A DNA stretch of 64,000 nt from an uncultured Bdellovibrionales bacterium (GTDB lineage: Bacteria > Bdellovibrionota_C > UBA2361 > CAIXSY01): the NCBI GenBank assembly GCA_964510065.1, contig CAZEAC010000010.1, forward strand, positions 2,074 to 66,073. Reading direction: 5' to 3'. The notes beneath the pieces are model-generated. The model was not told the origin of the DNA and did not search any database. It worked only from the letters and a program-made list of their open reading frames with translations. The position numbers and the translations under genes are program-made. Positions 1 to 64,000 of the stretch are shown one piece after another. Position 1 is the stretch's first letter, and every line of letters begins with the position of its first letter.

Positions 1-46
1 TCTCACAATTCCAGGCACAGCTCTTGAACGTGGTGACTTATGGGGA

Positions 47-1060
47 GTGAGTGCCTATGCCGCCGGGAATCAAGCCTGGATGGCTGATGATGGCTCGCTG
101 TTTACCGATCTTAATTCCTTCGATTTTAACCATCCGCCGAATACTACTTTCCGCACCTATCGAAGCTTCGGTGGTGGAGTTCTTGGACTTCAGTCATATT
201 TAGTGATGAACGCGGGCTTCGATAATATTACCAGCGAAGACAACCCGAATGATGCTACTGAGAGAAGCTCAGGCGTCTCAAATGCATCGCGGCGAATGAT
301 GCGACGATGGTCGGTAAATAACTTTCGCGATATTCTGTGCCGTCAGGCGCCGCTCCTTCGCACCACTGATGTTTCAAATTTGGTGTCTGGGTATCTACAG
401 ACTGTCACGGATCCATCAAAGCAGCTTCCCTTTAGAACCTCTACAGGCTGCATGTCATGCCACGCGGCGCTTGACCCGATGGCCGCTACTGTGCGCGCGC
501 TCTTTTACAAAGAGAGCCTTATGCCCTGGGCAACACCGAGCGAAGTGGTCAATAATTTCGAATCAACATTTCGAATTACATTCTTTACCAAGAATTCACT
601 CAGGGCCGATGCGCTTACTCCAGTATTGCTTCCCGCCGAGGCCCCGGCAAATGGCGAATACTCCAATATGTCGCGAGATAGCAGTTTTTACCGGCGTCCG
701 AGCACGGGCGACCTTCGTTACCGAAGCTATGATGGCTCGCTGGTGTGGCAGCACTTCGCGGCGACTGGAGATAGCGACGGCCTTCAGAAAATGGGGCAGT
801 GGATCGCGGCGAACAGTAATGACCTGTATGTATGCGCGGCATCGAAGTATCTGAAGTTTTTCACGGGAATCGAGGTAAACTTACAAGATCCCGGGGATCC
901 ACGATTGCCCGCGATTTCGGCGGCGGACGCGCACTATCGTGATATTGCAGTCGACCTCGGTCTAAAACTTAAGTCGTCACAAAGCTTGCGTTCGCTGATA
1001 AGAGATATTTTGAGCTCAAATCTGTATCAAAAACGAGGTATGAGGGACGTCGCGCAATGA
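47..1060 (+). CDS. hypothetical protein, probably 5'-partial (reading frame is open back to the window start; GTG at 47); possibly the DUF1800-like partner of the downstream Tat-secreted protein
   Basis: Long ORF with no in-frame stop back to position 2. Its stop overlaps the next start (ATGA coupling at 1057-1060). No catalytic motif recognised. Confidence 0.45.
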   Translation: MSAYAAGNQAWMADDGSLFTDLNSFDFNHPPNTTFRTYRSFGGGVLGLQSYLVMNAGFDNITSEDNPNDATERSSGVSNASRRMMRRWSVNNFRDILCRQAPLLRTTDVSNLVSGYLQTVTDPSKQLPFRTSTGCMSCHAALDPMAATVRALFYKESLMPWATPSEVVNNFESTFRITFFTKNSLRADALTPVLLPAEAPANGEYSNMSRDSSFYRRPSTGDLRYRSYDGSLVWQHFAATGDSDGLQKMGQWIAANSNDLYVCAASKYLKFFTGIEVNLQDPGDPRLPAISAADAHYRDIAVDLGLKLKSSQSLRSLIRDILSSNLYQKRGMRDVAQ

Positions 1061-2700
1061 AGATAAGACAGAAAAAAGTTCCACGAGTGGTCACGCGACG
1101 CCAATTCCTTTCGATGGCGGGTGTGGGCGCGCTCTATTGTACCAATCCCGATCCGTTTCGCATGCTTTTCCGAAGCCTCATTGATGGACTTATTGCCAGC
1201 GCACAGGCGCAAAGCGGCGTTTCCGGGGCGAAAAATTATGTCTCCATTCTTTATCCCGGAGCGCCGACGCGCTGGGTTTGGGACGGATTCATGAATCCGA
1301 ATAACGAAACACTTTCCAAAAATAATTCGGTAGCCAATTGGCTCGTTCAGGACAGCTATCAGGCGACACCGGCGAGTAACTACTCGAATGTTACCTATAG
1401 AGCAGAGACTGTGGCTCTCCCGGGAGGTGGTTCAATATATCTGCCTCCGCTTTGGAATAGAAACATTCCAACAACATCTGGTGGTACAGTGCCGATGTCG
1501 AGTCTTCTCAATAATACTTTGATGATGCGCGGTATCGATATGCAGATTGACCTGGGTCATGGCGTCGGACCAGCAAAAGTACTCTTTCCCTTGGGAGCCA
1601 CTGCGAGCTTGACTGGCTTGGTCGGGGATAGCTCCGCAACGCCTATCCCGGTGATAGGTATGCGTGTCGGCGGAGGCGATTATGCCAATCCGATTAACCA
1701 GGGTTACAAGTCGTTAAAGGGCACTTCATCAACCTCAGTTCGATTCGGTAATCCTCCGAATCCGTTGGGCACTACACTTTCACCCTTTATTAACGAGGAT
1801 GCGACGGTGAAGGCAAACGCCGCGCAATTTAACTCCGCTCCCGTGCAGACCGCGCTTAAGAACGCAATGGCCGAGCTTAGTAATTATGCGAAAAGCTCGC
1901 TTCCAGGATCTGATGTGCTCTACAAGAACGCAAGCAACGCGCTTAAACTTTTCCAGACTGCATTTGGCGATCTACAAAATGTGGTCTATCCACCGCTTTA
2001 TAATAAGTATCAGAATCTGTGTCTGCAGTGTGCTCGAACTGCGATTCCCAATATCATTCCGACCAGCGGAAATGGGAAATATAATCTTGCCGCTGGAGAT
2101 TTTACGAGTGAGTTTGCTGGTCAGTTCGCTGTCGCAGAGTATCTTCTCACCAACGGCTACAGCGCGGCGATTTCAATGGCTTCCGAAAATAGCTGCGGTG
2201 TCGCCGGATTGGCGTCTTCGAATGATGAACACCTGGAGCCTGATAGGCAGCAAAGTTTAATCTCGCACAGTTATCAATTCCTTTCGCTATCAGCAATGCT
2301 GTACGAGCTGCGAAGAGTGCTCATCAGCAAAGGAATGTGGAGCAACACGGTTTTTCATGTGAGCGCAGAATATGGAAGGAGCCCACGAAATGACGGTACC
2401 GGCACCGACCACGGAACTGCATCTAATTCGATGACTATTATGTCGGGAGCAATCACCAAGCCATTATTTATCGGCAATATCAAAACCGAAGGCTATGCTA
2501 ACACGGAGTATATCGGTACTTGGGGCATAGCCGCGCCCGTGCTTACTAATAGCGGAACGCAGATAATCACCAACAATATTGCCGCATCAACCGTAGCTAC
2601 GCTTCTTGGGGTGCAAAATCCGATTTCGGCAGCAGCGCCTGTTATCGCGGTAAATGACTCTGGGGTTGTAAGCCTCGCGGAGGCTCCCAAGAACGTATAG
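1057..2700 (+). CDS. Tat-signal secreted protein, DUF1501-like (alkaline-phosphatase/sulfatase-superfamily-like) - tentative
   Basis: N-terminus carries a canonical twin-arginine motif, TRRQFLSMAGVGA. C-terminal region AEYGRSPRNDGTGTDHG resembles the conserved metal-site block of DUF1501 proteins. Translationally coupled to the upstream ORF, as in DUF1800/DUF1501 pairs. Confidence 0.4.
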   Translation: MKIRQKKVPRVVTRRQFLSMAGVGALYCTNPDPFRMLFRSLIDGLIASAQAQSGVSGAKNYVSILYPGAPTRWVWDGFMNPNNETLSKNNSVANWLVQDSYQATPASNYSNVTYRAETVALPGGGSIYLPPLWNRNIPTTSGGTVPMSSLLNNTLMMRGIDMQIDLGHGVGPAKVLFPLGATASLTGLVGDSSATPIPVIGMRVGGGDYANPINQGYKSLKGTSSTSVRFGNPPNPLGTTLSPFINEDATVKANAAQFNSAPVQTALKNAMAELSNYAKSSLPGSDVLYKNASNALKLFQTAFGDLQNVVYPPLYNKYQNLCLQCARTAIPNIIPTSGNGKYNLAAGDFTSEFAGQFAVAEYLLTNGYSAAISMASENSCGVAGLASSNDEHLEPDRQQSLISHSYQFLSLSAMLYELRRVLISKGMWSNTVFHVSAEYGRSPRNDGTGTDHGTASNSMTIMSGAITKPLFIGNIKTEGYANTEYIGTWGIAAPVLTNSGTQIITNNIAASTVATLLGVQNPISAAAPVIAVNDSGVVSLAEAPKNV

Positions 2701-2859
2701 CGTTAATATTGGAGCATGCGGTGTCAGGGCGCAGTGTCATGTGTTGAGAGCGCCGGAGCGTCGGCGCGAAAGACCCTGTTTTATATGAATCGCAAGTAGA
2801 GGATCCATCATCTCACCTCGGACATCTAATATTTTGTCGTCTCGTGGGAGATTTAGGAA

Positions 2860-3594
2860 ATGAGAATTAAAATCGAACTTCTTGGCATACTCTTTTTCGG
2901 GCTCGCCTGTTTTTGCCTACCCGCATTGGCTGAAGAGGGGGCCGTTGGCGATCTGATGAACGAAGAATTTGGGGATTTTATGGACGAGTCGGATTTTCCT
3001 GAGCCGGTGCATGAAGGACCAGACCCGACCTGTTCGCCGACTCCGACTCCAACAAGAACACCAACACCAACACCAACTCCTACGAGAACTCCGACTCCAA
3101 AGCCTAGCGCATCTCCAACTGCGACTCCCTATAAGAGAGCGGAAAATATTCGGATTCTTGGAGCAAATCGCTTGAAGTGTGCCGCAGACGACACCGAGAG
3201 AGCGGCGCCAAATCCTGGAATCTTTGGCCAGTCCATCTACGAACCACCGGGTAAGAAACATAGTCATTACGAAGCGGATTTCCGAATGGAGATACCGCTT
3301 AAACCTGATGTCATTATTACGAAAGTACTTGATGGAGTAACTTACACTGAAAAGTGCAGCTTTTCAAAGTTTGAGCTTGCTTCTTTAGTGAACAATAATC
3401 ACCGCGGCCCCTACTGCAATTGTGTAAAAGACCCCAGCACTTATTGTGAAGATGTAATTGCCAAACTTAAGGAGCGACGTAAGTCTTACTGTGATAATAT
3501 GGATGCCACAATAAAGCCCTGTTACGATTGTGATAATGGCCCGGAGCCGACCTGCTCGACCAAGGATATTCCGCAGTGCGGCACCTGCGACTAG
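2860..3594 (+). CDS. secreted Cys-rich protein with a Pro-Thr (PTPTPTRTPTPTPTPTRTPTPKP) linker
   Basis: Signal peptide MRIKIELLGILFFGLACFCLPALA. Acidic segment followed by a PT-repeat linker. C-terminal domain contains more than 12 Cys (CxxC-like pairs, CYDCDNG...CGTCD). Confidence 0.6.
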   Translation: MRIKIELLGILFFGLACFCLPALAEEGAVGDLMNEEFGDFMDESDFPEPVHEGPDPTCSPTPTPTRTPTPTPTPTRTPTPKPSASPTATPYKRAENIRILGANRLKCAADDTERAAPNPGIFGQSIYEPPGKKHSHYEADFRMEIPLKPDVIITKVLDGVTYTEKCSFSKFELASLVNNNHRGPYCNCVKDPSTYCEDVIAKLKERRKSYCDNMDATIKPCYDCDNGPEPTCSTKDIPQCGTCD

Positions 3595-3617
3595 CTTGAC
3601 GTTGAGATAGGGCCTAG

Positions 3618-3674
3618 CTCTCCGTGTCTCTGTGGTTTTTTGAAAATAAGATAAACCACAGAGACACGGAGAGC
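3618..3674. repeat. palindromic element, copy 1 (perfect 21-bp inverted repeat CTCTCCGTGTCTCTGTGGTTT / AAACCACAGAGACACGGAGAG with a 15-nt AT-rich loop)
   Basis: Read directly from the sequence. Lies between convergent gene ends (2860-3594 + and 3703-7254 -). A near-identical copy occurs at 33158-33206. Confidence 0.8.
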
Positions 3675-3702
3675 ACAGAGATGGAGCTGTGAGAAGTCCA
3701 GG

Positions 3703-6700
3703 CTAACCATCGCGTAAGATTCCTGGATCTGCGCCGATTGTGTAAAGATATATTTTCTTAGGAGAAGACTTCTCAAGCCGCGTCAACGTTTGACGCGCAC
3801 GGAGTAGCCGGCGCATAAGCATTTTCCTGTCCTCATCCGAGATAACGTCAGGGCCTTGTAGGTACGTCTGTATAGATTCTACCCCCGAGCGCCAATGCGA
3901 AAGCTGCCTTTCGTGAAGAGTTCTGAGCCGTGCGCCGCGGTACCATTCTGCTCGCAGCATTGTTTGAAGCGTAAAGAACTTTCGAAGTGAAGGATCATGG
4001 AGAGTACGTCCTTGGTAGTGCCCATCACGCATAATATGGAGCAGTGCCTTAAGCGGTGGACAGGCGAGGTTAATGCTGCCATCTTGAAAATAGCGTTCAG
4101 CTACTACTCGCTGTGATTCAGTGATTGTACGAAGGCCCTCCGCAAATATCTCGCGGCTTTGAAGTTCGGGCTGTAACATTTCACGAGTGAAAACTTGATT
4201 CGGCCTGTCGTAGACCCGCGCAATAAATTTATCAAAATTGTGGATACGATAGCCAAGCCGGCTTGCGAGAAGCGTCTCACCCTTAAACTTGAAATCCTGC
4301 ATTTTTACCAGATGCCCCGCTTTGATAAGGAATCTAGGGTCGCGCTCCTCAGGTTTCATACGCGCCCAGATCTCGGCGACAAGTAAGCTAATATCATGAT
4401 CGACTCTAATATAGGGGCCGATGTATCCCGCAGCGGTCACAAAGATGCTCTCTTGAGTGAGAAGATGGGTGACGAATCGATCATTGAGGTCATGAATCGG
4501 GAGCAAACAGTTAAAGGGCCCCTTGGTGAGTGCTCCCTCCGATTCAACCTGCGTGGCGAATGTCGAAGGCGACTTTCCGGTGAGACTCGAAATCAGGTCG
4601 ATAAATGCCTCAGGTGTTTCGCGGTAGTGGATCGGATTGTAGACACACAGTGGCGGAATTCCCAGTTTTCTATCCGGCGGATTAAGACGGTGGCCGGTGA
4701 GAACATCGGTCGTGGGAAATAGCACTGGTTTGTCGATACCGATTTTTCGTGAGAGCCGTTCGCCGATCTCGGCGATATGTGCTCGAAATTCATAATCGCC
4801 GCGTCGCATCTTCTCTAAAAAACGTTGGTTCTTGCTGAGCTGCCCATCGGCATCGATGACAGGCTCCGAAGAGATAGCTAAAAAACCTTCCTGGCCGTCA
4901 CACCTGGCAGCTCGGATTATGCGTTCCTGCATAGGCGCGGTATATTTGTCGAACTTTAGCCGATCTTCCACCAGGTCACGTGTCTCAGCGATTTCAATGG
5001 CTCGGGAGTTGCTAAGAAAAAGTCCATGCGACGCGCCGTACTGCTCTTCCGTCGGTACATCATAACCAGGGTGTATTGCGTCGTCGGGTCGCTGAAAGAG
5101 CCGATATTCCGGGTTTTTGTTGAATTTATAGGCCGGAGCAATTCGATCGCTTGCGACGAGATCCTTTACGAGTCGTCGCGGGACGATTACCGTGCCGGTA
5201 ATATCGTCGAGCTCTTGCACCTTCTCGGCCGCCTCAACGTCCAGCCGCAATGAGAACAGGCGTGGCTCGCCTTTCTCGTCAAAACCAACGCGCACATAGC
5301 GTGCCATCAGCTTTCTGCCGTTAAAGTGCAGTTCACGACCCTTCTCGCCGTTAAATCCCGGAGCGCTAAAACACTTTTGCCACTCACCCATGCTCGGCCG
5401 CCAAAGCTCTTTGACAATTATAACCATCTCGCGAATGTGACTCGGGATGTTATTCAGCCATCTGTTGTATTGTGTTGTGTACTCAGCGGCGGGAGTAAGC
5501 AGCTTAATCACCGATCCGAGCGTGCGTTCGCGGCCTAAAATTGGGCGATTCTTGGTGGGTCTTTCATCTCGAAATCTTCCGCTAAAATCATGTGACAGCA
5601 CTTTCGCCACCATTGCGAGATCGTCATCTAAGTTTTCAATTCGTACAGGCCCGGTTTGCAGTGAGAGCTCGAATGGCTTGGCCACCTCGGATTTTCCGCC
5701 CCCCGAGACGGTCGAAGGCTTGTCGTAATAGATCCCATTCGCCGCGGTAGCGACTAAATGCCAGGAGCCGTCACGATCCTTCTTCGTGCATATTTTTATT
5801 CCGCTCGGATGAATATAGGTCGCTCGAAAGTCAAGTCTATACTTGATACTCTGTGCAGCGCTGCGCCAGCACACGCTCGATGTCTCAAGATCTATTATTG
5901 CATTGGAAGGCAGGTAGATTAAGTTCGGAAACTTTTTACAACGCGCGTACCCGCTTGGGTGGAGCACAATGCTATCTTTGAGCAGCTTCACTACGTCGGC
6001 GAACGTGCGCGGGGTCTCAACCTGCGAGCCGTCAAAGTTATCGCCGATGTTTGAGCGTCTATAGATTCGCGCGCCGCCCGAATGCTCCTCAGGGCCCTCA
6101 CCGTTAATATTTGCCGCGAAAGAAAGCTGAGTCTTTATTTCTTTTTTTGAGTAGCCAAAATAGTTGTCGCCGATAATGGTGACGACCACACCCGAGCGAA
6201 GCCGCAACGTAACTTTGTAGGGCTGGCCGCCGTTATAGAGTTCACTCTCGTCTTTGTAATAATGGTTCTTCTCGCGTTCTTCTGCGTCAGCCTGATCAAA
6301 ATGTTTAAAACCAAGCTCCTTTTTTGTAGCGCCGCAAATATGCGGAGCGAGAATGATGCACGTTGAAACTCCGCTCCATCTTTCCGGATCGAACTCGGCG
6401 TCGGAAGGTCGATGGTAGGGGTATCCGGCATTACCAAAAATCTGCTCCACGAAATCGAGATTGCTAATCAAACTTGCGGGAGCGAAATAGCGAACGTCGA
6501 TATAGCGCTCGGTATATTCGCGAAATCCATCGGGTAAAAGCGAGATCCCAGGAAGTGCCGGCTGTAGTGCGGGTCGAAGGTGCATTGAGACCAACGTTTT
6601 GTAGGGATTTTTGGCTTTGGCAGTAAACGGCAAAATTAGATCCTCTGCCGGTGGTGAGAATGCATGCTGTAACATTTTTGCGAAGACATACGGCGGGACC

Positions 6701-7254
6701 GCGATCTTATCTGCGGGAATGGGAAAGTCTCCTTCGCAAATATGAAACGAGCCCTTGGTTGTGCGCCGCGAGTTTCGAGGATTGTGAAGTACCCCCTGCC
6801 GATCGACAAGTCGATAAGACTTGAGCCACTTAGATTGAAAGGTGATGCCATCAAAAGGAAGCGAGGCAATTGTTGAAAGTCCCTCACGATCCATTATCAG
6901 ATGGTTTCCTCGCGCCGGGAGATGAAATGCTATCGGGTGGCCGGCTTCCGCAAGAAAGCGATTCACCGCGTTTTGAATCCTCTCATCAACCCGGGCGATT
7001 TCATGAGTCCGAGACAACGTTGAGGATCGAAGCTCTTGGGCAAGTGCTGGTGGAAATCCCGCGCGCCCTCGTGCCGGCGCGTATCCATGGCGCTCAAGCT
7101 TCATCCATAAAATCTGAGTCAGCTCGCGTTCAAGGTCAGTCGGTGGGAGAGCAGCAATCCTCCCTCTGGCGAGTTTGGCGGGGTGCAGAGCCTCTCCGCG
7201 AAGATTTCGGGCAGTAGGTGACCTGGGAGGAGCTGCAACGTCTTTGTGATACAT
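3703..7254 (-). CDS. large conserved hypothetical cytoplasmic protein (1183 aa); the size class matches PPi-type PEP carboxykinase, but this is speculative
   Basis: Uninterrupted 3.55-kb ORF. No signal peptide or TM segments. No Walker or other motif recognised. The PPi-PEPCK suggestion rests on length alone. Confidence 0.5.
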   Translation of the reverse strand: MYHKDVAAPPRSPTARNLRGEALHPAKLARGRIAALPPTDLERELTQILWMKLERHGYAPARGRAGFPPALAQELRSSTLSRTHEIARVDERIQNAVNRFLAEAGHPIAFHLPARGNHLIMDREGLSTIASLPFDGITFQSKWLKSYRLVDRQGVLHNPRNSRRTTKGSFHICEGDFPIPADKIAVPPYVFAKMLQHAFSPPAEDLILPFTAKAKNPYKTLVSMHLRPALQPALPGISLLPDGFREYTERYIDVRYFAPASLISNLDFVEQIFGNAGYPYHRPSDAEFDPERWSGVSTCIILAPHICGATKKELGFKHFDQADAEEREKNHYYKDESELYNGGQPYKVTLRLRSGVVVTIIGDNYFGYSKKEIKTQLSFAANINGEGPEEHSGGARIYRRSNIGDNFDGSQVETPRTFADVVKLLKDSIVLHPSGYARCKKFPNLIYLPSNAIIDLETSSVCWRSAAQSIKYRLDFRATYIHPSGIKICTKKDRDGSWHLVATAANGIYYDKPSTVSGGGKSEVAKPFELSLQTGPVRIENLDDDLAMVAKVLSHDFSGRFRDERPTKNRPILGRERTLGSVIKLLTPAAEYTTQYNRWLNNIPSHIREMVIIVKELWRPSMGEWQKCFSAPGFNGEKGRELHFNGRKLMARYVRVGFDEKGEPRLFSLRLDVEAAEKVQELDDITGTVIVPRRLVKDLVASDRIAPAYKFNKNPEYRLFQRPDDAIHPGYDVPTEEQYGASHGLFLSNSRAIEIAETRDLVEDRLKFDKYTAPMQERIIRAARCDGQEGFLAISSEPVIDADGQLSKNQRFLEKMRRGDYEFRAHIAEIGERLSRKIGIDKPVLFPTTDVLTGHRLNPPDRKLGIPPLCVYNPIHYRETPEAFIDLISSLTGKSPSTFATQVESEGALTKGPFNCLLPIHDLNDRFVTHLLTQESIFVTAAGYIGPYIRVDHDISLLVAEIWARMKPEERDPRFLIKAGHLVKMQDFKFKGETLLASRLGYRIHNFDKFIARVYDRPNQVFTREMLQPELQSREIFAEGLRTITESQRVVAERYFQDGSINLACPPLKALLHIMRDGHYQGRTLHDPSLRKFFTLQTMLRAEWYRGARLRTLHERQLSHWRSGVESIQTYLQGPDVISDEDRKMLMRRLLRARQTLTRLEKSSPKKIYLYTIGADPGILRDG

Positions 7255-7401
7255 CGTTCTGTCGATTTAAGCGACAAACCTAAGAGGATAGAGCTGAGGT
7301 TGTCAAAAAATCAAGGAAAAAAGTGCCTTCCGACAGGGCTCCTCAATCTCCCAAAAAGCGTGTAAAAGAGGGTGTTTTGGTGCAAGCTCTGAAAGGAAGT
7401 T

Positions 7402-9117
7402 ATGAACTCGGAAATAGCTAAAAAGATGAATGAAGCTGGGGAATCTGCCCCCGCGCCTGTTGATTTTATTCGCGACATTATCAATGAGGATCTCCGAGTC
7501 GGTAAGAACGGGAAGCGAGTCGCCACTCGATTTCCGCCCGAACCAAACGGCTACCTCCATATTGGGCACGCGAAATCAATCTGTCTCAACTTTGGAATCG
7601 CCAAGGATTATAGCGGAACCTGCAACCTGCGCATGGACGATAGTAACCCCTGTAAAGAGGAGCAGGAGTACGTTGACTCAATTAAGCACGACGTCAAATG
7701 GCTTGGCTTTTCTTGGAGCAACGAGTGTCACGCCTCGGATTATTTCGAGCAGATGTATAAGTATGCCGAAGATTTAATATGCAAAGGAAAGGCATACGTT
7801 TGTAGCCTCACCGCCGACCAGGTGCGCGAGTATCGAGGCACACCTACAGAGCCCGGAAAAAATAGTCCTGACCGAGATCGTCCCGTTGCCGAGAGCCTCG
7901 ATCTTTTCCGTCGCATGCGCGCGGGTGAGTTTCCGGATGGCAAATATACGTTGCGCGCAAAGATTGACATGGCTTCGCCAAATTTTAATCTTCGTGACCC
8001 CGCGCTCTACCGCATCCGCCATACCTCGCATCAAAGGACCGGCGACACTTGGTGCATCTATCCGATGTATGACTACTGTCACTGTGTATCGGACGCGCTG
8101 GAAAAAATTACTCATTCTATTTGTACGCTTGAATTCGAGGACCATCGTCCGCTCTATGACTGGTGTCTTGATAATCTCGATGTGCCGAGTCATCCACAGC
8201 AGATTGAATTTGCGCGGCTTAATCTCACGTATACCGTGCTTAGTAAGAGGAAGCTTCTTGATTTGGTGAAAAGCGGTACTCTCTCAGGGTGGGATGACCC
8301 ACGCATGCCGAGTATTGCTGGAATTAGGCGGCGCGGCTACACGCCCGAGGCGATTCGTGAATTCTGCGCGCGAATTGGCGTGGCTAAGGCTAATAGCACT
8401 GTAGACGCTGATCTGCTCGATTTTTGTTTGCGAGAGGATCTGAATAAGAAGGCGCGAAGGGTAATGGCGGTACTGAACCCGCTCAAAGTCGTGCTTATTA
8501 ACTTTCCGGAAGGAAAAGGCCAGGAGCTTGAAGCCCAGAACAATCCCGAGGACCCCTCGGCAGGAACACGCAAAATTACGCTGACCAGAGAGATTTACGT
8601 CGAAGCCGATGATTTTATGGAGAATCCGCCGAAGAAATTTTTCCGGCTGTTTCCCGGAAATGAAGTTCGTCTAAAACATGGCTACATTATCAAGTGCGAA
8701 AAGGTGCTGAAAGATGCAAGTGGCACCGTGACCGAGCTTCATTGCAGCTACGATCCGGCGACTCTTAGCGGGAGCGGAGAAGAGGGGCGCAAAGTTAAAG
8801 GAACGCTTCACTGGGTGTCCGCGGCGAATGCTATTAACGCTGAAGTTCGTGTCTACGATCGACTTTTCGCGGTTGAAAATCCCGACGATGTCGCCGAAGG
8901 CGAAGATTGGAAGAAAAATATTAATGCGAAGTCACTTGAAGTTGTGCGTCATGCAAAGCTTGAACCTTCGCTCGCTGAGGCCAAAGCCGGTGATCATTTT
9001 CAGTTTTTACGTTTGGGTTATTTCTTTGTCGATCCGCGTGACTCGAAACCAGGCGTACCGGTGTTTAACCGAACGGTCACGCTTCGCGATACCTGGGCGA
9101 AGATTCAGAAGAAATAA
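7402..9117 (+). CDS. glnS: glutaminyl-tRNA synthetase
   Basis: [29 protein letters not shown] (HIGH motif) is nearly identical to the E. coli GlnRS N-terminus. VLSKRKL matches the KMSKS-like region. AGGAAG ribosome-binding site lies 6 nt upstream of the ATG. Confidence 0.95.
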
Positions 9118-9119
9118 CA

Positions 9120-9200
9120 TCTGGACACCCAAACTCTTTTTCGTCCTAAGCCATCAAATTCACTCGAACTATTTTGCAGAAAGTTTGGGTGTCCAGATCG
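9120..9200. terminator. inverted repeat (17-20 bp arms, ATCTGGACACCCAAACT...AGTTTGGGTGTCCAGAT, ~42-nt loop) 3 nt after the glnS stop; possible terminator or another palindromic element
   Basis: Read directly. No U-tract follows, so this is not a classical intrinsic terminator. Confidence 0.35.
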
Positions 9201-9318
9201 CCATCCCCAATTTACGCCTCCTCGCGACGAAACCCGTGAGAAGTCCGGGCTAGTGCGCATGAGCGCAGTGTCGATATTTTTCGCATAACTTAGGTAGTCT
9301 CTGAAAAGGCAAGGTTTT

Positions 9319-9879
9319 ATGAGATTGCCGATAGTACTAATAATGCTGAGTATTTGCTCCCCGCTGCACTCGCAGGCTCCTTGGCCCAAAACACTCGAGA
9401 CCTTAACTGACGAGTCATTTACCGAGATTAAGGCGAGCACGCTCCATAAAGATATTTCTATAATGCAACGTGAAGATATCGATCAAAGCAAGCGCGTTCT
9501 TGGAATCTTGAAGCGCGATCTCAATCAAGACGGAACAAAGGAGATACTCATTGAGCATGATTTGGGGGCAGGTGGAGGCGCATATTATTCAATTTACCAG
9601 CAGCGTGGAGACAAACTCACTGCTATCGCAGAACTTCAGGGTAGTGAAATTGCCATTCTCGCCCCTTTCAATCACTTTGCGCAAATTGAACTTTGGAGTG
9701 GGTCGGGTGTCGAATATGAAATTCGCCTCCTCATGCGTTACATCAGGGGGCGCTATCGTTGTGTCCGCGTCGATCGCTTTAAAATTGACGGCGATACGCG
9801 CCGGTATCTAGAAACTGAAACTATTGATCAGTCAGACAAAGGAGAACGTGATAACCCCGCGACTTGGGAGATCAACTAA
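9319..9879 (+). CDS. secreted hypothetical protein
   Basis: Signal peptide MRLPIVLIMLSICSPLHSQA. No recognised domain. Confidence 0.5.
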   Translation: MRLPIVLIMLSICSPLHSQAPWPKTLETLTDESFTEIKASTLHKDISIMQREDIDQSKRVLGILKRDLNQDGTKEILIEHDLGAGGGAYYSIYQQRGDKLTAIAELQGSEIAILAPFNHFAQIELWSGSGVEYEIRLLMRYIRGRYRCVRVDRFKIDGDTRRYLETETIDQSDKGERDNPATWEIN

Positions 9880-9888
9880 GGGGCTCGA

Positions 9889-10626
9889 CTATTTCTTTGC
9901 AAACGACTGCACCAGCTGATCAATCTCGGTGTTCCAGGCGATATCGATGGTTCCTTGATGTTCGCGTACAAGCCCTAGAGTAAGCGCCTTGTTGGCAATC
10001 GAGCGTCGCTGCGTCTCGTCAAAAGTGTCTAGCCAATCGTTGCCAAATTTCTCGAAGAATGTGGCGTAGCCCCAGATATCTTCGGCTTTGAGCGATTTTT
10101 CATCCCTTATCAGCGCGAAGGTATTATTGACCCAGGTGCCGTCCTCTTTAGTTCCTACAAAGTTCGGCGCGACCGATGCATCAACGAGCTCTTCGATATA
10201 TCGTCCCCTGGTAAGATTGATGCTGCCCTGAAGCTCCTCGGGAATAGCAACTCCAGACTCAAGCACCTTCTGCATCCGATCTCCCTCGGTTTTCCACTTG
10301 TCGGTGTTGAAAAGGCTGGTAAGTAAACGGGTCATGGGGTTGTATTTTGCGTCAAAGTCCCTGATCTTCTGCATGGTACCGCCCCACTGCTTGCTCGCCC
10401 AGCCGTAAAACATCGAGGCGAGGCCTCCAGTATAATAGTCTGCTACTGCGAGGCCAATTCGCTCCTGTGTGGCCTGTATTTTCTGTTCTTCATTAGCACG
10501 GCTGCTTGCTATCTTTGCTAGATCTTGTCCTGTTTGCAGCACAATCATCGCGGTATTTCCCTGTGAGCTCCCCGCGGACTCCGCAGCGGAATAGGGGTTG
10601 TTTGTTGCTCCCTGAATTGTAGTCAT
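9889..10626 (-). CDS. hypothetical protein (245 aa)
   Basis: Clean ORF with coding-like composition. No motif recognised. Confidence 0.45.
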   Translation of the reverse strand: MTTIQGATNNPYSAAESAGSSQGNTAMIVLQTGQDLAKIASSRANEEQKIQATQERIGLAVADYYTGGLASMFYGWASKQWGGTMQKIRDFDAKYNPMTRLLTSLFNTDKWKTEGDRMQKVLESGVAIPEELQGSINLTRGRYIEELVDASVAPNFVGTKEDGTWVNNTFALIRDEKSLKAEDIWGYATFFEKFGNDWLDTFDETQRRSIANKALTLGLVREHQGTIDIAWNTEIDQLVQSFAKK

Positions 10627-10670
10627 TGGCTCTCCTTATTATTGAGCGAGTAGTTCTACTTTCTGTTCGA

Positions 10671-10836
10671 GGAAAGCCGCGAGAAGTTGCGTGCTTATTT
10701 CGTAGAACGGGAACCGCGCCGGTGCCGCCGCTGATGCCCATGCCATTTCGCCATGCCATTTCGCTCAGAGAGCGCGCGTGAAAGTGAATTGGCCAATAAA
10801 ATAAGTATTGCGTGGTCCCTGAGGGAATAAGCAAGG
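10671..10836. repeat. ~150-bp repeat, copy 1 (arrangement B-A, with an internal 13-bp micro-duplication CATGCCATTTCGC x2)
   Basis: Segment B (CCGCGAGAAGTTGCGTGCTTATTTCGTAGAACGGGAACCGCGCCGGTGCCGCCGCTG) and segment A (CCCATGCCATTT.GCTCAGAGAGCGCGCG.GAAAGTGAATT..CCAATAAAAT.A.TATTGCG.GGTCCCTGAGGGAATAAGCAAGG) recur at 11866-12013 in the order A-B. Confidence 0.85.
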
Positions 10837-11002
10837 AATAAGCAGGGGGCGCGCATGTAGGGAGTGGTAACTCTAGGATATGGTTACTTGCTGTCACCCC
10901 TCAAAAAGCTCCCTGAGTGGGCCTTTCCCCTTACACAGCAGCAGTGATGTGCTCACTGCTTCGAGAAGGCCGTATAATTACGATAAAAGAAGAATGGTCC
11001 TC

Positions 11003-11617
11003 CTAACAGTCTTCGCAAGTTTCAAACTTTGCCTTTAGCCGAAGCGCTCGATTTCCCTGATAAAGCTCGGCCATATCACCGCGCTGAATCTTAGGAATTA
11101 TAGCGTTACGATTTCTGCCAACGGAAAGACACGCTCGATCTGATTCGGCCAGTAAGCTTCCATCGGGAACACCGAGCATGACCGTAGTATGAGCCCCTAG
11201 TCCGACCCTCAGGCGAGGCGGATTGGCATCGTGGTTATATCCATAGCTCCATTGGCTCTCGAACCGAGGCACAAAGCACTCGGCGAAAGTCTTACCTCGG
11301 CGGCTTAAGCGAATCTTAAGCTGAAGCGAGTGCGCCAGCCTCTCCGCCTCTGCGATTGAAGCACGCCCCTCATTAGACAACGGAGATCGGTCGAAAACCG
11401 CAATCAGATTTAGAAATCTATCTTTAATTGCGCGCGATGCGTGTAGCATCTCCGTATCCACATCGAAGTTAAATTGAAATCTCACATCATGAGGATCGCG
11501 ACTCGCAGTCACGGTGAGATAGTTGGTACCGCGCGAGCTATAGGCGTTTAAAGGGACGGCCTGCGCCTGCGGCACAACAATAATAAAAATAAGAAGAAGT
11601 ACCATCAATGCCCTCAT
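11003..11617 (-). CDS. secreted hypothetical protein (204 aa) bracketed by the ~150-bp direct repeats
   Basis: Signal peptide MRALMVLLLIFIIVVPQAQA. C-terminal CEDC. No recognised domain. Confidence 0.55.
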   Translation of the reverse strand: MRALMVLLLIFIIVVPQAQAVPLNAYSSRGTNYLTVTASRDPHDVRFQFNFDVDTEMLHASRAIKDRFLNLIAVFDRSPLSNEGRASIAEAERLAHSLQLKIRLSRRGKTFAECFVPRFESQWSYGYNHDANPPRLRVGLGAHTTVMLGVPDGSLLAESDRACLSVGRNRNAIIPKIQRGDMAELYQGNRALRLKAKFETCEDC

Positions 11618-11865
11618 GCATCCTCCAAAATTATCGATGACGATCGAACTCTTTATAGAGACAGCCTATCTAAGCTCACTGGGCGTTGCAAAATTATAAT
11701 GGTTACAATGTAATGGTGACAATCGAAATGACACTATTGTGGCTTAAATGTCAGAGAATGCCGCAAAAGAATAAAGAGCCTATCAAGTAACAATGTTGCG
11801 TATGTGCAGACCGGCGGTCGCCCGCAATGGAAGAAGTGAAATTAACCCGCGACAGCTTCCTCCGG

Positions 11866-12013
11866 CCCATGCCATTTGGCTCAGAGAGCGCGCGCGAAAG
11901 TGAATTCCCCAATAAAATCAATATTGCGCGGTCCCTGAGGGAATAAGCAAGGAAAACCGCGAGAAGTTGCGTGCTTATTTCGTAGCACGGGAACCGCGCC
12001 GGTGCCGCCGCTG
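11866..12013. repeat. ~150-bp repeat, copy 2 (arrangement A-B); overlaps the 3' end of the downstream metalloprotease gene
   Basis: About 90% identical to copy 1 but circularly permuted (A-B versus B-A), suggesting tandem-unit origin. Confidence 0.85.
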
Positions 12014-13330
12014 CGTCTCTGCTGCCGCTCCGTTCTCCAGCGGGTCGGCACATGCGGTATAGCGTTGCTCGATGCTGCGCCGATTGGCCATGACAAGCGT
12101 GGACTGAAATAGAAATAGAAGCACAATCGCACCTAACAATCCGAAGATATAAATGAATGAATTAGGCTTCGCTGGTCTTTCAAAGCCCGGTGTTACGCCG
12201 CTTGCCAGCATTCGATCGTAGAGCGAAGGGTGTGTTGCGAAGGACTTCCCGACATGTGCTGGAAAAAGATTGTCCTGGTAGAGCTTTTCAAGTGCACTCG
12301 CATAGCGTGCAGGATCTTCAGTCTTTGTCCCATTATCTGCCCGATTCTCAAGACGCTGGCTTATAAGTGCGCTAAGGCAACGTGTGAGTAAAATTGCCAG
12401 CACAAGCGCAGGAAAAAAATAGAGCGAAGCATTCTCAAAAGTTGCAAGGAGCGGCCAAAGCCCAAGAAAGCTCATATAGAGAAAGAGCGGAATAAAGCGA
12501 GTAAGCTGGGCGATGCGATTTTCAGTGAGGTGCGCCAACTCATGACGCATAATCTGCTCTAGCTCTTGATCGCTCAGTATTTCCATAGCTCGGCTGGTAG
12601 CGGCGACGATGCTCCGAGAGGGAAGCGCGAAGGCATTGGCAATCGGCGATCTCATTTCGAAAACTTTGAGTTTTTCGGAAAGTGAAAATTCTTGCGCAAG
12701 AGGTTTCACAATTGAACGGAGCCGTTCCGAAGGTGGGAGAATAAGCCCGTAGAGTTTGAATACAAAGAGAGTGCTTCCGAGTTTGGTAAGGACCACAAAC
12801 AGAACAAAGGCGAGGATAGTTGCGTACAAAGCACCCCATTCAAACTCCGCAAGAAGTGTGTAGAACTGGCTCATGATGAGGCAGATAATAATGAAGTGAG
12901 TAAGCGTAGCAAGATTACCTAGAAAAAATGTCTTGCGATCAATTGTATGAGTAAACGTTGCGCGGCTAAATCGATATGCCGGGAATAGCGCGCCTAGATA
13001 CGCAGAGATCGCAAAAAGATTAGTCTCAAGTGCAGAGGGAAGTGGCGCAAAGCCATGATACAATAAGTTCGAGACCATAAATGTTGAAACTAATAACACT
13101 GCAGTCACACTTCCAAGAAGACTGCGCCAAGGATAGAGTATCCGTGCTCGGTCATACCACGGGAGCTCCCGACCGCGTGCGAGCTTCCGTCGAGCGATTT
13201 CTGCGATTATTGAAGTGAGAAGAAAGGAAAAGAGCATTACGAGACCAAGTTCAAGGAAGGTCTGTAATACAGGTGGAAGTTCTGGCCACACCGGCACAAA
13301 GCGGGAATAGTGCGCTGACAATTTCGTCAT
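11975..13330 (-). CDS. integral-membrane zinc metalloprotease, M48 (HtpX/Ste24)-like
   Basis: Multiple N-terminal TM helices. HELAH (HExxH) zinc motif in MRHELAHLTENR. The last ~13 codons lie inside repeat copy 2. Confidence 0.6.
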   Translation of the reverse strand: MTKLSAHYSRFVPVWPELPPVLQTFLELGLVMLFSFLLTSIIAEIARRKLARGRELPWYDRARILYPWRSLLGSVTAVLLVSTFMVSNLLYHGFAPLPSALETNLFAISAYLGALFPAYRFSRATFTHTIDRKTFFLGNLATLTHFIIICLIMSQFYTLLAEFEWGALYATILAFVLFVVLTKLGSTLFVFKLYGLILPPSERLRSIVKPLAQEFSLSEKLKVFEMRSPIANAFALPSRSIVAATSRAMEILSDQELEQIMRHELAHLTENRIAQLTRFIPLFLYMSFLGLWPLLATFENASLYFFPALVLAILLTRCLSALISQRLENRADNGTKTEDPARYASALEKLYQDNLFPAHVGKSFATHPSLYDRMLASGVTPGFERPAKPNSFIYIFGLLGAIVLLFLFQSTLVMANRRSIEQRYTACADPLENGAAAETQRRHRRGSRATK

Positions 13331-13368
13331 GGTAGTTCTTGGACTATCGGCCGTCTGGAGAAATAAGA

Positions 13369-14499
13369 TTAGTCCAGCGCTTTAGCCTCGGTTTTATAGT
13401 GTATAATCGGCGCCCCAGAAAATTGGAACTTCTGCTTAAAGCTCTGCCACTCCGTTTGGCTGCTTGCCAACGCTATCGTTATTGAAGGGGAAAATATCTC
13501 TAAAGTGGTATCTGGGTTTGAGCAGTGACGGATCTCGTCTTTCTTATGGTAGCTATCGACTTCGCGAATGCTAATCTTGCGCACGAATTGGGCGTCTACC
13601 TGGATTTGTTTAGGCGGTTTTTGTTTGAAACGGCCTGTGAGTCTTGACCACAGACTTGGCGGGGAATGCGGCGGTTCTGTGTAGCCGTTTCGGATCTTGA
13701 GAGCGATTACTTCGTAGCAGTTCTCGGTAAAGTCTCCGAGAAATTCTGCGGTGCTATTTTTATAATTTCGACTCTTGCTGGTTCCCGAGCGGAGCTCCCA
13801 ACGCCCGACGCCAATACAGCTGTCCAGAAAAGCCGCCAGCTCTTTTTTGAAATATTCGCTTTCCTTGAGCGTCGCCTCGGCTTCGAGTTCCTTTGTGATT
13901 CTTCCCGAATTAATTGCACCGAGTGCTTGCGCCGCTTTACGCTGCTGGTCAATTGTCGAACAGCGCATCGAGATTTCGCGTTTTGCAGCTTCGACCATGG
14001 TCGGCAGTGGAATTCCTAACAGCTGGGCATATTCAAGAAGACTTGCGGCAACAAAGGCGCTTGATGGCTTGGCAGCGTCTGTAGTGGTACCTTGCTCAAG
14101 CCTGGCCAATGGGCCCTCTTTATGCTTCAGCGTTTCAAACAAATTCTTTGCGTGTGCTATCTGCGCCGACTCTATAGCTTTCATGAGGAAGTCAGGAGGA
14201 AGGTTTGCTTTGTAGAGCGCAAATTGAAGCTGCTCCGTCGCTTCTTTGTATCCGGCAATTTCTGCAAGGGGAGGGCTAGCAGAAGCGCTGTGAGAAGCAA
14301 CCGGACCGGTTGCATGAGGGGGAAGCTCACGAATCGTTCCAGGTGAAGTCCGTTTAGGTGCAAGGCTAATTCGCACCGTTTCCTTTTTTGAGGTAGTTGC
14401 CGGAGCAGTTGGTAGTGGAGGAAGGCGAATCGTAGGTGTGTTGGTTGGCTTTGGCGGCAGACTTATACGTACTACTTCCTTTTTTGGCATTGGCTCCAT
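13369..14499 (-). CDS. hypothetical protein with a Pro-rich N-terminus carrying a duplicated motif (KKEVVRISLPPKPT / KKETVRISLAPKRT)
   Basis: ORF and internal duplication read directly. No domain recognised. Confidence 0.45.
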   Translation of the reverse strand: MEPMPKKEVVRISLPPKPTNTPTIRLPPLPTAPATTSKKETVRISLAPKRTSPGTIRELPPHATGPVASHSASASPPLAEIAGYKEATEQLQFALYKANLPPDFLMKAIESAQIAHAKNLFETLKHKEGPLARLEQGTTTDAAKPSSAFVAASLLEYAQLLGIPLPTMVEAAKREISMRCSTIDQQRKAAQALGAINSGRITKELEAEATLKESEYFKKELAAFLDSCIGVGRWELRSGTSKSRNYKNSTAEFLGDFTENCYEVIALKIRNGYTEPPHSPPSLWSRLTGRFKQKPPKQIQVDAQFVRKISIREVDSYHKKDEIRHCSNPDTTLEIFSPSITIALASSQTEWQSFKQKFQFSGAPIIHYKTEAKALD

Positions 14500-14543
14500 G
14501 GTGAGGTTAAGCCGTGGACCAGCTGCTTTGTCAGAAGTGTAGC

Positions 14544-16067
14544 TTACAGTTTTAGTAATAGTGCAACGCTGTCTTTGTAAATGATTGCGGGCGACGATTC
14601 AGGAATTGTTCTTTCTACGCCTTTACCACGCGGAAAGAGCACATACATTGCACCGTGAGCGCGCGCCACCTGGCTCCAGTCCAAAGTTCCTTCTTGGACT
14701 TTAAGATACTCGCGATACATCTCTTCACCGAGAAGAACGTTTCTGTCGTCCAGCACCGCCTTAATTTTGCCACCGCCAAAAAAGGTAATAAAGCCGCCCC
14801 AGTTTGGAGTTCCGTATACTACGGCATGCTCGCCTATAGGGAGTTTTTGAAGCGCAAGAAAAGGGAACTTTTTAGACGATGGGCCAAACTCGCCTTCGTA
14901 GAGCGGAATCTTTTTACAGCAAATGGGAACAGCAAGAATTATGAAGCTTACTAACCCGAGTGGTGCGAGAAACGCAAAAGAAAGTTTATCTTTAAAGTTC
15001 TTAGTTTGCTCTAGTGCTTGTCCGAAGAGTTTTCCGCCGCGTTCAATTAGGACCTGCAACGAATCCGCAAGCACGGGAAGGGCAACGATACTGAAATAGG
15101 GCAGCATCCGTGCCGAGCTAAGCGCATAGTGCCCAAATACAAGCAGGAGCGCCAAGTCGAAGGAATTCCAAGATGCGAACTTTTTAGTCTTAAGATACCC
15201 GGCAAGTAGAATCAGAAAAATCGTCGACTCGAAAAGCAGCCCTTCGATATGCTTAAAGCTTAGTGCCTTCCACTCGGAGTTAAGGTTCATAAAGAAATCA
15301 CTCTGGCCAAGTGCGACAATACTGTCATGAAGGTCTAGGCCGTAAGGATTGCCAAGGGTTGCCACTCCACAAAGAAGGGTGAGCAGTGCGGCTTTGGCAC
15401 TAAGTATCGATTGAAACTCATAGCCAAGCACAAACTTGTCAAAGACAAGCGAAGCACTTAAGACGATAAGAAGGAGAAGCCCAACAACAAACGAAGGGTG
15501 CAGGTTCGCCCATACGATAAATATAACAGGAAGATATAAAAAGCAGCGGTTGAGTAACATCTCCGCTGCGCGCGGCTCTTTCCCCCGATTAAAGAGCGCA
15601 TGAAAACGGGCTACGAGCCAGAAAGTAAGAGCGAAAAGGAAGTTTCCGATAAGTACCGGACGTAACGTGAAATGAACTAAGCCCATGCCAAAAGAGAGTA
15701 GTAGCGCGAGGGAGCATGCCATTACAGAGTTTCCGCGGCCGGAGCAGAGTAATTGACCGACCATATAATAAGTAAAAATAAATAGCACGCTTAACGCTGC
15801 ATAAAGAAACGGCCAACCTCCGACGCTGTATACTTTCCAGAGCAAGAGATCGCTGCCCCACTGATCTGAGATCCAGGGGCGTACTTTTTGGGAGTGCAGA
15901 AATGGATCGCTATGAGGGATCGTTCCCGACTCGGCAATGTAGTGGCCGGTAGCAAGATGCCAGCCCACGCCGGGGTCATCGGCAAAATCGCCGAGATTAT
16001 CGCCTAGTAACCAACAACAAGCGAGCAGCAGCGAGAGGACATAGCAAGATAGCGAGCGCGTAGACAT
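14544..16067 (-). CDS. polytopic membrane protein (more than 10 TM helices; possibly GT-C/YfhO-like glycosyltransferase-type) - function unknown
   Basis: Many hydrophobic helices. Start chosen at MSTRS to avoid overlap with the upstream GntR gene (the ORF track gives 14544-16190). Confidence 0.45.
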   Translation of the reverse strand: MSTRSLSCYVLSLLLACCWLLGDNLGDFADDPGVGWHLATGHYIAESGTIPHSDPFLHSQKVRPWISDQWGSDLLLWKVYSVGGWPFLYAALSVLFIFTYYMVGQLLCSGRGNSVMACSLALLLSFGMGLVHFTLRPVLIGNFLFALTFWLVARFHALFNRGKEPRAAEMLLNRCFLYLPVIFIVWANLHPSFVVGLLLLIVLSASLVFDKFVLGYEFQSILSAKAALLTLLCGVATLGNPYGLDLHDSIVALGQSDFFMNLNSEWKALSFKHIEGLLFESTIFLILLAGYLKTKKFASWNSFDLALLLVFGHYALSSARMLPYFSIVALPVLADSLQVLIERGGKLFGQALEQTKNFKDKLSFAFLAPLGLVSFIILAVPICCKKIPLYEGEFGPSSKKFPFLALQKLPIGEHAVVYGTPNWGGFITFFGGGKIKAVLDDRNVLLGEEMYREYLKVQEGTLDWSQVARAHGAMYVLFPRGKGVERTIPESSPAIIYKDSVALLLKL

Positions 16068-16089
16068 TCGGTTTGTTTTTAGCGAAATT

Positions 16090-16755
16090 TTAGTCCCCAT
16101 TTTCACGAGCAAGAAAGGCGTGCATTCCGTAACGCCAGTTCTCTTTAAGAGCTCGCGTGGCGCGATCTTTTGCGCCCTTACGAAGTGCACTCAAGATTTC
16201 CTTATGCTGCTGATACGACGCTTGTACTAGACCTTCTTCTGCCATGTAGCGTGCTTCGTAGCGCGCGAGTTTTAGCTGAAGAGATTCAAGCAGGTCGTTC
16301 AAAGTCTCGTTCGTGGCCGACCCAAGCAGAACTGAGTGAAATTGGCGATCGAGTGCTCGCGCTTTCTCCGGATTCTTACGAGCACGTAAAAACTGCTCAT
16401 TGATATCGGTAAGTTTGTCGCTGAGAGTCCGTGCACGTTCGAAACAAAGCTCAAGGCGAAGCGCTTCTAATTCACCGACAATTGGATACAACTCTTCGGC
16501 CTCAGTCCGCGAAAGTGGAGCTACCGAAAATCCGATGTTTGGCTTTGCAAGCACTATGCCGTCTCGCTCAAGTGCAATAAGAGCTTCTCGAAGTGGCGTC
16601 CGGCTTACACGGAGCCGCTTGGCAAGCTGCTCCTCTTTTAGTCTTTTGCCTGATTCAAGCTGTCCGGAAATTACAAGATGAAGCAGCTTGCGACGGAGAA
16701 TTTCTCTGTTGGTACCTTCGCCGCGCGGCTGAGTCTTGCTGATCTTGTCCATGGT
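16090..16755 (-). CDS. GntR-family transcriptional regulator (FadR/FCD-type C-terminal domain)
   Basis: N-terminal wHTH KRLRVSRTPLREALIALERDGIV is typical of GntR. C-terminal helical FCD-like domain. Start at MDKISK (the ORF track extends to 16848). Confidence 0.75.
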   Translation of the reverse strand, partial: TMDKISKTQPRGEGTNREILRRKLLHLVISGQLESGKRLKEEQLAKRLRVSRTPLREALIALERDGIVLAKPNIGFSVAPLSRTEAEELYPIVGELEALRLELCFERARTLSDKLTDINEQFLRARKNPEKARALDRQFHSVLLGSATNETLNDLLESLQLKLARYEARYMAEEGLVQASYQQHKEILSALRKGAKDRATRALKENWRYGMHAFLARENGD

Positions 16756-16972
16756 ATGACTTTTCTGAATGATAATGCAATTTTGCGGCGATGCAAAGTG
16801 AGGACGCAGTGCGGCCACGCCGCAACAATAATATCGAAAGGGCTCCATTCCGGCACGCGCGAGGCAGGGCGCGTGCCTGGCCGGCTAAGCCTCGTAGCAT
16901 GGGAGAAGCAATTCGCTTGGCGCGCTTTCAAAAAAGTAAAAAAATATTGCTGTAAGTTTATACCCTATCGCT

Positions 16973-19366
16973 TTAGTTTAGCACACGTAACCCACTTGGC
17001 ATGCCCGGCTGTCCGACGTCAACAGTTTCGGCAAGTGTCGAGTAGGCCATGTTTCCTAGCGACAAGGTAAGCCCGTGCGAACTTATAGCGTACTCATCGA
17101 CGAGGAGGGGACGATCGGAGTATGTCGCCTGCAGCGAGCCGCCGAACGCAGTGACTGAACAGCCCCATGGTCGAAATATAATTTGCAGAGGAAAGTCTTT
17201 GTCGTAGATATCAAGAAACTTTGGCCCCAAGTCGCCGTATATCTCTTTCGCGTAGACCATTTTCCCGTTCACATATTGGGTAAACACGATACCCCATGGG
17301 AATTCCTTGAGTCCGTTAATCTGCTTATAGCGAAAGCGTGAGTCAAAATTACGGTACGTTCTTGCCTCGATCTGATAATAGTTATTGGGGTCCTGTCCAA
17401 GGGTAACTATAATACTTGCATCTTCGCCTACGGTTTTTGTCGCGCGTAAAGTTGCGCTAAACTTCCCGCTGCTACTCACAGGAAGCGCCCCTGAAAGCGC
17501 TCCATTGAGTGCGAGTTGAGTAATGCTGGTACTAACGGTAGCTGGGGTGGTATGTGTCTGACGTGTGCTTTTGTCGGTACAGCTAATTTTATAGTAGTAG
17601 GTCTGAGACGCTTGCAAATTAGGCAGCGCATGACGGTGATTCGTCTCGTATGCGCTCGATGTTACTTGATTGCCGTATGCTGTCGTCGGTCCGTACTCTA
17701 CTCGAGAGGCGCATGGAGTTGACGATGTCCAGCTCACTTCGACGGAATTTGAGCTGCCCAAAGATACCGCAATGTTGCTTAACTCCGGTGCCTGATTATT
17801 TGGAGTTAAAGAAATAATTCGTACGTTATCTGTTCCCGCCAAGACGCCCACATTCTCTAGTGAGGAGGTAAGATAGTTAGAACGTGAAGCGCTTATTCTG
17901 TATGAGCCCTGTGCTACATAATCAAAAATGTACCTGCCATGTAGATCGGTGACTGCTTTAAACTGCAATGGATTGCCATCTATCGCGGTGTTTCGTGAAG
18001 CGCTGTATGAAGCGAGTGTGACCTCTGTTCCTGGCAGTACCGTTTGATCGACATCTCGCACCGTTCCGCTGACAGTGCCTACGACAGCATCTCGGTTGAG
18101 AGCCGTGGCAATGGTCTTGGCAATATCCCAGCCTAACCGTTGCATGCTGCTTCGAGTATAGTCGAAAGGTACGAGGCCGGCGTCTGTGACAAGATTGACG
18201 CCGTTCCAGCCATCTTCGTCGGTTATTTCAAAGAATCGATAGTCCCAACCGCTGCCAAGAGAGTAATCATTCCAAAGCTCCACGTTTTTCACCATAATCG
18301 GCAGTGTGTAGTAATCACCCGTATGCTTAAGACCTGAGATAGCGTCCATTATGCCGGCATGTTTATGCGCCCATAAGCTATCGCGCATTGATCGGTAGCC
18401 ATAGCGCCCCGCAGCACCTGAGTGACACTCATAGCTGTAGTAAAGTGGTCCCTTATTATGAATCCACTGGTAGGCATATTGAAAAATTCCAAAATTTTCA
18501 GGGCAGGATTGATTTAATTTGGGCGGATCGAATTCTCCCTGCCCGCAGTTTTCAAGATCGGTCCCAAGCGAGTTCAACGCAGAGAGACCATAAAAAGCCG
18601 AGTCAACATTCACCAGGGGAGCAATAATCCAAGTGAAATTTTTTCGAAGGCTGTCTGCTAAGGAATCGTTTGAGAGGAGATTTCTTATGAGTCCTTCGGC
18701 CTGGTGTGGACAGGTTTGCTCGGTCGAATAGTGTGGACCAAAACGTAAATAGACCGGCTTCTTGTTTGCTTCTGGAACCGAGCTGTCGGTTATAATTATT
18801 ACTTTTACCGGCAATCCGTTTGGTTGTGTGGCGGTGCCAGGGGAGTACCCTACAATTCCGTCTTGGACAAGCGGATTCACGTGTGCAGCAAGTTTAAAAT
18901 AGGGGTTCCCCGAAAACTCATTGATCATCTGATCTATGTACGAAAAGGGCATGGGAATCCGGCTGACAATATGTGCGGTATTTTGTTCAATCGTGAAACT
19001 AAAGTTGGCGTAGGTACCAAATGCGCCGTCGAGAGTGACAAGTTTCGGTTTCTCGATTGAATTTGGCTGCATGTAATTATAAATCACGTATGCATTCACA
19101 TGCGTACTAAAGTCGTCAGCTGAGGTCGTGCTATTAATATTAACTCTAAAATTAAGCGTTCGTCCCTGAGCGCCTTCGACGACACAGTGAAAGTAGCTGT
19201 TGGCCGTTCCGTTCGGGAATGGTTTGGTAGTGAAGGTCACATTGTCGCCACTGATCACGACATTTTCACAGCTCGCGCCTTCGAAGTCTCCGCGCAAAGT
19301 ATAGGCGTCGGCCTGTTGCGCGCAGATAATTCCAAGCACGATTAAAAATGTTATTAAAGCCCTCAT
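16973..19366 (-). CDS. large secreted multidomain protein with a carboxypeptidase-regulatory-like (CarbopepD_reg) beta-sandwich and a fibronectin-III-like domain; possible M14-like N-terminal region
   Basis: Signal peptide MRALITFLIVLGIICAQQADA. GTVRDVDQTVLPGTEVTL...DLHGRYIF...GSYRISASRSNY resembles CarbopepD_reg. SWTSSTPCASRVEYGPTTAYG...QTYYYKISCTD resembles an FN3/PKD-like domain. Confidence 0.5.
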   Translation of the reverse strand: MRALITFLIVLGIICAQQADAYTLRGDFEGASCENVVISGDNVTFTTKPFPNGTANSYFHCVVEGAQGRTLNFRVNINSTTSADDFSTHVNAYVIYNYMQPNSIEKPKLVTLDGAFGTYANFSFTIEQNTAHIVSRIPMPFSYIDQMINEFSGNPYFKLAAHVNPLVQDGIVGYSPGTATQPNGLPVKVIIITDSSVPEANKKPVYLRFGPHYSTEQTCPHQAEGLIRNLLSNDSLADSLRKNFTWIIAPLVNVDSAFYGLSALNSLGTDLENCGQGEFDPPKLNQSCPENFGIFQYAYQWIHNKGPLYYSYECHSGAAGRYGYRSMRDSLWAHKHAGIMDAISGLKHTGDYYTLPIMVKNVELWNDYSLGSGWDYRFFEITDEDGWNGVNLVTDAGLVPFDYTRSSMQRLGWDIAKTIATALNRDAVVGTVSGTVRDVDQTVLPGTEVTLASYSASRNTAIDGNPLQFKAVTDLHGRYIFDYVAQGSYRISASRSNYLTSSLENVGVLAGTDNVRIISLTPNNQAPELSNIAVSLGSSNSVEVSWTSSTPCASRVEYGPTTAYGNQVTSSAYETNHRHALPNLQASQTYYYKISCTDKSTRQTHTTPATVSTSITQLALNGALSGALPVSSSGKFSATLRATKTVGEDASIIVTLGQDPNNYYQIEARTYRNFDSRFRYKQINGLKEFPWGIVFTQYVNGKMVYAKEIYGDLGPKFLDIYDKDFPLQIIFRPWGCSVTAFGGSLQATYSDRPLLVDEYAISSHGLTLSLGNMAYSTLAETVDVGQPGMPSGLRVLN

Positions 19367-19448
19367 GTAGTCGATCTCCGGTATTGATATTTGCAAGGCG
19401 CCATATGTTGGCTCATAGCGCTGTATACTGTTAGCAGGTAATGTATAC

Positions 19449-19633
19449 TAAGGAACCTCTGAAAAACTATGCATTTCGTCTTCGCTGGCCTTTCGGCGAT
19501 CTTTGCGAGAAAACATGCCGGGAAAATACTCGAAATAGCCCTGCTATTCCTGCGTTTTTCCCGGCATGTTTTCTCGCAAATCTCATCCAAAATTCCAGCA
19601 AATCCAAAACGCCTAGTTTTTCAGAGGTTCCCT
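19449..19633. repeat. nested inverted-repeat element: perfect 25-bp inner IR (TTTGCGAGAAAACATGCCGGGAAAA / TTTTCCCGGCATGTTTTCTCGCAAA, 29-nt spacer) inside a 20-bp outer IR (TAAGGAACCTCTGAAAAACT / AGTTTTTCAGAGGTTCCCTA)
   Basis: Read directly. Lies in the divergent intergenic region between the 807-aa secreted protein gene and cpaB. Confidence 0.8.
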
Positions 19634-19922
19634 AAAATACCTTGCCATAAATACCCCCGCGGTCGTTTCTTTGAAGAACTGCCGATCTCTAATGCTTATT
19701 GTATTCTACAGGATATTTGGCTAACCGGTCGCCTTTCAAGATCAGGCGATCTCCTTGTCGCCTACAAAGGTAGGCCGCATCGGTAAACGGAGCCCGTAAA
19801 TCGCGTCAGGGCTCTGTTCCGGTGAGAGTTGCGAGTCCGGAGGATAGTGCTGATAGAACGGCCATTCGTTCATTTCGAACCAAACCCTAGCGCCCTGGTC
19901 TGATAGTAAAAGGAACGGCTCT

Positions 19923-20813
19923 ATGCAGGGGAAATTTCATTCACAGTACAGGCAATATTCAGTACGAAGGACGCGGATTGCCGTGTGTATAGCGACGTCG
20001 CTCTCTCTAATCTTTGGAGTGGCGCTAGTTTTGGTCCTGCTTCCGCTTCGGACGGCTCCCAAGGTGCCGGTAAGCGTGGAGAAAAGCGAAGCAACGGCGT
20101 ATCGCGCAGTTAAGCTCTTTACCGTTGAAAGTGAAATCGGGGCCGGAACAGCGCTTGGCTCGGTTCGTGTTCGCGAGCTTCAATGGCCGGCGAGTGAAGT
20201 TTCGAAGGATGCGGTTCGTAACCTTTCCGACTTAGAAGGTCGCTACGCACGAATTACCCTGGTTCCAGGAAATCCAATTCGCTTGAGCGAGACAACCAAT
20301 GAGCGGCCATTGATTAATCCTTTAGGCTCGCTCATTCCACCCGGGTACAGGGCGATTGCCATCCAGATCGATGATGTGATTCGAGAAGAGAACTTAATTG
20401 GGCCGCAATCAATTGTCGATGTGACGTTAACCTATCGCGAGAGCGACAGGCTCAAAAGTAAGATAATCGTCGAAAATGCTCTTGTGGGCTCGCGAAATGG
20501 AGATATCGAGCCGTATAAAGAGAGTGACTTAAAGACTATCAAGCAGAGCCGGACACTTACCCTGGTAATAAAAACGGAGGATGCGCTTAAAATATCCGTT
20601 GCGCAGCAGCTTGGTAAAATAGGCTTACTTCTCAAAAGTGAAGCCGCTTCACGGGCGAGTCCCGGAGTATTAGAAACTGATGAGTTTAAAGTGTTGAATG
20701 GTGAGGGTGCGGAAGCACCAGGCAAGCTCGCCTGTCAGAGAGGTACCGCGGTAATTGATGGGCGAAAAGTTGTAATTGGTTGCGATGATTCACTGACCGC
20801 GCTACCAAAGTAA
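19923..20813 (+). CDS. cpaB: Flp pilus assembly protein CpaB/RcpC-like
   Basis: N-terminal TM anchor (IAVCIATSLSLIFGVALVLVLL) and a SAF-like region (VRNLSDLEGRYARITLVPGNPI). Size (296 aa) and architecture match CpaB. Confidence 0.6.
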   Translation: MQGKFHSQYRQYSVRRTRIAVCIATSLSLIFGVALVLVLLPLRTAPKVPVSVEKSEATAYRAVKLFTVESEIGAGTALGSVRVRELQWPASEVSKDAVRNLSDLEGRYARITLVPGNPIRLSETTNERPLINPLGSLIPPGYRAIAIQIDDVIREENLIGPQSIVDVTLTYRESDRLKSKIIVENALVGSRNGDIEPYKESDLKTIKQSRTLTLVIKTEDALKISVAQQLGKIGLLLKSEAASRASPGVLETDEFKVLNGEGAEAPGKLACQRGTAVIDGRKVVIGCDDSLTALPK

Positions 20814-21571
20814 GCTTTTTCTCCAATCAGCGCATCAAGTGCGACGAATTCGAATCCGCGAGCACGTAGCTCACGAATAATCTGCGGCAACAACTGAACC
20901 GTCGCGTCGCCGTAATCGTGAAAGAGAAGAATTGCGCCCGGTGCTACCAATCGTAGTATTCGGCGGCGAAGCAACGCAGCATTTCGGATTACTGTGTCAA
21001 AGGAACGAAGGCTCCAGCCGATAGCCAGAAGATTTTGTTGCTCAATTGCTTTGGCCAGTGAAGGGGTGCTTACGCCGTTAGGCGGCCGAAAAAAGCGTGG
21101 CCGCTTCCCAGTAACTTGCATAATCGAGTCCGCGCATCGTTCGAGATCTCGACAAATCTTCGCGGTGCTTTGAATTGCGAAATAATGTGGATGAGCAAAG
21201 CTGTGGTTGCCAACGATGTGCCCCTCGCTGATCATCGTGCGCACAAGCTGCGGGTTCTCTTCGACTCGTCGCCCGATACAGAAAAAAGTCGCGGTAATCT
21301 GTTCGTTACGGAGAATCTCCAGTATTCGTTCGGTGTTTCCGGCAATAGGCCCGTCGTCAAAGGTGATTGCGATCTGTCTGGCCGAGGTTTTTCCGCGGCA
21401 GGTAAGTGGAAAGTAATATTGAAAAGAAACATCGGCCACGCCGAATGATACGAGCGTTACATACCATGCCACCGCGAGGAGAAGGATCCAACCGGCAATC
21501 CAGCCCTGGGCATAGATCACCGCAAGAAGCGCAAAAAAGGTAAAGAAAAGTATGCGTATCCGGAGGTCCAT
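20735..21571 (-). CDS. polysaccharide deacetylase (CE4, NodB-homology domain) with an N-terminal TM segment
   Basis: ITFDDGP...TATFFCIGRRVEENPQLVRTMISEGHIVGNHSFAHP matches CE4 motifs (TFDDG, H-x4-H). Start set at MDLRI (the ORF track extends to 21703). The C-terminal 79 nt overlap cpaB convergently. Confidence 0.75.
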   Translation of the reverse strand: MDLRIRILFFTFFALLAVIYAQGWIAGWILLLAVAWYVTLVSFGVADVSFQYYFPLTCRGKTSARQIAITFDDGPIAGNTERILEILRNEQITATFFCIGRRVEENPQLVRTMISEGHIVGNHSFAHPHYFAIQSTAKICRDLERCADSIMQVTGKRPRFFRPPNGVSTPSLAKAIEQQNLLAIGWSLRSFDTVIRNAALLRRRILRLVAPGAILLFHDYGDATVQLLPQIIRELRARGFEFVALDALIGEKAYFGSAVSESSQPITTFRPSITAVPL

Positions 21572-21647
21572 TGTCATAGGGCGCAGCCAATATATACTCA
21601 CTTTTGAGGCCTGCTCAATACAGAGCGGCAAATTGTCCATCTTGTTT

Positions 21648-24140
21648 ATGTCGTCAACGAGCGCGTCAATTATCCATGGTCGGGCCCGCTTCGAATTCGT
21701 CACCGAAGGCGCGCTGCGTATTGAATGGTCGGCAACCGCGGCTTTCGAAGGAAAAAGAAGTCTATCCGTGGCTGCTCGTAAGGGCTCGAAAATTGAGGTG
21801 AAAAGGAAGGTACGCGGAGACCGAGTTCAGCTCTGCACTCCCGTGTTGTCGGTCGAATATTGTGATGATGGCTCGGCGCTATCAGAGCAGAATCTTAAAG
21901 TCTCATGGCGCCGCGGAGGTATGCATGGGGTTTGGCACCCTGGGCTTGAAGATAACGCCAATCTTCGCGGGACTGCGCGCACGTTAGATGGAATCCATGG
22001 GGGCGAGGTAAAGTTGGGAGCCGGCTTTGTCTCACGAAGTGGTTGGAGTTTTGTCGATGACTCGAAAACACCGCTTTGTGGCGATGATGGATGGGTCGAG
22101 CCACGGCATGAGCAGGGCTATTTAGACTATTATTTATTTACGTTTGGTCTTGAATATCAGACGGCGCTGCGTGAAGCAGCGCTGGTATTCGGTCACCAAC
22201 CACTACCTCCTCGGTATGCGCTCGGCTATTGGTGGAGCCGCTACTGGGCCTATACCGATAAAGAGCTTGAGCAGCTCGTACAGAGCTTTGAGCGTTTTCA
22301 GATCCCGCTTGATGTGTTGGTGGTCGATATGGATTGGCACCTTGAAGGGTGGACTGGCTATACCTGGGATACTCGCTATTTCCCGGATCCGGCGGACTTC
22401 ATCGCCTGGGTTAAGTCAAAAGGGCTTCGATGCACTCTCAATCTTCACCCGGCCAAAGGCGTTGCGGCGCACGAGCAGGCCTTCCCGGCAATGAAGCGAG
22501 CCCTCGGCATTGCAAAGGCATCTACGGCTCCTATCGCTTTTGATTGTACTGACCAGCGTTATATGCGTCAGTACTTTTCCCAGTTACACCATCCGCTGGA
22601 GAAGCTCGGTGTCGATTTTTGGTGGATTGATTGGCAGCAGGGGAAGGAGTCAAAAATTCCTGGGCTTGATCCTTTGGCCTGGCTTAATCGAGTGCACTTC
22701 GAAGATAACGAGAAACAGCATCCGCGTGAGCGTGGACTTATCTTAAGTCGCTTCGGTGGCCTTGGCGCGGGACGTTATCCGATCGGATTTTCCGGTGATA
22801 CGAACTCGGATTGGGAGTCGTTACGCTATCAGCCTTATTTTACCGCGAATTCTGCCAATGCATTGTATGGGTACTGGAGCCACGATATTGGAGGGCATCA
22901 TAGTGAGCAGATGAATCCGGAGCTATTTCTTCGATGGATGCAGTATGGCTGCTACTCGCCGATACTTAGAACCCATACCTCAAAACACCCTTGCGCCGAA
23001 CGGCGCGCCTGGGCCTATCCAGCTCCGTTTGCTGATATGATTATCGCGGCGATTCGCCGCCGCTATGAGTTAGTTCCCTATGTGTATACCGAGAACCGGC
23101 GCTCATTCGACAGCGCAGTCTCGCTTTGTCATCCGCTCTATTATCATTTTGCTAAACACGCCGATGCGTACGAATGTCCTGAGCAGTATTTCTTCGGGAA
23201 AAGTATGATAGTGGCTCCAATAACTGCGCCGGCGGACCCAAGTAGTGAAACGGCTTCAAAAAAAATATGGATACCTCCTGGAGAATGGTTTGAGGAGTCA
23301 CATGGCATACTCAACAAAGGACCGCGCTGGATCGTCGCGAACTATCTGCACGATGAAGTGCCTATCTTTTTTCGAAGTGACTGCATAATTCCCAGCCAGT
23401 TCGCTCCGCAAAGGCTTGCTCGGAAAAGTTATCGCGCCCTTGTCCTCACAATACCCCCCGGAAAGAGCGGCGAATATGATCTGTATGAAGATGATGGGAT
23501 AAGCAAGGAGTATTTGAAGGGAAGTTCGGTTTTGCTGCCGCTTCGCTATTCATGGCGAGGCAATACGCTCGTGATACGTATCGGTCCCGCGATTGGCCGA
23601 TATCCTGGATATCAGGCGAAAAAAGAGCTTACTCTCAGAATCCCTGCAATAAGTCCTCCCACAAGCGTGCGCCATAAGTCACGTAAGCTTGCCTGGTCGC
23701 ACCGCGAAAGAGCTGGCTTTTGGAGTTATGATGGAGACATGGTGAGCACGGTAGTGTTGCTTGGTGTGATTAATGTTCGAAAGCTCAATAAAGTCGAAAT
23801 CGTCTATGCCAAGAAGCGCCGGGTAGAGGGTCTTAAAGGGGTATTGAACAAGCTCAAGCTCATGCACCGTCATGCAAACGCTGCGCTCGATTTTAAGATA
23901 CTACATCCAGAGGAGCGACTTAGCGCCGAACTTGCGCAGACGGGGAACAGGATCTCGCGTGATCCTAAAAGCTTTGATCGTGAGATTCGAAACATGAAAA
24001 GTACCATGACAAAACTTCCAAAAGTTTTTGTAGAGATGCTCGAGAAGCTTGAAAATGAGGAACGGAGGGCGAGCCTTCGAAAAGCAGTCGAGATAGTATC
24101 GCAACTCAATCAGTTGTTATCCGCTCGCTCCAGGAAGTAG
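21648..24140 (+). CDS. glycoside hydrolase family 31 (alpha-glucosidase/alpha-xylosidase-like)
   Basis: DVLVVDMDWH, FWWIDWQQG and GFSGDTNSDWESL resemble the conserved GH31 catalytic blocks (WIDMNE / HWSGDN..W). Start placed at MSSTS (the ORF track gives 21552). Confidence 0.65.
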   Translation: MSSTSASIIHGRARFEFVTEGALRIEWSATAAFEGKRSLSVAARKGSKIEVKRKVRGDRVQLCTPVLSVEYCDDGSALSEQNLKVSWRRGGMHGVWHPGLEDNANLRGTARTLDGIHGGEVKLGAGFVSRSGWSFVDDSKTPLCGDDGWVEPRHEQGYLDYYLFTFGLEYQTALREAALVFGHQPLPPRYALGYWWSRYWAYTDKELEQLVQSFERFQIPLDVLVVDMDWHLEGWTGYTWDTRYFPDPADFIAWVKSKGLRCTLNLHPAKGVAAHEQAFPAMKRALGIAKASTAPIAFDCTDQRYMRQYFSQLHHPLEKLGVDFWWIDWQQGKESKIPGLDPLAWLNRVHFEDNEKQHPRERGLILSRFGGLGAGRYPIGFSGDTNSDWESLRYQPYFTANSANALYGYWSHDIGGHHSEQMNPELFLRWMQYGCYSPILRTHTSKHPCAERRAWAYPAPFADMIIAAIRRRYELVPYVYTENRRSFDSAVSLCHPLYYHFAKHADAYECPEQYFFGKSMIVAPITAPADPSSETASKKIWIPPGEWFEESHGILNKGPRWIVANYLHDEVPIFFRSDCIIPSQFAPQRLARKSYRALVLTIPPGKSGEYDLYEDDGISKEYLKGSSVLLPLRYSWRGNTLVIRIGPAIGRYPGYQAKKELTLRIPAISPPTSVRHKSRKLAWSHRERAGFWSYDGDMVSTVVLLGVINVRKLNKVEIVYAKKRRVEGLKGVLNKLKLMHRHANAALDFKILHPEERLSAELAQTGNRISRDPKSFDREIRNMKSTMTKLPKVFVEMLEKLENEERRASLRKAVEIVSQLNQLLSARSRK

Positions 24141-24461
24141 AAGGGTCGGTGTCGGGCTCGCTTTGTTAATTCTCTTCTGCCGTTCGAGAGTCATTCTACA
24201 TTGTTTTCCCAGCAGATCGGTCTTGCAGTTCTCCTCGATCATCCCACAGCGACGTTTCATGGCTTCTTCGATTCTTTTTTTTAGCTGATCCTGCGATCCT
24301 TGCTTATGTTTTGCTTTGGAGATAATTGGGGCTTGCATTACGGCACTTTCGCACCGTTTTTTCGCCTCAGCCACATCGAGCATGGTAATGTCTTCGGCGT
24401 GGAGCGAGATAACGTTTAGACAGAGAAAGACAGGTACGATAATTGCTGCTTTCATCGACAT
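24117..24461 (-). CDS. small secreted Cys-containing hypothetical protein, probably co-transcribed with the TadG-like gene
   Basis: Signal peptide MSMKAAIIVPVFLCLNVISLHA. Lies 2 bp downstream of the 24464-26605 gene. Confidence 0.45.
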   Translation of the reverse strand: MSMKAAIIVPVFLCLNVISLHAEDITMLDVAEAKKRCESAVMQAPIISKAKHKQGSQDQLKKRIEEAMKRRCGMIEENCKTDLLGKQCRMTLERQKRINKASPTPTLLLPGASG

Positions 24462-24463
24462 AG

Positions 24464-26605
24464 CTATTCGACAAGGGTAACAACCTTGTCGCCCTCAGTT
24501 TTTGTGCGTACGATCAGATCAAAGGGTCGCTGCGGTGTGAGTCGGCCGCGCACGACATCGCAGCTTGCAGGCTGAGTGCCGCCCTCAGAGAGCTCAAAAT
24601 TATATGGGGGAATATAGGAAGGCAAGGTAAGCGGCGGATCCCAATCAGGCTCTCCGTCTGCGTCGCAATCGTTAGCGACATTTATATCACGAGTTAAATT
24701 GCTAGTTGAGGGGAACTCTGCCCATGAGCCGTATCGCTGCCGTGCTCTGCCAGTTTCAATTGAGTAATCATATATTGTAGTGCGGATAAACCCGGCAATC
24801 TTCCACCCGGCGGCATCAGCAGGATCGATATGCCGTTCGCTCGATCTGCCGTTTACTCCGCGGCAGCCATATTTGTCGTTGTCGCCCTCACGAACAATAA
24901 TCGGAACATTTACTACCCAGGCTCGCGCTCCTAACATGCTTACTAGCGGGTAGGTGGTTGTGCGTGGGTTATAGTTATTAAGAAGCGCCGACGAGCAGGC
25001 GCCGTTATTGGTTCGACTTGAAAATGGGGTGTCTGTTCCCATATAGGGTGGAAGAAATGATGGATCGAGATAGGTTGAATAATCTTTGAAAGGGCGGTAC
25101 TTCTTCACATCACCTGTGTCATAGTCCCAAATTGCGCACATAAAATCACCCCTTCTATCCCAAGGCGCAAACATTTGACATATTCCATTGTCGACCCAGG
25201 TAATAAATTCATCTTGTAGCTCGACATCGCTTGCGAAATTATCAATCCGGCCGAACATATTCTTAACGTCATTCCCAACAAGTGGCCTGTAAAAATCTAT
25301 CGGATAGAAATTGGCAGGGTCAATAAAGAGCCAGGGCTTGATATACGCCCACTCAAGTGGCGTGGTCCTTAGCTGTGGATTATCCTTTGGAATGATCACT
25401 GAGTGGAAGCTATTTGCTCCGGAGAGCCTATCGCGCATACGATTTCGAGCATTGTCCGAAGTCAGGCCAGCAGGAAGTATGCTGAACCAATCACCTATAT
25501 CAGCCTGAATGCCTCCGCTTGGGCAGACATCGGTACCCACAAGCGCATTTCGTACCTGTGCTTCGTTCACCGTATCAGTTTGCGAACCTACCGGGAGCCC
25601 GACTACTCCGAAATGGTCAAAGTGCGTGTAGTTGGTCCTATCAAGGCGGAAGGTATTCCAAAATGGGGTCTCGTTCGTTGTCGAATGATACGCGAGCTCT
25701 TGCTCAAGGGCGTACTTACTCTGTAATCCAGTCAGTGTAGTATCGGAAGCGATTGCGTCAAAGGCGGCGTCGCTCATTGTCTTTGGATTTACCGGATCTG
25801 CGTAACCCACCGGCGTCCAAGAATCTGGAAGCGGCAAGCTAAGGTCAGAGTCGCCATGATACGCCTCGACCGGAAAAGCTGGGTAGGCGCAGTTTGTGCC
25901 ATCATCATTACAATAGATTTTTACCGGCGCAAAAAGCCTATCGACGTCGTCGACGTCATTGATATTAAGCTCGCCATTGTTATCGAGAAGAGCACAGAGC
26001 GGAATTGCAAAGGGCGCTGCGCACGTTTGCCCAATCCTATCAGCGATGGCTGTGGCGGTAACTTCGACTTCAAAAAGTGCATTAATAAATTTGGGAAGGC
26101 CTGGCTGCACTATCGGTCTGGTTAACTTCACCCGAACCGCGTTGGCAGCGACATACGGCGGAAGCACGACACTGGTCGTACCTTCTAAAGATCTAAAACC
26201 CGCTTCTGCGCTTGAATCAGGAAGCCATCGACCGCGCTCAAGGCTGACCGCGAGATTATCGGAGCCGCCGGGCCCGGCGTTCCAACTAACTTTAGTATCG
26301 TCACTGAGGTCGTTTCGGATAGCGCCGAGTTGGATAACTTTACTTGCACCCGGATAGCTTAAAACTTTCTGTCCCTCGATTGCGTCAAGCGCGGCGATAC
26401 GGGACTTTTCCCAGCAGTCGAGTGAGGAGCATAATGTTGCCGCCGCTGCGGTCGCCGCCAAGTCTGCGCTGCCCTGTAGTTGGCTACGCGCGAGCGCGAC
26501 CGATCCAACAAGCACGACGGTTCCAAGGAGGAACATAAGCGCAACGGCAATGAATATCGCCATTACTATGGCGACGCCGCGCTCGTGAGTAGATGAGTAC
26601 CGCAC
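24464..26605 (-). CDS. TadG-like (Tad_N-domain) large pilus-associated protein (713 aa)
   Basis: N-terminus HERGVAIVMAIFIAVALMFLLGTVVL matches the TadE/TadG N-terminal signature (ERG..A.V.FAL). Large Gly/Asn/Asp/Pro-rich extracellular region. Confidence 0.55.
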   Translation of the reverse strand: MRYSSTHERGVAIVMAIFIAVALMFLLGTVVLVGSVALARSQLQGSADLAATAAAATLCSSLDCWEKSRIAALDAIEGQKVLSYPGASKVIQLGAIRNDLSDDTKVSWNAGPGGSDNLAVSLERGRWLPDSSAEAGFRSLEGTTSVVLPPYVAANAVRVKLTRPIVQPGLPKFINALFEVEVTATAIADRIGQTCAAPFAIPLCALLDNNGELNINDVDDVDRLFAPVKIYCNDDGTNCAYPAFPVEAYHGDSDLSLPLPDSWTPVGYADPVNPKTMSDAAFDAIASDTTLTGLQSKYALEQELAYHSTTNETPFWNTFRLDRTNYTHFDHFGVVGLPVGSQTDTVNEAQVRNALVGTDVCPSGGIQADIGDWFSILPAGLTSDNARNRMRDRLSGANSFHSVIIPKDNPQLRTTPLEWAYIKPWLFIDPANFYPIDFYRPLVGNDVKNMFGRIDNFASDVELQDEFITWVDNGICQMFAPWDRRGDFMCAIWDYDTGDVKKYRPFKDYSTYLDPSFLPPYMGTDTPFSSRTNNGACSSALLNNYNPRTTTYPLVSMLGARAWVVNVPIIVREGDNDKYGCRGVNGRSSERHIDPADAAGWKIAGFIRTTIYDYSIETGRARQRYGSWAEFPSTSNLTRDINVANDCDADGEPDWDPPLTLPSYIPPYNFELSEGGTQPASCDVVRGRLTPQRPFDLIVRTKTEGDKVVTLVE

Positions 26606-26920
26606 CTCTTTGCCTCCAATGCAAACCGGTATTCTTACCAGCCCGGAGCAGATCTCCGCATTAGAAAAGAGCTCCGAGCGGTATCTACCCGACGTAAGCT
26701 CTTTCCTTAATCTCTAATCGGCAGTACTCCCGAAAAATTCCAATAAAATTCCCTACTTCCTATTTTAAAGCGTCTTGGGCGGCCATTCAACCTCTTCAGA
26801 ACGACGTATTTAACCTGAAGCATGCCTCGCTCTGCATAGGATGTGTGTAATAGGAAGCTAAGTGGGTAGCCACTTCGCTAGTGCCGGTATTCTGCGCCGG
26901 TACGACACGGATGGGGATAT

Positions 26921-27424
26921 ATGCGCTCTTTTCACGTAGTTAGAGGTGGGTCGAGTATTGGTGGGATACTCTTTGAGTGTGCCGCGATTCTTCCAGTAAT
27001 AATGACCTTTGGTGCGGTAATACTTGAATTCGGCGCAAACCTTAATGATCGCGCAAAACTAACCAAAGAAGCATCCGAGGTAGCACGACTAGTCAGCCGT
27101 AGCGCAGCACTTTCAAGTAACGAAGCTTTCTGCAACGGTGATGCACAACACCCGGGGGCGCTGAACGTGGCTCAATCCCGGCTGGTGGCCGTGGGATTGG
27201 TCGATGCGCATAATCCACAAAACTCTCCGTTCAGATCGCATATTCAGGCATCGTTCTCGGACCTTTCTAAACGTTGGAGAATTTCAGTAAAAATTGAACG
27301 TAATTTAGAAAGTGGACTTAGCTTGGTTCGAAAGTTTACTGGATTGGCGTCGGCCGAAGTGATTTCGCTTGCGAAACCGGAATATGGACCGCCAAATCCG
27401 ATTGAGACTTGGGAATGTAGTTAA
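26921..27424 (+). CDS. TadE/TadF-like pseudopilin
   Basis: RGGSSIGGILFECAAILPVIMTFGAVILEF is a TadE-like N-terminal motif. Confidence 0.5.
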   Translation: MRSFHVVRGGSSIGGILFECAAILPVIMTFGAVILEFGANLNDRAKLTKEASEVARLVSRSAALSSNEAFCNGDAQHPGALNVAQSRLVAVGLVDAHNPQNSPFRSHIQASFSDLSKRWRISVKIERNLESGLSLVRKFTGLASAEVISLAKPEYGPPNPIETWECS

Positions 27425-27437
27425 TTCGGGAAGGGTT

Positions 27438-27893
27438 ATGAAAAGAGAAAATATACACAGGAACGCTGAACGCGGTGCTACGCTAGTCGAAGCGACGGTG
27501 GGTGTTCCGCTGCTGATGATAATTACATTTCTCTTTGTTGCCTTTGGGCACTACGCCTATGTATCGATAGCGATTACCGATGCGATTGATGTCGCGGCTC
27601 GCGAGGCGTTGTCTTCTTTTTCACGCGGGTTGTCGAACTCGCAGATCGAATCAAATACAAACCAGGCGCTGCTTACTCGATTGAGCAAGTTCGGAATTGC
27701 GGGACACGGCGCAGTCGATCCCATTGTGCATACAAGCGAACTTTCTACAGTGCAAGTAAGCACCAATGGTGAAACCGAATTGCGGATTGAAGCCGAGGTG
27801 TACGCGCATGTATTCTTGAAGCCGATGAGAATACTCGAGACCGATAGACGAGGCCTTGGCAAGATTACGCGGACTATCTCAGTGCCGCTGTAG
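27438..27893 (+). CDS. TadE/TadF-like pseudopilin
   Basis: ERGATLVEATVGVPLLMIITFLFVAF is a TadE-like motif. Start at MKRENIH (the ORF track gives 27369). Confidence 0.55.
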   Translation: MKRENIHRNAERGATLVEATVGVPLLMIITFLFVAFGHYAYVSIAITDAIDVAAREALSSFSRGLSNSQIESNTNQALLTRLSKFGIAGHGAVDPIVHTSELSTVQVSTNGETELRIEAEVYAHVFLKPMRILETDRRGLGKITRTISVPL

Positions 27894-27979
27894 AGTGCCG
27901 CAGTAGCGGCGCATTCGGAGGTTCCATAGTAATAACCCCGGCTAGACAGTCTTTGCGAACTGCGGGAGAATCGCGATCA

Positions 27980-28612
27980 ATGAAACCTGTCGCGCATGTT
28001 ATTACTCATCCTTTGCTCTCGCAGTGCCTTACTGTTTTGCGTGACAAAAAGTCCGGAATGGTAGCCTTTCGTAAGGCGAGTAGTATAGCTTCTCAGATTC
28101 TCTTCTTTGAGGCGACGAAGTCATTAAGTATGCGTGCGGTATCGGTGTCAACTCCGCTCGCAAAGACTAAAGCATTTCAGGTACGAGATGAGCTCGTGAT
28201 GGTGCCGATTCTTCGCGCCGGTCTGGCAATGCTCTCGGCTGTTGAGGACCTTGTCCCCGAGGCTCCGGTCGGCTTTGTCGGACTTCGCCGTGACGAAAAG
28301 ACCGCGGTTGCGCAGCGCTACTATGAAAATATTCCGGATAAGTTACTAAAGCGCGAAATAATTGTTCTCGATCCCATGCTTGCTACTGGCGGCACGCTCG
28401 ATGAGACAGTAACGCTTCTCGAAAGAAGAGGTGCTCGGAAGATACGCTGTGTCAGCATTGTCGCAGCTCCTGAGGGCATTACACGCATGAATCAACGACA
28501 CCCAAAGGTTGAGCTCTTTACCGCGGCCATTGACCGCAAGCTTAACGCCAAGAAGTTTATCGTGCCCGGCCTCGGTGATTTTGGCGATCGGTATTTCGGT
28601 ACGGAGGCGTAA
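27980..28612 (+). CDS. upp: uracil phosphoribosyltransferase
   Basis: VPILRAGL, IIVLDPMLATGGT (PRPP-binding) and KFIVPGLGDFGDRYFGT are classic Upp blocks. GGGAGA ribosome-binding site upstream of the ATG at 27980. Confidence 0.9.
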   Translation: MKPVAHVITHPLLSQCLTVLRDKKSGMVAFRKASSIASQILFFEATKSLSMRAVSVSTPLAKTKAFQVRDELVMVPILRAGLAMLSAVEDLVPEAPVGFVGLRRDEKTAVAQRYYENIPDKLLKREIIVLDPMLATGGTLDETVTLLERRGARKIRCVSIVAAPEGITRMNQRHPKVELFTAAIDRKLNAKKFIVPGLGDFGDRYFGTEA

Positions 28613-28731
28613 AGCCGAAACTGTAAGTCGCAGGAAGTACTCATCTTTCGCGACGACGCCTAGGCCAAATAGCAGGTACTTACGTTTGATTAAAGGTCGA
28701 TGCCGCCTTATTCTTACGGCAGGAAGGGATC

Positions 28732-30021
28732 ATGGAATATTTTGCGGCAAGAAGAGCAGAGCAGGCGCTCCACAGCCACTTTCTAGGCCCGATGATGTTG
28801 GCGCAAGAGGGGATGATCTCGCGGGAGGGCCTTGCTCCGGCAAACTCTCCGATAGAACTTGGATCGCTCGGCTCGGCGCTCAGAGCCGCATTCAAGGCTG
28901 GGCTTTCGGCGCAGGGTGTCGCGCAGTTTGCGTCCGAGATTGCTGTGCTCTATCAACTCTCGGTACCTGAGCGAATACTTTTTAGGAAGCTTATTGAACG
29001 TAAGGTAGAGGAGGTGCTCGGTAGTCCTGAAACGCAGCACGGCTCGGTGGTGCTGAGTAATGATCCGCCCGCGCACTGCGTCGATACAGATCGCGTGCGA
29101 GTGACAGAGTTCCAGCTACCTGAAAATTCAGAAGATCGTTTTTCGGAAAGAGTTCGATGGTTTTTTTCTGAGCTGGCAGAATTTCAGTGCTGCGACTGTG
29201 GCTTCTCGAATGTTTACGATCCTAATCTCCAGTCAATAATGAGGGTCTCGCAGTTTGTCAGAGTGTTTCCTCGAGATGATTCTTCTCACGCTTTGGCTCG
29301 AGAGAACCTGTGGGGCACGATAGTTTCTAATCTTTGTTCTGATGTAATAGCGCAGAAGAATTGCCCAGGCGGTGTCAGGCGGCAGGATGCTGGCCAGTTT
29401 AATCTTCTCTTGGTTGACCTGCTGACCATGCCAATACCTAGCGGCTCGACACTTGGGATGAAGGTCGTTCTTGAGGCAGTTGAAGCCCCTGGCAATATGC
29501 TACGAGCAGGAGTCGCGGCATTTCCGGAACGAGAGAGACTCTTGCAAGCGTTGGTGAAACGTGGCCAATCCCAAGAGTGGGAGAGGCTCGACTCTGAAAA
29601 CGGCGATGCTTTAAGCATTAAGCAGTGGCGTGATCTGGCCCGTACATGGCGCGAGTCCGTACTACGGAAAGTCTTCGAACAGCTCAGAATCTTAGATGCG
29701 AGCGAAGAGATTGCTACTTTGGCGTTATCGCTTTTTCGTGAATCGCCTTGTCGGAGCGAGGTCGTACACATCGCGCTCTCAGCTCTTGAGGGAATTAGGC
29801 TGCCGGGGCAATGTCTCGTGAGTTTTCAAAGTATCATTCGTGATGAAGAGCGACGAAAACGCCAAGAGAAGACGCTCTCTCCAGAGAACTTCGAACGGCT
29901 CAGTAGACTCTTCAAGGCTGCGAAGTCGAACCTCTCAATCGTGGATCAACTCCGAGTAACCTTTGGTCGAGCGATTAAAAAGCGTGTCAGTCACGACTTA
30001 CCTTCTTTTCGGCTTGTCTAA
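28732..30021 (+). CDS. hypothetical protein (429 aa)
   Basis: Clean ORF. No recognised motif. Confidence 0.45.
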   Translation: MEYFAARRAEQALHSHFLGPMMLAQEGMISREGLAPANSPIELGSLGSALRAAFKAGLSAQGVAQFASEIAVLYQLSVPERILFRKLIERKVEEVLGSPETQHGSVVLSNDPPAHCVDTDRVRVTEFQLPENSEDRFSERVRWFFSELAEFQCCDCGFSNVYDPNLQSIMRVSQFVRVFPRDDSSHALARENLWGTIVSNLCSDVIAQKNCPGGVRRQDAGQFNLLLVDLLTMPIPSGSTLGMKVVLEAVEAPGNMLRAGVAAFPERERLLQALVKRGQSQEWERLDSENGDALSIKQWRDLARTWRESVLRKVFEQLRILDASEEIATLALSLFRESPCRSEVVHIALSALEGIRLPGQCLVSFQSIIRDEERRKRQEKTLSPENFERLSRLFKAAKSNLSIVDQLRVTFGRAIKKRVSHDLPSFRLV

Positions 30022-30051
30022 AAAAAGGGGAAAGTTGTGACTGTCACGCTT

Positions 30052-30486
30052 TTATTTCTTAGTTCCGCCGCTAGAGCCGCCGCCCGCTCCGGGAAAAGAG
30101 AGTGCTTGAGTGTTGAGGACACCGCTTCCACATGCAGTCATAAAACTTTTCAAGGTTCTTATAAGGGACACAAAAGCGCGGCCGTCAGCGAGCAATTTTT
30201 TTATCTTTTGCAGCTTTGCGCCGCGAGCATTTCGCTTAAGATTGCGCAGTTTTGATAGCGCTTTGCGAAGTTTCGAGAGATTTTTATTTGCTTCGCGAGT
30301 GCCCTGCGCCACTGTTCTGTCCTGGTGGCTTCCATCGGAGTAGTAGGTGGTCAGGTAATTGCCCGCACTGCTCACCACACAATTAAGACCGGTGTTAGAG
30401 AACTGCACATAGCCATCGGCGAAGGCAGGGGCGACCTGAACAGCTACCGCAAAAAGCAGCGTACAAAGAAATCCTTTTCTCTTCAT
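30052..30486 (-). CDS. small secreted hypothetical protein with a Gly-rich C-terminus
   Basis: Signal peptide MKRKGFLCTLLFAVAVQVAPAFA. Confidence 0.45.
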   Translation of the reverse strand: MKRKGFLCTLLFAVAVQVAPAFADGYVQFSNTGLNCVVSSAGNYLTTYYSDGSHQDRTVAQGTREANKNLSKLRKALSKLRNLKRNARGAKLQKIKKLLADGRAFVSLIRTLKSFMTACGSGVLNTQALSFPGAGGGSSGGTKK

Positions 30487-30743
30487 CCTTCGGAAACTAG
30501 CACAGCTTCGATGTTCTATTCAACGCTTTCAAGCTTGCCTTGGCCATTCGGTTGAACTGGAGAAAGCTGTTAAACCCCCGATACCATCGATCTTTTGAGC
30601 ACCTGTCCTATGCGAACGTACCAGGGGGGCTGCCTAAGTGAGAGGTATCAGAACAGAAATTCTATTGGGCTACGTAAACGTACGGTGCTATCTATGAACT
30701 TGGCCTGTAATGATTTCTTCGTTACACAAGGAGTAAGCGAAAC

Positions 30744-31265
30744 ATGATTAGCACGGAGCGAATGCGATTAAATGACAGCTATGGCTCAGTAGTTGAAGAT
30801 TGTCGAGGGGTGGAAACGGGGTCAAAGCTTGGCGAGAACATTGCGTATGCGTGTGTTCGCGCAATTCATTTTTTGACAAGAACTGGATCGCCGCCCTTGT
30901 TGCCAAGAGATTGTGCGGAAAGGGTTGCCGAGCGATTTGATAAGCTAGAAGTTGGTGAACAGGAAGCATTGCTCCGCGCAGTAACAAAAGCGGTGGTTGG
31001 AGCAATGGGCCCGCACCCAATAACTTTGCGTGACGAGTGTGTTCTTTTTGCGGAAGCTGCGCTGGAAGCACTTCAAGCACAACCAAAACTTGCGATTCGG
31101 AACTTGTCTCCTGAAGAGAGAGCATTTCTCCGCACCTGGCTTTCGGGTGTCTGTGCCGGAGTAGAGCTCTCTCAGGAAGTTGCGCAGATCCGGAATCGGG
31201 CGGTGAGAGGCAGGGATAGAGAGACTGATTGGCCGTCGATGCCGCGCGGGTTTCGCCAGATTTAG
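30744..31265 (+). CDS. hypothetical protein (173 aa)
   Basis: ORF only. Confidence 0.4.
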   Translation: MISTERMRLNDSYGSVVEDCRGVETGSKLGENIAYACVRAIHFLTRTGSPPLLPRDCAERVAERFDKLEVGEQEALLRAVTKAVVGAMGPHPITLRDECVLFAEAALEALQAQPKLAIRNLSPEERAFLRTWLSGVCAGVELSQEVAQIRNRAVRGRDRETDWPSMPRGFRQI

Positions 31266-33115
31266 TTCCCGAGTACTATCTTTAACACGTCATCCCCATA
31301 CTTTCGAAGCTTGCTTTCGCCGACTCCGCTTATCTTTGAAAGAGCCTGTTTGTTTTGTGGCTTGGCGGCAGCGATCTGTTGAAGGGTTGCGTCATGAAAA
31401 ATTACGTACGCTGGTAAACCGAGCGATTCTGCGGTATTTCGACGCCAACTTCGTAGCTCTTCGAAGAGCGAAGTATCGTAGTCGACAGCTCCGGTTGCTT
31501 TCTTCTGCTTCTGGCGCTTCTCCCTGTCGAGTTTCGCCGTAAATATCGGCTTTCGAAGCATCACCGCTTCTTTGCTCTTAAGTACACGCTGTCCAGCAGG
31601 CGTGAGGGAGATTACGTTGAAGTGCTCGACCTCCTGCTTCCAAAGTCCCAGTCGAAGAAGCTCCTTACCATAAAAGAGCCACTCGGCGCGGCCATGCTCC
31701 TTGCCGATTCCGTAAGTGGAAAGTTCTTGATGGTCCCACTTCCGAACTTTTTCATTGTCGGCGCCGCAGATCACATCGACGATATGTTGTAAGCCAACTC
31801 GAAATCCGCTCTGCCTCTCGATGCGCACTGCGCACGAGAGAAGTTTTAGCGCTTCGGTTGCAGCATCAAAAGTCTCACGTGGGGTAAGACAGTTATCACA
31901 GGCCCCGCATTGCACACGCGCATCGCCATGTTCGTCTTTGTACGTTTCCCCGAAGTATCCCAGCAAGCTCACTCTCCGGCACTGTGCGCCTTCGCAATAT
32001 TCAAGAAGTGCCGCAAGCTGGCGCTTGGCGACCATGCGCTCGTGATCATCGCTCATTTGCTCGATAAAGTGATGAATTTTTGCGGCATCTCCAGGGCTGT
32101 AAAGTAATAGGCATTCGCTCGGTGCTCCGTCGCGCCCGGCGCGTCCGGTCTCTTGGTAGTAGCTTTCAATGTTCTTGGGTAGGTCGTGATGAATCACGTA
32201 GCGTACATCCGGTTTATCAACTCCCATGCCGAACGCCACGGTTGCGGTAATGATCGAAACATCATCACGAATAAAACGCTCCTGACGCTTGTCGCGCTCG
32301 GCCGCGTCGAGGCCAGCGTGATAGGCAAGGGTCTTGTGACCACGCGCAGTCAACTCTTTGGCTAGCTCTTCTGTGCGCTTGCGCGACATGCAGTAGATAA
32401 TGCCGCTTTCGCCTTTATGTTCCTCAATGGTGTCGGTTATCTGCCGCACCGCATTGGCCTTGGGGAGTACCCGGTATGACAGGTTGGGCCGGTTAAAACT
32501 CGCCACAAAAACGCGTGGCTTGTGAAGACCGAGCTGCGAGATAATGTCGTCACGAACTCGTGGCGTTGCCGTCGCGGTAAGCGCCATGAGCGGGACCTTT
32601 GGAAAGCGATCGCGAAGAGTGGCCAGTTTTCGATATTCTGGTCGAAAATCGTGTCCCCATTCGGAAATACAGTGCGCTTCATCGATTGCGATAAGCGCTG
32701 GATTCCATCGAGCGAGCTGATCGAGCATGCCGTCGAGTAAAAGTCTTTCGGGTGCGAGGTAGAGGATCTTGTAGCCCCCCTGGTGAAGTTTTCTCCAGCG
32801 CTCACTGCTTTGCTCGTCCGAAAGCGAGGAGTTAAGCTGCGTCGCGGCGATGCCGGCTTCGGCGAGACCGTCGACCTGATCTTTCATAAGCGCAATAAGC
32901 GGCGAGACGACGACAGTAAGCCCCTCGCGCGCAAGTGCGCTCAATTGATAGCACAGTGATTTCCCCGCTCCGGTCGGAAGCAACGCCACGACGTCTTCGT
33001 TTGACAGGGACGCTTCGATAATTTCTCGCTGCAACTCTCGAAAACTAGAGTAACCGAAATAGGTTTGGAGTAGGGACTCTAAGGGAGCTGATGTTGCTGC
33101 CAAGGTATCAGTCAT
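31262..33115 (-). CDS. recQ: ATP-dependent DNA helicase RecQ
   Basis: LQTYFGYSSFRELQREII, LPTGAGKSLCYQLSAL (Walker A) and IAIDEAHCISEWGHDFRPEY (DEAH) are present. A C-terminal HRDC-like region is present. Start at MTDTL (the ORF track extends to 33199 and would include the palindromic element). Confidence 0.9.
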   Translation of the reverse strand: MTDTLAATSAPLESLLQTYFGYSSFRELQREIIEASLSNEDVVALLPTGAGKSLCYQLSALAREGLTVVVSPLIALMKDQVDGLAEAGIAATQLNSSLSDEQSSERWRKLHQGGYKILYLAPERLLLDGMLDQLARWNPALIAIDEAHCISEWGHDFRPEYRKLATLRDRFPKVPLMALTATATPRVRDDIISQLGLHKPRVFVASFNRPNLSYRVLPKANAVRQITDTIEEHKGESGIIYCMSRKRTEELAKELTARGHKTLAYHAGLDAAERDKRQERFIRDDVSIITATVAFGMGVDKPDVRYVIHHDLPKNIESYYQETGRAGRDGAPSECLLLYSPGDAAKIHHFIEQMSDDHERMVAKRQLAALLEYCEGAQCRRVSLLGYFGETYKDEHGDARVQCGACDNCLTPRETFDAATEALKLLSCAVRIERQSGFRVGLQHIVDVICGADNEKVRKWDHQELSTYGIGKEHGRAEWLFYGKELLRLGLWKQEVEHFNVISLTPAGQRVLKSKEAVMLRKPIFTAKLDREKRQKQKKATGAVDYDTSLFEELRSWRRNTAESLGLPAYVIFHDATLQQIAAAKPQNKQALSKISGVGESKLRKYGDDVLKIVLGN

Positions 33116-33157
33116 AGGACGTGGGCAGAGAGTAATGTAACGAAGGTGCGACTGTCT

Positions 33158-33206
33158 ACTCTGCGACCTCCGTGTCTCTGTGGTTTTTAAGGTATTCAAA
33201 CCACAG
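33158..33206. repeat. palindromic element, copy 2 (CTCCGTGTCTCTGTGGTTT...AAACCACAGAGACACAGAG; one mismatch)
   Basis: Same core as 3618-3674. Lies upstream of recQ, between recQ and the divergent HEAT-repeat gene. Confidence 0.8.
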
Positions 33207-33346
33207 AGACACAGAGGGTGCAGAGTTAGTGTAAGAATACCCGGGATTGATGAGTCATTACCCGCCTACTCACTAACTGTTTAGTATCATTGTCTTTTTA
33301 ATCCGCACGCTACTGCGGCAAAATCGCATAACATTAGGGAATACGC

Positions 33347-33748
33347 GTGGTGGAGGGTGTCGGTATGAGTTCTTCTTCAGCTTGTGATCTTCGAGGTCTC
33401 TCAAGTCCAGATACAGACACCCGTGTCTCCGCAGTGCGTAGCTTACTCGGCAGCAGCGTGCCCTCCGAGCGCCAGCTTATTTGCCAAGCGCTTCGCGATC
33501 GGCGTTATCAGGTTCGGCTTGCGGCCGCCGAAGCGTTAGTAAATGTCACTGAGCCGGAGATTATCGACGCTCTTATTATGGGCCTCGATGATTGGAACAA
33601 TCATGTTCGCGCGGCTTGCGCGCTTGCGCTGGTTGGAGTTTCCGATCATCGTGCAATAAAGGCTCTTTATGAAGGCTTCCGCGATGACGATCATGAAGTC
33701 CGTGCGGCCTGCGCCCGAGCAATAGGGGCGCTTCCCAAAGCTGCCTAG
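33347..33748 (+). CDS. HEAT/PBS-lyase repeat protein
   Basis: Repeated D.RVRAAA.EALG..-type units (RRYQVRLAAAEALVNV, NNHVRAACALALVGV, DHEVRAACARAIGAL). Confidence 0.65.
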   Translation: MVEGVGMSSSSACDLRGLSSPDTDTRVSAVRSLLGSSVPSERQLICQALRDRRYQVRLAAAEALVNVTEPEIIDALIMGLDDWNNHVRAACALALVGVSDHRAIKALYEGFRDDDHEVRAACARAIGALPKAA

Positions 33749-33994
33749 TTTGCTGATATCACTGCGTGAGGCAAGCAGTCAGCCAAACCGTGGCCGAAAT
33801 CGGCAAGTCCCCAGAAGTGCGCTAAGATTCAATAGTATCCCGGCTATGCTCATAACGGCTCATTTTGTGGGAATAGTTCTTGCAGCCTTTGATTTGAGCG
33901 AAGATTCGAATGGAGAGTTCTTGCAGCTACCTTTGGAAACGGTAATGCTATCAAAATATTACTGAAATTTTCTGCGAACGCGTAGAAGCATACC

Positions 33995-36001
33995 ATGCGG
34001 AGCGAGAGCAAAGTGAAGCCAACTGATAAAATTACAAATGAGGCAGGTTTTTTACGGAAGTATTTTCGTAGCTACGCAAGGTCTCTCTTAGTCGGAATTT
34101 TGGCAATTCTATTACCGTGTGCCTGCTTTGCCGCGGATTTTTTTATTGATGGACCAAACGGCGCATCCTCGGATTCAAATCCCGGGACTGAGGCGTTTCC
34201 ATGGCGAACGATAAGTAAAGCGAATAGCACGTTACGAGCTGGTGATACTGTTCATATCAAGGCGGGCACCTACAACTCGTATATTAATCCAGTTAATTCG
34301 GGTAATGCCACTTCGCGAATAACCTACAAAAGCTTTGTCAGGCCCGGGAGCAGCGCCGCTGATGAGGTTATAATTTCGAATACGCGCTACGCCATATTTT
34401 TTGATGGCAAGGACTATGTCACGGTCATTGGGATAAAAGCGACTTTATGCACGCAGTTTGTCGTTCTCACCAATCAGGCAAGTAACAACCAGATCATAGA
34501 TAGTAGCTTTTATATACCTTCGGACCCAAATCAGTGGCCCAATTCCTTCATTGCTCAGGGCTCGCAGTATAATCACCTCTTACGCGTTCGTTTTGAACGG
34601 GGTGGTTTTTGCCGAAGTAGCGATCATGAAGATCAAGGAGCAGTGCTTGATATTGGAGATGAATCAAGCATAGATCTCACCCGCTTCAATCTTATTGAGA
34701 ATAGCGAGTTCTACCATGGTGGGCACCATGTCATCGGACTGTATGGTGAATCGAATACCTTCCGAAATAATTACCTGCATAATGAAAATTGGGCCGACGG
34801 AATTAGCACCTCCGATAAGCGCGGAAATCGAGCCCTCTATCTTAATGGGCAAGAGGGCAATACGGGAAAAAATCTAATCGAGGGAAATCGCTTCGGATAT
34901 TCGGGAAAGCCATGTGATTATGACAATCCTGACGGAAGCAATCGCTACGGGCCCTCAGGCATCGTTGCGATTTCAACTCCGCAGAATATTTTCCGTTACA
35001 ATAGTGTTTACTACGGTTTTGCGTACGGCGTTGGCACCAGCGCTTATTCTGGTTATACAGCCGGACGACAAAATCGATTTTATCACAACACTTTTTTTGC
35101 GAATGGGCACAACATCCCTTCGGCGTATTTGGGAGGCGGTGAGGACTGCGCCTTCCAATTTCGAAAGGTGACAAATGTCGAAAATGTGTTGGTTTCTAAC
35201 CTTTTCTTCTCACATCGAAATCTCTATCGCTACCATGAGTCGGCTGTCGCCTCGACGCAAGGCTTCGTCAACAACTACAATGGAGACAGCCAAGGCGATC
35301 CGCGCTTCGTCGGTAACCCGAGTATCGATCCACCCACGGACGTCTCAGGATATGATTTTAGAAATCAGGCTGCTCCCGATCTGCGCCTGACTCTGACGAG
35401 CCCCGCGAAGAATTTTGGGCCGGTGGCTACCACGGTGTCGTCTACTGATTCAGGGGCGGGCGTTTCTCTCCTTGTCACAGATGCCGCCAAACTTGGTGCC
35501 GTCGCGGCTGCGCCCGCTGGGCTTCTGCAACCACTTTGGATCGCGGTCGGATCGGAGAGTAATGTGGGCCAGATCGCATCAATTTCGGGCAATACTGTGA
35601 CGCTTCGATCCGCAGTGTCTCGGACGGCGGGTGCTTCTATCTGGATTTTAAAAAACCTGACTACGGTCGCGGCTGCCGACTCGGGAGCAGGTCTCACGCT
35701 TGTTCTTGCTGATGCCAGCTATTTTCAGGATGGCACCAAAGCGCCGCCGGGTACTGTTGAGGCCGATTGGATATCGGTTGGGACTAAAGCGAACCATGTA
35801 CAGATTACTCAGATTTCTGGAAACACAGTGACTTTGTCGCAATCGATAACCCGAAATGACAATGATCCAGTCTGGCTCTTTAAGAAGTCAGACGGCGAGC
35901 AGGTCTTTCAAGGTTCAGCTCCTGATGCCGGTGCTTTTGAATACTCTGAAGATTCTACGCCAGGAACACCTGCTGCGCCGCAGAATTTGAAGGTCAATTA
36001 G
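33995..36001 (+). CDS. secreted or anchored right-handed parallel beta-helix (pectate-lyase-fold, DUF1565-like) protein with a C-terminal tandem ~75-aa duplication
   Basis: N-terminal hydrophobic anchor. DGPNGASSDSNPGTEAFPWRTISKANSTLRAGDTVHIKAGTY is typical of beta-helix proteins. Two repeats of SGAG.(S/T)L.(V/L).DA...ISGNTVTL....R.....W(I/L)(L/F)K. Confidence 0.6.
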   Translation: MRSESKVKPTDKITNEAGFLRKYFRSYARSLLVGILAILLPCACFAADFFIDGPNGASSDSNPGTEAFPWRTISKANSTLRAGDTVHIKAGTYNSYINPVNSGNATSRITYKSFVRPGSSAADEVIISNTRYAIFFDGKDYVTVIGIKATLCTQFVVLTNQASNNQIIDSSFYIPSDPNQWPNSFIAQGSQYNHLLRVRFERGGFCRSSDHEDQGAVLDIGDESSIDLTRFNLIENSEFYHGGHHVIGLYGESNTFRNNYLHNENWADGISTSDKRGNRALYLNGQEGNTGKNLIEGNRFGYSGKPCDYDNPDGSNRYGPSGIVAISTPQNIFRYNSVYYGFAYGVGTSAYSGYTAGRQNRFYHNTFFANGHNIPSAYLGGGEDCAFQFRKVTNVENVLVSNLFFSHRNLYRYHESAVASTQGFVNNYNGDSQGDPRFVGNPSIDPPTDVSGYDFRNQAAPDLRLTLTSPAKNFGPVATTVSSTDSGAGVSLLVTDAAKLGAVAAAPAGLLQPLWIAVGSESNVGQIASISGNTVTLRSAVSRTAGASIWILKNLTTVAAADSGAGLTLVLADASYFQDGTKAPPGTVEADWISVGTKANHVQITQISGNTVTLSQSITRNDNDPVWLFKKSDGEQVFQGSAPDAGAFEYSEDSTPGTPAAPQNLKVN

Positions 36002-36112
36002 TAGCGCTTGCTGTGCTGTCGCGGATGAAAGCGCAGTTAAGCTGCTTTGCCTTTGGGATCGAAGGTGCCGCTGCTCAAGCTTGAAGGCTCGTCACTAATT
36101 CAATGTCAGGGC

Positions 36113-36985
36113 TCAATAATTCTGCTCTTCGAGAAGCTTGAGTAGGTAGCGTCCGTATGAGTTATTCTTGTAACTGAGCCCGATCTTCTGTACTTCCGCG
36201 CTTGTGATGTAGCCTTGCCGCCAGGCGATCTCTTCGAGACAGGCAACCACCAGGCCTTGGCGCTCCTCGATGGTTTGAATAAACACGGAGGCTTGAAGTA
36301 GCGATTCGTGTGTTCCGGTGTCGAGCCAGTCAATTCCACGCCCCAGCTTTTCAACGGCAAGCTTTTTCTTTGTAAGGTATGCACGATTGACATCAGTGAT
36401 TTCGAGCTCACCTCGTGGCGAAGGCTTCAATTCGGCGGCAATTCTTACTACATCGTTATCGTAAAAATAAATTCCGGTCACGGCATAGGGCGAACGGGGC
36501 TGTGGTGGTTTCTCTACGATATCTATCGGTTCACCTTTCTCGTTGAATTCGACGACGCCGTAACGCTCGGGATCGCGGACGATATAGCCGAAAATAGTCG
36601 CCCCTTCTTTTCGTGCGGCGCCCCGGCGAAGCGATTCGGGAAAACCATGACCAAAAAAGATATTGTCACCAAGCGCTAAGCTTACCGAGTCCTTACCGAT
36701 AAACTCTTTACCGATAATAAACGCCTGCGCCAGCCCATCAGGACTAGGCTGTACCGCGTACGAAAAGTTCAGGCCCCAGGTCTTGCCATCGCCTAACAGC
36801 CGTACAAAAGCTTCCTGTTCGTGTGGTGTAGTAATTATAAGAATATCGCGAATTCCGGCGAGCATGAGGCTCGAGAGCGGATAATAAATCATCGGCTTGT
36901 TGTAGACAGGCACAAGCTGCTTGCTCACCGCTTTGGTGATTGGATGAAGCCGAGTTCCGGTACCGCCGGCGAGTATTATTCCTTT
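36113..36985 (-). CDS. rmlA: glucose-1-phosphate thymidylyltransferase
   Basis: [52 protein letters not shown] is nearly canonical RmlA/RfbA. Confidence 0.9.
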
Positions 36986-37071
36986 CATGTCGGTATAATC
37001 TGTCAAACTAGCGTAATTTTGCAAGGCGCGCTACGCTGCTTCGGTGCTAATTTCATCGAGATAATCTTCTC

Positions 37072-38037
37072 ATGTTTATTTCAATACTACTTATACTCTT
37101 AGGTTTGGTCCTTCTCGCTGGCGGAGGTGAACTACTGGTTCGCGGCGCAGTTGGAATTGCTCGGCGCCTTGGTCTTTCGGCGGCAGTCATTGGGCTTACT
37201 GTGGTTGCGGCGGGCACCTCAGTTCCGGAATTGGCCGTCAGCGCGCTTTCGGCGATGCAAGACAAGACAGATCTTGCGATTGGCAATGTAGTAGGGTCGA
37301 ACATTTTTAATATTACCTTTATTATGGGAATTGCCGCGCTTCTCACCCCGCTTGCAATTACACATGGAATGATTCGTCTAGAGTACCCTGTGATGCTGTT
37401 CGCGAGCTTTCTCGCTGTCTTTACTTTCTACGACGGAGTGTTTGACCGGAGCGAGGCGGCGCTTTTTGTCGGGTTCTACGTTATGTTTACTGCTTACTTG
37501 GTGAGGCTTGTTAGGAAGGAGCAGACGAGCAAGGATGCGGCCGAGCTCAGGGGCGAATTCGAGACTCTCGAGCGTCCGCTAGAGAGCGATCTTTCTCTAG
37601 GCCGTGCTCTTTTTTTGGTCCTTACGGGCGTGCTCTTGCTTGCCGGTGGCGCTGAACTCACAGTTCGTGGTGCGGTTGAGATCGCGCGCGTATTAGGGAT
37701 GTCCGAGCGAGTTATTGGTCTTACCATTGTCGCTTGTGGAACGTCTCTTCCTGAAGTCATAACTTCGATTGTCTCTGGGATTCGCGGTCGCGATGATATC
37801 GCAGTAGCAAACGTAGTTGGATCAAATCTCTTCAATATTCTTGTGATTTTGGGAATCTCCGGATTAGTTCACCCATTACAAGTTGCGCCGCAAACTCAGA
37901 ACGCTGATGTATATTGGATGCTCGGAACGGCTTTGTTGGCTTTTCCACTGCTGGTAAGTGGCAAAAAAGTAACCCGTGCCGAAGGTGCATTACTCATTGT
38001 TGTATTCTTTAGTTATATCTTTTGGGTGTTGCAGTGA
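37072..38037 (+). CDS. Ca2+/cation antiporter (CaCA family, YrbG-like)
   Basis: Two alpha-repeat regions with GTSVPELAVS / GTSLPEVITS and GSNIFNI / GSNLFNI motifs. About 10 TM helices. Confidence 0.8.
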   Translation: MFISILLILLGLVLLAGGGELLVRGAVGIARRLGLSAAVIGLTVVAAGTSVPELAVSALSAMQDKTDLAIGNVVGSNIFNITFIMGIAALLTPLAITHGMIRLEYPVMLFASFLAVFTFYDGVFDRSEAALFVGFYVMFTAYLVRLVRKEQTSKDAAELRGEFETLERPLESDLSLGRALFLVLTGVLLLAGGAELTVRGAVEIARVLGMSERVIGLTIVACGTSLPEVITSIVSGIRGRDDIAVANVVGSNLFNILVILGISGLVHPLQVAPQTQNADVYWMLGTALLAFPLLVSGKKVTRAEGALLIVVFFSYIFWVLQ

Positions 38038-38903
38038 GCGCGGACAATCGGTGTAGCGTAGGTAAGTTTCTTGCTGAAATACGCGCAGAACCGAATACTT
38101 CCGCAATATCTGAACTTGATGTCGCGCTTTTGATCGAAAAAGTCACGGGGTGGACAAGGCTTGATCAAATAGCCTATCCGGAGCGTGAGATTCAAAGTGA
38201 AGCGGTAGGCCAATTGCGCGAGCTTATACGGCTCCGAAAGTCCGGGACCCCGCTTGCCTATCTCACGGGCAACCGCGAATTTTGGGGTTTGGACTTCAAG
38301 GTTAGTGAAGCCGTACTAATTCCACGCCCCGAGACAGAGCTTATAGTTGAGCTTTGCGTGAAATTTCTTATGCAGACTTCCGAGCCAACGTTGGGCCTCG
38401 ATTGCGGAACCGGGTCTGGTTGTATTGCGATCTCAATTCTTCACGAGACTAAGCGACGTCAGACTGTACGAATGCTTGCGCTCGACCTGTCACAAGCCGC
38501 ACTTGTGCTTGCCCGTAAGAATGCAGAAGTCCATCAGGTGCTCAATCAAGTGTCGTTTCTTCGCTCGAACTGGTGCGAAGCCCTTTCCGAAAAAAGTAGA
38601 TTCGATTTTATCGTAAGTAATCCGCCCTATATTGCGGATGGCGATCCAAACGTCTCGGAAGATACCCACGCTGAACCACGCCATGCGCTCTATTCCGGTG
38701 CACGTGGAACTGAAGCGTTAGAGCTGCTTTTTGCGCAGTGCGAAAAGCGTCTCAAGGTAGGCGGCGCTGCCTTTCTTGAATGCGGCGCGATGCAGGGCGA
38801 AGAGCTTCTAAGGTATGCTCGAACATTTTCGACGTTGCGCGCCACTGTGCACAAAGATCTCGCAGGGCTTGATCGAGTCGTTGAAATTAGAAAAATACGC
38901 TAA
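38022..38903 (+). CDS. prmC: release-factor glutamine methyltransferase PrmC/HemK
   Basis: FIVSNPPYI (NPPY), GTGSGCIAISI (SAM-binding glycine loop) and LIPRPETE are present. Confidence 0.8.
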   Translation: MGVAVSADNRCSVGKFLAEIRAEPNTSAISELDVALLIEKVTGWTRLDQIAYPEREIQSEAVGQLRELIRLRKSGTPLAYLTGNREFWGLDFKVSEAVLIPRPETELIVELCVKFLMQTSEPTLGLDCGTGSGCIAISILHETKRRQTVRMLALDLSQAALVLARKNAEVHQVLNQVSFLRSNWCEALSEKSRFDFIVSNPPYIADGDPNVSEDTHAEPRHALYSGARGTEALELLFAQCEKRLKVGGAAFLECGAMQGEELLRYARTFSTLRATVHKDLAGLDRVVEIRKIR

Positions 38904-39921
38904 GGCCCGAGCGAACTCTCCAAGCATTTTCAACGCTGCCACTTGCATCACCGCTTGAGTCTATCGCGAAATCGATACCAAGATTAAAGGCCCAAGAGTC
39001 TCCCGAGCTATAAATCACTTCGGGACCGACGAGTATAGTGTTATACGCCGAATCGTCCAATACAGCCCCGTTTTGCCTATCATGCGCTTTGCTTTCGCCC
39101 GAAAGCGCCGCGCGCAATGCCACCGAATTTTCATCCCATGTTGAGACAAAATACCCCGGGCCAACATCCCAAACATAATCATCGGCAAACTGGTAATTAA
39201 AACTGCCCTCGGTCCGTTTAGTGTATTGAAAGCTGCCCAGAAAAAACGCCCGATCATATCGCGCGAACGTGTGCGCGCCAAAAACATAGTCGTAAGAGCC
39301 CGATCCGGTGGTGAGCCCGCGACCAGAAACCCCTGCTGCAGGAGAGATCGGATGATGATGGGAGAGTATGTGATCATGTTCGTCCTCACCTTCATGGGCC
39401 TGTTCTTCGTTATGGCCGTCCTCTTCAGTGCGGGCGTTCTGGCTAAAGTTCGAGGCATCACCGGTTGGGAATTCAATTCCAGCGTACACGCCGGAAGAGA
39501 TCTTCAAGTTTGCGCCGTGATATGAGGGAAGCTTTGCCTTCGCGATGAGGGAAATATCGCTAAACCCCGACTCGGTCTCGTCACCGGCTTTGGCTCCGCT
39601 AAATTTATCGTAAAGATGGGGAATAGAAATGGCCGCACCCCAGAAATCGTCGGATTGATAGCCGATGGTGAGGTGGACGGTATTACTCCTTTCGACGCGC
39701 TCGGCGTCAGCCTCGTGGTCAGGACCAGCTTTAAAGTCATCGTACTGTTCGTTAACGGACGCGCTCCACGACTGTTTGCGCTGTGAGAGCAGCTCCGAAG
39801 CGCTAAAAAGCGCGCAGGGATCGCAGGCGTACGCACCTGCAGGAAAGATAGTGCCTATGCAAGCGCAACTTGAAAGAGACAAAAAAAGAAGTGAATGTTT
39901 GCGGCAATTCTTCGTCTTCAT
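38887..39921 (-). CDS. outer-membrane beta-barrel-like protein with a His/Glu-rich insert
   Basis: Signal peptide. C-terminal ...SGLSVFF (terminal Phe). Alternating amphipathic strands. HNEEQAHEGEDEHDHILSHHHP segment. Confidence 0.5.
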   Translation of the reverse strand: MKTKNCRKHSLLFLSLSSCACIGTIFPAGAYACDPCALFSASELLSQRKQSWSASVNEQYDDFKAGPDHEADAERVERSNTVHLTIGYQSDDFWGAAISIPHLYDKFSGAKAGDETESGFSDISLIAKAKLPSYHGANLKISSGVYAGIEFPTGDASNFSQNARTEEDGHNEEQAHEGEDEHDHILSHHHPISPAAGVSGRGLTTGSGSYDYVFGAHTFARYDRAFFLGSFQYTKRTEGSFNYQFADDYVWDVGPGYFVSTWDENSVALRAALSGESKAHDRQNGAVLDDSAYNTILVGPEVIYSSGDSWAFNLGIDFAIDSSGDASGSVENAWRVRSGLSVFF

Positions 39922-39999
39922 ATCCGTTAAATTCTATATTAATTTCGCGTAAAGTCGCAATTTCTCCCCAAAAAAAACATTCTGTGGTACAACGTCTCA

Positions 40000-41289
40000 A
40001 TGTCGAATTTTTTTGAAATTACTGGAAAAACTCCGCTTCATGGGCAGGTGCGAGTAGGCGGCGCAAAAAACGGCGCGCTGCCAATGCTGATAGCGTCGCT
40101 TCTTACCAGCGAAGAGGTCGAGTTCGAAAACGTGCCAAATCTTGAAGATATAAATTTGACCTCGCATCTTCTGGAGCAGTTCGGTGGCGAAGTGAGCCGC
40201 CAGAATAGCAATTTTAAAGTTCGAGTTCGGCAGCTTGTCGCGACTGAGGCAAGTTACAGCCTTGTGAAGGCGCTTCGTGCCTCTTTCTGGGTAATGGGGC
40301 CGCTTCTAGCCCGAGGAGGCGCGGCGCGAGTTGCGCTTCCTGGTGGGGATATCATTGGTGCCAGGCCGGTTGATATGCACATCGCAGCACTTTCGCAGAT
40401 GGGCGCGGACATAAAGGTAAAGCATGGTGTTGTATATGCCTCAGCGGAAAAAGGGCTGCGCCCGGCGAAGATAGCGCTTCGTTTCCCGTCGGTTGGCGCA
40501 ACACACCAGGTCCTGATGGCGGCGTCGCTTACGCCGGGAGTTACAATTATTGAGGGCGCAGCGAAAGAGCCTGAGGTTTCGGCCCTTGCGGCAATGATAA
40601 CTGCAATGGGCGGCGATATTGAGGGGGCTGGAACCAGCACCATCGTAATTCGCGGAAAGGAGCAGCTTGGTGGAGCGAAGATTCGTATTCTTGGCGACAG
40701 AATTGAAGCCGGAACCTATCTTTTGGCCTGCGCGGCGTCTGGTGGCGCGGTGCGCGTCGAGGGAATTGATCCATCCCATTTCGGTGCCTTTTTAGAGACC
40801 CTTAGTGCGATCGGTGTGGATGTAGAGCAGGGCGCAGATTTCGTAGGCGTGAAAAGTCGCGGGGCGATTCGACCAGTTAAAGTCGCTACCGCGCCATTTC
40901 CTGGGGTTGCCACCGATCTTCAGGCCCCTCTTATGGCGGCGTTAACGCTCGCCGAGGGCACAAGTGTTATTGAAGAGAATATCTTTGAGGGTCGTTTCGG
41001 GCATGCCTCCGAACTTTGCCGTATGGGCGCGATAATCCATGTGCATGAAAGAAGCGCGACTATTGAAGGAGTTACTAAGCTCACCGGAGCGCCTGTTGAA
41101 GGATTCGATATTCGCGCGGCGGCAGCGCTCGTAGTCGCTGCGGTTGCGGCTGATGGTGTTACCCGGATTTACGAGCCGCAACATCTTCGTCGTGGCTACG
41201 AATATCTCGAGCAGAAACTTACGTTGTTGGGAGCCAAGATCGCGTTCTGTCGTGATGATGCCGAAGATTTTTCATTCGCGGGGTGTTAA
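40000..41289 (+). CDS. murA: UDP-N-acetylglucosamine 1-carboxyvinyltransferase
   Basis: N-terminus FEITGKTPLHGQVRVGGAKNGALPMLIASLL and the overall EPSP-like fold blocks are present. Confidence 0.9.
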   Translation: MSNFFEITGKTPLHGQVRVGGAKNGALPMLIASLLTSEEVEFENVPNLEDINLTSHLLEQFGGEVSRQNSNFKVRVRQLVATEASYSLVKALRASFWVMGPLLARGGAARVALPGGDIIGARPVDMHIAALSQMGADIKVKHGVVYASAEKGLRPAKIALRFPSVGATHQVLMAASLTPGVTIIEGAAKEPEVSALAAMITAMGGDIEGAGTSTIVIRGKEQLGGAKIRILGDRIEAGTYLLACAASGGAVRVEGIDPSHFGAFLETLSAIGVDVEQGADFVGVKSRGAIRPVKVATAPFPGVATDLQAPLMAALTLAEGTSVIEENIFEGRFGHASELCRMGAIIHVHERSATIEGVTKLTGAPVEGFDIRAAAALVVAAVAADGVTRIYEPQHLRRGYEYLEQKLTLLGAKIAFCRDDAEDFSFAGC

Positions 41290-41981
41290 GCGTGACGCTT
41301 CAGCTGCCACTCCGAATGCAGTCTTACCTAAATTACTCTCCGCGTGAATTTGTAGCGCATGCAGGCGTGTGCACGCTTGTAGCCCACCTCCGAGAGGCCG
41401 CAAAGCGCGATCAGTTCTCGCTTCTTTTTGTGCAGGGGGCCGCGCGCACGGGTAAAACTCATCTGGCGATCTACGTCAGCGATCTTTTGGGAGGAGAAGG
41501 GTGTTATCCGCGCATAATTGAGGGGCGTGAGCTTGCGGAGCGAATTGCTGAATTAAATCCAGTCGATGCGACAGAGGTGCTGATTTTGGATGATGCGCAT
41601 CATTATCTTGATAACGTTACTCCCGGCGAGTCGGGACCGATGGTGCGGCTTGTTGAGAGTTACCGGCGAGCTTGCGCGAAGATAATTATTCTCAGCAGTA
41701 AGCCTTTGGGGGAGTTCCAGTTTGATCAGCATATCTCGAGTAGGCTTTCGTCCGGCGCCGCAAGCGTCATTGCTGATCCGGCAGCACAAGAAATGGAGCG
41801 ATTGGTTACCGCAATGGCCCGGCAGCGTGGATTGAAGCTTTCAGAGAAGAAGATTCAATATCTTGTTGGCAGACTTAATCGCTCAGTGAGCGCAGTTGAG
41901 GAATATCTCGAAAAACTTGGCTATCTTGCCCGAGTGTTGGGGCGCAATATTAATTTTCCGCTACTCGCAGATGCGCTTTAG
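41283..41981 (+). CDS. DnaA-related AAA protein, Hda-like
   Basis: Walker A-like GAARTGKTHL. Size (~232 aa) matches Hda. 7-nt overlap with murA. Confidence 0.4.
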   Translation: MLSVTLQLPLRMQSYLNYSPREFVAHAGVCTLVAHLREAAKRDQFSLLFVQGAARTGKTHLAIYVSDLLGGEGCYPRIIEGRELAERIAELNPVDATEVLILDDAHHYLDNVTPGESGPMVRLVESYRRACAKIIILSSKPLGEFQFDQHISSRLSSGAASVIADPAAQEMERLVTAMARQRGLKLSEKKIQYLVGRLNRSVSAVEEYLEKLGYLARVLGRNINFPLLADAL

Positions 41982-42010
41982 TCTTTAATGAGAACTGTTA
42001 CTTTATTTTT

Positions 42011-42877
42011 ATGATCGAAACTTCCAAGAAAACTAGCTTCGTCACGCGATCTATTTCAGCGAGAAATCTGGTCGAATCCTACGATACAATTCTGCTTGAT
42101 GCGTATGGGGTGCTTGTTTCGAGTGAGGCGGCGATTCCGCATGCCCTTGCGTTTATTGATCACCTAAACAAAATCGGGAAAGAATATCGTATCGTTTCTA
42201 ATGATGCATCAAAGCTTCCGGCCACGGCGCTCGCGCGTTATCGCGGCTTTGGGCTTAATTTGTGCGATGATTCAGTTCTCTCGTCGGGCTCGTTGCTTAA
42301 AAGCTATTTCGAGACAGAGCGGCTCGTCGGGGCGCGTTGCGTAGTGCTCGGTCCGAACGACTCCAAGGAATATGTGAAGCTGGCGGGTGGCAGCGTCGTT
42401 GAAGTAAGCGACGCTTTTGATGTCTTGGTTGTTTGCGATGAGATGGGCTTTCAGTTCCTTGAAACAATGGACAAAGTATTGAGCGCGCTTATCCGAAAAA
42501 TTGCGCGAGGTGACTCAGTTCGTTTAATTGCACCGAATCCTGATCTTATTTATCCGAGCAGTCAGGGGTTTGGTTTCGCAAGTGGTACGATGGCGCAGAT
42601 GTTCGAGGAGGCGCTCAAGTTACGCTTTCCCGGGCGAAACGATCTTTGCTTTACCCGCCTCGGTAAGCCTTTTTCGCCGATTTTCGAGGAGGCGCGACGC
42701 CGCTGTCGCGGCAAGAATATGGTGATGATTGGCGATCAGTTGGAAACCGACATCCGCGGTGCCAGCAATTTTGGAATTGATTCGGCGCTTGTCGCGACCG
42801 GAATTGTGAATCCGGAAGATCTAATGAAACATGACGGGCCTAGACCGACCTTCCAGCTCACTTCGCTTGCGCTTTAG
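42011..42877 (+). CDS. HAD-superfamily subfamily IIA hydrolase (NagD-like)
   Basis: ILLDAYGVL (motif I DxxG) and MIGDQLETDIRGASNFGIDSALVATG (motif IV) are present. Confidence 0.7.
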   Translation: MIETSKKTSFVTRSISARNLVESYDTILLDAYGVLVSSEAAIPHALAFIDHLNKIGKEYRIVSNDASKLPATALARYRGFGLNLCDDSVLSSGSLLKSYFETERLVGARCVVLGPNDSKEYVKLAGGSVVEVSDAFDVLVVCDEMGFQFLETMDKVLSALIRKIARGDSVRLIAPNPDLIYPSSQGFGFASGTMAQMFEEALKLRFPGRNDLCFTRLGKPFSPIFEEARRRCRGKNMVMIGDQLETDIRGASNFGIDSALVATGIVNPEDLMKHDGPRPTFQLTSLAL

Positions 42878-43679
42878 GGCCCACGGTTTTTGGGCGCAGA
42901 TACGAGGCAAATGTATCTCTTATCGCTGCCTCAGCGCGGTTGAATCGCTTAAGAATTCGAACAGCCAGCTCGCAGAGATCGACTTCGGGGACTCCGGCTT
43001 CAGGCCGCGATGCGAGCAGCTCTTCAGGTTTAGCGACCAAGGTACCGCGAACCAGTGGATCAAGCGTCATAAGTTCGGGTGTCATAACCGTAAAAAGTGA
43101 ATCAGAGAACTGTCTCGTAAAGAGCGAAGCTGATGCTGAGCCACCAGGAATGTAACGGGCGCGGAGAATCCAGGAGAGATTGTCGGCAATATCTGCTGCG
43201 ACGCCGATAGTCTTAAAAAATGCGCTGACGTGACGTTGATGATCGTAATAGCGGAGCAGGGCGCAATCGAATTGGGCGCGCCGTTTTTGCGAGCCACCAG
43301 GAGCGCGTGCCAATAGCTCCTGAAGGCGTTGCGGCCGAGGTGCCGTGCTTTCACGTAATGCTGCAATCAACTCCTGTTCGAGTGCGAGGGGATCGATGTG
43401 GCCGAGTACTTTGCTCACGCGTGCAAGAACATCTTTCCAGCGTTTTTGAAAAATAGACTTTTGCTGTTCTAGGCTGCCCGCGGCAATTTGGCGAGCTTTT
43501 GAGGTGAGTTCTTGCGCTGATTTGTAATTTTCAAGCGTGGCGAAACCGAAGCTGAATATCGCGCCCTGAGCCTCGGCAAGTACACGAGTTCGTGGCAATT
43601 CGCTCGGGTTAAGAAACTTCAAGTCTCTTGAGGTCGGCGCTGCGCCGCTGGACTTAGGCTGAATTTGCTGGCTAGGCAT
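42858..43679 (-). CDS. hypothetical protein (273 aa)
   Basis: ORF only. Confidence 0.4.
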   Translation of the reverse strand: MPSQQIQPKSSGAAPTSRDLKFLNPSELPRTRVLAEAQGAIFSFGFATLENYKSAQELTSKARQIAAGSLEQQKSIFQKRWKDVLARVSKVLGHIDPLALEQELIAALRESTAPRPQRLQELLARAPGGSQKRRAQFDCALLRYYDHQRHVSAFFKTIGVAADIADNLSWILRARYIPGGSASASLFTRQFSDSLFTVMTPELMTLDPLVRGTLVAKPEELLASRPEAGVPEVDLCELAVRILKRFNRAEAAIRDTFASYLRPKTVGPKAQAK

Positions 43680-43848
43680 GGCTTCAATTGTAGCTATAAA
43701 GGAGACAAGAGATAAAGAGCGGGGCGGCGACTGGCCTCATTTGAGCAGCCTTCTAATGTCTAAAAAGGCGCATGAAAGTCCCAATCCATTGACTTTCCAG
43801 CAAAAAGTTGAAAATCTATCGTTTTAATTATTCACAGGACCTTACTGA

Positions 43849-45090
43849 ATGTCGCGCCGTCGAGTCGTAGTTACAGGAATTGGAATTCTCTCCCCGCTCG
43901 GTCATACGCTCGCGGAGAGCTGGGATGCGGCTAAAGCTGGCCGTTCTGGAATAGCGCGGGTAACCCGTTTTGATGTTTCGGCTTTCGCCGCGCAGATTGC
44001 CGGCGAGGTAAAAAATTTTAATCCTGAAAAATTCCTTGAACCCAAAGAGGTGAAAAAACATGATCTTTTCTCGCAGTTCAGTGTCGCTGCTGCGCAGGAA
44101 GCATGGGATGACGCCAAGCTTGCTGAAAGCAGCTATGATCGGCGCCGAATCGGCTGTGTGCTCGGAATTGGCATCGGTGGGCTGGCCACGCTGGAAAAAT
44201 ATCACCAGGCCTATCTCGAAGGTGGACCGCGAAAGATTTCACCGTTTCTGATCCCGGCGATGATAAGCAATCTTGGTCCCGGAAACGTGGCGATTCGTTT
44301 TGGCTTGAAGGGCGTGAATTACACGGTTACCAGCGCCTGCACTTCGGCGACGCATGCGATTGGCGAGTGTTATAAGCTAATCGCCGATGGTGCGCTTGAT
44401 GTCATGCTTACCGGCGGATCGGAAAGTGCGGTAACGCCGATCGGCATTGGCGGCTTCTGTGCATGTAAAGCGCTCTCTACTCGAAACGACGCCCCCGAAA
44501 AAGCTTCGCGGCCATTTGATAAAGACCGCGATGGCTTTGTGCTTGGCGAAGGATCGACGATTATTGTTCTTGAAAGTTACGATATGGCCAAAGCGCGTGG
44601 CGCAAAGATCTATGCCGAAGTCTTGGGCTATGGCACTTCGTGCGACGCATATCATATTACCTCACCATCGGAAGATGGCGACGGCGCGGTTAACTGCATG
44701 CAGCAGGCAATTGAGTCATCTGGGCTAAAGCCCACTGACATTGGTTACGTCAATGCGCATGGAACATCGACTCCGGCGAATGATCGCACTGAAACTTTGG
44801 CAATTAAGAAAGTTTTTGGCGCCTATGCAAAAGATGGTCTCGCGGTAAGCTCGACGAAATCGATGACTGGACATCTTCTTGGAGCCGCGGGAGCTATTGA
44901 GGCTGCGTTTTCGATCTTGGCGCTTGCCGAGGGAGTTATCCCGCCGACTATCAACCTCGACAATCCAGACGAAGGCTGTGATCTTGACTATGTCCCGCAC
45001 AAGGCGCGCCGCGTGAATCTCCGCGCCGCTATTTCCAACTCTTTCGGTTTCGGCGGCACCAATGGTTCGCTTGTCTTCGGCAAGATCTGA
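43849..45090 (+). CDS. fabF: 3-oxoacyl-[acyl-carrier-protein] synthase II
   Basis: RRVVVTGIGILSPLG. Active-site context VTSACTSATHAIGE (Cys). Second His context VNAHGTSTPANDRTE (HGTST). C-terminal NSFGFGGTNGSLVF. Confidence 0.95.
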   Translation: MSRRRVVVTGIGILSPLGHTLAESWDAAKAGRSGIARVTRFDVSAFAAQIAGEVKNFNPEKFLEPKEVKKHDLFSQFSVAAAQEAWDDAKLAESSYDRRRIGCVLGIGIGGLATLEKYHQAYLEGGPRKISPFLIPAMISNLGPGNVAIRFGLKGVNYTVTSACTSATHAIGECYKLIADGALDVMLTGGSESAVTPIGIGGFCACKALSTRNDAPEKASRPFDKDRDGFVLGEGSTIIVLESYDMAKARGAKIYAEVLGYGTSCDAYHITSPSEDGDGAVNCMQQAIESSGLKPTDIGYVNAHGTSTPANDRTETLAIKKVFGAYAKDGLAVSSTKSMTGHLLGAAGAIEAAFSILALAEGVIPPTINLDNPDEGCDLDYVPHKARRVNLRAAISNSFGFGGTNGSLVFGKI

Positions 45091-45311
45091 TGGTCGAGGA
45101 GTTTCTTCGAGAGGAAAATCGAGCGGAAGACATTATTCTTGGTTCGCTCGGTTTCGGTGAAGAAGCGCGGATAATAAGCATCGAAAAGACATCTTCAGGG
45201 TTTCGTGGCAAGGGCCGGTTTACTGACGGCGAGGAGTTTGAGTTTGAAAATGACGACGCGCTGAGCGAGCTTCAGCTCTGGGCTCTTGAGACTTTGCTTC
45301 GGACTCTATAA
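45090..45311 (+). CDS. small acidic hypothetical protein (73 aa), start overlapping the fabF stop
   Basis: ATGA overlap with the fabF stop. Acidic composition. No homology recognised. Confidence 0.3.
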   Translation: MVEEFLREENRAEDIILGSLGFGEEARIISIEKTSSGFRGKGRFTDGEEFEFENDDALSELQLWALETLLRTL

Positions 45312-45320
45312 TCGCTCACA

Positions 45321-45965
45321 TCACACTTTCCGCGAAGGACAATACCGTGCCACCGTGCACGCAGCGCAGAGCGGATTTTGCGCCTTGCAGACTCTGCGGC
45401 CGTGAAGAATCAGCCAGTGGTGCATCTCGCGCCAATGTTTTGAATCAACTTTTTGCTTTAGCTCTATTTCAACTTTTTCCGGCGTCTTCGCTCTGGCCAA
45501 CCCCAATCGATGCGAGAGTCTGAAGACATGAGTGTCGACAGGAAAGGTCTTGATTACGCCGAGCTCCCCAAGGACCACGTTCGCGGTCTTATTTCCGACT
45601 CCGGGCAATGTGCGAATTTCGGTATAACTTCGCGGTATCGCCCCGCCAAATTCGGCCATGACTTTTTGTGCCATTGCGACGAGATGTTTCGATTTTGTAC
45701 GGTAGTAATTAACCGGACGAATAATAGTTTCGACTGCGCTAAGCTCGGCGCGGCCAAGTTCCGCGAAACTCGGATAGCGTGCGAAGAGTTCAGGGGTAAC
45801 CTGATTTACTTTTTTGTCAGTGCATTGTGCCGATAAAATTACTGCGACTATCAGCTGGTACTCGCTCTTAAAATCGAGTTCGGAGCGAGGATTCGGGTAA
45901 AGCTTATTAAACGCTCGTAAAAGCGCGCCGAGGTCTCTCTTATTATTCTTATGTCGAGATAACAT
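45321..45965 (-). CDS. nth: endonuclease III
   Basis: HhH-GPD architecture (LPGVGNKTANVVL) and a C-terminal 4Fe-4S cluster CKAQNPLCAACTVARYCP (C-x6-C-x2-C-x5-C). Confidence 0.85.
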   Translation of the reverse strand: MLSRHKNNKRDLGALLRAFNKLYPNPRSELDFKSEYQLIVAVILSAQCTDKKVNQVTPELFARYPSFAELGRAELSAVETIIRPVNYYRTKSKHLVAMAQKVMAEFGGAIPRSYTEIRTLPGVGNKTANVVLGELGVIKTFPVDTHVFRLSHRLGLARAKTPEKVEIELKQKVDSKHWREMHHWLILHGRRVCKAQNPLCAACTVARYCPSRKV

Positions 45966-46116
45966 ATCGAATTAAAATGGGTTATTGCACGGTCCGGATT
46001 TCTTGGCAAAGATTGCGAAGAAAGTCGGTTTTTTGGCTACCTTTATCCGAAGCTAGGCAATAACTACAGGAGTATCTGACGTTGTTGGCTCCGCAGCTGT
46101 TGACCGTTCCTTTCGT

Positions 46117-46827
46117 ATGCAAAAGTCGCTGATTGATCTTTACATGACTAGGATCTCGTCGGGCGATCTCTCGTGTGTCGAGCGTTTGTGTCAGCAGCTC
46201 TATGACCGCCTTGTGTATATCCCGGCAATCGCGGTTCGAAGTAGTGGCCGCATGGTGAATGTCGAAGTGGTGCGGCTAAGCAGCGGCGAAAAACGAATTG
46301 TACCGATATTTACCTCTGAAAAACGGCTCAAGACATGGCGTGACGTACATCCGGAAGTAACTGAATCCATTTCGGTTTTGGGTGGCGATTTATTTTCTGT
46401 GCTTAGGCCTGATGTCGGTGTTATTATCGACCCCGGCGTCGATCACTCAGTCACACTTGAATCCGAAGCACTGCTAAAAATCGGCGAAGTGGCGCGAGAC
46501 GACGAATTTTCTTCACAGCTTGAGAATCGAATGGACGAGAGCGGAGCTGCAGAAAAATTAGAGCACTCAACCCCGCGCACGCGGCTCAATGATGATCCGC
46601 CCTCGGCAGTAGGTGGAGAGCCGGGAGATCATACAAATCCATTTTCTGTTGTCTCCGGATTTACCGTTTCCCCTAATCCTGTCGTGGGAGCCAAGTCTGT
46701 CGAGACCTTTGATCCTGATTCCGAAGAGTATGCCTTCGAAAAAGCTGAGAACGTGGGGAACTCTGCGATGGTGGTACCACCTAAAGAAAAGCGCTCTTTT
46801 TTTGCTCTATTTGGCGGTAAAAAATGA
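46117..46827 (+). CDS. hypothetical protein (236 aa; weak SseB-like flavour)
   Basis: ORF only. The N-terminal region loosely resembles the SseB family. Confidence 0.35.
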   Translation: MQKSLIDLYMTRISSGDLSCVERLCQQLYDRLVYIPAIAVRSSGRMVNVEVVRLSSGEKRIVPIFTSEKRLKTWRDVHPEVTESISVLGGDLFSVLRPDVGVIIDPGVDHSVTLESEALLKIGEVARDDEFSSQLENRMDESGAAEKLEHSTPRTRLNDDPPSAVGGEPGDHTNPFSVVSGFTVSPNPVVGAKSVETFDPDSEEYAFEKAENVGNSAMVVPPKEKRSFFALFGGKK

Positions 46828-46997
46828 ATAGTACCTTGGTACTTAATTTCACCGCGTAATTGTGCTATAGTAAGCTTATAGTCAGAGACGGATAGCGGGA
46901 AACTGCATTCGAGCTCAAGGGCTTATGTAATTTGTTCGATATCTTAGACAGTCGCTTATAAGGCATTAGGCATTTACTGACTATCAGGAATGACTTT

Positions 46998-47873
46998 ATG
47001 ACTACCTCTATTGTTCCCACCTCACGGGTAACAGTTCCGGATATTGTAGCCCGAAAATCTGGCGAAAAAATAAGTGCGCTTACTGCGTACGACTACCTCT
47101 TTGCGAAGCTCGTAGACAGCGCCGGAATCGATATGATTCTCGTCGGCGACTCTGTCGGATCGGTCGTGCAGGGCCATTCTTCGACGCTCCCTGTTACTCT
47201 CGATCAGATTATTTATCACGCGCAATGCGTCGTTCGTGGGGTTTCGCGAGCGCTTGTGGTTGGGGATCTTCCCTTTATGTCATATCAGGTCTCGCCTGAA
47301 AGCGGGCTCGAAGCGGCAGGCAGACTTATAAAAGAAGGTGGTGTTGCCGCGGTGAAACTTGAAGGCGGCGTACCTTTCTCGGCAACGATTCGAAAGATAG
47401 TCGATGCGGAAATTCCCGTGGTTGGACATGTCGGGCTCACGCCGCAATCGATGAACCGCATGGGTGGATTTAAGGTGCAGGGGCGCGAAAAGAGACGCCG
47501 TGGGGTCGATGTGGGTAGCCGTGAGAGAGTTATTGAAGACGCCCTGGCGGTTCAGGAATCCGGAGCGTTTGCGGTGGTGCTTGAGGGAATTCCCGCGGAG
47601 CTCGCGTCCGAAATTACTGAAGAGCTCTACATTCCCACGATTGGTATCGGAGCTGGCGCGCGATGCGACGGACAAATTCTCGTAATGCACGATATGTTGG
47701 GAATCGGTCCTGACGCTCCGCCGCGATTCGTGAAGCAGTACGCCGCGCTCCGCCATGTAATTACCTCGGCGGTTTCCGAATATGTCAAAGAGGTGCGAGG
47801 TGGGGACTTCCCCGAGGAGAAGCATAGCTATCATGCGCCACGCCAGGTTCGGCGGGTTTTGTCGGTAAAGTAG
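46998..47873 (+). CDS. panB: 3-methyl-2-oxobutanoate hydroxymethyltransferase
   Basis: ALTAYDYLFAKLVDSAGIDMILVGDSVGSVVQGH and KLEGG are conserved PanB blocks. Confidence 0.9.
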   Translation: MTTSIVPTSRVTVPDIVARKSGEKISALTAYDYLFAKLVDSAGIDMILVGDSVGSVVQGHSSTLPVTLDQIIYHAQCVVRGVSRALVVGDLPFMSYQVSPESGLEAAGRLIKEGGVAAVKLEGGVPFSATIRKIVDAEIPVVGHVGLTPQSMNRMGGFKVQGREKRRRGVDVGSRERVIEDALAVQESGAFAVVLEGIPAELASEITEELYIPTIGIGAGARCDGQILVMHDMLGIGPDAPPRFVKQYAALRHVITSAVSEYVKEVRGGDFPEEKHSYHAPRQVRRVLSVK

Positions 47874-47882
47874 GGGGACGCC

Positions 47883-48278
47883 ATGGAAAATTTCAGAAGA
47901 GTCCTTCATTCGAAAATTCACCGCGCTACGGTCACTCACGCCGATGTCGATTACGAAGGCAGTGTGACAGTGCCGCCGGAATTGTTGGCGGCCGCCGATA
48001 TTCATGAGTATGAGGCGGTGCATATTTGGAATGTGACTCGAGGAACGAGGCTTGAAACGTACGCGATTACGGGTATTCCAGGCTCGCGCGATATCTGTGT
48101 CAACGGAGCTGCCGCGCATCTGGTAAAGCCTGGTGATATCGTGATTATTGCATGTTTCTCGCATATACCTGAAGATGAGCTGTCGACACATAGGCCGAAG
48201 CTTGTGTTTGTGGACGAAAAAAATCGGCTCAAAGAATCGCGCCCGGAAGTGCCTGGGCCCGCGCTTCTTCGAGTGTAG
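47883..48278 (+). CDS. panD: aspartate 1-decarboxylase (pyruvoyl-dependent)
   Basis: [20 protein letters not shown] (the Gly-Ser self-cleavage site) matches PanD, as does the length. Confidence 0.9.
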
Positions 48279-48299
48279 TGGCTTGCGAAGTACATTATT

Positions 48300-48776
48300 G
48301 TGAAAAAAAGTAACGCCGTGGCCGCAGACGGCATCAAGATTGTCGCCGAGAATCGGAAGGCGCGCGCCTATTTTGAAATTCTTGAGAAGTTCGAGGCCGG
48401 AATTGTACTCACGGGTGCCGAGATAAAATCGGTTCGTGCTGGTGGTATCAGCATTAACGAAGCCTATGTAAAACCCGAGAGTAATTCGGTGTTGCTCCTC
48501 GGCGCGCATGTGCGGCCCTACGCGTTTAGCAATGATCCCGAATATGTGCCGACACGCCCTAGAAAGCTGCTGCTGAGTAAAATGGAGATTAATAAGCTTC
48601 GCGGACGGGTTGAGCAGCAGGGGCTCACCATCGTTCCGCTCAAGTGTTACCTGCGACGTGGTTTTGCTAAGCTGGAAATTGCGCTCGCGCGCGGCAAAAA
48701 CGCCCCCGATAGACGTCAAGATATCAAGCGCCGTGAAGCTGATCGTGAAATCGCGCGGGCTACAAAGCGGCGCTAG
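48300..48776 (+). CDS. smpB: SsrA-binding protein
   Basis: IAENRKARAYFEILEKFEAGIVLTGAEIKS and GAHV.PY are conserved. GTG start. Lies upstream of the tmRNA gene. Confidence 0.9.
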   Translation: MKKSNAVAADGIKIVAENRKARAYFEILEKFEAGIVLTGAEIKSVRAGGISINEAYVKPESNSVLLLGAHVRPYAFSNDPEYVPTRPRKLLLSKMEINKLRGRVEQQGLTIVPLKCYLRRGFAKLEIALARGKNAPDRRQDIKRREADREIARATKRR

Positions 48777-48831
48777 GCGGCGAATATTTTCGGTAATGTA
48801 ACGAGATGAGAATATATGATTTAATGGCCTT

Positions 48832-49290
48832 ATGTCGCGCAAATACTTTCAAAGTACGGTATTTTCATTTCTGCTTTTAACCTCGTGCGCCACGCAGAAG
48901 CTGGTAGGGCCTTCGGAGCTGCTAGTTGACGGTGGTTCGTGCGGCGGATGGAAAGTAATGGCGCCCTCGATTTTGCAGAGGGTAACGCTTTCTGGTACCG
49001 GCACTAATGTCACCGCGAATCTGACCACGGGAGTGAGCATGGTAATTAACTCCGAGGGCGACGGTAGTCTTCGAGCAGTGGGTGCGTACGATTCGATAAA
49101 TCTCTTCGGGCGGTTTAACATGCCTGGAAAGCTTCTCGGCAATTGCCGTGGGCTTGAGGCATACTGCATGCAGTTCGAGGGTGATTTTCTTCTTGGTGAT
49201 GATGGTTCGGGCTACCCATCGGGAACGCGGAAAAAGTATGTGATGACATCGCGCTTCATGGACGAAGAGCAATCGGCGTCTACCATATAA
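48832..49290 (+). CDS. lipoprotein, hypothetical
   Basis: Signal peptide with lipobox LLLTSC. Confidence 0.5.
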   Translation: MSRKYFQSTVFSFLLLTSCATQKLVGPSELLVDGGSCGGWKVMAPSILQRVTLSGTGTNVTANLTTGVSMVINSEGDGSLRAVGAYDSINLFGRFNMPGKLLGNCRGLEAYCMQFEGDFLLGDDGSGYPSGTRKKYVMTSRFMDEEQSASTI

Positions 49291-49369
49291 TTCCGGAAGG
49301 CGTGAACGGCTATGCGCAGTATGGAACGCTGGATCTTTTTGTCGCTGATAAACCGAGGGGGTAATCGCT

Positions 49370-49822
49370 TTGGAATCCGAGAAGGATAGGCCGCAACGTC
49401 ATCCAAAACTTTTTGTCATTCAGCTTCTTACCGGCTGTTTCATAATTTCAATTCTTTTGCTTAATTTTGTCGCCTGGACAGTCGTTTCACGCGCTACGAC
49501 CGCTTCGCCGAATTTTCCTCTGTTCCCACTGCTTTTTGTGGGAGTTGCACTCATTGGTGGATCGTTTCTCCTTCCGCGTGTTCTCTTTCGAGCTAAACAT
49601 GGCGCACATCGCGAAGACATTCTTAACAAAAACTTGCCGGCGTTACTCACAATGCAGATAATAATCCTGGCAATTCGTGAAGCCGGCGCAATCTGTGGAT
49701 TCGTCGCGACGCTCATGAGCGTCGACAGCACCTACATTTATACTCTCTCGGCGCTCGCGGTAGCCGCGATTTTGGCTGATTTCCCGACTTATGATCGGGT
49801 GATGCGCAGAATAAACGGGTAA
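49370..49822 (+). CDS. small membrane protein (4 TM helices), hypothetical
   Basis: Hydrophobic helices. Confidence 0.4.
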   Translation: MESEKDRPQRHPKLFVIQLLTGCFIISILLLNFVAWTVVSRATTASPNFPLFPLLFVGVALIGGSFLLPRVLFRAKHGAHREDILNKNLPALLTMQIIILAIREAGAICGFVATLMSVDSTYIYTLSALAVAAILADFPTYDRVMRRING

Positions 49823-49888
49823 TCCCGGTTCGGCTCGTGTTGCCCAAGGTGGTAAATTCACTCTCAAATGGTTATAATAAGAGTCTAT

Positions 49889-50296
49889 GGGGGTGTCATG
49901 GTATCGACGGGATTTATGAGATCTATGTGAGCACGCCTAGGATCCGCAGGCCTAGTAAAAAAGGCGGAGAAACCTAAATGCAAACTCTTTTGATTTTGCG
50001 CAGAATGAAGAGCTGGCTATTGCCGCTTAACGTTCTGTAGATCGGTCCTCGAAAGACGACTGATCGGTTCTTATGCGACGCGCTTGTAATTGCATAAGGG
50101 CTTAAACTATTCGAGCTGGTCGCTGCAGCCGTTTGCCCTGCAGGGATGAGAAAATAGGCAGACTCGCTTGACGGAGATTCCGTAACAGTGAATCCAGATA
50201 GCTAAATTCGTCGCAAGGCGAAAAGTGCTGTTACTAAGCGTGTAGTGCATGTAGATTGAGACTTCTCGGACGCGGGTTCGACTCCCGCCACCTCCA
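49889..50296 (+). ncRNA. ssrA: tmRNA (ssrA); tag-like reading frame 49980-50030 encodes A-N-S-F-D-F-A-Q-N-E-E-L-A-I-A-A-stop
   Basis: 5' end GGGGGUGUCAUGGUAUCGACGGGAUUU. GUAAAAAAGGC precedes the resume codon. Tag ends in LAIAA-UAA. 3' end GGACGCGGGUUCGACUCCCGCCACCUCCA (T-arm and acceptor stem, CCA not encoded). Lies downstream of smpB. Confidence 0.9.
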
Positions 50297-50660
50297 GTTT
50301 TCCCATTCGGCATTCGAGCCCAGGGGCGGCCGCCCCTCTCGCTCGCTATGGCTCGCTTCTCCCCGCATCTCGGTTCGAATTGGTTCCCACCAGGTCCAGA
50401 CTTCGCCCCTCTGGGGCTTCGTCTGGCATGCCAGCTTTGCCGTGAAGCCTGTCGTCCCGAAGCTTTAGCGAAGGGCGACTATTCCCTTCGGCATTCTCGA
50501 GCCCAGGGGGCTCCGTCCCTTCTCGCTGCTGATTGCGGCTTCACCGCGATGACTCGAATTGGTTGCTGCCGCGTCAATGTTTTTCGCTTGGCACTTGGGC
50601 CCTTAGCGCGATGTAATTCGTCGCTCCGGCGGGTTCTTCTGGATTTACGGGCATCTCGCC
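50297..50660. repeat. two degenerate ~90-180-bp direct repeats resembling decayed copies of the ssrA 3' end (TCTCGGTTCGAATTGGTTCCCACC; GACTCGAATTGGTTGCTGCC)
   Basis: The blocks TTCCCATTCGGCATTCGAGCCCAGGGGC...CGGTTCGAATTGGTTCCCACC (50300-50392) and TTCCCTTCGGCATTCTCGAGCCCAGGGGG...GACTCGAATTGGTTGCTGCC (50483-50572) align at roughly 75% identity. They resemble the tmRNA T-arm/acceptor. Confidence 0.6.
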
Positions 50661-50803
50661 CACTTTGTGACGAATCCTGATGAGATTTGCGGGCTTAGGA
50701 CGTTGATCCTTCAGAATCGAATTTGCATTGTGAGAGAATGTTGATCGCTTGGATAGCTTCAATTATCAGGCATTTTTTTTAGTCGATTCTTGAAAAGCAC
50801 CTT

Positions 50804-51955
50804 TCATCTCGACTTTTGAGGTAGGAATGCAAAAACGATTTCTCTCCGAGCGCGTACCCCATTTTCAGTGCTTTCTATAAGCTGCATCTTTTTCAATGCC
50901 CCCAAATCGCGAACAAGAGTTTTTCTTGTTTTGCCTGCATAGGCTGCTGCAATCCGAGGAGAGATTTCTGGAATTTTTGCTACGGGGACGGGTGTAAAAT
51001 CCATAGCTAGTGCAAGATCGCGTCTGCGCTTTTCAGATTTGGATGTCTTCGCACCAAATAGCTCGTGTATAAGATTTCTCCAGGTCACATCAAATAATTG
51101 GTACTGAATCAATTTAAGCTGTTCCTTTAGCCCGTCAACAAAGCCTCTGATTGCATAATCGATAAACTGGATTGTGTCGCCACCAGATTGGCTTATGTAG
51201 TCGAGCTGACGATAATATTCATTACGAGTTTGGTTGTAGTGATTGCTTAATAGGTGTGCGGCAGCTGTAGGAACTTTTCCATTCAGAAGTAGCTGAAATT
51301 CAATAAGTCGTCCCGTGCGTCCATTCCCGTCTCCAAAGGGGTGTATAAGCTCAAAATACGCATGCGCCACTATTGCCTTCAGTATCCACATTCCTGTGTC
51401 GTATCCAGAGATTTGATTGAAGTCTGTAGCCAGCCATTTGCATAGTCCCTCCAGAAGATATTCGCAGTCTTCGAATGGCACGGCTCGGTATCGTCCGACA
51501 CCAACGGAATTCTTTCTGAATTCACCGGGTACGACGCCTTCTTCAACAGCCAACCCCTCAAGAACCATTTTATTGTATTCTCGAATCCGATCTATCGTCA
51601 CGGCTGATGGATTGTCACCGATCGCATCGTCCTTGATCTTGTTGCAAGCTTTTAGAATGTTATCGATTTCTTGACCGAGGTATTCCTGTGATGGTGGCAG
51701 TTCGAGTTTTTTTTCAATTCGTTGAATGACCTGTTCTTCTGACAGAGTGTTCCCCTCAATGGCAGTTGTAGCTCTTACGCCTTTCGCCAAGTAAAGGCTG
51801 TGAAGGTGATTTGCGATGACGGGGTGTAAGGGGGTGTTTGCAATGTGTTGGCACTTGGATTGTGCCTCGCCTAAACCAAGCCAAAGTGAAGGTACTGGTT
51901 TTCGCAAATCTAGGTTAAATTTTAACCAAGGATGTGTCTCTAAATATTTCCTCAA
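50804..51955 (-). CDS. Fic-family protein (AMPylase-type, with inhibitory helix motif and C-terminal wHTH-like domain)
   Basis: Fic active-site motif HPFGDGNGRTGR. Upstream inhibitory motif TAIEGNT ((S/T)xxxE(G/N)). Followed by a low-GC upstream region. Confidence 0.85.
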   Translation of the reverse strand: MRKYLETHPWLKFNLDLRKPVPSLWLGLGEAQSKCQHIANTPLHPVIANHLHSLYLAKGVRATTAIEGNTLSEEQVIQRIEKKLELPPSQEYLGQEIDNILKACNKIKDDAIGDNPSAVTIDRIREYNKMVLEGLAVEEGVVPGEFRKNSVGVGRYRAVPFEDCEYLLEGLCKWLATDFNQISGYDTGMWILKAIVAHAYFELIHPFGDGNGRTGRLIEFQLLLNGKVPTAAAHLLSNHYNQTRNEYYRQLDYISQSGGDTIQFIDYAIRGFVDGLKEQLKLIQYQLFDVTWRNLIHELFGAKTSKSEKRRRDLALAMDFTPVPVAKIPEISPRIAAAYAGKTRKTLVRDLGALKKMQLIESTENGVRARREIVFAFLPQKSR

Positions 51956-52215
51956 ATTTGTCCCTAGCGTATGTGTGCATAATATAGTGAATACAATATA
52001 TTATAGGATTATACGATGCAAAATGTCCAATAGAATGTCCTATGTATTGGGCGTCTAATTTGGCGCTGTTGTTTGATTCAATATTTCAGGTACTTAACCT
52101 GGACTTCTGTGATTACTCATAAAAGGCAGGGAAGGAATTCCCGGGGTTAATGGGTAATTGCGGACTTTTCACAGTTTCCTGCTGCGAATATCCAAGCACT
52201 CGAGACTTCGAGGTG

Positions 52216-52551
52216 CTATTTTCCAAACTTCTCAACGTAATCTTGCCGCACCGGAAAAAATGCATCGATGATTTTACAGTCGGTGAGCGCTTTGCCCGAA
52301 TGAATTGCATTCGAGGGAATTACTGCTACCGCTCCGGCATTGAGAACTCTCGACTCGCCGTTAATCGTGAGCTCAAACTCGCCTTCGATTATATTCGCGA
52401 GCTGCTCATGAACGTGCGAATGCTCGGGAAGTATGGCCCCTTTGGAGATGCTCCAGTGGGCAAGTGTAATGTTTTCCCCGTGCACGAACTTTGCACGAAG
52501 ACCGGGGAGTACTTCGATATCCTTTACTTTTGTAAGATCTATAAATGTCAA
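52216..52551 (-). CDS. cupin-2 domain protein
   Basis: G(X)5HXH(X)3,4E-like motif LPEHSHVHEQ...G and the second cupin motif G...P...H. 111 aa. Confidence 0.65.
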   Translation of the reverse strand: MTFIDLTKVKDIEVLPGLRAKFVHGENITLAHWSISKGAILPEHSHVHEQLANIIEGEFELTINGESRVLNAGAVAVIPSNAIHSGKALTDCKIIDAFFPVRQDYVEKFGK

Positions 52552-52623
52552 AATGTCCTTAACTTTTTCAGAACTACTTCTGAGTGCTTAAGAATAATCG
52601 CTTCATAGGTTATAATAATAAAT

Positions 52624-53520
52624 TTAAAAGATCGAGCATGTTGAAATGCGAAGCAGCTGGGTGGAGTGATCGGTCATGAGTATGTTGACGCCGTCGCCAA
52701 AGAGGCTTCTCCAATAAATTGGCCTGTCATAAACTGAGCCGGCGATATTCACGAGCGTTCGAATGCCGTGTTTCCGGATAGCACTGACCGCTTCGGGTGA
52801 ATACCACTTCTCAAGTTCTATAACGATCGGGTCTAAGTCTATTGATTCAGCAAGCTTGTCAGGTGAGCGTACTCGCATAAGGAGCGCGATATCGAAATAT
52901 TTATCCCTAAGAATTTTTCCGCATTGAGTACTCTTGCACTGTACAAGCACCCTGGCCTGATTATTGGTCGCACGAACCAGATCCAAGACTTGAGCGATTG
53001 CGTCGGGACTTTCATCCTTTAAATCTAGCTCAAGAAGTGTATTAAATGGCTTTACCGCTTCGAGCGCTTCGCGGAGGGTCGGAATCTTCTCGTCGTCTCG
53101 GCCTGCAAGTTCCACAATCTTTATCTCTTGATCGTTGAGCGAGTCGATTCTTCTTCCTTCGAATGTTCCTGGAGTTAAGGTGTTCCCACACTGAACCGTT
53201 GCGTCATGAAATAGAAGCGCGGTTCGTTCTCTGTTTAGACGCACATCGACTTCTAAAAGCGGAATGTGCAGTGAGGCGAGCTCTCGAATTCCGGAGAGAC
53301 TGTTGTCGGCGAAATGCTCTGTCCTTGCGCGATGAGCTGAGGGCCACGCGATTTCAACTGATCTATCTCGTAACGTTTCATGAATGGGGCGAGCTTGCGG
53401 CCATCGCGAGGAGCTCGCCGAAGGCGGACATTCGATGGTGGCATCGCGAATAGCCGTACAGCCGTTTAGCACCAACAGAATAAGGCAGAGGCCAAATTTT
53501 ATTGCAAAATTTATCGGCAT
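52624..53520 (-). CDS. glycerophosphodiester phosphodiesterase-family lipoprotein
   Basis: HRARTEHFADNSLSGIRELASLHIPLLEVDVRLNRERTALLFHDATV matches the GDPD catalytic block (HR...EN(T/S)...E.D...T.D...HD). Lipobox LVLNGC. Confidence 0.7.
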   Translation of the reverse strand: MPINFAIKFGLCLILLVLNGCTAIRDATIECPPSASSSRWPQARPIHETLRDRSVEIAWPSAHRARTEHFADNSLSGIRELASLHIPLLEVDVRLNRERTALLFHDATVQCGNTLTPGTFEGRRIDSLNDQEIKIVELAGRDDEKIPTLREALEAVKPFNTLLELDLKDESPDAIAQVLDLVRATNNQARVLVQCKSTQCGKILRDKYFDIALLMRVRSPDKLAESIDLDPIVIELEKWYSPEAVSAIRKHGIRTLVNIAGSVYDRPIYWRSLFGDGVNILMTDHSTQLLRISTCSIF

Positions 53521-53573
53521 AAGAATGCTGCGATGTAATTCAGATAGTGGATAGGATCGGCTCAGATTTGTTC

Positions 53574-56390
53574 CTATTCGCGATTATCGCCTGCTGTCGG
53601 ACTCAGCCTTTTAAGCAGTGATTCGAACAATGGTACCAACTTTTCCAGCGCGACGGCAATTCGCTCGGCGCTGTGTTCGAGGTCCGGACCACTTGCTTGC
53701 ACGGGAAGTGCGGTGAGGCGCTTTATAGTGCCCACGGCTTGAAGCAGCTCTTCAAAGCTTAAGGAGACAGCCGGGTTGGCCTTCGCTTTAATAAGTTCGG
53801 CCTTCTTCGCGCAGCAAAGGTTCGTAAGCGCGACTTTAATTGGTAAAGGGTTTAGGCCCAGGCATTCATTGGCGAGTTTCTTAAATTCCTCACTCTGCGC
53901 ATTACCGGGAAGCGGCGATTCGAGACTTTCAAGCATCTTGGAGATGATTACCTTTACATCCTCAATCTGCGGCCCTTTCAATTCAATGTGAATACCAAAA
54001 CGACCAAGCCGAAGTGCGGCGCGATCGACTAAGTCGATATGGTTAGTCGCCGCCATGAAGATTATCTCAGGATGCTTGGTTACTTCACGCTCGATGACAC
54101 GCAACATCGCGTTGGTAAGCGCGATCTGTTCGGGTGAGTTCTTTACAAGCTGCCGTTCAATCATCTCTCCTTCGATTTCGTCGAAGAAAAGAATGCAAGC
54201 CGGAGAGTTATCTTTGCGCATTTTTCCGGCGGCTTCTTCGATCTTTGTTTGAATAAATTTGGCGAGCTGCCGTTCCATCCGCTCCTCGGTCTCGGAGAGC
54301 AGCGCTTTATTTTGCCCCCACGACTCGGAGCTTCGTTTCGCGTCCTGATAAGCGGTGGACATCTCTTCTCGGGAGATACGCAAGATTGGCATACCCATGG
54401 TGTTACCGAGACATTGCACAAGAAATGTCTTGCCAACGCCGGGATCGCCGTAAAGAATAATTCCGTTCAGGAATACCTCTCCGGGACTCCTACCGCTCCA
54501 TGCGCTTTTGTTCTCGAGAAGCAATACGTGCTTTTCAATAAGCTCCGTGAGCGTGTTGACTATATCCTCATAGCCCCAATAGTCGCTACGATCGACGGAG
54601 TAGAGCCGCGTTACCGAACGTCGCGTATCTTCGACGTACTTAGCAACGGGCGAGTTCGAAGCCGTGAGATTCGCGGTTAAACTTCGCGAAAGATCCGAAA
54701 TATCATCCAGTCTTTGTAGCAAACTCTTTACGTTTCTTCGGACGAACTCATCTTTGGAGAGTACCTGCATCGATAACAGGACCCCGGCGAGGCGGGCATA
54801 CGGAACCTCTTTCGTCTCTTCCTTGCAGGCCTTAATTTCGTCATCGATAAGCCGTGCTATCTGTACGACATCGCGCTGAGCCATAAGTATGCGAATGCCG
54901 GTGGTCGTGCGGAGCAGTGGTTCGAGGCCTGTTTGCCGCATTGCTGACTCAAGTCGCTTGGCATTTTCCGGTAAGCCGAAAATGAGGTCTTCTACTGCCC
55001 ACGCGAGTGCCCGAATGTTTTCGGGTGATTCGAAATAATTTTCCGTTTTGTAGGTACTGCCTTGGAGCTTTCGAATCTTTCCCGTAAGCAGTTTTCCAGC
55101 GGCTTCGCGAATTGCTGGCTCCGAATGGGCAAGAATCGCCGAAACTAATTCCGCGTCGTTTTCGACGGGAATTATCTTTGAAAACTCAGGTGCAATCCGT
55201 CTTCGAAGTGCGTCCATCTCATGAAATGGATCGCGAGGTATGGAGATAAACGCGCTATCAAGCGTTGAACGGAGGCCATGGAAAATGCCTAAGAGCTCGG
55301 CCTGCATTTCAGGAGTTCGAAGGACTGCCTCAAGCTCTTGCGGTGCTACCCGCCACGCTGGAGCCGAACCGCTAAGCATATCGGTAGCAATTAGCTCGTG
55401 AAGATCGTACGTGTCAGGCTTTGTTGGATCGATTGCACGAGTTCCGAAAGAGATCTGAAGAAGCTTTGCGACTAGTTTCAGATCGCCGAGCAGTCCATCC
55501 AGTACTGCAGGCTTAAGCGATACTGAAAGTTGAGTTTCAGCAACGACAGTGTCGAGCTGGATTGGGTCGACATCGGTAATCGTAGCGGCGATCGTATAAA
55601 GCTTCTTGGAGAGCTCTTCAATTTGCTGCCCTATGGTTTCAGCGCGAGCACGGCATTCGTCGGCGGACTTTCGAAGACTACTGCCGTTCTCTTTGTCATT
55701 TTGCGCCTGCAGCTCAAAACTCGACGCTTTTGTCAGTTCGCTCGCTTTACTCTGCTGCTTTGATTTTAGCTCTTTAAAATGTGGAAGAAACTCCTCTTTG
55801 CGCGAACGAGAAAGCGCTAAATACGCCTCCGGCCCGGGAAGGTTCTCCATCTGGCTGTGGAGCCGAATGAATGGCGATCCGTAGCGGTACCACTCGCTGA
55901 GTGCGATAGTATCTCGATTGGCGCGAAGATAGAGCGAATGCAGCAGATCTTCCTCGCGCGATACCTTAGCCGGCTGGCGCTCGGTGAGCGCCACCTTCTT
56001 GCAGTCAACATGGTGCATAGCAATTGGAAGAAGCTCTAGAGAAACGGCTAAATCGCGTCGCGGATCGCGAGATCCAAAACGATTCACTGTCTCTAGAAAT
56101 TTTCCAAGCGCAATAAAGCCGCCGGTAGAGACCCGCAGTGCGTCAATAAATTCCTGAGCGTTGACCGATTTTGCTCGGAGGCCTGTGCCACGCGAGATAT
56201 CAATAGTTTCGTGAAGCGGTTGTCCGCGTACATATTTTGAGAGAAGTTCAGCAAGCTGTCGCAGCTCGCGAATTGGTGAAACTCGATCAATCGGTGGCAC
56301 GCGAGGTGCAGTTTTTACTGGGCTCGATGCAGGTGATGCGCCGCCACCTCTTGTACTAGCTTCATGGCCAAAGGCACGAGATTCAAGCAT
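53574..56390 (-). CDS. orphan classical-AAA ATPase with a ~640-aa predicted alpha-helical N-terminal region
   Basis: Walker A ILYGDPGVGKTF. Walker B ILFFDEIE. Second region of homology ATNHIDLVDRAALRLGRFGIHIEL (classical AAA clade). Large insert between Walker A and Walker B. Confidence 0.8.
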   Translation of the reverse strand: MLESRAFGHEASTRGGGASPASSPVKTAPRVPPIDRVSPIRELRQLAELLSKYVRGQPLHETIDISRGTGLRAKSVNAQEFIDALRVSTGGFIALGKFLETVNRFGSRDPRRDLAVSLELLPIAMHHVDCKKVALTERQPAKVSREEDLLHSLYLRANRDTIALSEWYRYGSPFIRLHSQMENLPGPEAYLALSRSRKEEFLPHFKELKSKQQSKASELTKASSFELQAQNDKENGSSLRKSADECRARAETIGQQIEELSKKLYTIAATITDVDPIQLDTVVAETQLSVSLKPAVLDGLLGDLKLVAKLLQISFGTRAIDPTKPDTYDLHELIATDMLSGSAPAWRVAPQELEAVLRTPEMQAELLGIFHGLRSTLDSAFISIPRDPFHEMDALRRRIAPEFSKIIPVENDAELVSAILAHSEPAIREAAGKLLTGKIRKLQGSTYKTENYFESPENIRALAWAVEDLIFGLPENAKRLESAMRQTGLEPLLRTTTGIRILMAQRDVVQIARLIDDEIKACKEETKEVPYARLAGVLLSMQVLSKDEFVRRNVKSLLQRLDDISDLSRSLTANLTASNSPVAKYVEDTRRSVTRLYSVDRSDYWGYEDIVNTLTELIEKHVLLLENKSAWSGRSPGEVFLNGIILYGDPGVGKTFLVQCLGNTMGMPILRISREEMSTAYQDAKRSSESWGQNKALLSETEERMERQLAKFIQTKIEEAAGKMRKDNSPACILFFDEIEGEMIERQLVKNSPEQIALTNAMLRVIEREVTKHPEIIFMAATNHIDLVDRAALRLGRFGIHIELKGPQIEDVKVIISKMLESLESPLPGNAQSEEFKKLANECLGLNPLPIKVALTNLCCAKKAELIKAKANPAVSLSFEELLQAVGTIKRLTALPVQASGPDLEHSAERIAVALEKLVPLFESLLKRLSPTAGDNRE

Positions 56391-56531
56391 TTTCCGTCCT
56401 CCTCACACAGCAGTCGCGCGAACAAAATAGAGCGCTCGAGTGCCCAATAGGCGCATTATAAACCCGCGATCTGGGGCAACCGAGTATATTTTGACATTAA
56501 GAAATTAAGCGTTATCGACGACATACTGAAT

Positions 56532-56951
56532 ATGAGCGAGATTCTACTCATTGATGACTCCGAAGACTATCGTGAAATTATTGGAACCATTCTGCTTGAT
56601 GCCGGCTATGTAGTTTCCGAGGCACGCTGTCCAGACGAGGCTTTTGGGCTGCTTTTTGGAATGAAGTTTGATCTTATCCTTTGTGATCTGCACATGCCAT
56701 TTACCCTTGATAGGCATATGCCAGAGTTTCCCTATTCAGTTGAAGTAGGGGTTCAAACAATTGAACAGCTGCAGAGCGCGCTTCCAAAAACTCCGATTAT
56801 CGCGATTACCGCATCGATGCCCTCTGACCGCGAGACGCTGCGTGACCGAATTGAAGTGGTGCCGATATTACGAAAGCCGTTTCCGGCAGACACCCTTATC
56901 CAGGCAGTAGAGTGGGCTTTACGTGATGATCCACGGGAAAGGATGCATTAA
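56532..56951 (+). CDS. stand-alone response-regulator receiver (CheY-like) domain protein
   Basis: ILLIDDSEDY...DLILCDLHMP with the phospho-acceptor Asp context. 139 aa. Confidence 0.75.
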   Translation: MSEILLIDDSEDYREIIGTILLDAGYVVSEARCPDEAFGLLFGMKFDLILCDLHMPFTLDRHMPEFPYSVEVGVQTIEQLQSALPKTPIIAITASMPSDRETLRDRIEVVPILRKPFPADTLIQAVEWALRDDPRERMH

Positions 56952-57020
56952 CTGTAAGCGCCTACGCCAACAATCAGGCGCTTACGTATTCTAGGGACAC
57001 GGCTAATGCGGCGCTGCTCA

Positions 57021-58379
57021 TTAAACCGCACCATCGGGCGGTAGTAATGGCACTGTCTCCCAGCCGCTTAATTCCCAAGAAAAGCCGATCTTCATTCCAG
57101 AGAACGCGCGCTGGCCGTCCAGGAAGAAAAGAAGGCTCAACATTAGCAAAACAAGAAATAATGCCCCTTGGAACGAAGCCCCGTAGCCGTGCCACGCGCC
57201 TGCGAGCCGAGGCATGAGAAAGAAGTAAAGCGAGACGAACCAATATGGCGAGTAAAGAAAAAATTCACGCCTGTGCCCAAAAAAAAGAATAAGGAGAAAA
57301 AAAACTGCAAAAATTGTAAGGAAAACGTAGGATTGGTAGATTCGCCGTACACTGAGACTCGGCCGCGCAATCAAACTACTCGCTAATAACCACGCCCAAA
57401 GCCATAATGTTCCGCCCTGCACAATTTCAGTGAAAGTCTGGCCGTAAAGCGGTGCCTGCAGGAGTGTACCTATGGTTCGATTTTTGTAGTCGAGCGGGTT
57501 CAAAACTGGGCCGAAAATGCTTCCGATAAAGACCGCGTATATTCGATCGAGAAACTCAGTGAGCCCGTGTGGCCAATACCAGTATTGATGATAAAATCGA
57601 ATGCCTGATTTTATGGAGGTTTGGTGGAAGAAGATCGGAATTTCTGGCCAAAGAAATGTCTGCAAATAGCCAAGTACTACAAGAAGTAGTGCGAGCAGTG
57701 AGGAAAAAAAAGCCAGCGCGCGAATACTAGCGACAAAGCTCTGACCAGAGCTTAGGCGAGAAAGTATAAAAAGAAATAGCGTAAGTGGAATTGAAAAGAT
57801 TAAAACGCCGCAGGCAGGTAGTGCTGCCAATGCCTGAAGCCACCAGCGGTTTTTCTTATCGAAAAGACTGAAGCAAAATAGTACGAGAAATGCCATGGCG
57901 TAGAGGTGGGTTTCGGGAACTGCTGAGAAGAAAATGATCGGGGGGGAGGCAAGCAGCGGTAGAGTAAACGCGAGATTTGTGCTCCAGCCGACGTTTTGCA
58001 GGGAGAGAAGATAGCAAAAAGCCGCCACGATCAGAGCGGCAGGGAACGCCAGAATAATTGAAAATGAGAGTTTCTCATTTCCCGTGAGCAGAGACATTAG
58101 CTTAAAGGGCGGGTGAACCATCAGCGGAAAAAGTGGGTGAGCTCGGATCCGATCGTAGGTTTCTTCGATTGAGCCACGAAAGGGTAGAGCCCGAATCTGA
58201 GCTTCGACCTTCCCTGTGTCGGCACCGATAAGCCAGTCATGCAGTGGTGACCAGGGTAGCTCCGATAGTCGAAAGCTGCTTGCAAGCGCTACCAGAAATG
58301 ACGCAAGGAAGACTAATAAAAGAGGCAGCCCGCGCTTAATAGTAAAATCCCGCGCCTCCGCCTTCACCTCCGACACCAT
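57021..58379 (-). CDS. polytopic membrane protein (more than 10 TM helices), hypothetical; last gene of the flp-like operon
   Basis: Hydrophobicity. 44-bp overlap with the upstream TadE-like gene. Confidence 0.45.
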   Translation of the reverse strand: MVSEVKAEARDFTIKRGLPLLLVFLASFLVALASSFRLSELPWSPLHDWLIGADTGKVEAQIRALPFRGSIEETYDRIRAHPLFPLMVHPPFKLMSLLTGNEKLSFSIILAFPAALIVAAFCYLLSLQNVGWSTNLAFTLPLLASPPIIFFSAVPETHLYAMAFLVLFCFSLFDKKNRWWLQALAALPACGVLIFSIPLTLFLFILSRLSSGQSFVASIRALAFFSSLLALLLVVLGYLQTFLWPEIPIFFHQTSIKSGIRFYHQYWYWPHGLTEFLDRIYAVFIGSIFGPVLNPLDYKNRTIGTLLQAPLYGQTFTEIVQGGTLWLWAWLLASSLIARPSLSVRRIYQSYVFLTIFAVFFLLILFFGHRREFFLYSPYWFVSLYFFLMPRLAGAWHGYGASFQGALFLVLLMLSLLFFLDGQRAFSGMKIGFSWELSGWETVPLLPPDGAV

Positions 58380-59079
58380 ACGCGGCCTGTGAGAGACGGG
58401 TGGACATTACCCCGCAAAGGTCATAATGCCCGGGAAGGTCAGGCATAATCACTACCCCCCAGGCGCGCCGGTCAGGCTGGGTACAATCAATTTTTACCAG
58501 CTGTTTGAACTTGGTCTTACAGCCTCCTACGTCGCGCTTAAATAAGGCGATAAGATCATCACAGCCTCTCGACGTAAGTATGTCGGTTCCATTACGCATG
58601 GCGTATGCGCCTGTTCCTTCGGCAAGCGCAAACAGTGGCGGCTCCGGCGGATTAAGATTCCACTGAGTACGATCGACCGGGGCATTAAGTCCTCCGGGAC
58701 AAAGATTTGAAATATCGTCAATCTGTACAAGAAATGAACAGACCCCTACTTTCAGGTAGGTATTATACGAGACTCGATTGCTTAACTTAAAGAGCTCCCT
58801 TTCGGCCAAAGTAGGCGAGAGTAGAATCCGTCCGCCTCTGTTCGGATCAAAGTCAAAAACTATCGGCTCAGGCCCAATTGCTGCGACGAGATCCATTCCC
58901 TGTTCAAGATCGATGGCCAAAATCCGCGAGCGCAATTTCGGGTAGATAAATAGATAGCCGAGCAAAAGAATTACTAAGAATCCTGAAAGGATGAGCGCAG
59001 CCTCAATAAGTGCAACTCCTCCAGGCTTTACTGAGCTACTACCGCGAAAGCGCGTTTTTCTTATTATCCTCATCAGCAT
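58336..59079 (-). CDS. TadE/TadF-like pseudopilin (247 aa)
   Basis: N-terminal PGGVALIEAALILSGFLVILLLG. Confidence 0.5.
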   Translation of the reverse strand: MLMRIIRKTRFRGSSSVKPGGVALIEAALILSGFLVILLLGYLFIYPKLRSRILAIDLEQGMDLVAAIGPEPIVFDFDPNRGGRILLSPTLAERELFKLSNRVSYNTYLKVGVCSFLVQIDDISNLCPGGLNAPVDRTQWNLNPPEPPLFALAEGTGAYAMRNGTDILTSRGCDDLIALFKRDVGGCKTKFKQLVKIDCTQPDRRAWGVVIMPDLPGHYDLCGVMSTRLSQAAYGVGGEGGGAGFYY

Positions 59080-59183
59080 AGCTATTAGCTACTTTTACCA
59101 CTTCAATCAATGGTTGCCCACCCATCGTATAAAGGGCAAGATACTTTGCTAGTAAGAATTAGAGCCGATGAGCGAAGCCCGGT

Positions 59184-60047
59184 TTAGAGCCGAGCTTCAA
59201 GATAGTTCGGCACTTCGACATTGACCTGTTTCTTCGATCGGACCACAACAGTAAAGGGCTCGCCGCTCGTATCAATTCCCAGCGCCGACAATAACTTTAC
59301 AATAGGCTGAATAAATTCGGGCGAAACAGCATAGATACACTCGAGTGCAAGGCTATTAGTTGGGATGAATTCCTTATAATCATCATGAACTTTATTGAAG
59401 AGTGCGCGCGCACCACCTCTCGCCGGCTTAAATTTACAGGTAAGACAGCCTGCTCCATCGGCCCTATTCGCGTCGGTTCCTAAAGGGTCACAGGGATAGC
59501 GCACCTGTCGGCCTAGGCTCTCGTAGATAAGGTTATTGGCATATCCTAGGCCATACATATAAATCGCCGGAAACTCTTTGGGGGTTGAGCCGCTCTCGAC
59601 TAATAGCGAATCGTAACTTTTTAGCACAGACTTATAAGAGAGCTCGGCCACTTCCACCGGTTCGCTTGGAGTGGCTTCTTTCCAGTTTCTATTGACTAGT
59701 CGGATTGGCGCGCCTGCGGCAAGGATGGACTTGGCATAGGACCAGTCATTCGTACCACTTAAAACTGATACAGTCCCGGCAGTTGCATAAAGCGGGTCAC
59801 GATCCGGTGAGTCGGTGCTCACTCCGCCAAGTGTTGGGACTACCGCCGAGCCGGCGCGGCGTGGATCGCCACGGGTAATTGCAAGTCTTACTGCTTGACC
59901 TGTTGCCCAGTGCACCGTAAGTGTTGCGTGCAGAACTGTGGCAAGCCAGAGTATAGCGAAAAAGAAAGTCATCACTATCGGAAGGGCGAAGGCCGCTTCA
60001 ATTAAGACAGCACCTTTAGAAATATCGCCGTGTATGTACCGCTTCAT
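59184..60047 (-). CDS. TadE/TadF-like pseudopilin (287 aa)
   Basis: N-terminal KGAVLIEAAFALPIVMTFFFAIL. Confidence 0.55.
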   Translation of the reverse strand: MKRYIHGDISKGAVLIEAAFALPIVMTFFFAILWLATVLHATLTVHWATGQAVRLAITRGDPRRAGSAVVPTLGGVSTDSPDRDPLYATAGTVSVLSGTNDWSYAKSILAAGAPIRLVNRNWKEATPSEPVEVAELSYKSVLKSYDSLLVESGSTPKEFPAIYMYGLGYANNLIYESLGRQVRYPCDPLGTDANRADGAGCLTCKFKPARGGARALFNKVHDDYKEFIPTNSLALECIYAVSPEFIQPIVKLLSALGIDTSGEPFTVVVRSKKQVNVEVPNYLEARL

Positions 60048-60311
60048 CTAAATACACTCCTCGGGCGAAAGAAAGCCCCGCCCGTCAGTACACGGACCCA
60101 TTGGACCGAGCGGTGTTCCAGTATACAGTGGCGTGGCCCCCTGTGGTTGCGAGGCAGCGTCTAAAGACTGGCTCCCCCGTCTTTCAAATGCCCCGCCTAA
60201 GAAATTACTTACCCCCATAAGCGCAACGAGGAGAATTGAGAGACCAAGTACATACTCGACAAGGGTTGCCCCGGTCGCGCATTGCTTATGGTTCCGCCAG
60301 GATCTGGTCAT
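60048..60311 (-). CDS. flp: Flp-family prepilin
   Basis: ATGATLVEYVLGLSILLVALMG matches the Flp motif G/(A/T)T.IEY.L..(A/S)LIA..., with a short charged leader. The C-terminal extension is longer than a typical Flp. Confidence 0.6.
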   Translation of the reverse strand: MTRSWRNHKQCATGATLVEYVLGLSILLVALMGVSNFLGGAFERRGSQSLDAASQPQGATPLYTGTPLGPMGPCTDGRGFLSPEECI

Positions 60312-62923
60312 AGCTTCGGCTCAAATGAGAACAATCGCTCCTCGATAAGTGATTTTACAAAGCTTGAGACGGTGACCCTTGTTGCGCACACGCCACTCGC
60401 GGGAAGACCATCAAGATGTCCAATGAAGTCTTTATAGAACTGATTTGAATCTCCACTACCACCACAGGAAGCCCCGGCCCCAGTCATAGTATCTGCCCAT
60501 GGGCTAATTACATAGAGACGGTTTCGGTAGGGTGCTCTAGGGCTCACCGAACTTGCCAGAGGATCTATTCCAAAGAGACAGCGGACTCGATCTACTGCAT
60601 CGCCATCGCAGTTAGCGGTTCCGGCATCAAGCGCGTCTGTCGGCGTCATCGGAATATAGATGACAGTTACCGGAAAAATACCCTGAGTCAGCTCCGGGTT
60701 GTTTATCCGAAGATCGCCGACATAGGCCAGTAAATTATGTTGATGAGGGGGGCGGTGAAGAATGATTACAGTCGGGGCATTTCTATCGAGCCGGTATAAA
60801 TTCGTTACGGTCTGGTTGCCACCGAAAGGGAATTCGGGCTCGTTGGCGTAGGTAGCAGGCCCGGGAGGTTCCGCCGGCCAAACCGTGAGCGGGAATAGCC
60901 CTGGCGGTGCGTAAAAGAAGGGATGTGGCTGGTTTGGTGCGCCAAAGTTATTTGGCAATCGACGATGATTAGCGAGAAATGAGCCGAAGTCGGGAAGCAG
61001 ATCGTTGTCCCCGCCGGGCTTTTGGCAAGGCCAGCCGGGAAAAGCTTCATTCAGAGGATGATAGCCTACGGGACAGGATTGGATCGATCCAATTATCGCC
61101 GCGACCTCCGGAGCGGTAAGGCCTCGGGAGGTATTATTGGTTTCGTCGTTAAGATCGGTGCTGTGTGGATCCACATTGCTGTTTGGCCAGGGTCTTGGCC
61201 CCTGCTCCCAGGGCTGACCGGGAGCGAAGGGTATATTTCTAAGCTTCGGGTTATAGGCAAACCCTGCCGGGTCAAACGGATCGTTACCAGGCAATATGAA
61301 TTGTGGCCTATCGATCCCATTTCGGTCATCTATGCCATTGTCATCTGGATCGAACCCGGAGTAGAGCTGATAGCAGATCCTTAGCTGCTCGGCGATAAAC
61401 TGCTGATGCTGGTCGCTTAGATTGTAGAGGTTCGCGTTCCCGTTTCCATCTCGCCAGGGGTTTATCGGACCATCCTTATTCTGGACACTCCACGCGTCGA
61501 AGTGTCCATCGATACTGCCAGTGACCGGGTAATCCTCTCGTGAACTATTGTAGTATACGTAAGGCAGCTGATACTGCGGCGCGGCAAGATCATCTCCTAG
61601 CAGTGAATCAACAATCTTTACAGGTTTATTTTGTCCCCAGGTCGAGCTGTAATAATCAGTGTTCGGTGATCTTCGGTTTGCCGGGTTTACTACGGCGAGA
61701 TCGGTTGAGTACCTGGTAAGAGAAGATCGCATAAGATACTCTAGCAATCCGCTTACAATCAGGTTTCTTACAAATATAGTAGGATTAAGGCAGGCCGCCA
61801 TGTGCGACCAAAGCGGGTCTTCACTGCCCCATCCTGAAATATGCATATAATCAAAGTAGCCACCGAGTTCATCACCTGCATCCGCAGGTGGAGTTCCATT
61901 ATCTACCGCATAGCCGCCGGGAGAGATGTCAAATTCAGTTGCTGGCTTTTTGTGATTGCCGGGATCGCCTATAAAGTGAGTGCTAAAAAGAGAACCATAT
62001 TCTCCAAGGGTAGTTAAGCGGAGGAGGCTATATTTATCTAAATACTTCTTGGTCTCTACTCCAAGAGCTCCCTCATTTGGTTCCCACCAAGGGAAATTTG
62101 CTGGGCCGGGAATTGGCGTCGTCATCTGAGGTGCCACCAAGATCTTAATTCCCATCGGCCCCTGCGGGGCTCCACCAGCGGTAAGCGGAATCTCGCCACG
62201 AGGTCTGCGCCAGAAAGCTGATTTAGCCGAGATAATTCTTGGCCCGAAAAAAATCGTTGAGTACTCCGCAACCGCTTCGCAGGCAACTGCCGCGCCGACT
62301 AGTGGGTTAGGAAAATTAGGAGGAGTTTCGGGGCAGGCGCCACCACCTGCTGTTTGCGGGGATACACAGCCGGTTGAGACCAAGTTGCCGCTCCAAAAGT
62401 TGTTAGGAAAGCCACCGCTCGGTGCGTTGAAATCAGTGGTGTCGTAAACATACTCGCATGTTCCAACAGCTCCAACATCACAGCTGGTAATGTTACATAT
62501 CCCACTCGCGCAGCCGCTGAGCAGTCCCGCTGCATTTGCTGTGAAATTGGCCTCAAGGTATCCCGGATCAAATACTGGGGCATACACCCGCGCATGGGTG
62601 ATGGTAAGATTTCGCTGACGCGGCGCAGCCGCCCAGGCATTTACCTGGTCGCGAAAGCCAACGACAACTTCGCGCTGGAAAAAAGGATTGTAAGAGACTG
62701 TCCTACAACGTTCATCAAGATCCCTTCGAAAGCCGGTTTCAGCGTGTTTGGTAAGGAGTAGATCAACTCCGAGCGCGCTTATCACTATGCTGAAAATCGC
62801 GCCCATTACCGCGATAAGCGGAATCACGACACCGGCGTCAGAGCGGAGCCGCTTAGAAAATCGTGGCAATTTATTGGGAATGCCCATATTCCTTAGATGC
62901 AGTTTTGAAAGCACAATGCGCAA
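60308..62923 (-). CDS. giant TadG-like / pilus-tip-like secreted protein (871 aa), first gene of the flp-like operon
   Basis: N-terminal RSDAGVVIPLIAVMGAIFSIVISALGVD (TadE/G-like hydrophobic N-terminus). Asn/Asp/Pro/Gly-rich body with many DPxxD/NG motifs. ATGA coupling to flp. Confidence 0.5.
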   Translation of the reverse strand: MRIVLSKLHLRNMGIPNKLPRFSKRLRSDAGVVIPLIAVMGAIFSIVISALGVDLLLTKHAETGFRRDLDERCRTVSYNPFFQREVVVGFRDQVNAWAAAPRQRNLTITHARVYAPVFDPGYLEANFTANAAGLLSGCASGICNITSCDVGAVGTCEYVYDTTDFNAPSGGFPNNFWSGNLVSTGCVSPQTAGGGACPETPPNFPNPLVGAAVACEAVAEYSTIFFGPRIISAKSAFWRRPRGEIPLTAGGAPQGPMGIKILVAPQMTTPIPGPANFPWWEPNEGALGVETKKYLDKYSLLRLTTLGEYGSLFSTHFIGDPGNHKKPATEFDISPGGYAVDNGTPPADAGDELGGYFDYMHISGWGSEDPLWSHMAACLNPTIFVRNLIVSGLLEYLMRSSLTRYSTDLAVVNPANRRSPNTDYYSSTWGQNKPVKIVDSLLGDDLAAPQYQLPYVYYNSSREDYPVTGSIDGHFDAWSVQNKDGPINPWRDGNGNANLYNLSDQHQQFIAEQLRICYQLYSGFDPDDNGIDDRNGIDRPQFILPGNDPFDPAGFAYNPKLRNIPFAPGQPWEQGPRPWPNSNVDPHSTDLNDETNNTSRGLTAPEVAAIIGSIQSCPVGYHPLNEAFPGWPCQKPGGDNDLLPDFGSFLANHRRLPNNFGAPNQPHPFFYAPPGLFPLTVWPAEPPGPATYANEPEFPFGGNQTVTNLYRLDRNAPTVIILHRPPHQHNLLAYVGDLRINNPELTQGIFPVTVIYIPMTPTDALDAGTANCDGDAVDRVRCLFGIDPLASSVSPRAPYRNRLYVISPWADTMTGAGASCGGSGDSNQFYKDFIGHLDGLPASGVCATRVTVSSFVKSLIEERLFSFEPKL

Positions 62924-62974
62924 CTCAACCTTAGCTACATCTGTCGACAGTAGGAGTTAACGTACTTAAGTAAA

Positions 62975-62990
62975 AAAATCTATAGATTTT
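62975..62990. promoter_or_regulatory. perfect 16-bp palindrome AAAATCTATAGATTTT in the AT-rich region ~50 bp upstream of the flp-like operon; candidate operator
   Basis: Read directly. Lies in a low-GC leader. Confidence 0.4.
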
Positions 62991-63071
62991 AACTACTTAA
63001 ATCAACTAGGGATATTTCTTAGAAGAGTCTCAGCAGCAAAAAAATATGTAGCGATTTCAGTCTTTTGCCCT

Positions 63072-63142
63072 AAACCCGTGACGGTCCCACATGTCCCTAC
63101 TTTTCTGAGAAAGTAGGGACATGTGGGACCGTCACGGGTTTT
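63072..63142. repeat. perfect 32-bp-arm palindrome (AAACCCGTGACGGTCCCACATGTCCCTACTTT-ctgag-AAAGTAGGGACATGTGGGACCGTCACGGGTTT)
   Basis: Read directly. Overlaps the stop codon of the 63097-63951 gene and lies upstream of the flp-like operon promoter region. Confidence 0.85.
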
Positions 63143-63951
63143 AGAAAATCACCGCGCGCGCTTTGATCTTGCATATCGAAAATATCCACACCACTTTTAA
63201 CAAAGTATGCTGCGCTGCCGTCAGCCCAATACTGCGTGGTAATCTCGCGCCAGCCTCCGAACTTGAATTGCCAGCTGCTAGTCTCTGAAAAGGGAAACCA
63301 GGGGCTCCAATTTCTTTCGCCATCATCAGAAATTCGAAAAAATTCGGCGCCTTTTGCTCGATGGTGGAAGGTCGCCTTTCGTTTGGCAATCGGTGTGCGT
63401 GACGAGGTTGCCCCAAGATCAACCATCGTATAGTCGATTATGTGGTCAAAGTTAATATCACGATTGAAGATAACGTTGCCCTTGGTTCCACTTCGAATCC
63501 GAGAAGAGAACTCCGAGAATAGTGCTCGGCCGTCAAGTGACTGAGCTCCCTTCAAAATCATAATCCGATTGATTCCTTCGCGAAGTGCAGTAGAGAATAA
63601 AAAGGAGGTCGCCCCATCCTCACTCTTTAGTCGGTCATTAGTAAGCGCTTTACCGTTAATGGTGATTGAGTGCGCGAGCGAACTTATGTTCATAGCTCGG
63701 TTGAATCTTAGCTTCACCACAATATCTCCCGACGGAACAGCCGAGTCATGCGGCGGATCAACCGAAAGAACGTATGGATCGAGCTCTCTATAGATTCCTT
63801 TTGGTACGAATATCTTCACCCCGTAGCCGGGGATTCCAATGACAACTTTTCTATCGTTGCCTACCTGCAGCGATTCGCGCGCATCGAGCGCGTTAACATA
63901 GCTTGCACTTCCGATACCCAAGGTGCGCGCCATGCTGAAGCTAGAAGTCAC
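63097..63951 (-). CDS. hypothetical protein (at least 284 aa; may extend beyond the window)
   Basis: ORF. No recognised motif. Confidence 0.4.
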   Translation of the reverse strand: MTSSFSMARTLGIGSASYVNALDARESLQVGNDRKVVIGIPGYGVKIFVPKGIYRELDPYVLSVDPPHDSAVPSGDIVVKLRFNRAMNISSLAHSITINGKALTNDRLKSEDGATSFLFSTALREGINRIMILKGAQSLDGRALFSEFSSRIRSGTKGNVIFNRDINFDHIIDYTMVDLGATSSRTPIAKRKATFHHRAKGAEFFRISDDGERNWSPWFPFSETSSWQFKFGGWREITTQYWADGSAAYFVKSGVDIFDMQDQSARGDFLKPVTVPHVPTFSEK

Positions 63952-64000
63952 TGTGCTCGAGGAGCGATTGACTGCAATCAGCGGGCCGAGTTCGCCACTT

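Follow-up and report, generated by a model that had tools for sequence, protein, structure and literature searches.

In the 64,000-nucleotide stretch of DNA that we analysed (the window), the open reading frame at 53574-56390 is a real, well-initiated gene for an ATPase whose parts are listed in Table 1, and the public NCBI collection contains the identical 938-aa protein (P0001), on a contig of 87 kb. The first 36 residues cannot be aligned across the protein's family, and a hydrophobic, signal-like segment was sought in them and not found. Hydropathy analysis of the whole protein likewise found neither a signal peptide nor a transmembrane segment, the latter being absent because the maximum over 19 residues is 1.26. 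At the other end, the C-terminal extension is unique to the window member, since in alignment A1 the other family members terminate earlier, and its last residues (...TAGDNRE) contain no HbYX-like motif. A domain search of the ATPase for a fused protease, nuclease or other effector domain found none.

As the earlier note had said, the gene for a lone receiver adjoins the ATPase gene; it is divergent and 142 bp away. Between the ATPase gene and the Fic gene, which the note also placed next door, lie genes for a GDPD lipoprotein and a cupin. A tmRNA gene lies 3.3 kb away, and the segment between it and the ATPase gene, which carries the SoFic-like Fic gene (PADLOC E=3e-57), has a lower GC content (0.47-0.48). 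Two marks of an island were sought at this site, an integrase and a directly repeated tmRNA 3′ end, and neither was found despite the dip in GC. A cluster of TadE-like pilin genes begins two genes away and occupies positions 57021-63951.

Table 1. Features of the ATPase gene and its product, with positions in the window.
Feature	Residues	Position	Strand	Basis and remarks
Shine-Dalgarno sequence GAGGAGG		56398..56404	(-)	Read from the sequence; 7 nt 5′ of the ATG
Complete coding sequence	1-938	53574..56390	(-)	ORF list and translation; 938 aa plus stop, ATG start
Disordered tail, Pro/Ser/Ala/Gly-rich, varying within the family	1-36	56283..56390	(-)	pLDDT <50 in both AF2 models
Family-specific, mostly helical N-domain	37-596	54603..56282	(-)	
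Best-conserved N-domain motif, W167...L184-P185-G-P-E-A-Y190-L191...S194	167-194	55809..55892	(-)	Family alignment
Long antiparallel helical hairpin, charged	198-268	55587..55799	(-)	AF2: helices 198-231 and 236-268
Conserved turn TDVDP behind the hairpin	272-276	55563..55577	(-)	Alignment A1; conservation of 75% or more for D273 and P276
Single classical AAA module (N-linker, alpha/beta core, helical lid)	597-895	53706..54602	(-)	Pfam PF00004
Walker A, GDPGVGKT	648-655	54426..54449	(-)	G648, G651, G653 and K654 invariant in 16 members
Hydrophilic helical insertion at the pore-loop-1 position	674-727	54210..54371	(-)	Alignment with VAT; AF2 helices
Walker B, ILFFDE(IE)	733-738 (to 740 with IE)	54177..54194	(-)	D737 and E738 invariant
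Second region of homology (SRH), ATNHIDLVDRAALRLGRFGIHIEL	781-804	53979..54050	(-)	Sensor-1 N783, arginine fingers R794 and R797
C-terminal extension, one helix (904-928)	896-938	53574..53705	(-)	AF2 secondary structure; alignment A1

The AAA module is the part of the protein that sequence comparison recognises. Pfam PF00004 (AAA) spans residues 644-804 with E=1.2e-21 and is the sole AAA match in the protein; the AAA_lid_3 model of Pfam was not detected. Against the PDB, the family profile matches NVL, VAT, Afg2 and p97 at E values of 1e-37 to 1e-33, and in a Foldseek search with the full model about 300 residues align to Rix7, p97, Afg2, NVL, FtsH and Rpt, with E of about 1e-9 for the Cdc48/p97/VAT, NVL/Rix7 and Afg2/Drg1 proteins. 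The Walker A, Walker B and SRH motifs quoted earlier all lie in the 938-aa reading frame where they had been placed. Within the SRH, the stretch ATNHIDLVDRAALRLGRFG holds the two arginine fingers, and R794 and R797 are invariant in the 16-member alignment, as are N783 and G796. Where other classical AAAs have GxSGAD in the lid, this family has a G-L-x-P-L motif with a conserved proline (P848) and no arginine, the sensor-2 position being our own reading of the family alignment. [quoted passage not shown] The earlier note had likewise placed it in the classical AAA clade, which is borne out by an SRH with two arginines, by the absent sensor-2 arginine and by best matches to Cdc48, VAT, NVL, Afg2, Rpt and FtsH. 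Among the 16 members, identity is about 34% for the AAA module and, in pairwise comparison, about 20% for the N-domain; that the catalytic and arginine-finger residues are nevertheless invariant implies that ATP hydrolysis at sites between subunits has been under selection.

Where pore loop 1 would be expected, the protein has instead an insertion modelled by AF2 as two helices, 674-689 and 695-727. The KYYG pore loop of VAT is matched in the family consensus by 'kasq', after which comes a hydrophilic segment of 20-45 aa that varies in length and composition among family members. Neither the aromatic-hydrophobic-Gly motif of pore loop 1 nor a conserved aromatic there is present in any of the 16 members aligned. 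This aromatic is a functional hallmark of classical AAAs, not a strict criterion of membership, and the D1 domain of p97 is likewise not known to carry the motif. In pore loop 2, R746 is near-invariant.

The N-domain is built from a helical bundle, a long hairpin, a small alpha/beta insert and an irregular alpha-solenoid. A region of some 640 residues without a recognisable motif had been described here; the lack of a match holds, and the extent does not, since the domain proper stops near residue 596 and residues 597-640 are an ordinary AAA N-linker that aligns to p97 and VAT. Searches of Pfam, NCBIfam, PHROGs, PADLOC and the PDB sequences gave no match to the N-domain, and thus none to the kind of common family that would have told against its novelty; the sole PADLOC matches of the ATPase fall in residues 641-890, which are the AAA module. 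The AF2 model of the N-domain is confident (pLDDT 84.6), the models having been built on a shallow alignment of 16-17 sequences. Compared with the PDB, it has no global fold match, and the weak local likeness found there is limited to alpha-solenoid scaffolds: importin-beta, adaptins, Nup205 and HEATR1. Such scaffolds are typical protein-binding platforms. In the best-conserved motif P185 is invariant, W167, L184 and S194 are conserved in at least 90% of members and Y190 and L191 in at least 75%. The hairpin that follows is 45-76 aa long within the family, differs in its pI as well, and is missing from one member (P0024).

An exhaustive phmmer search with the N-domain over 1.84 billion representatives returned about 20 proteins, the majority of them built in the same way, in full-length matches with E down to 1.6e-26, so that 'orphan', as the gene had been called, is too strong a word. 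The family so defined consists of P0006-P0024 and the window protein. It surfaced in the exhaustive search alone, word-indexed searches, whether queried with the protein or with the alignment of the family, having given only the protein itself and generic AAA proteins. Its members have N-domains of roughly 550-600 aa with the motifs W...LPGPxxYL...S and DVDP (alignments A1 and A3), and AAA modules marked by a DYWGQ linker, an IDEMEAEF Walker B, TNIMLRVIE and ATNHIDxVDxAALRxGR(F/Y)G; JGI labels some of them 'SpoVK/Ycf46/Vps4 family'. All those that could be traced come from metagenomes or MAGs. As to lineage, GlnRS has homologues of about 68% identity in many different phyla, the window proteins that were compared are all singletons at 90% identity, and NCBIfam turned up no family restricted to one lineage; the sole taxonomic label, 'Deltaproteobacteria bacterium', is on the protein of the relative that shares synteny with the window. 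A scan of a genome collection of species representatives, from which the window's own genome is absent, found only an unrelated actinobacterial AAA gene, and a metagenome scan with A3 added merely two short contigs. Nothing similar was found in 50,697 phage and 72,556 plasmid records, and the viral scan yielded a single, spurious match of 28 residues over the Walker A. The family is thus very rare and so far known only from uncultured bacteria.

Clustering of the neighbourhoods of nine loci revealed no conserved neighbour family, and for this reason the adjacency of the Fic and receiver genes looks coincidental; the check for a conserved neighbourhood that the earlier note had proposed is negative, the pair recurring at none of the eight other loci. 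Most contexts of the ATPase gene are housekeeping ones, and at two loci (L008 and L010) the neighbours are solely of this kind. Elsewhere the surroundings are more varied. At L004 the immediate neighbour is a DUF11 surface-type protein, and after the tmRNA comes a gene resembling HsdR of type I restriction; at L011 toxin-antitoxin-like and HNH genes flank the ATPase gene, with a collagen-repeat protein as immediate neighbour; and at L013 an 806-aa Kelch propeller protein is adjacent. At L003 and L007 the gene adjoins orthologous flagellins of 626-638 aa with FG-GAP inserts, 35% identical to each other, the gene orientation differing between the two. At no locus examined is a proteasome or protease gene adjacent.

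Among known systems, the best AAA matches are the type II proteins Cdc48/p97/VAT, NVL/Rix7 and Afg2/Drg1, which, like the window protein, have an SRH with two arginine fingers, an ATN sensor-1 and no sensor-2 arginine. The window protein differs from them in having one AAA domain without the D1-D2 tandem, in having a helical N-domain in place of the double-psi-barrel/beta-clam (DPBB) N-domain of Cdc48, VAT and Cpa, and in the loss of the pore-loop-1 aromatic from every member of its family; its single AAA domain and lack of a DPBB/beta-clam N-domain set it outside the Cdc48/VAT/Cpa group. In architecture, there are bacterial parallels. YjoB of Bacillus subtilis is a standalone classical AAA with a lineage-specific N-domain above the ring and no protease partner, and has been put forward as a chaperone for specific clients rather than a general unfoldase (PMC9565160). 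It has about 400 aa and a beta-rich NTD of 159 residues, whereas the N-domain of the window family is helical and comprises about 560 residues; YjoB also belongs to the Bcs1-like branch with an 'ED' Walker B (PMC9565160), whereas the window family has the canonical 'DE' (FFDEIE in the window protein), by which that branch was rejected. In the SpoVK/CbbX/EccA clade the N-terminal recruitment domain varies (in EccA it consists of helical TPRs), a single conserved classical AAA module follows, and few clients are served (PMC11513918); the window family matches this architectural logic. The signature of that clade combines a GY in the region of sensor 1 with a sensor-2 arginine that has been kept (PMC11513918), and it is absent here: sensor 1 reads A-T-N-H, P848 stands where sensor 2 would lie, and the assignment was rejected on these grounds. 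EccA, moreover, sits in type VII secretion loci, while the window gene has no conserved locus. Since standalone SpoVK, CbbX, EccA and YjoB have all been described (PMC11513918, PMC9565160), the rarity of bacterial classical AAAs outside FtsH had been overstated. IetA (Ietswaart) and the TRIP13/Pch2 of CBASS are also single-AAA bacterial proteins, with partial HMM matches to the window protein; their partners, the IetS protease for IetA and a HORMA protein and CD-NTase for TRIP13, are absent from all nine loci. Several further candidates were tried and set aside: FtsH (no PF01434 or PF06480 match, no transmembrane segment, TIGR01241 at 42.5 bits against a cut-off of 600), PAN/Mpa/ARC (NCBIfam 40-48 bits against cut-offs of 500-750, no OB fold, no HbYX/GQYL C-terminus), the meiotic clade of Vps4/CdvC, katanin and spastin (CdvC NCBIfam 16.9 bits against 650, no MIT domain) and IetA itself (IteA_antiphage 37 bits against 510, no protease neighbour in nine loci).

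The reading that we favour, in which belief and doubt are about equally balanced, is a soluble, cytoplasmic, ring-forming classical AAA ATPase that acts as a client-specific remodeller or chaperone, docks through its N-domain and probably does not thread. Most likely the ATPase assembles into a ring and hydrolyses ATP, and its task would probably be the remodelling, assembly or release of a dedicated client protein or a few of them. The helical N-domain may serve as the docking platform for the client, with the W167/LPGPEAYL/DVDP patch at the base of the hairpin as the best candidate binding site; ATP-driven movement would then probably be passed to the N-domain or the client at the surface of the ring, in place of processive threading. 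The replacement of the pore-loop-1 aromatic by a variable hydrophilic helical insertion is what makes such a non-threading, dedicated-chaperone mode probable, and YjoB, SpoVK, CbbX and EccA, with their lineage-specific N-domains, offer a precedent as client-specific chaperones (PMC9565160, PMC11513918). However, loss of the aromatic is not proof of non-threading, since substrate could instead be gripped by pore loop 2 (R746) or by the insertion. The closest relatives of the AAA module are also general unfoldases (Cdc48, Rpt) and not the chaperones of the SpoVK/EccA/CbbX clade, and the genomic context of the nine loci offers no consistent clue to the client. A bolder version, which we consider unlikely, is that the family forms a new AAA subclass: a single-ring motor of the Cdc48/proteasome type that has abandoned threading and in which the helical insertion at pore loop 1 and the new-fold N-domain would remodel a lineage-specific client, possibly the exported filament or repeat proteins hinted at by the FG-GAP flagellins adjoining the gene in two genomes.

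Work on classical AAA motors of the Cdc48/proteasome type has mostly treated them as unfoldases that thread polypeptides, and eukaryotes and archaea supply the best-known examples. Standalone bacterial classical AAAs with a lineage-specific N-domain were already known; this N-domain is new. The practical weight of the family is limited, at about 20 clusters among 1.84 billion representatives, known only from uncultured bacteria and with no genomic clue to the client. Nevertheless, a bacterial family that keeps all catalytic and inter-subunit residues yet has replaced pore loop 1 would be a natural test of motors without threading, and a domain of about 560 residues with no fold relative in the PDB would extend the repertoire of substrate-recruitment domains.

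Other roles have to be weighed against this dedicated remodeller. The gene might be part of an anti-phage or conflict system, as an AAA sensor or remodeller like IetA or the CBASS-associated TRIP13 in a variable island by the tmRNA. The partial PADLOC matches to IetA (E=1e-14) and TRIP13 (E=2e-13), the lower-GC segment with its Fic gene before the tmRNA, the HsdR-like gene at L004, the toxin-antitoxin-like and HNH flanks at L011 and the fast evolution of the N-domain all point this way. We think it rather unlikely, however, because the PADLOC and NCBIfam matches are to generic AAA segments far under the family cut-offs, all nine loci lack an adjacent IetS protease, HORMA protein or other effector, no effector domain is fused to the ATPase, the phage and plasmid records contain nothing similar, and neither an integrase nor a tmRNA-derived repeat bounds an island amid mostly housekeeping contexts. 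Quite unlikely, too, is a chaperone dedicated to large filament and repeat proteins that are secreted or lie on the surface, which it would hold or release before export; candidate clients are giant FG-GAP flagellins, Tad-type pilins and repeat proteins of the DUF11 or Kelch kind. EccA plays a comparable part for the substrates of type VII secretion, and flagellins (L003 and L007), the TadE-like pilin cluster in the window, and DUF11, collagen-repeat and Kelch proteins (L004, L011 and L013) stand close to the gene. Yet no neighbour family recurs beyond the L003/L007 pair, which may merely share ancestry and differs in gene orientation; genomes of this kind are probably rich in such large proteins, and L008 and L010 offer housekeeping neighbours only.

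A conventional threading unfoldase, feeding a separately encoded protease or serving disaggregation in the manner of PAN/Mpa or Cdc48, would suit an AAA module whose closest relatives, by sequence as by structure, are Cdc48/VAT/NVL/Afg2, Rpt/PAN and FtsH and in which both arginine fingers and the catalytic glutamate are intact. It appears very unlikely given that the pore-loop-1 motif is replaced by a variable insertion in 16 of 16 members, that the protein has no coiled-coil and OB N-domain and no HbYX-like C-terminus, and that no locus has an adjacent proteasome or protease gene. Most improbable of all is that the protein is an effector which is secreted and injected into the cells of prey or hosts, an effector-like role having been suggested earlier. 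The disordered N-terminal tail, the quickly diverging N-domain and an AAA type best known from eukaryotes and archaea are consistent with it, but the protein has no signal peptide or transmembrane segment, no secretion-system or chaperone gene is consistently nearby, the phage and plasmid records do not contain it, and its contexts are housekeeping ones. The gene has, moreover, been retained vertically near smpB and the tmRNA across deep divergence: in a distant relative it still stands there, while the ATPase has diverged to 28% identity with the window protein and PanB and SmpB remain 60% and 65% identical.

The classical-AAA ATPase encoded at window 53574..56390 on the minus strand belongs to a new and very rare protein family. 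Its open reading frame has 938 codons and an ATG start, and because a Shine-Dalgarno sequence, GAGGAGG, sits 7 nt 5′ of the ATG (56404-56398), this start is well supported. The earlier note had claimed this frame and quoted its Walker A, Walker B and second region of homology (SRH) motifs, all of which we found in the translated protein; as a whole its observation is confirmed, and its interpretation is partly supported. The identical 938-aa protein exists in a public collection as an NCBI record on an 87-kb contig, without a protein name, and a 1.4-kb contig of run SRR16481186 matches window 55800-57212 at 100% identity.

The assignment to the classical AAA clade also held. PF00004 (AAA) matches residues 644-804 (Pfam, E=1.2e-21), and the top matches to PDB sequences, in single-sequence and family-profile searches, are NVL, archaeal VAT, Afg2/SPATA5, p97/Cdc48 and Rix7, with Rpt subunits, Mpa/ARC and FtsH ranking next (profile E-values of 1e-37 to 1e-22). 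In a Foldseek search with the full-length AF2 model (pLDDT 82.5, pTM 0.69), only about 300 residues align, to NVL/VAT/Afg2/p97/Rix7/Rpt/Mpa/FtsH-type proteins. Since scores against the NCBIfam PAN, FtsH, Mpa, CDC48, IteA and CdvC models all lie far under the family cut-offs, the module is, as judged from sequence, a classical AAA domain outside these families.

Residues 597-640 are an ordinary AAA N-linker, and therefore the unmatched N-terminal region is about 596 residues long and not ~640 as first described; its lack of a recognisable match stands. As the earlier note anticipated, no common family matches this domain: searches of Pfam, NCBIfam and PHROGs, by family profile and member by member, returned nothing, PADLOC matches are confined to the AAA module, and the only match among PDB sequences is a designed coiled coil (E=0.52). 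The AF2 model of residues 1-596 (pLDDT 84.6, pTM 0.79) is confident except for the tail and one loop, and on this model the domain looks structurally novel relative to the PDB. Conservation is concentrated in three spots located at the base of the hairpin: W167, L184-P185-G-P-x-x-Y190-L191-x-x-S194 and D273-x-x-P276.

Features of the ATPase, its surroundings in the window, and two loci of other family members (L003, L007)
Feature	Position	Strand	Details
Disordered tail	residues 1-36		AF2 model
Low-confidence loop	residues 62-69		AF2 model
Helical bundle	N-domain		AF2 model
Long charged helical hairpin	residues 198-268		AF2 model; length variable across family
Small alpha/beta insert	N-domain		AF2 model
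Irregular alpha-solenoid	about residues 360-596		AF2 model
Walker A, GDPGVGKT	residues 648-655		translated sequence
Walker B, ILFFDE-IE	residues 733-740		translated sequence
SRH, ATNHIDLVDRAALRLGRFGIHIEL	residues 781-804		translated sequence
smpB	48300-48776	+	tmRNA 1.1 kb downstream
tmRNA	49889-50299	+	Rfam RF00023, 140 bits; tag peptide ANSFDFAQNEELAIAA
Fic-domain protein, 383 aa	50804-51955	-	PADLOC SoFic, E=3e-57
Terminator-like hairpin	52142-52129		past cupin gene
Small cupin	52216-52551	-	72 bp past GDPD gene
GDPD-family phosphodiesterase	52624-53520	-	lipoprotein-type N-terminus (...LVLNGC); 53 bp downstream of ATPase
CheY-like receiver, single domain, 139 aa	56532-56951	+	Asp8/Asp9/Asp52 and Lys114 present
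Giant flagellin, 638 aa	L003 12918-14834	+	adjoins ATPase-family gene
Giant flagellin, 626 aa	L007 5623-7503	-	adjoins ATPase-family gene

Word-indexed homologue searches returned only the ATPase itself. An exhaustive phmmer search of 1.84 billion representatives, with residues 1-600 as the query, yielded 20 proteins at E<=1e-3, and the top match (E=1.6e-26) covers the whole N-domain; most of the 20 are 856-923 aa long, and the 15 longest all share the same C-terminal AAA module, so the protein is not the orphan it had been called. All traced members come from metagenomes or MAGs, and the only names they carry are ‘AAA family ATPase [Deltaproteobacteria bacterium]’ and ‘SpoVK/Ycf46/Vps4 family’. 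Metagenomes commonly encode uncharacterised proteins in which an AAA module is fused to an unknown N-domain, and this, together with the confinement of the present family to an uncultured lineage, moderates its significance.

Family members share on average about 20% pairwise identity over the N-domain and about 34% over the AAA module. All 16 members in the alignment have Walker A G648, G651, G653 and K654, Walker B D737 and E738, sensor-1 N783 and the arginine fingers R794 and R797 without variation. This is the pattern expected of an active ATPase whose catalysis would depend on a neighbouring subunit, in a ring or other oligomer, and we infer ring assembly. After strand beta2, Cdc48, VAT and Rpt carry an aromatic-hydrophobic-Gly pore loop 1, whereas in this family the motif is gone: REEM-x-x-A is followed by a hydrophilic segment of variable length (about 20-45 residues), in which neither the family alignment nor the profile compared with VAT reveals a conserved aromatic. 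In the AF2 model two helices, 674-689 and 695-727, form here. The loss separates the family from its closest relatives and argues, short of proof, against ordinary processive threading. Its combination with intact catalytic residues is notable to the specialist.

The window setting is one of chromosomal housekeeping genes: in order, EPSP synthase, FabF, PanB, PanD, SmpB and tmRNA. The 4 kb after the tmRNA (50-54 kb) have the lowest GC in the window (0.47-0.48 vs about 0.50-0.51), which suggests an insertion hot spot there; neither an integrase nor a tmRNA 3′-end repeat was found nearby. Directly after the tmRNA lies a degenerate tandem duplication of about 183 bp (50297-50665, plus strand), undetected by Tandem Repeats Finder, whose copies are roughly 75% identical over their first 100 nt and share TTCGGCATTC..GAGCCCAGGGG and TCGAATTGGTT; an overlapping 110-aa ORF (50348-50680) is apparently spurious. 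The Fic protein scores only 49 bits against NCBIfam SoFic (cut-off 550), and its gene has its own strong, near-consensus promoter-like site (52029-52000, 11/12 positions); beside the tmRNA, this gene may by itself constitute a defence or toxin element. The ATPase, GDPD and cupin genes may be co-transcribed, an arrangement seen in none of the 8 other family loci examined. The receiver gene lies upstream of the ATPase and diverges from it across a 142-bp intergenic region.

For the neighbourhood comparison, ORFs of the window and of 8 longer loci recovered for other members were clustered all-against-all. The ATPase is present in 9/9 loci and every other gene family in at most two; Fic, receiver, GDPD and cupin never recur beside it in the other eight, and the Fic and receiver neighbourhood first remarked on is thus not conserved. 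The window and L004, a locus from GCA_024102635.1, have in common a FabF, HhH-GPD, SseB, PanB, PanD, SmpB run with ATPase and tmRNA nearby, yet the ATPases are 28% identical against 60% for PanB and 65% for SmpB, which points to vertical inheritance with rapid divergence. The L004 tmRNA is long (492 nt, 12931-13422, plus strand; tag ANFTIANGDVAEPMALAA), and past it lies a type I restriction HsdR-like gene (14013-15139, plus strand), so the tmRNA flank is variable or defence-type there too. In L003 and L007 the ATPase adjoins a giant flagellin with FG-GAP inserts; the two flagellins are orthologous, share 35% identity and have their variable middle filled by FG-GAP/VCBS-type repeats. Otherwise the genes directly beside the ATPase are a mixed set, encoding DUF11, collagen-repeat and Kelch proteins, PRPP synthase and Ffh.

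The most economical reading is that the ATPase is a cytoplasmic, ring-forming classical-AAA remodeller for one or few clients, which the new N-domain would recruit. Bacterial precedents for a variable N-domain on a conserved AAA module, with a narrow chaperone role and no protease partner, are YjoB (PMC9565160) and the SpoVK/CbbX/EccA clade (PMC11513918). The likeness would be one of architecture only: the YjoB/Bcs1 branch has an ED Walker B whereas this family has DE, and it lacks both features of the SpoVK clade, the GY signature at sensor-1 and the arginine at sensor-2, which places the family in neither. One rival is a specific version of the remodeller reading, a possible chaperone of exported filament or repeat proteins, hinted at by the proximity of flagellin in L003 and L007 and of a Tad pilin in the window. 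A conventional unfoldase remains another rival, but the degenerate pore loop and the lack of protease partners speak against it. Overall, we regard the family as a novel variation on a known machine type, with an atypical pore region.

A role in defence or conflict also remains a rival, drawing solely on the generic PADLOC matches, the SoFic-like gene and tmRNA nearby and some defence-type neighbours in other loci; however, the nine loci hold no conserved effector, and the family is absent from the mobile elements searched (50,697 phage and 72,556 plasmid records). Nothing speaks positively for the last rival, a secreted effector: neither a signal peptide nor a TM segment was found in the ATPase, and the suggestion of a secretion signal or effector-like character was not borne out.

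Elsewhere in the window, a minus-strand run (57021-63951) encodes a 452-aa polytopic membrane protein, a 287-aa TadE-like pilin and proteins of 247, 871 and 284 aa without a Pfam or NCBIfam match; together with a 713-aa protein bearing a Tad N-terminal motif (24464-26605, minus strand), it resembles a Tad/Flp-type pseudopilin cluster, though an unusual one whose subunits are very large. Pfam gives no match at E<=1e-5 for three large ORFs, 3703-7254 (-), 14544-16190 (-) and 33995-36001 (+), which encode 1183, 548 and 668 aa; in NCBIfam the 668-aa protein resembles pectate-lyase-like surface proteins only weakly, at its N-terminus. Among about 15 billion proteins clustered at 90% identity, all the window proteins that we looked up are singletons, and the nearest GlnRS homologue is only 77% identical, so the organism is a poorly sampled, deep-branching uncultured bacterium.

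Follow-up and report, generated by a model that had tools for sequence, protein, structure and literature searches.

The closest described counterparts of the locus considered here are the Tad pilus tips of predatory bacteria. Myxococcus carries four dispersed kilLMN tip clusters, which encode disulfide-rich homologues of TadE, TadF and TadG, and the tip3 cluster also encodes KilO, a small Flp adapter that works with that tip alone (PMC12075869). By HMM, Kil tips are reported to be confined to Myxococcota (Herrou et al. 2025, PMC12075869), and tip-like complexes have been detected structurally in Bdellovibrio (PMC12075869). In B. bacteriovorus, where the tad genes are dispersed, prey invasion requires a lone tadG (Tesseur et al. 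2026, bioRxiv 10.64898/2026.07.08.737194). That the Tad pilus tips of predatory bacteria are exchangeable modules which specify the target has been recognised only recently.

In this analysis, we set beside these systems an operon from a 64-kb window, by which we mean the whole stretch of DNA that was analysed, and we read it, with a probability of roughly 0.7, as a stand-alone minor-pilin "Tip" cassette of a Tad (type IVc) pilus that uses a Tad machine encoded elsewhere. The cassette is most likely a known kind of module in an unannotated sequence family and a shuffled gene order; the locus reveals no new kind of machine. The ORF list of the window bears out the five genes that an earlier note had placed here, as co-oriented ORFs on the minus strand (Table 1), and the 87-, 287-, 247- and 452-aa ORFs are on record with identical boundaries in an NCBI-derived protein collection. 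The 452-aa gene lies mostly beyond 58336-63142, the range given in that note. The note's view of the cluster as Tad-derived is supported. The stop of the large gene overlaps the start of flp as ATGA, confirming the overlap behind the proposed translational coupling; the flp stop abuts the start of the 287-aa gene (TAG-ATG, 0 nt), 104 nt separate the 287-aa and 247-aa genes, and the 247-aa and 452-aa genes overlap by 44 nt. Motif scan and hydropathy show one N-terminal hydrophobic helix and a class-III-type site in each of the four soluble proteins; elsewhere in the window, such pilin-type ORFs are confined to the TadE-like pair of cluster 1, a second tip-type module (24464-27893).

Table 1. 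Features of the putative tip cassette (cluster 2) and of the region upstream of it.
Feature	Position	Strand	Remarks
Gene for putative large TadG/KilN-type tip pilin	60308..62887	-	859 aa (871 aa from the alternative TTG at 62923)
Flp-like pilin gene	60048..60311	-	87 aa
TadE-family minor pilin gene	59184..60047	-	287 aa
Pilin-like protein gene	58336..59079	-	247 aa
Polytopic membrane protein gene	57021..58379	-	452 aa
16-bp perfect palindrome AAAATCTATAGATTTT	62975..62990		AT-rich leader, 38% GC; candidate operator
Perfect hairpin	63072..63141		32-nt arms 63072-63103 and 63110-63141, 6-nt loop

Besides the TadG/TadE set of cluster 1, the 64 kb hold a lone RcpC/CpaB and no other Tad core gene, and none adjoins the cassette; because this RcpC is the only Tad core gene in the window, a partner Tad machine is assumed. 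Outside the N-terminal helix, the large subunits of the two clusters show no sequence similarity; the two modules, described earlier as paralogous, are better regarded as analogous. Downstream of the cassette are genes for a response regulator and an AAA+ ATPase.

In gene content and layout, the points compared here, the cassette resembles the Kil Tip clusters of Myxococcus xanthus: it is dispersed from the machinery in a lineage of predatory bacteria, it combines, like kilL, kilM and kilN, two small TadE/TadF-type pilins with a very large one that would make up the tip with its C-terminal domain, and it has many Cys, a small flp gene within the cassette and a companion tip-type module (cluster 1) in the same genome. 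With the canonical TadE-TadF-TadG sets (Aggregatibacter, Pseudomonas, Caulobacter CpaJ/K/L-type) it shares a Pfam TadE domain (that of the 287-aa protein), a large protein that combines a TadG-like N-terminus with a vWA-type fold and, in its relatives, the order small-small-large that equals tadE-tadF-tadG. Unlike canonical tad loci, it lies outside any flp-tadV-rcpCAB-tadZABCD operon, its large protein is matched by none of Pfam Tad, Tad_C and VWA, and flp comes after tadG and not at the head of the locus; the order in the window is large-flp-E-F. As in B. bacteriovorus, tad genes are scattered, the TadG tip stands away from the core, no TadV lies beside the pilins and regulatory genes are nearby; the comparison with the HD100 TadG is one of gene setting, and that tadG is described as lone, whereas the large gene of the window belongs to a four-gene cassette.

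The large protein, the giant Asn/Asp/Pro-rich protein of the earlier note, is most likely a TadG/KilN-type large tip pilin composed of an N-terminal pilin helix and a disulfide-rich vWA-fold domain. The 871-aa ORF of that note is real, but its start is more likely the ATG at 62887, preceded by AAGGA 4 nt upstream, than the TTG at 62923, and the NCBI-derived collection has the protein in the 859-aa form. Its composition is 10.1% P, 9.4% G, 6.5% N and 6.3% D, with 16 Cys. The N-terminus carries a class-III-like signal, SDAG↓VVIPLIAV, without the Glu at +5 that is present in the other three pilin-type proteins; GspK, the tip pseudopilin of type II secretion, likewise lacks Glu5. An AF2 model (71-sequence alignment, pTM 0.84) places a 48-residue helix at residues 17-64, strands at 94-252 and then an alpha/beta domain of ~600 residues, that is, an N-terminal pilin-like fold followed by a large C-terminal distal domain. 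A vWA domain, for which the earlier note had proposed a check, is found at the level of the fold, as a vWA alpha/beta fold with long insertions. Mapped by eye onto the alignment, the family consensus after the first strand is IAPxMTT, where vWA domains have DxSxS, and VTHQ after the fourth, where they have TDG; the canonical MIDAS motif appears degenerate in this family. The vWA domains of tip adhesins and minor pilins of other pilus systems (S. sanguinis PilB 7b7p, PilY1-type, Mfa5, RrgA, GBS104) generally keep MIDAS, whereas the DxSxS and TDG positions appear to be replaced here. The KilN4 distal domain is described as lacking any structural homologue in the PDB (PMC12075869), whereas that of the window protein has a vWA fold. 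Scans of the window protein and 20 family members matched no Pfam family, Tad (PF13400), Tad_C (PF09977) and VWA included, and hhalign against the bona fide TadG of the window aligned the first 45 residues only, at 5.5% probability.

Judged by sequence, the large tip pilins of this locus and ~90 relatives constitute an unannotated family. Its ~93 representatives were recovered from MAGs of Bdellovibrionales and Oligoflexia, among others, and the window protein keeps the Cys and motifs that are invariant among them; the N-terminal consensus, ExG-V-x-x-P-L-x-A-V, is TadG-like. A small Cys-loop Flp-like gene directly follows the large gene in all seven related loci (8/8 with the window), and two TadE-like genes precede it in five, while the two whose upstream DNA is incomplete show one such gene or the end of one. 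The order in the relatives is small-small-large-Flp, and the window contains the same four parts, permuted, together with an orphan membrane protein; the gene order that the earlier note had called unusual stands out even among the related cassettes. The related loci are flanked by unrelated housekeeping genes and by no Tad core gene.

Two small pilin-type proteins accompany the large one. The 287-aa protein has the motif KG↓AVLIEAAF, one N-terminal hydrophobic segment and four Cys, which the alignment places in the motifs YPCDP and GCL-C common to its orthologues. It matches Pfam TadE (PF07811) with E 5.1e-6 and 27 bits against a gathering score of 22.9, and it falls below the threshold of NCBIfam TadE_Rv3655c. 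An HMM of the orthologues finds it at E = 9e-37, and by sequence comparison its orthologue in the related cassettes is the second TadE-like gene. The 247-aa protein has the motif PGG↓VALIEAAL, one N-terminal hydrophobic helix and six Cys; it has no match in Pfam or NCBIfam, TadE included, and is not matched by an HMM of the first-type pilins of the related loci, most of which lack a PF07811 match, while the orthologues of the 287-aa protein have one. By motif and position only, we assign the 247-aa protein as the third minor pilin (TadF/KilL role). The description of both genes as TadE-like thus holds above threshold for the first and, for the second, extends to the N-terminal motif without HMM support.

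The 87-aa protein is Flp-like in its cleavage context (ATG↓ATLVEY) and its one hydrophobic helix. Aligned with six syntenic homologues, it shows an invariant prepilin context and, by residue, an invariant G14, E19, Y20, C74 and C86; the seven sequences are 75-89 aa long, with the motif G↓xxxxEY and a conserved C-terminal loop, P-C-x(n)-E-C-x-COOH. The extended C-terminus noticed earlier consists of this Cys-loop and, before it, a Ser/Thr/Pro/Gln-rich insertion of ~24 residues that is specific to the window's protein. An HMM built from the six homologues finds the 87-aa ORF at E = 3.5e-10, whereas Pfam Flp_Fap (PF04964) does not match it and stays below threshold on the homologues (L001, 20.8 bits against a gathering score of 32.2; L006, E = 0.22). 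KilO, at 59 aa and fully helical, differs from these Flps with their conserved C-terminal disulfide loop. We propose that the 87-aa protein acts as a tip adapter minor pilin.

The 452-aa protein has ~8-11 TM helices, 18% Leu and 11% Phe. It has no match in Pfam, NCBIfam or the PDB, a protein search returned only itself, and its AF2 model (pLDDT 45.6) is unusable. We do not count it in the conserved unit, because its gene is absent from all seven related cassettes, and its membership of the cassette is uncertain. The tip-cassette model leaves this membrane protein unexplained.

We propose that a prepilin peptidase (TadV or PilD) would cut the three smaller proteins after the conserved Gly, and that a Tad machine (TadA, TadB/C, RcpA) from elsewhere in the genome would assemble the cassette proteins. 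The N-terminal helices of the 287-, 247- and 859-aa proteins would join into a priming or tip complex, the pilin helix of the 859-aa protein would anchor it in the filament, and at the end of the pilus its vWA-fold domain, which carries long, variable insertions, would be exposed and may serve as a binding surface. The 87-aa protein, through its C-terminal disulfide loop, would link the tip with the fibre of the major Flp. Given that MAGs of Bdellovibrionota type are the source of the large protein's relatives, the likely role is to attach to surfaces or to prey, and cluster 1 suggests that alternative tips may be mounted on one machine. Sequence models of the family can find tip cassettes that TadG and KilN HMMs miss, the fixed partner Flp with its terminal disulfide loop is a clear candidate for an adapter-to-tip pairing rule, and tip switching could be tested in this genome, which has two or more different tip-type modules.

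Several other readings draw on the same evidence. The 87-aa Flp might instead be the major pilin of a specialised fibre of its own, with the cassette supplying fibre and tip and borrowing a Tad motor; a full Flp cleavage motif and helix, translational coupling to the tip gene, the lack of any other Flp-motif ORF in the 64-kb window and the several flp genes of B. bacteriovorus would all fit, but we consider it unlikely, since the fixed place after the large gene in a machinery-free cassette matches the KilO adapter case, coupling to the tip protein would imply a stoichiometry of ~1:1 and not the large excess of a major pilin, and a conserved terminal disulfide loop is atypical of fibre-forming Flp pilins. 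Less probable again is a joint reading in which the membrane protein and the Flp insertion were gained together and the former modifies the tip adapter, the Cys-loop Flps being a distinct, undescribed adapter class. The co-transcribed 452-aa protein could in that case be a pilin-modifying enzyme, e.g., a glycosyltransferase or ligase, and would decorate the tip adapter much as TfpW and PilO act on type IVa pilins; if this were true, Cys-loop Flps would be tip-specific adapter pilins across Bdellovibrionota-like bacteria. The earlier note had raised a novel adhesin or secretion-like apparatus, taken here as an autonomous one built from Tad parts together with the polytopic membrane protein. The 44-nt overlap of this orphan multi-pass protein's gene with the last pilin gene, the lack of Tad core genes nearby and a large protein outside any annotated family speak for it, but we find it very improbable: the module lacks ATPase, platform and secretin, and pilin-type proteins, on what is established for type IV filaments, cannot assemble without them, the membrane protein occurs in none of the seven related cassettes, and the four conserved genes correspond one-to-one to a known tip module.

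A comparable choice arises upstream of the operon, where the two palindromes of the earlier note are real, perfect and correctly placed. That both act as transcriptional control elements, as operators for dimeric regulators, seems doubtful to us. The 16-bp palindrome, taken alone, could be an operator: it lies ~90 nt upstream of the large-gene start codon, is flanked by an outer imperfect repeat (TTAAGT...ACTTAA) and overlaps a weak sigma-70-like -10 on the minus strand (TTGATT-17 nt-TAGATT), but this promoter was read by eye, with 8/12 matches, and falls under the threshold of the scanning tool. The window has ~5 times as many perfect palindromes of 16 bp or more as expected (5 against ~1.1), which puts this one only modestly above chance, and by coordinate comparison the other four fall within ORFs of 120 aa or longer; such palindromes therefore arise here without regulatory context. 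No second copy of either sequence occurs in the window or the related loci, and the leader as a whole is without unusual RNA structure (z = 0.3). The 32-nt-arm inverted repeat is far beyond chance (0/100 shuffles; RNA fold energy -74 kcal/mol, z = -12), but it straddles the end of the upstream gene (63097-63951), with one arm forming the last 11 codons and the other holding the stop, and it reads better as a 3' hairpin than as the leader control element first suggested. An intrinsic-terminator scan made no call, and what follows on the sense strand is just UUU, which lies within the stem end. The hairpin is probably a 3' terminator or stabiliser of the upstream gene that insulates the operon, and other gene ends in the window carry long hairpins too.

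We infer that the minus-strand operon at 57021-62923 is a tip cassette for a Tad machine encoded elsewhere, because its parts map one-to-one onto the minor-pilin tip module of Tad systems and because there are precedents in Myxococcus and B. bacteriovorus. The Kil pilus of M. xanthus carries interchangeable tips from four dispersed kilLMN clusters (TadE/F/G homologues), in which the large KilN is the distal end and many disulfides are predicted; KilO, a small Flp encoded inside the tip3 cluster, is the adapter for tip3 only, and tip-like complexes have been found by structure in Bdellovibrio (PMC12075869). In B. bacteriovorus, the tad genes are dispersed, prey invasion requires a lone tadG, and Flp1 is processed by PilD, which replaces a TadV (bioRxiv 10.64898/2026.07.08.737194). 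Like the tip3 cluster, the cassette would combine a TadE/F/G-type set with a small Flp. Its 859-aa product would be a large vWA-fold tip pilin, the 287-aa product a TadE-type minor pilin, the 247-aa product a third minor pilin, and the 87-aa Cys-loop Flp a dedicated adapter, together serving a Tad machine encoded outside the window. That these products form a complex, that it sits at the pilus tip, that the Flp acts as adapter and that any of this bears on predation are inferences. The earlier note was right that the operon is Tad-derived, with Flp-like and TadE-like genes in an unusual order, and went too far in proposing a novel apparatus, since the parts are those of a known tip module. The Tad tip cassette is already known as a kind of module; the family of large pilins and its obligate Cys-loop Flp partner are so far unannotated anywhere, and describing them is useful for that reason.

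The operon comprises five ORFs in the same orientation, and checking of their coordinates and junctions bore out the five genes and two palindromes of the earlier note (see the table). The large gene more likely begins at an in-frame ATG, position 62887, which AAGGA precedes by 4 nt; this start yields 859 aa, the form recorded in the public protein collection. The other four products have public records with identical boundaries, each a singleton cluster. The flp-like start overlaps the large-gene stop (ATGA), the 287-aa gene immediately abuts the flp stop codon and is separated by 104 nt from the 247-aa gene, and the 452-aa gene overlaps the latter by 44 nt. A regulatory link between the cassette and the AAA+ protein or response regulator directly downstream is possible.

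Coordinates and predicted content of the operon, its flanks and other features of the window
Feature	Position	Strand	Remarks
Large ORF	60308-62923	-	871 aa if TTG start used
flp-like ORF	60048-60311	-	87 aa
TadE-family ORF	59184-60047	-	287 aa
Pilin-like ORF	58336-59079	-	247 aa
Membrane-protein ORF	57021-58379	-	452 aa
938-aa protein	within 53574-56951	-	C-terminal AAA+ ATPase domain; directly downstream of cassette
Stand-alone response-regulator receiver	within 53574-56951	+	convergent with operon, directly downstream
Perfect 16-bp palindrome	62975-62990		AAAATCTATAGATTTT
Perfect inverted repeat	63072-63141		32-nt arms, 6-nt loop
Cluster 1 TadG	24464-26605	-	713 aa; Pfam Tad + Tad_C
Cluster 1 TadE-like genes	26921-27424, 27369-27893	+	facing TadG
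Lone RcpC/CpaB gene	19923-20813	+	Pfam RcpC 4e-15, plus SAF
tmRNA gene	49889-50299	+	Rfam RF00023, 140 bits

The evidence for a conserved unit comes from loci that bear homologues of the large protein, found with patterns built on an 11-sequence alignment of its family. Four are genomic, in MAGs labelled Bdellovibrionales, Oligoflexia, 'Ca. Dadabacteria' and Deltaproteobacteria, and four metagenomic, three of which are long enough to be read. The taxonomy of these relatives points to a Bdellovibrionota/Oligoflexia-like bacterium as the window's source. An Flp-like ORF of 75-89 aa follows the large gene within a few bases in all seven readable loci, and two TadE-like genes precede it in all five with sufficient upstream sequence; the available sequence of one further locus (L006) holds one TadE-like gene there, and that of another (L005) just the end of one. 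The TadE-like gene adjoining the large gene always matches Pfam TadE, and the outer one usually has no Pfam TadE match. Among the aligned Flp-like proteins, G|xxxxEY is invariant in its G, E and Y, as are two C-terminal cysteines in the pattern P-C-x(n)-E-C-x-COOH. HMMs built without window sequences recognized the 287-aa protein as the TadE adjoining the large gene (E = 9e-37) and the 87-aa ORF as the Cys-loop Flp (E = 3.5e-10). This synteny and these HMM results therefore define a conserved unit of pilin, TadE, large pilin and Cys-loop Flp, of which the window's order (large pilin, Cys-loop Flp, TadE, pilin, membrane protein) is a permutation, so that the unusual gene order was correctly noted. 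Around the related cassettes, we saw neither Tad core genes nor a 452-aa-like membrane protein, and the neighbours are unrelated (FtsY, SpoVR, a Ser/Thr kinase, cyclophilin). In the Oligoflexia locus (L002), two paralogous proteins of ~1,200 aa (13285-16953 and 17275-20922) stand directly after the tip cassette. Both match reprolysin-like metalloproteases, one of them scoring past the Pfam threshold, and they may be secreted effectors tied to the tip. The 'Ca. Dadabacteria' locus (L003) has an additional divergent gene for an outer, non-TadE-type pilin-like protein just upstream of its cassette (7399-8082, minus strand), which looks like a duplicated minor pilin.

The 859-aa protein has no sequence match in Pfam, NCBIfam or PDB, and word-indexed searches with it and with its family profile returned self-hits only. 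Exhaustive comparison with 1.84 billion representatives yielded 93 relatives at E <= 1e-3 (60 at <= 1e-10). Most of these have 700-1000 aa and share 26-39% identity where they align, and none of 20 scanned family members matched Pfam. Family alignments show invariant cysteines at positions 61, 203, 366 and 505 and conserved motifs that include ACMNPxxLVRN, QLRxCYHLY, DLRPDL and PGLFP. The AlphaFold2 model (71-sequence alignment; pTM 0.84, mean pLDDT 74) opens with an N-terminal helix of 48 residues (17-64); a beta-sheet region follows at 94-252, and then a large alpha/beta region carrying several low-confidence insertions. Fold-level comparison, which had been proposed as a test for a vWA domain, was positive, with the pilus tip adhesins Mfa5, PitA, GBS104 and RrgA and with S. 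sanguinis PilB, a modular type IV minor pilin; the putative vWA assignment depends on this one method, Foldseek against PDB having given no significant match, a miss plausibly compatible with a vWA core interrupted by long insertions. When the predicted strands were mapped by eye onto the alignment, the MIDAS positions DxSxS and TDG read IAPxMTT and VTHQ, so that the canonical metal site is probably missing.

All four soluble proteins have a single N-terminal hydrophobic helix by hydropathy. Only five ORFs in the 64 kb, searched in six frames, have G-x4-E ahead of a hydrophobic stretch, three in the cassette and two being the TadE-like genes of cluster 1, the other Tad-type module of the window. 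The 287-aa protein scores above the gathering threshold of Pfam TadE, as the earlier note's TadE claim had anticipated. The 87-aa ORF bears the prepilin context TG|ATLVEY and is unmatched by Pfam Flp_Fap. The 247-aa protein matches no family in Pfam or NCBIfam and is taken as a putative pilin from its GG|VALIEAAL motif and gene position; orthology with the outer pilins of the related loci was considered and found no support, the outer-pilin HMM giving no match. The N-terminal consensus of the large family, ExG-V-x-x-P-L-x-A-V, is a TadG-style class-III-like signal that lacks Glu at +5, a residue present in the other three pilin-type proteins of the cassette. GspK of type II secretion is a tip component that offers an analogy for this missing residue, and its absence from the 859-aa protein alone would fit a top-most position.

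The cassette and cluster 1 (24464-27893) had also been suggested to be paralogous, diverged Tad-derived modules. Cluster 1 is a second tip-type module, with no Flp-motif ORF beside it; its TadG has nothing in common with the 859-aa protein outside the N-terminal helix, and paralogy was rejected at the sequence level. The RcpC/CpaB gene stands isolated from any other Tad core gene, which fits a dispersed tad repertoire, and neither TadA, TadB/C, a secretin nor a prepilin peptidase turned up among the larger window ORFs scanned. A tblastn search against plasmids gave no match.

The 452-aa protein, with about 8-11 hydrophobic helices by hydropathy, is a complete orphan, having no sequence match in Pfam, NCBIfam or PDB and only itself as a hit in the word-indexed search. 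Nor does it resemble the other large membrane protein encoded in the window; a single-sequence AF2 model (pLDDT 45.6) was too poor for a fold search. Residues 46-69 of the 87-aa ORF (60105-60176) form a Ser/Thr/Pro/Gln/Gly-rich insertion, SQSLDAASQPQGATPLYTGTPLGP, just before the Cys-loop, absent at that position from every other Flp homologue aligned. The window's cassette is the sole version with this insertion and the sole one with the 452-aa protein, which might, at a guess, modify the pilin.

Both palindromes had been called control elements of the operon, a claim that overreaches. The 32-bp-arm hairpin, far in excess of chance, straddles the end of the upstream gene, with its last 11 codons in one arm and its stop codon in the other; a terminator scan found no U-tract after it. 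We read it as a 3' terminator or stabiliser of that gene that also insulates the operon, in preference to an operator. The 16-bp palindrome, flanked by TTAAGT/ACTTAA, overlaps a weak minus-strand promoter read by eye (TTGATT-17-TAGATT) and is a plausible candidate operator. It is only moderately unexpected: the window has five palindromes of 16 bp or longer where 1.1 would be expected, and the other four lie within ORFs. It is absent from the related loci, a regulon search of the window found no further copies of either palindrome, and the leader RNA has no Rfam family and no structure out of the ordinary. Two other long hairpins, at 3617-3674 (perfect arms of 22 bp) and 33158-33226 (arms of 29 bp at 90%), both lie at gene ends and have a core in common, CCGTGTCTCTGTGGTTT / AAACCACAGAGACACGG; they are a REP-like repeated palindromic element of gene boundaries.

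The tmRNA gene lies ~1.1 kb downstream of smpB (48300-48776). An element of ~150 nt occurs in two copies (10670-10838 and 11867-12013; 92-97% identical) that flank a 204-aa ORF (11003-11617), with its 64-nt and 88-nt halves swapped in order between them, the second copy extending into the 3' end of an M48 peptidase gene.
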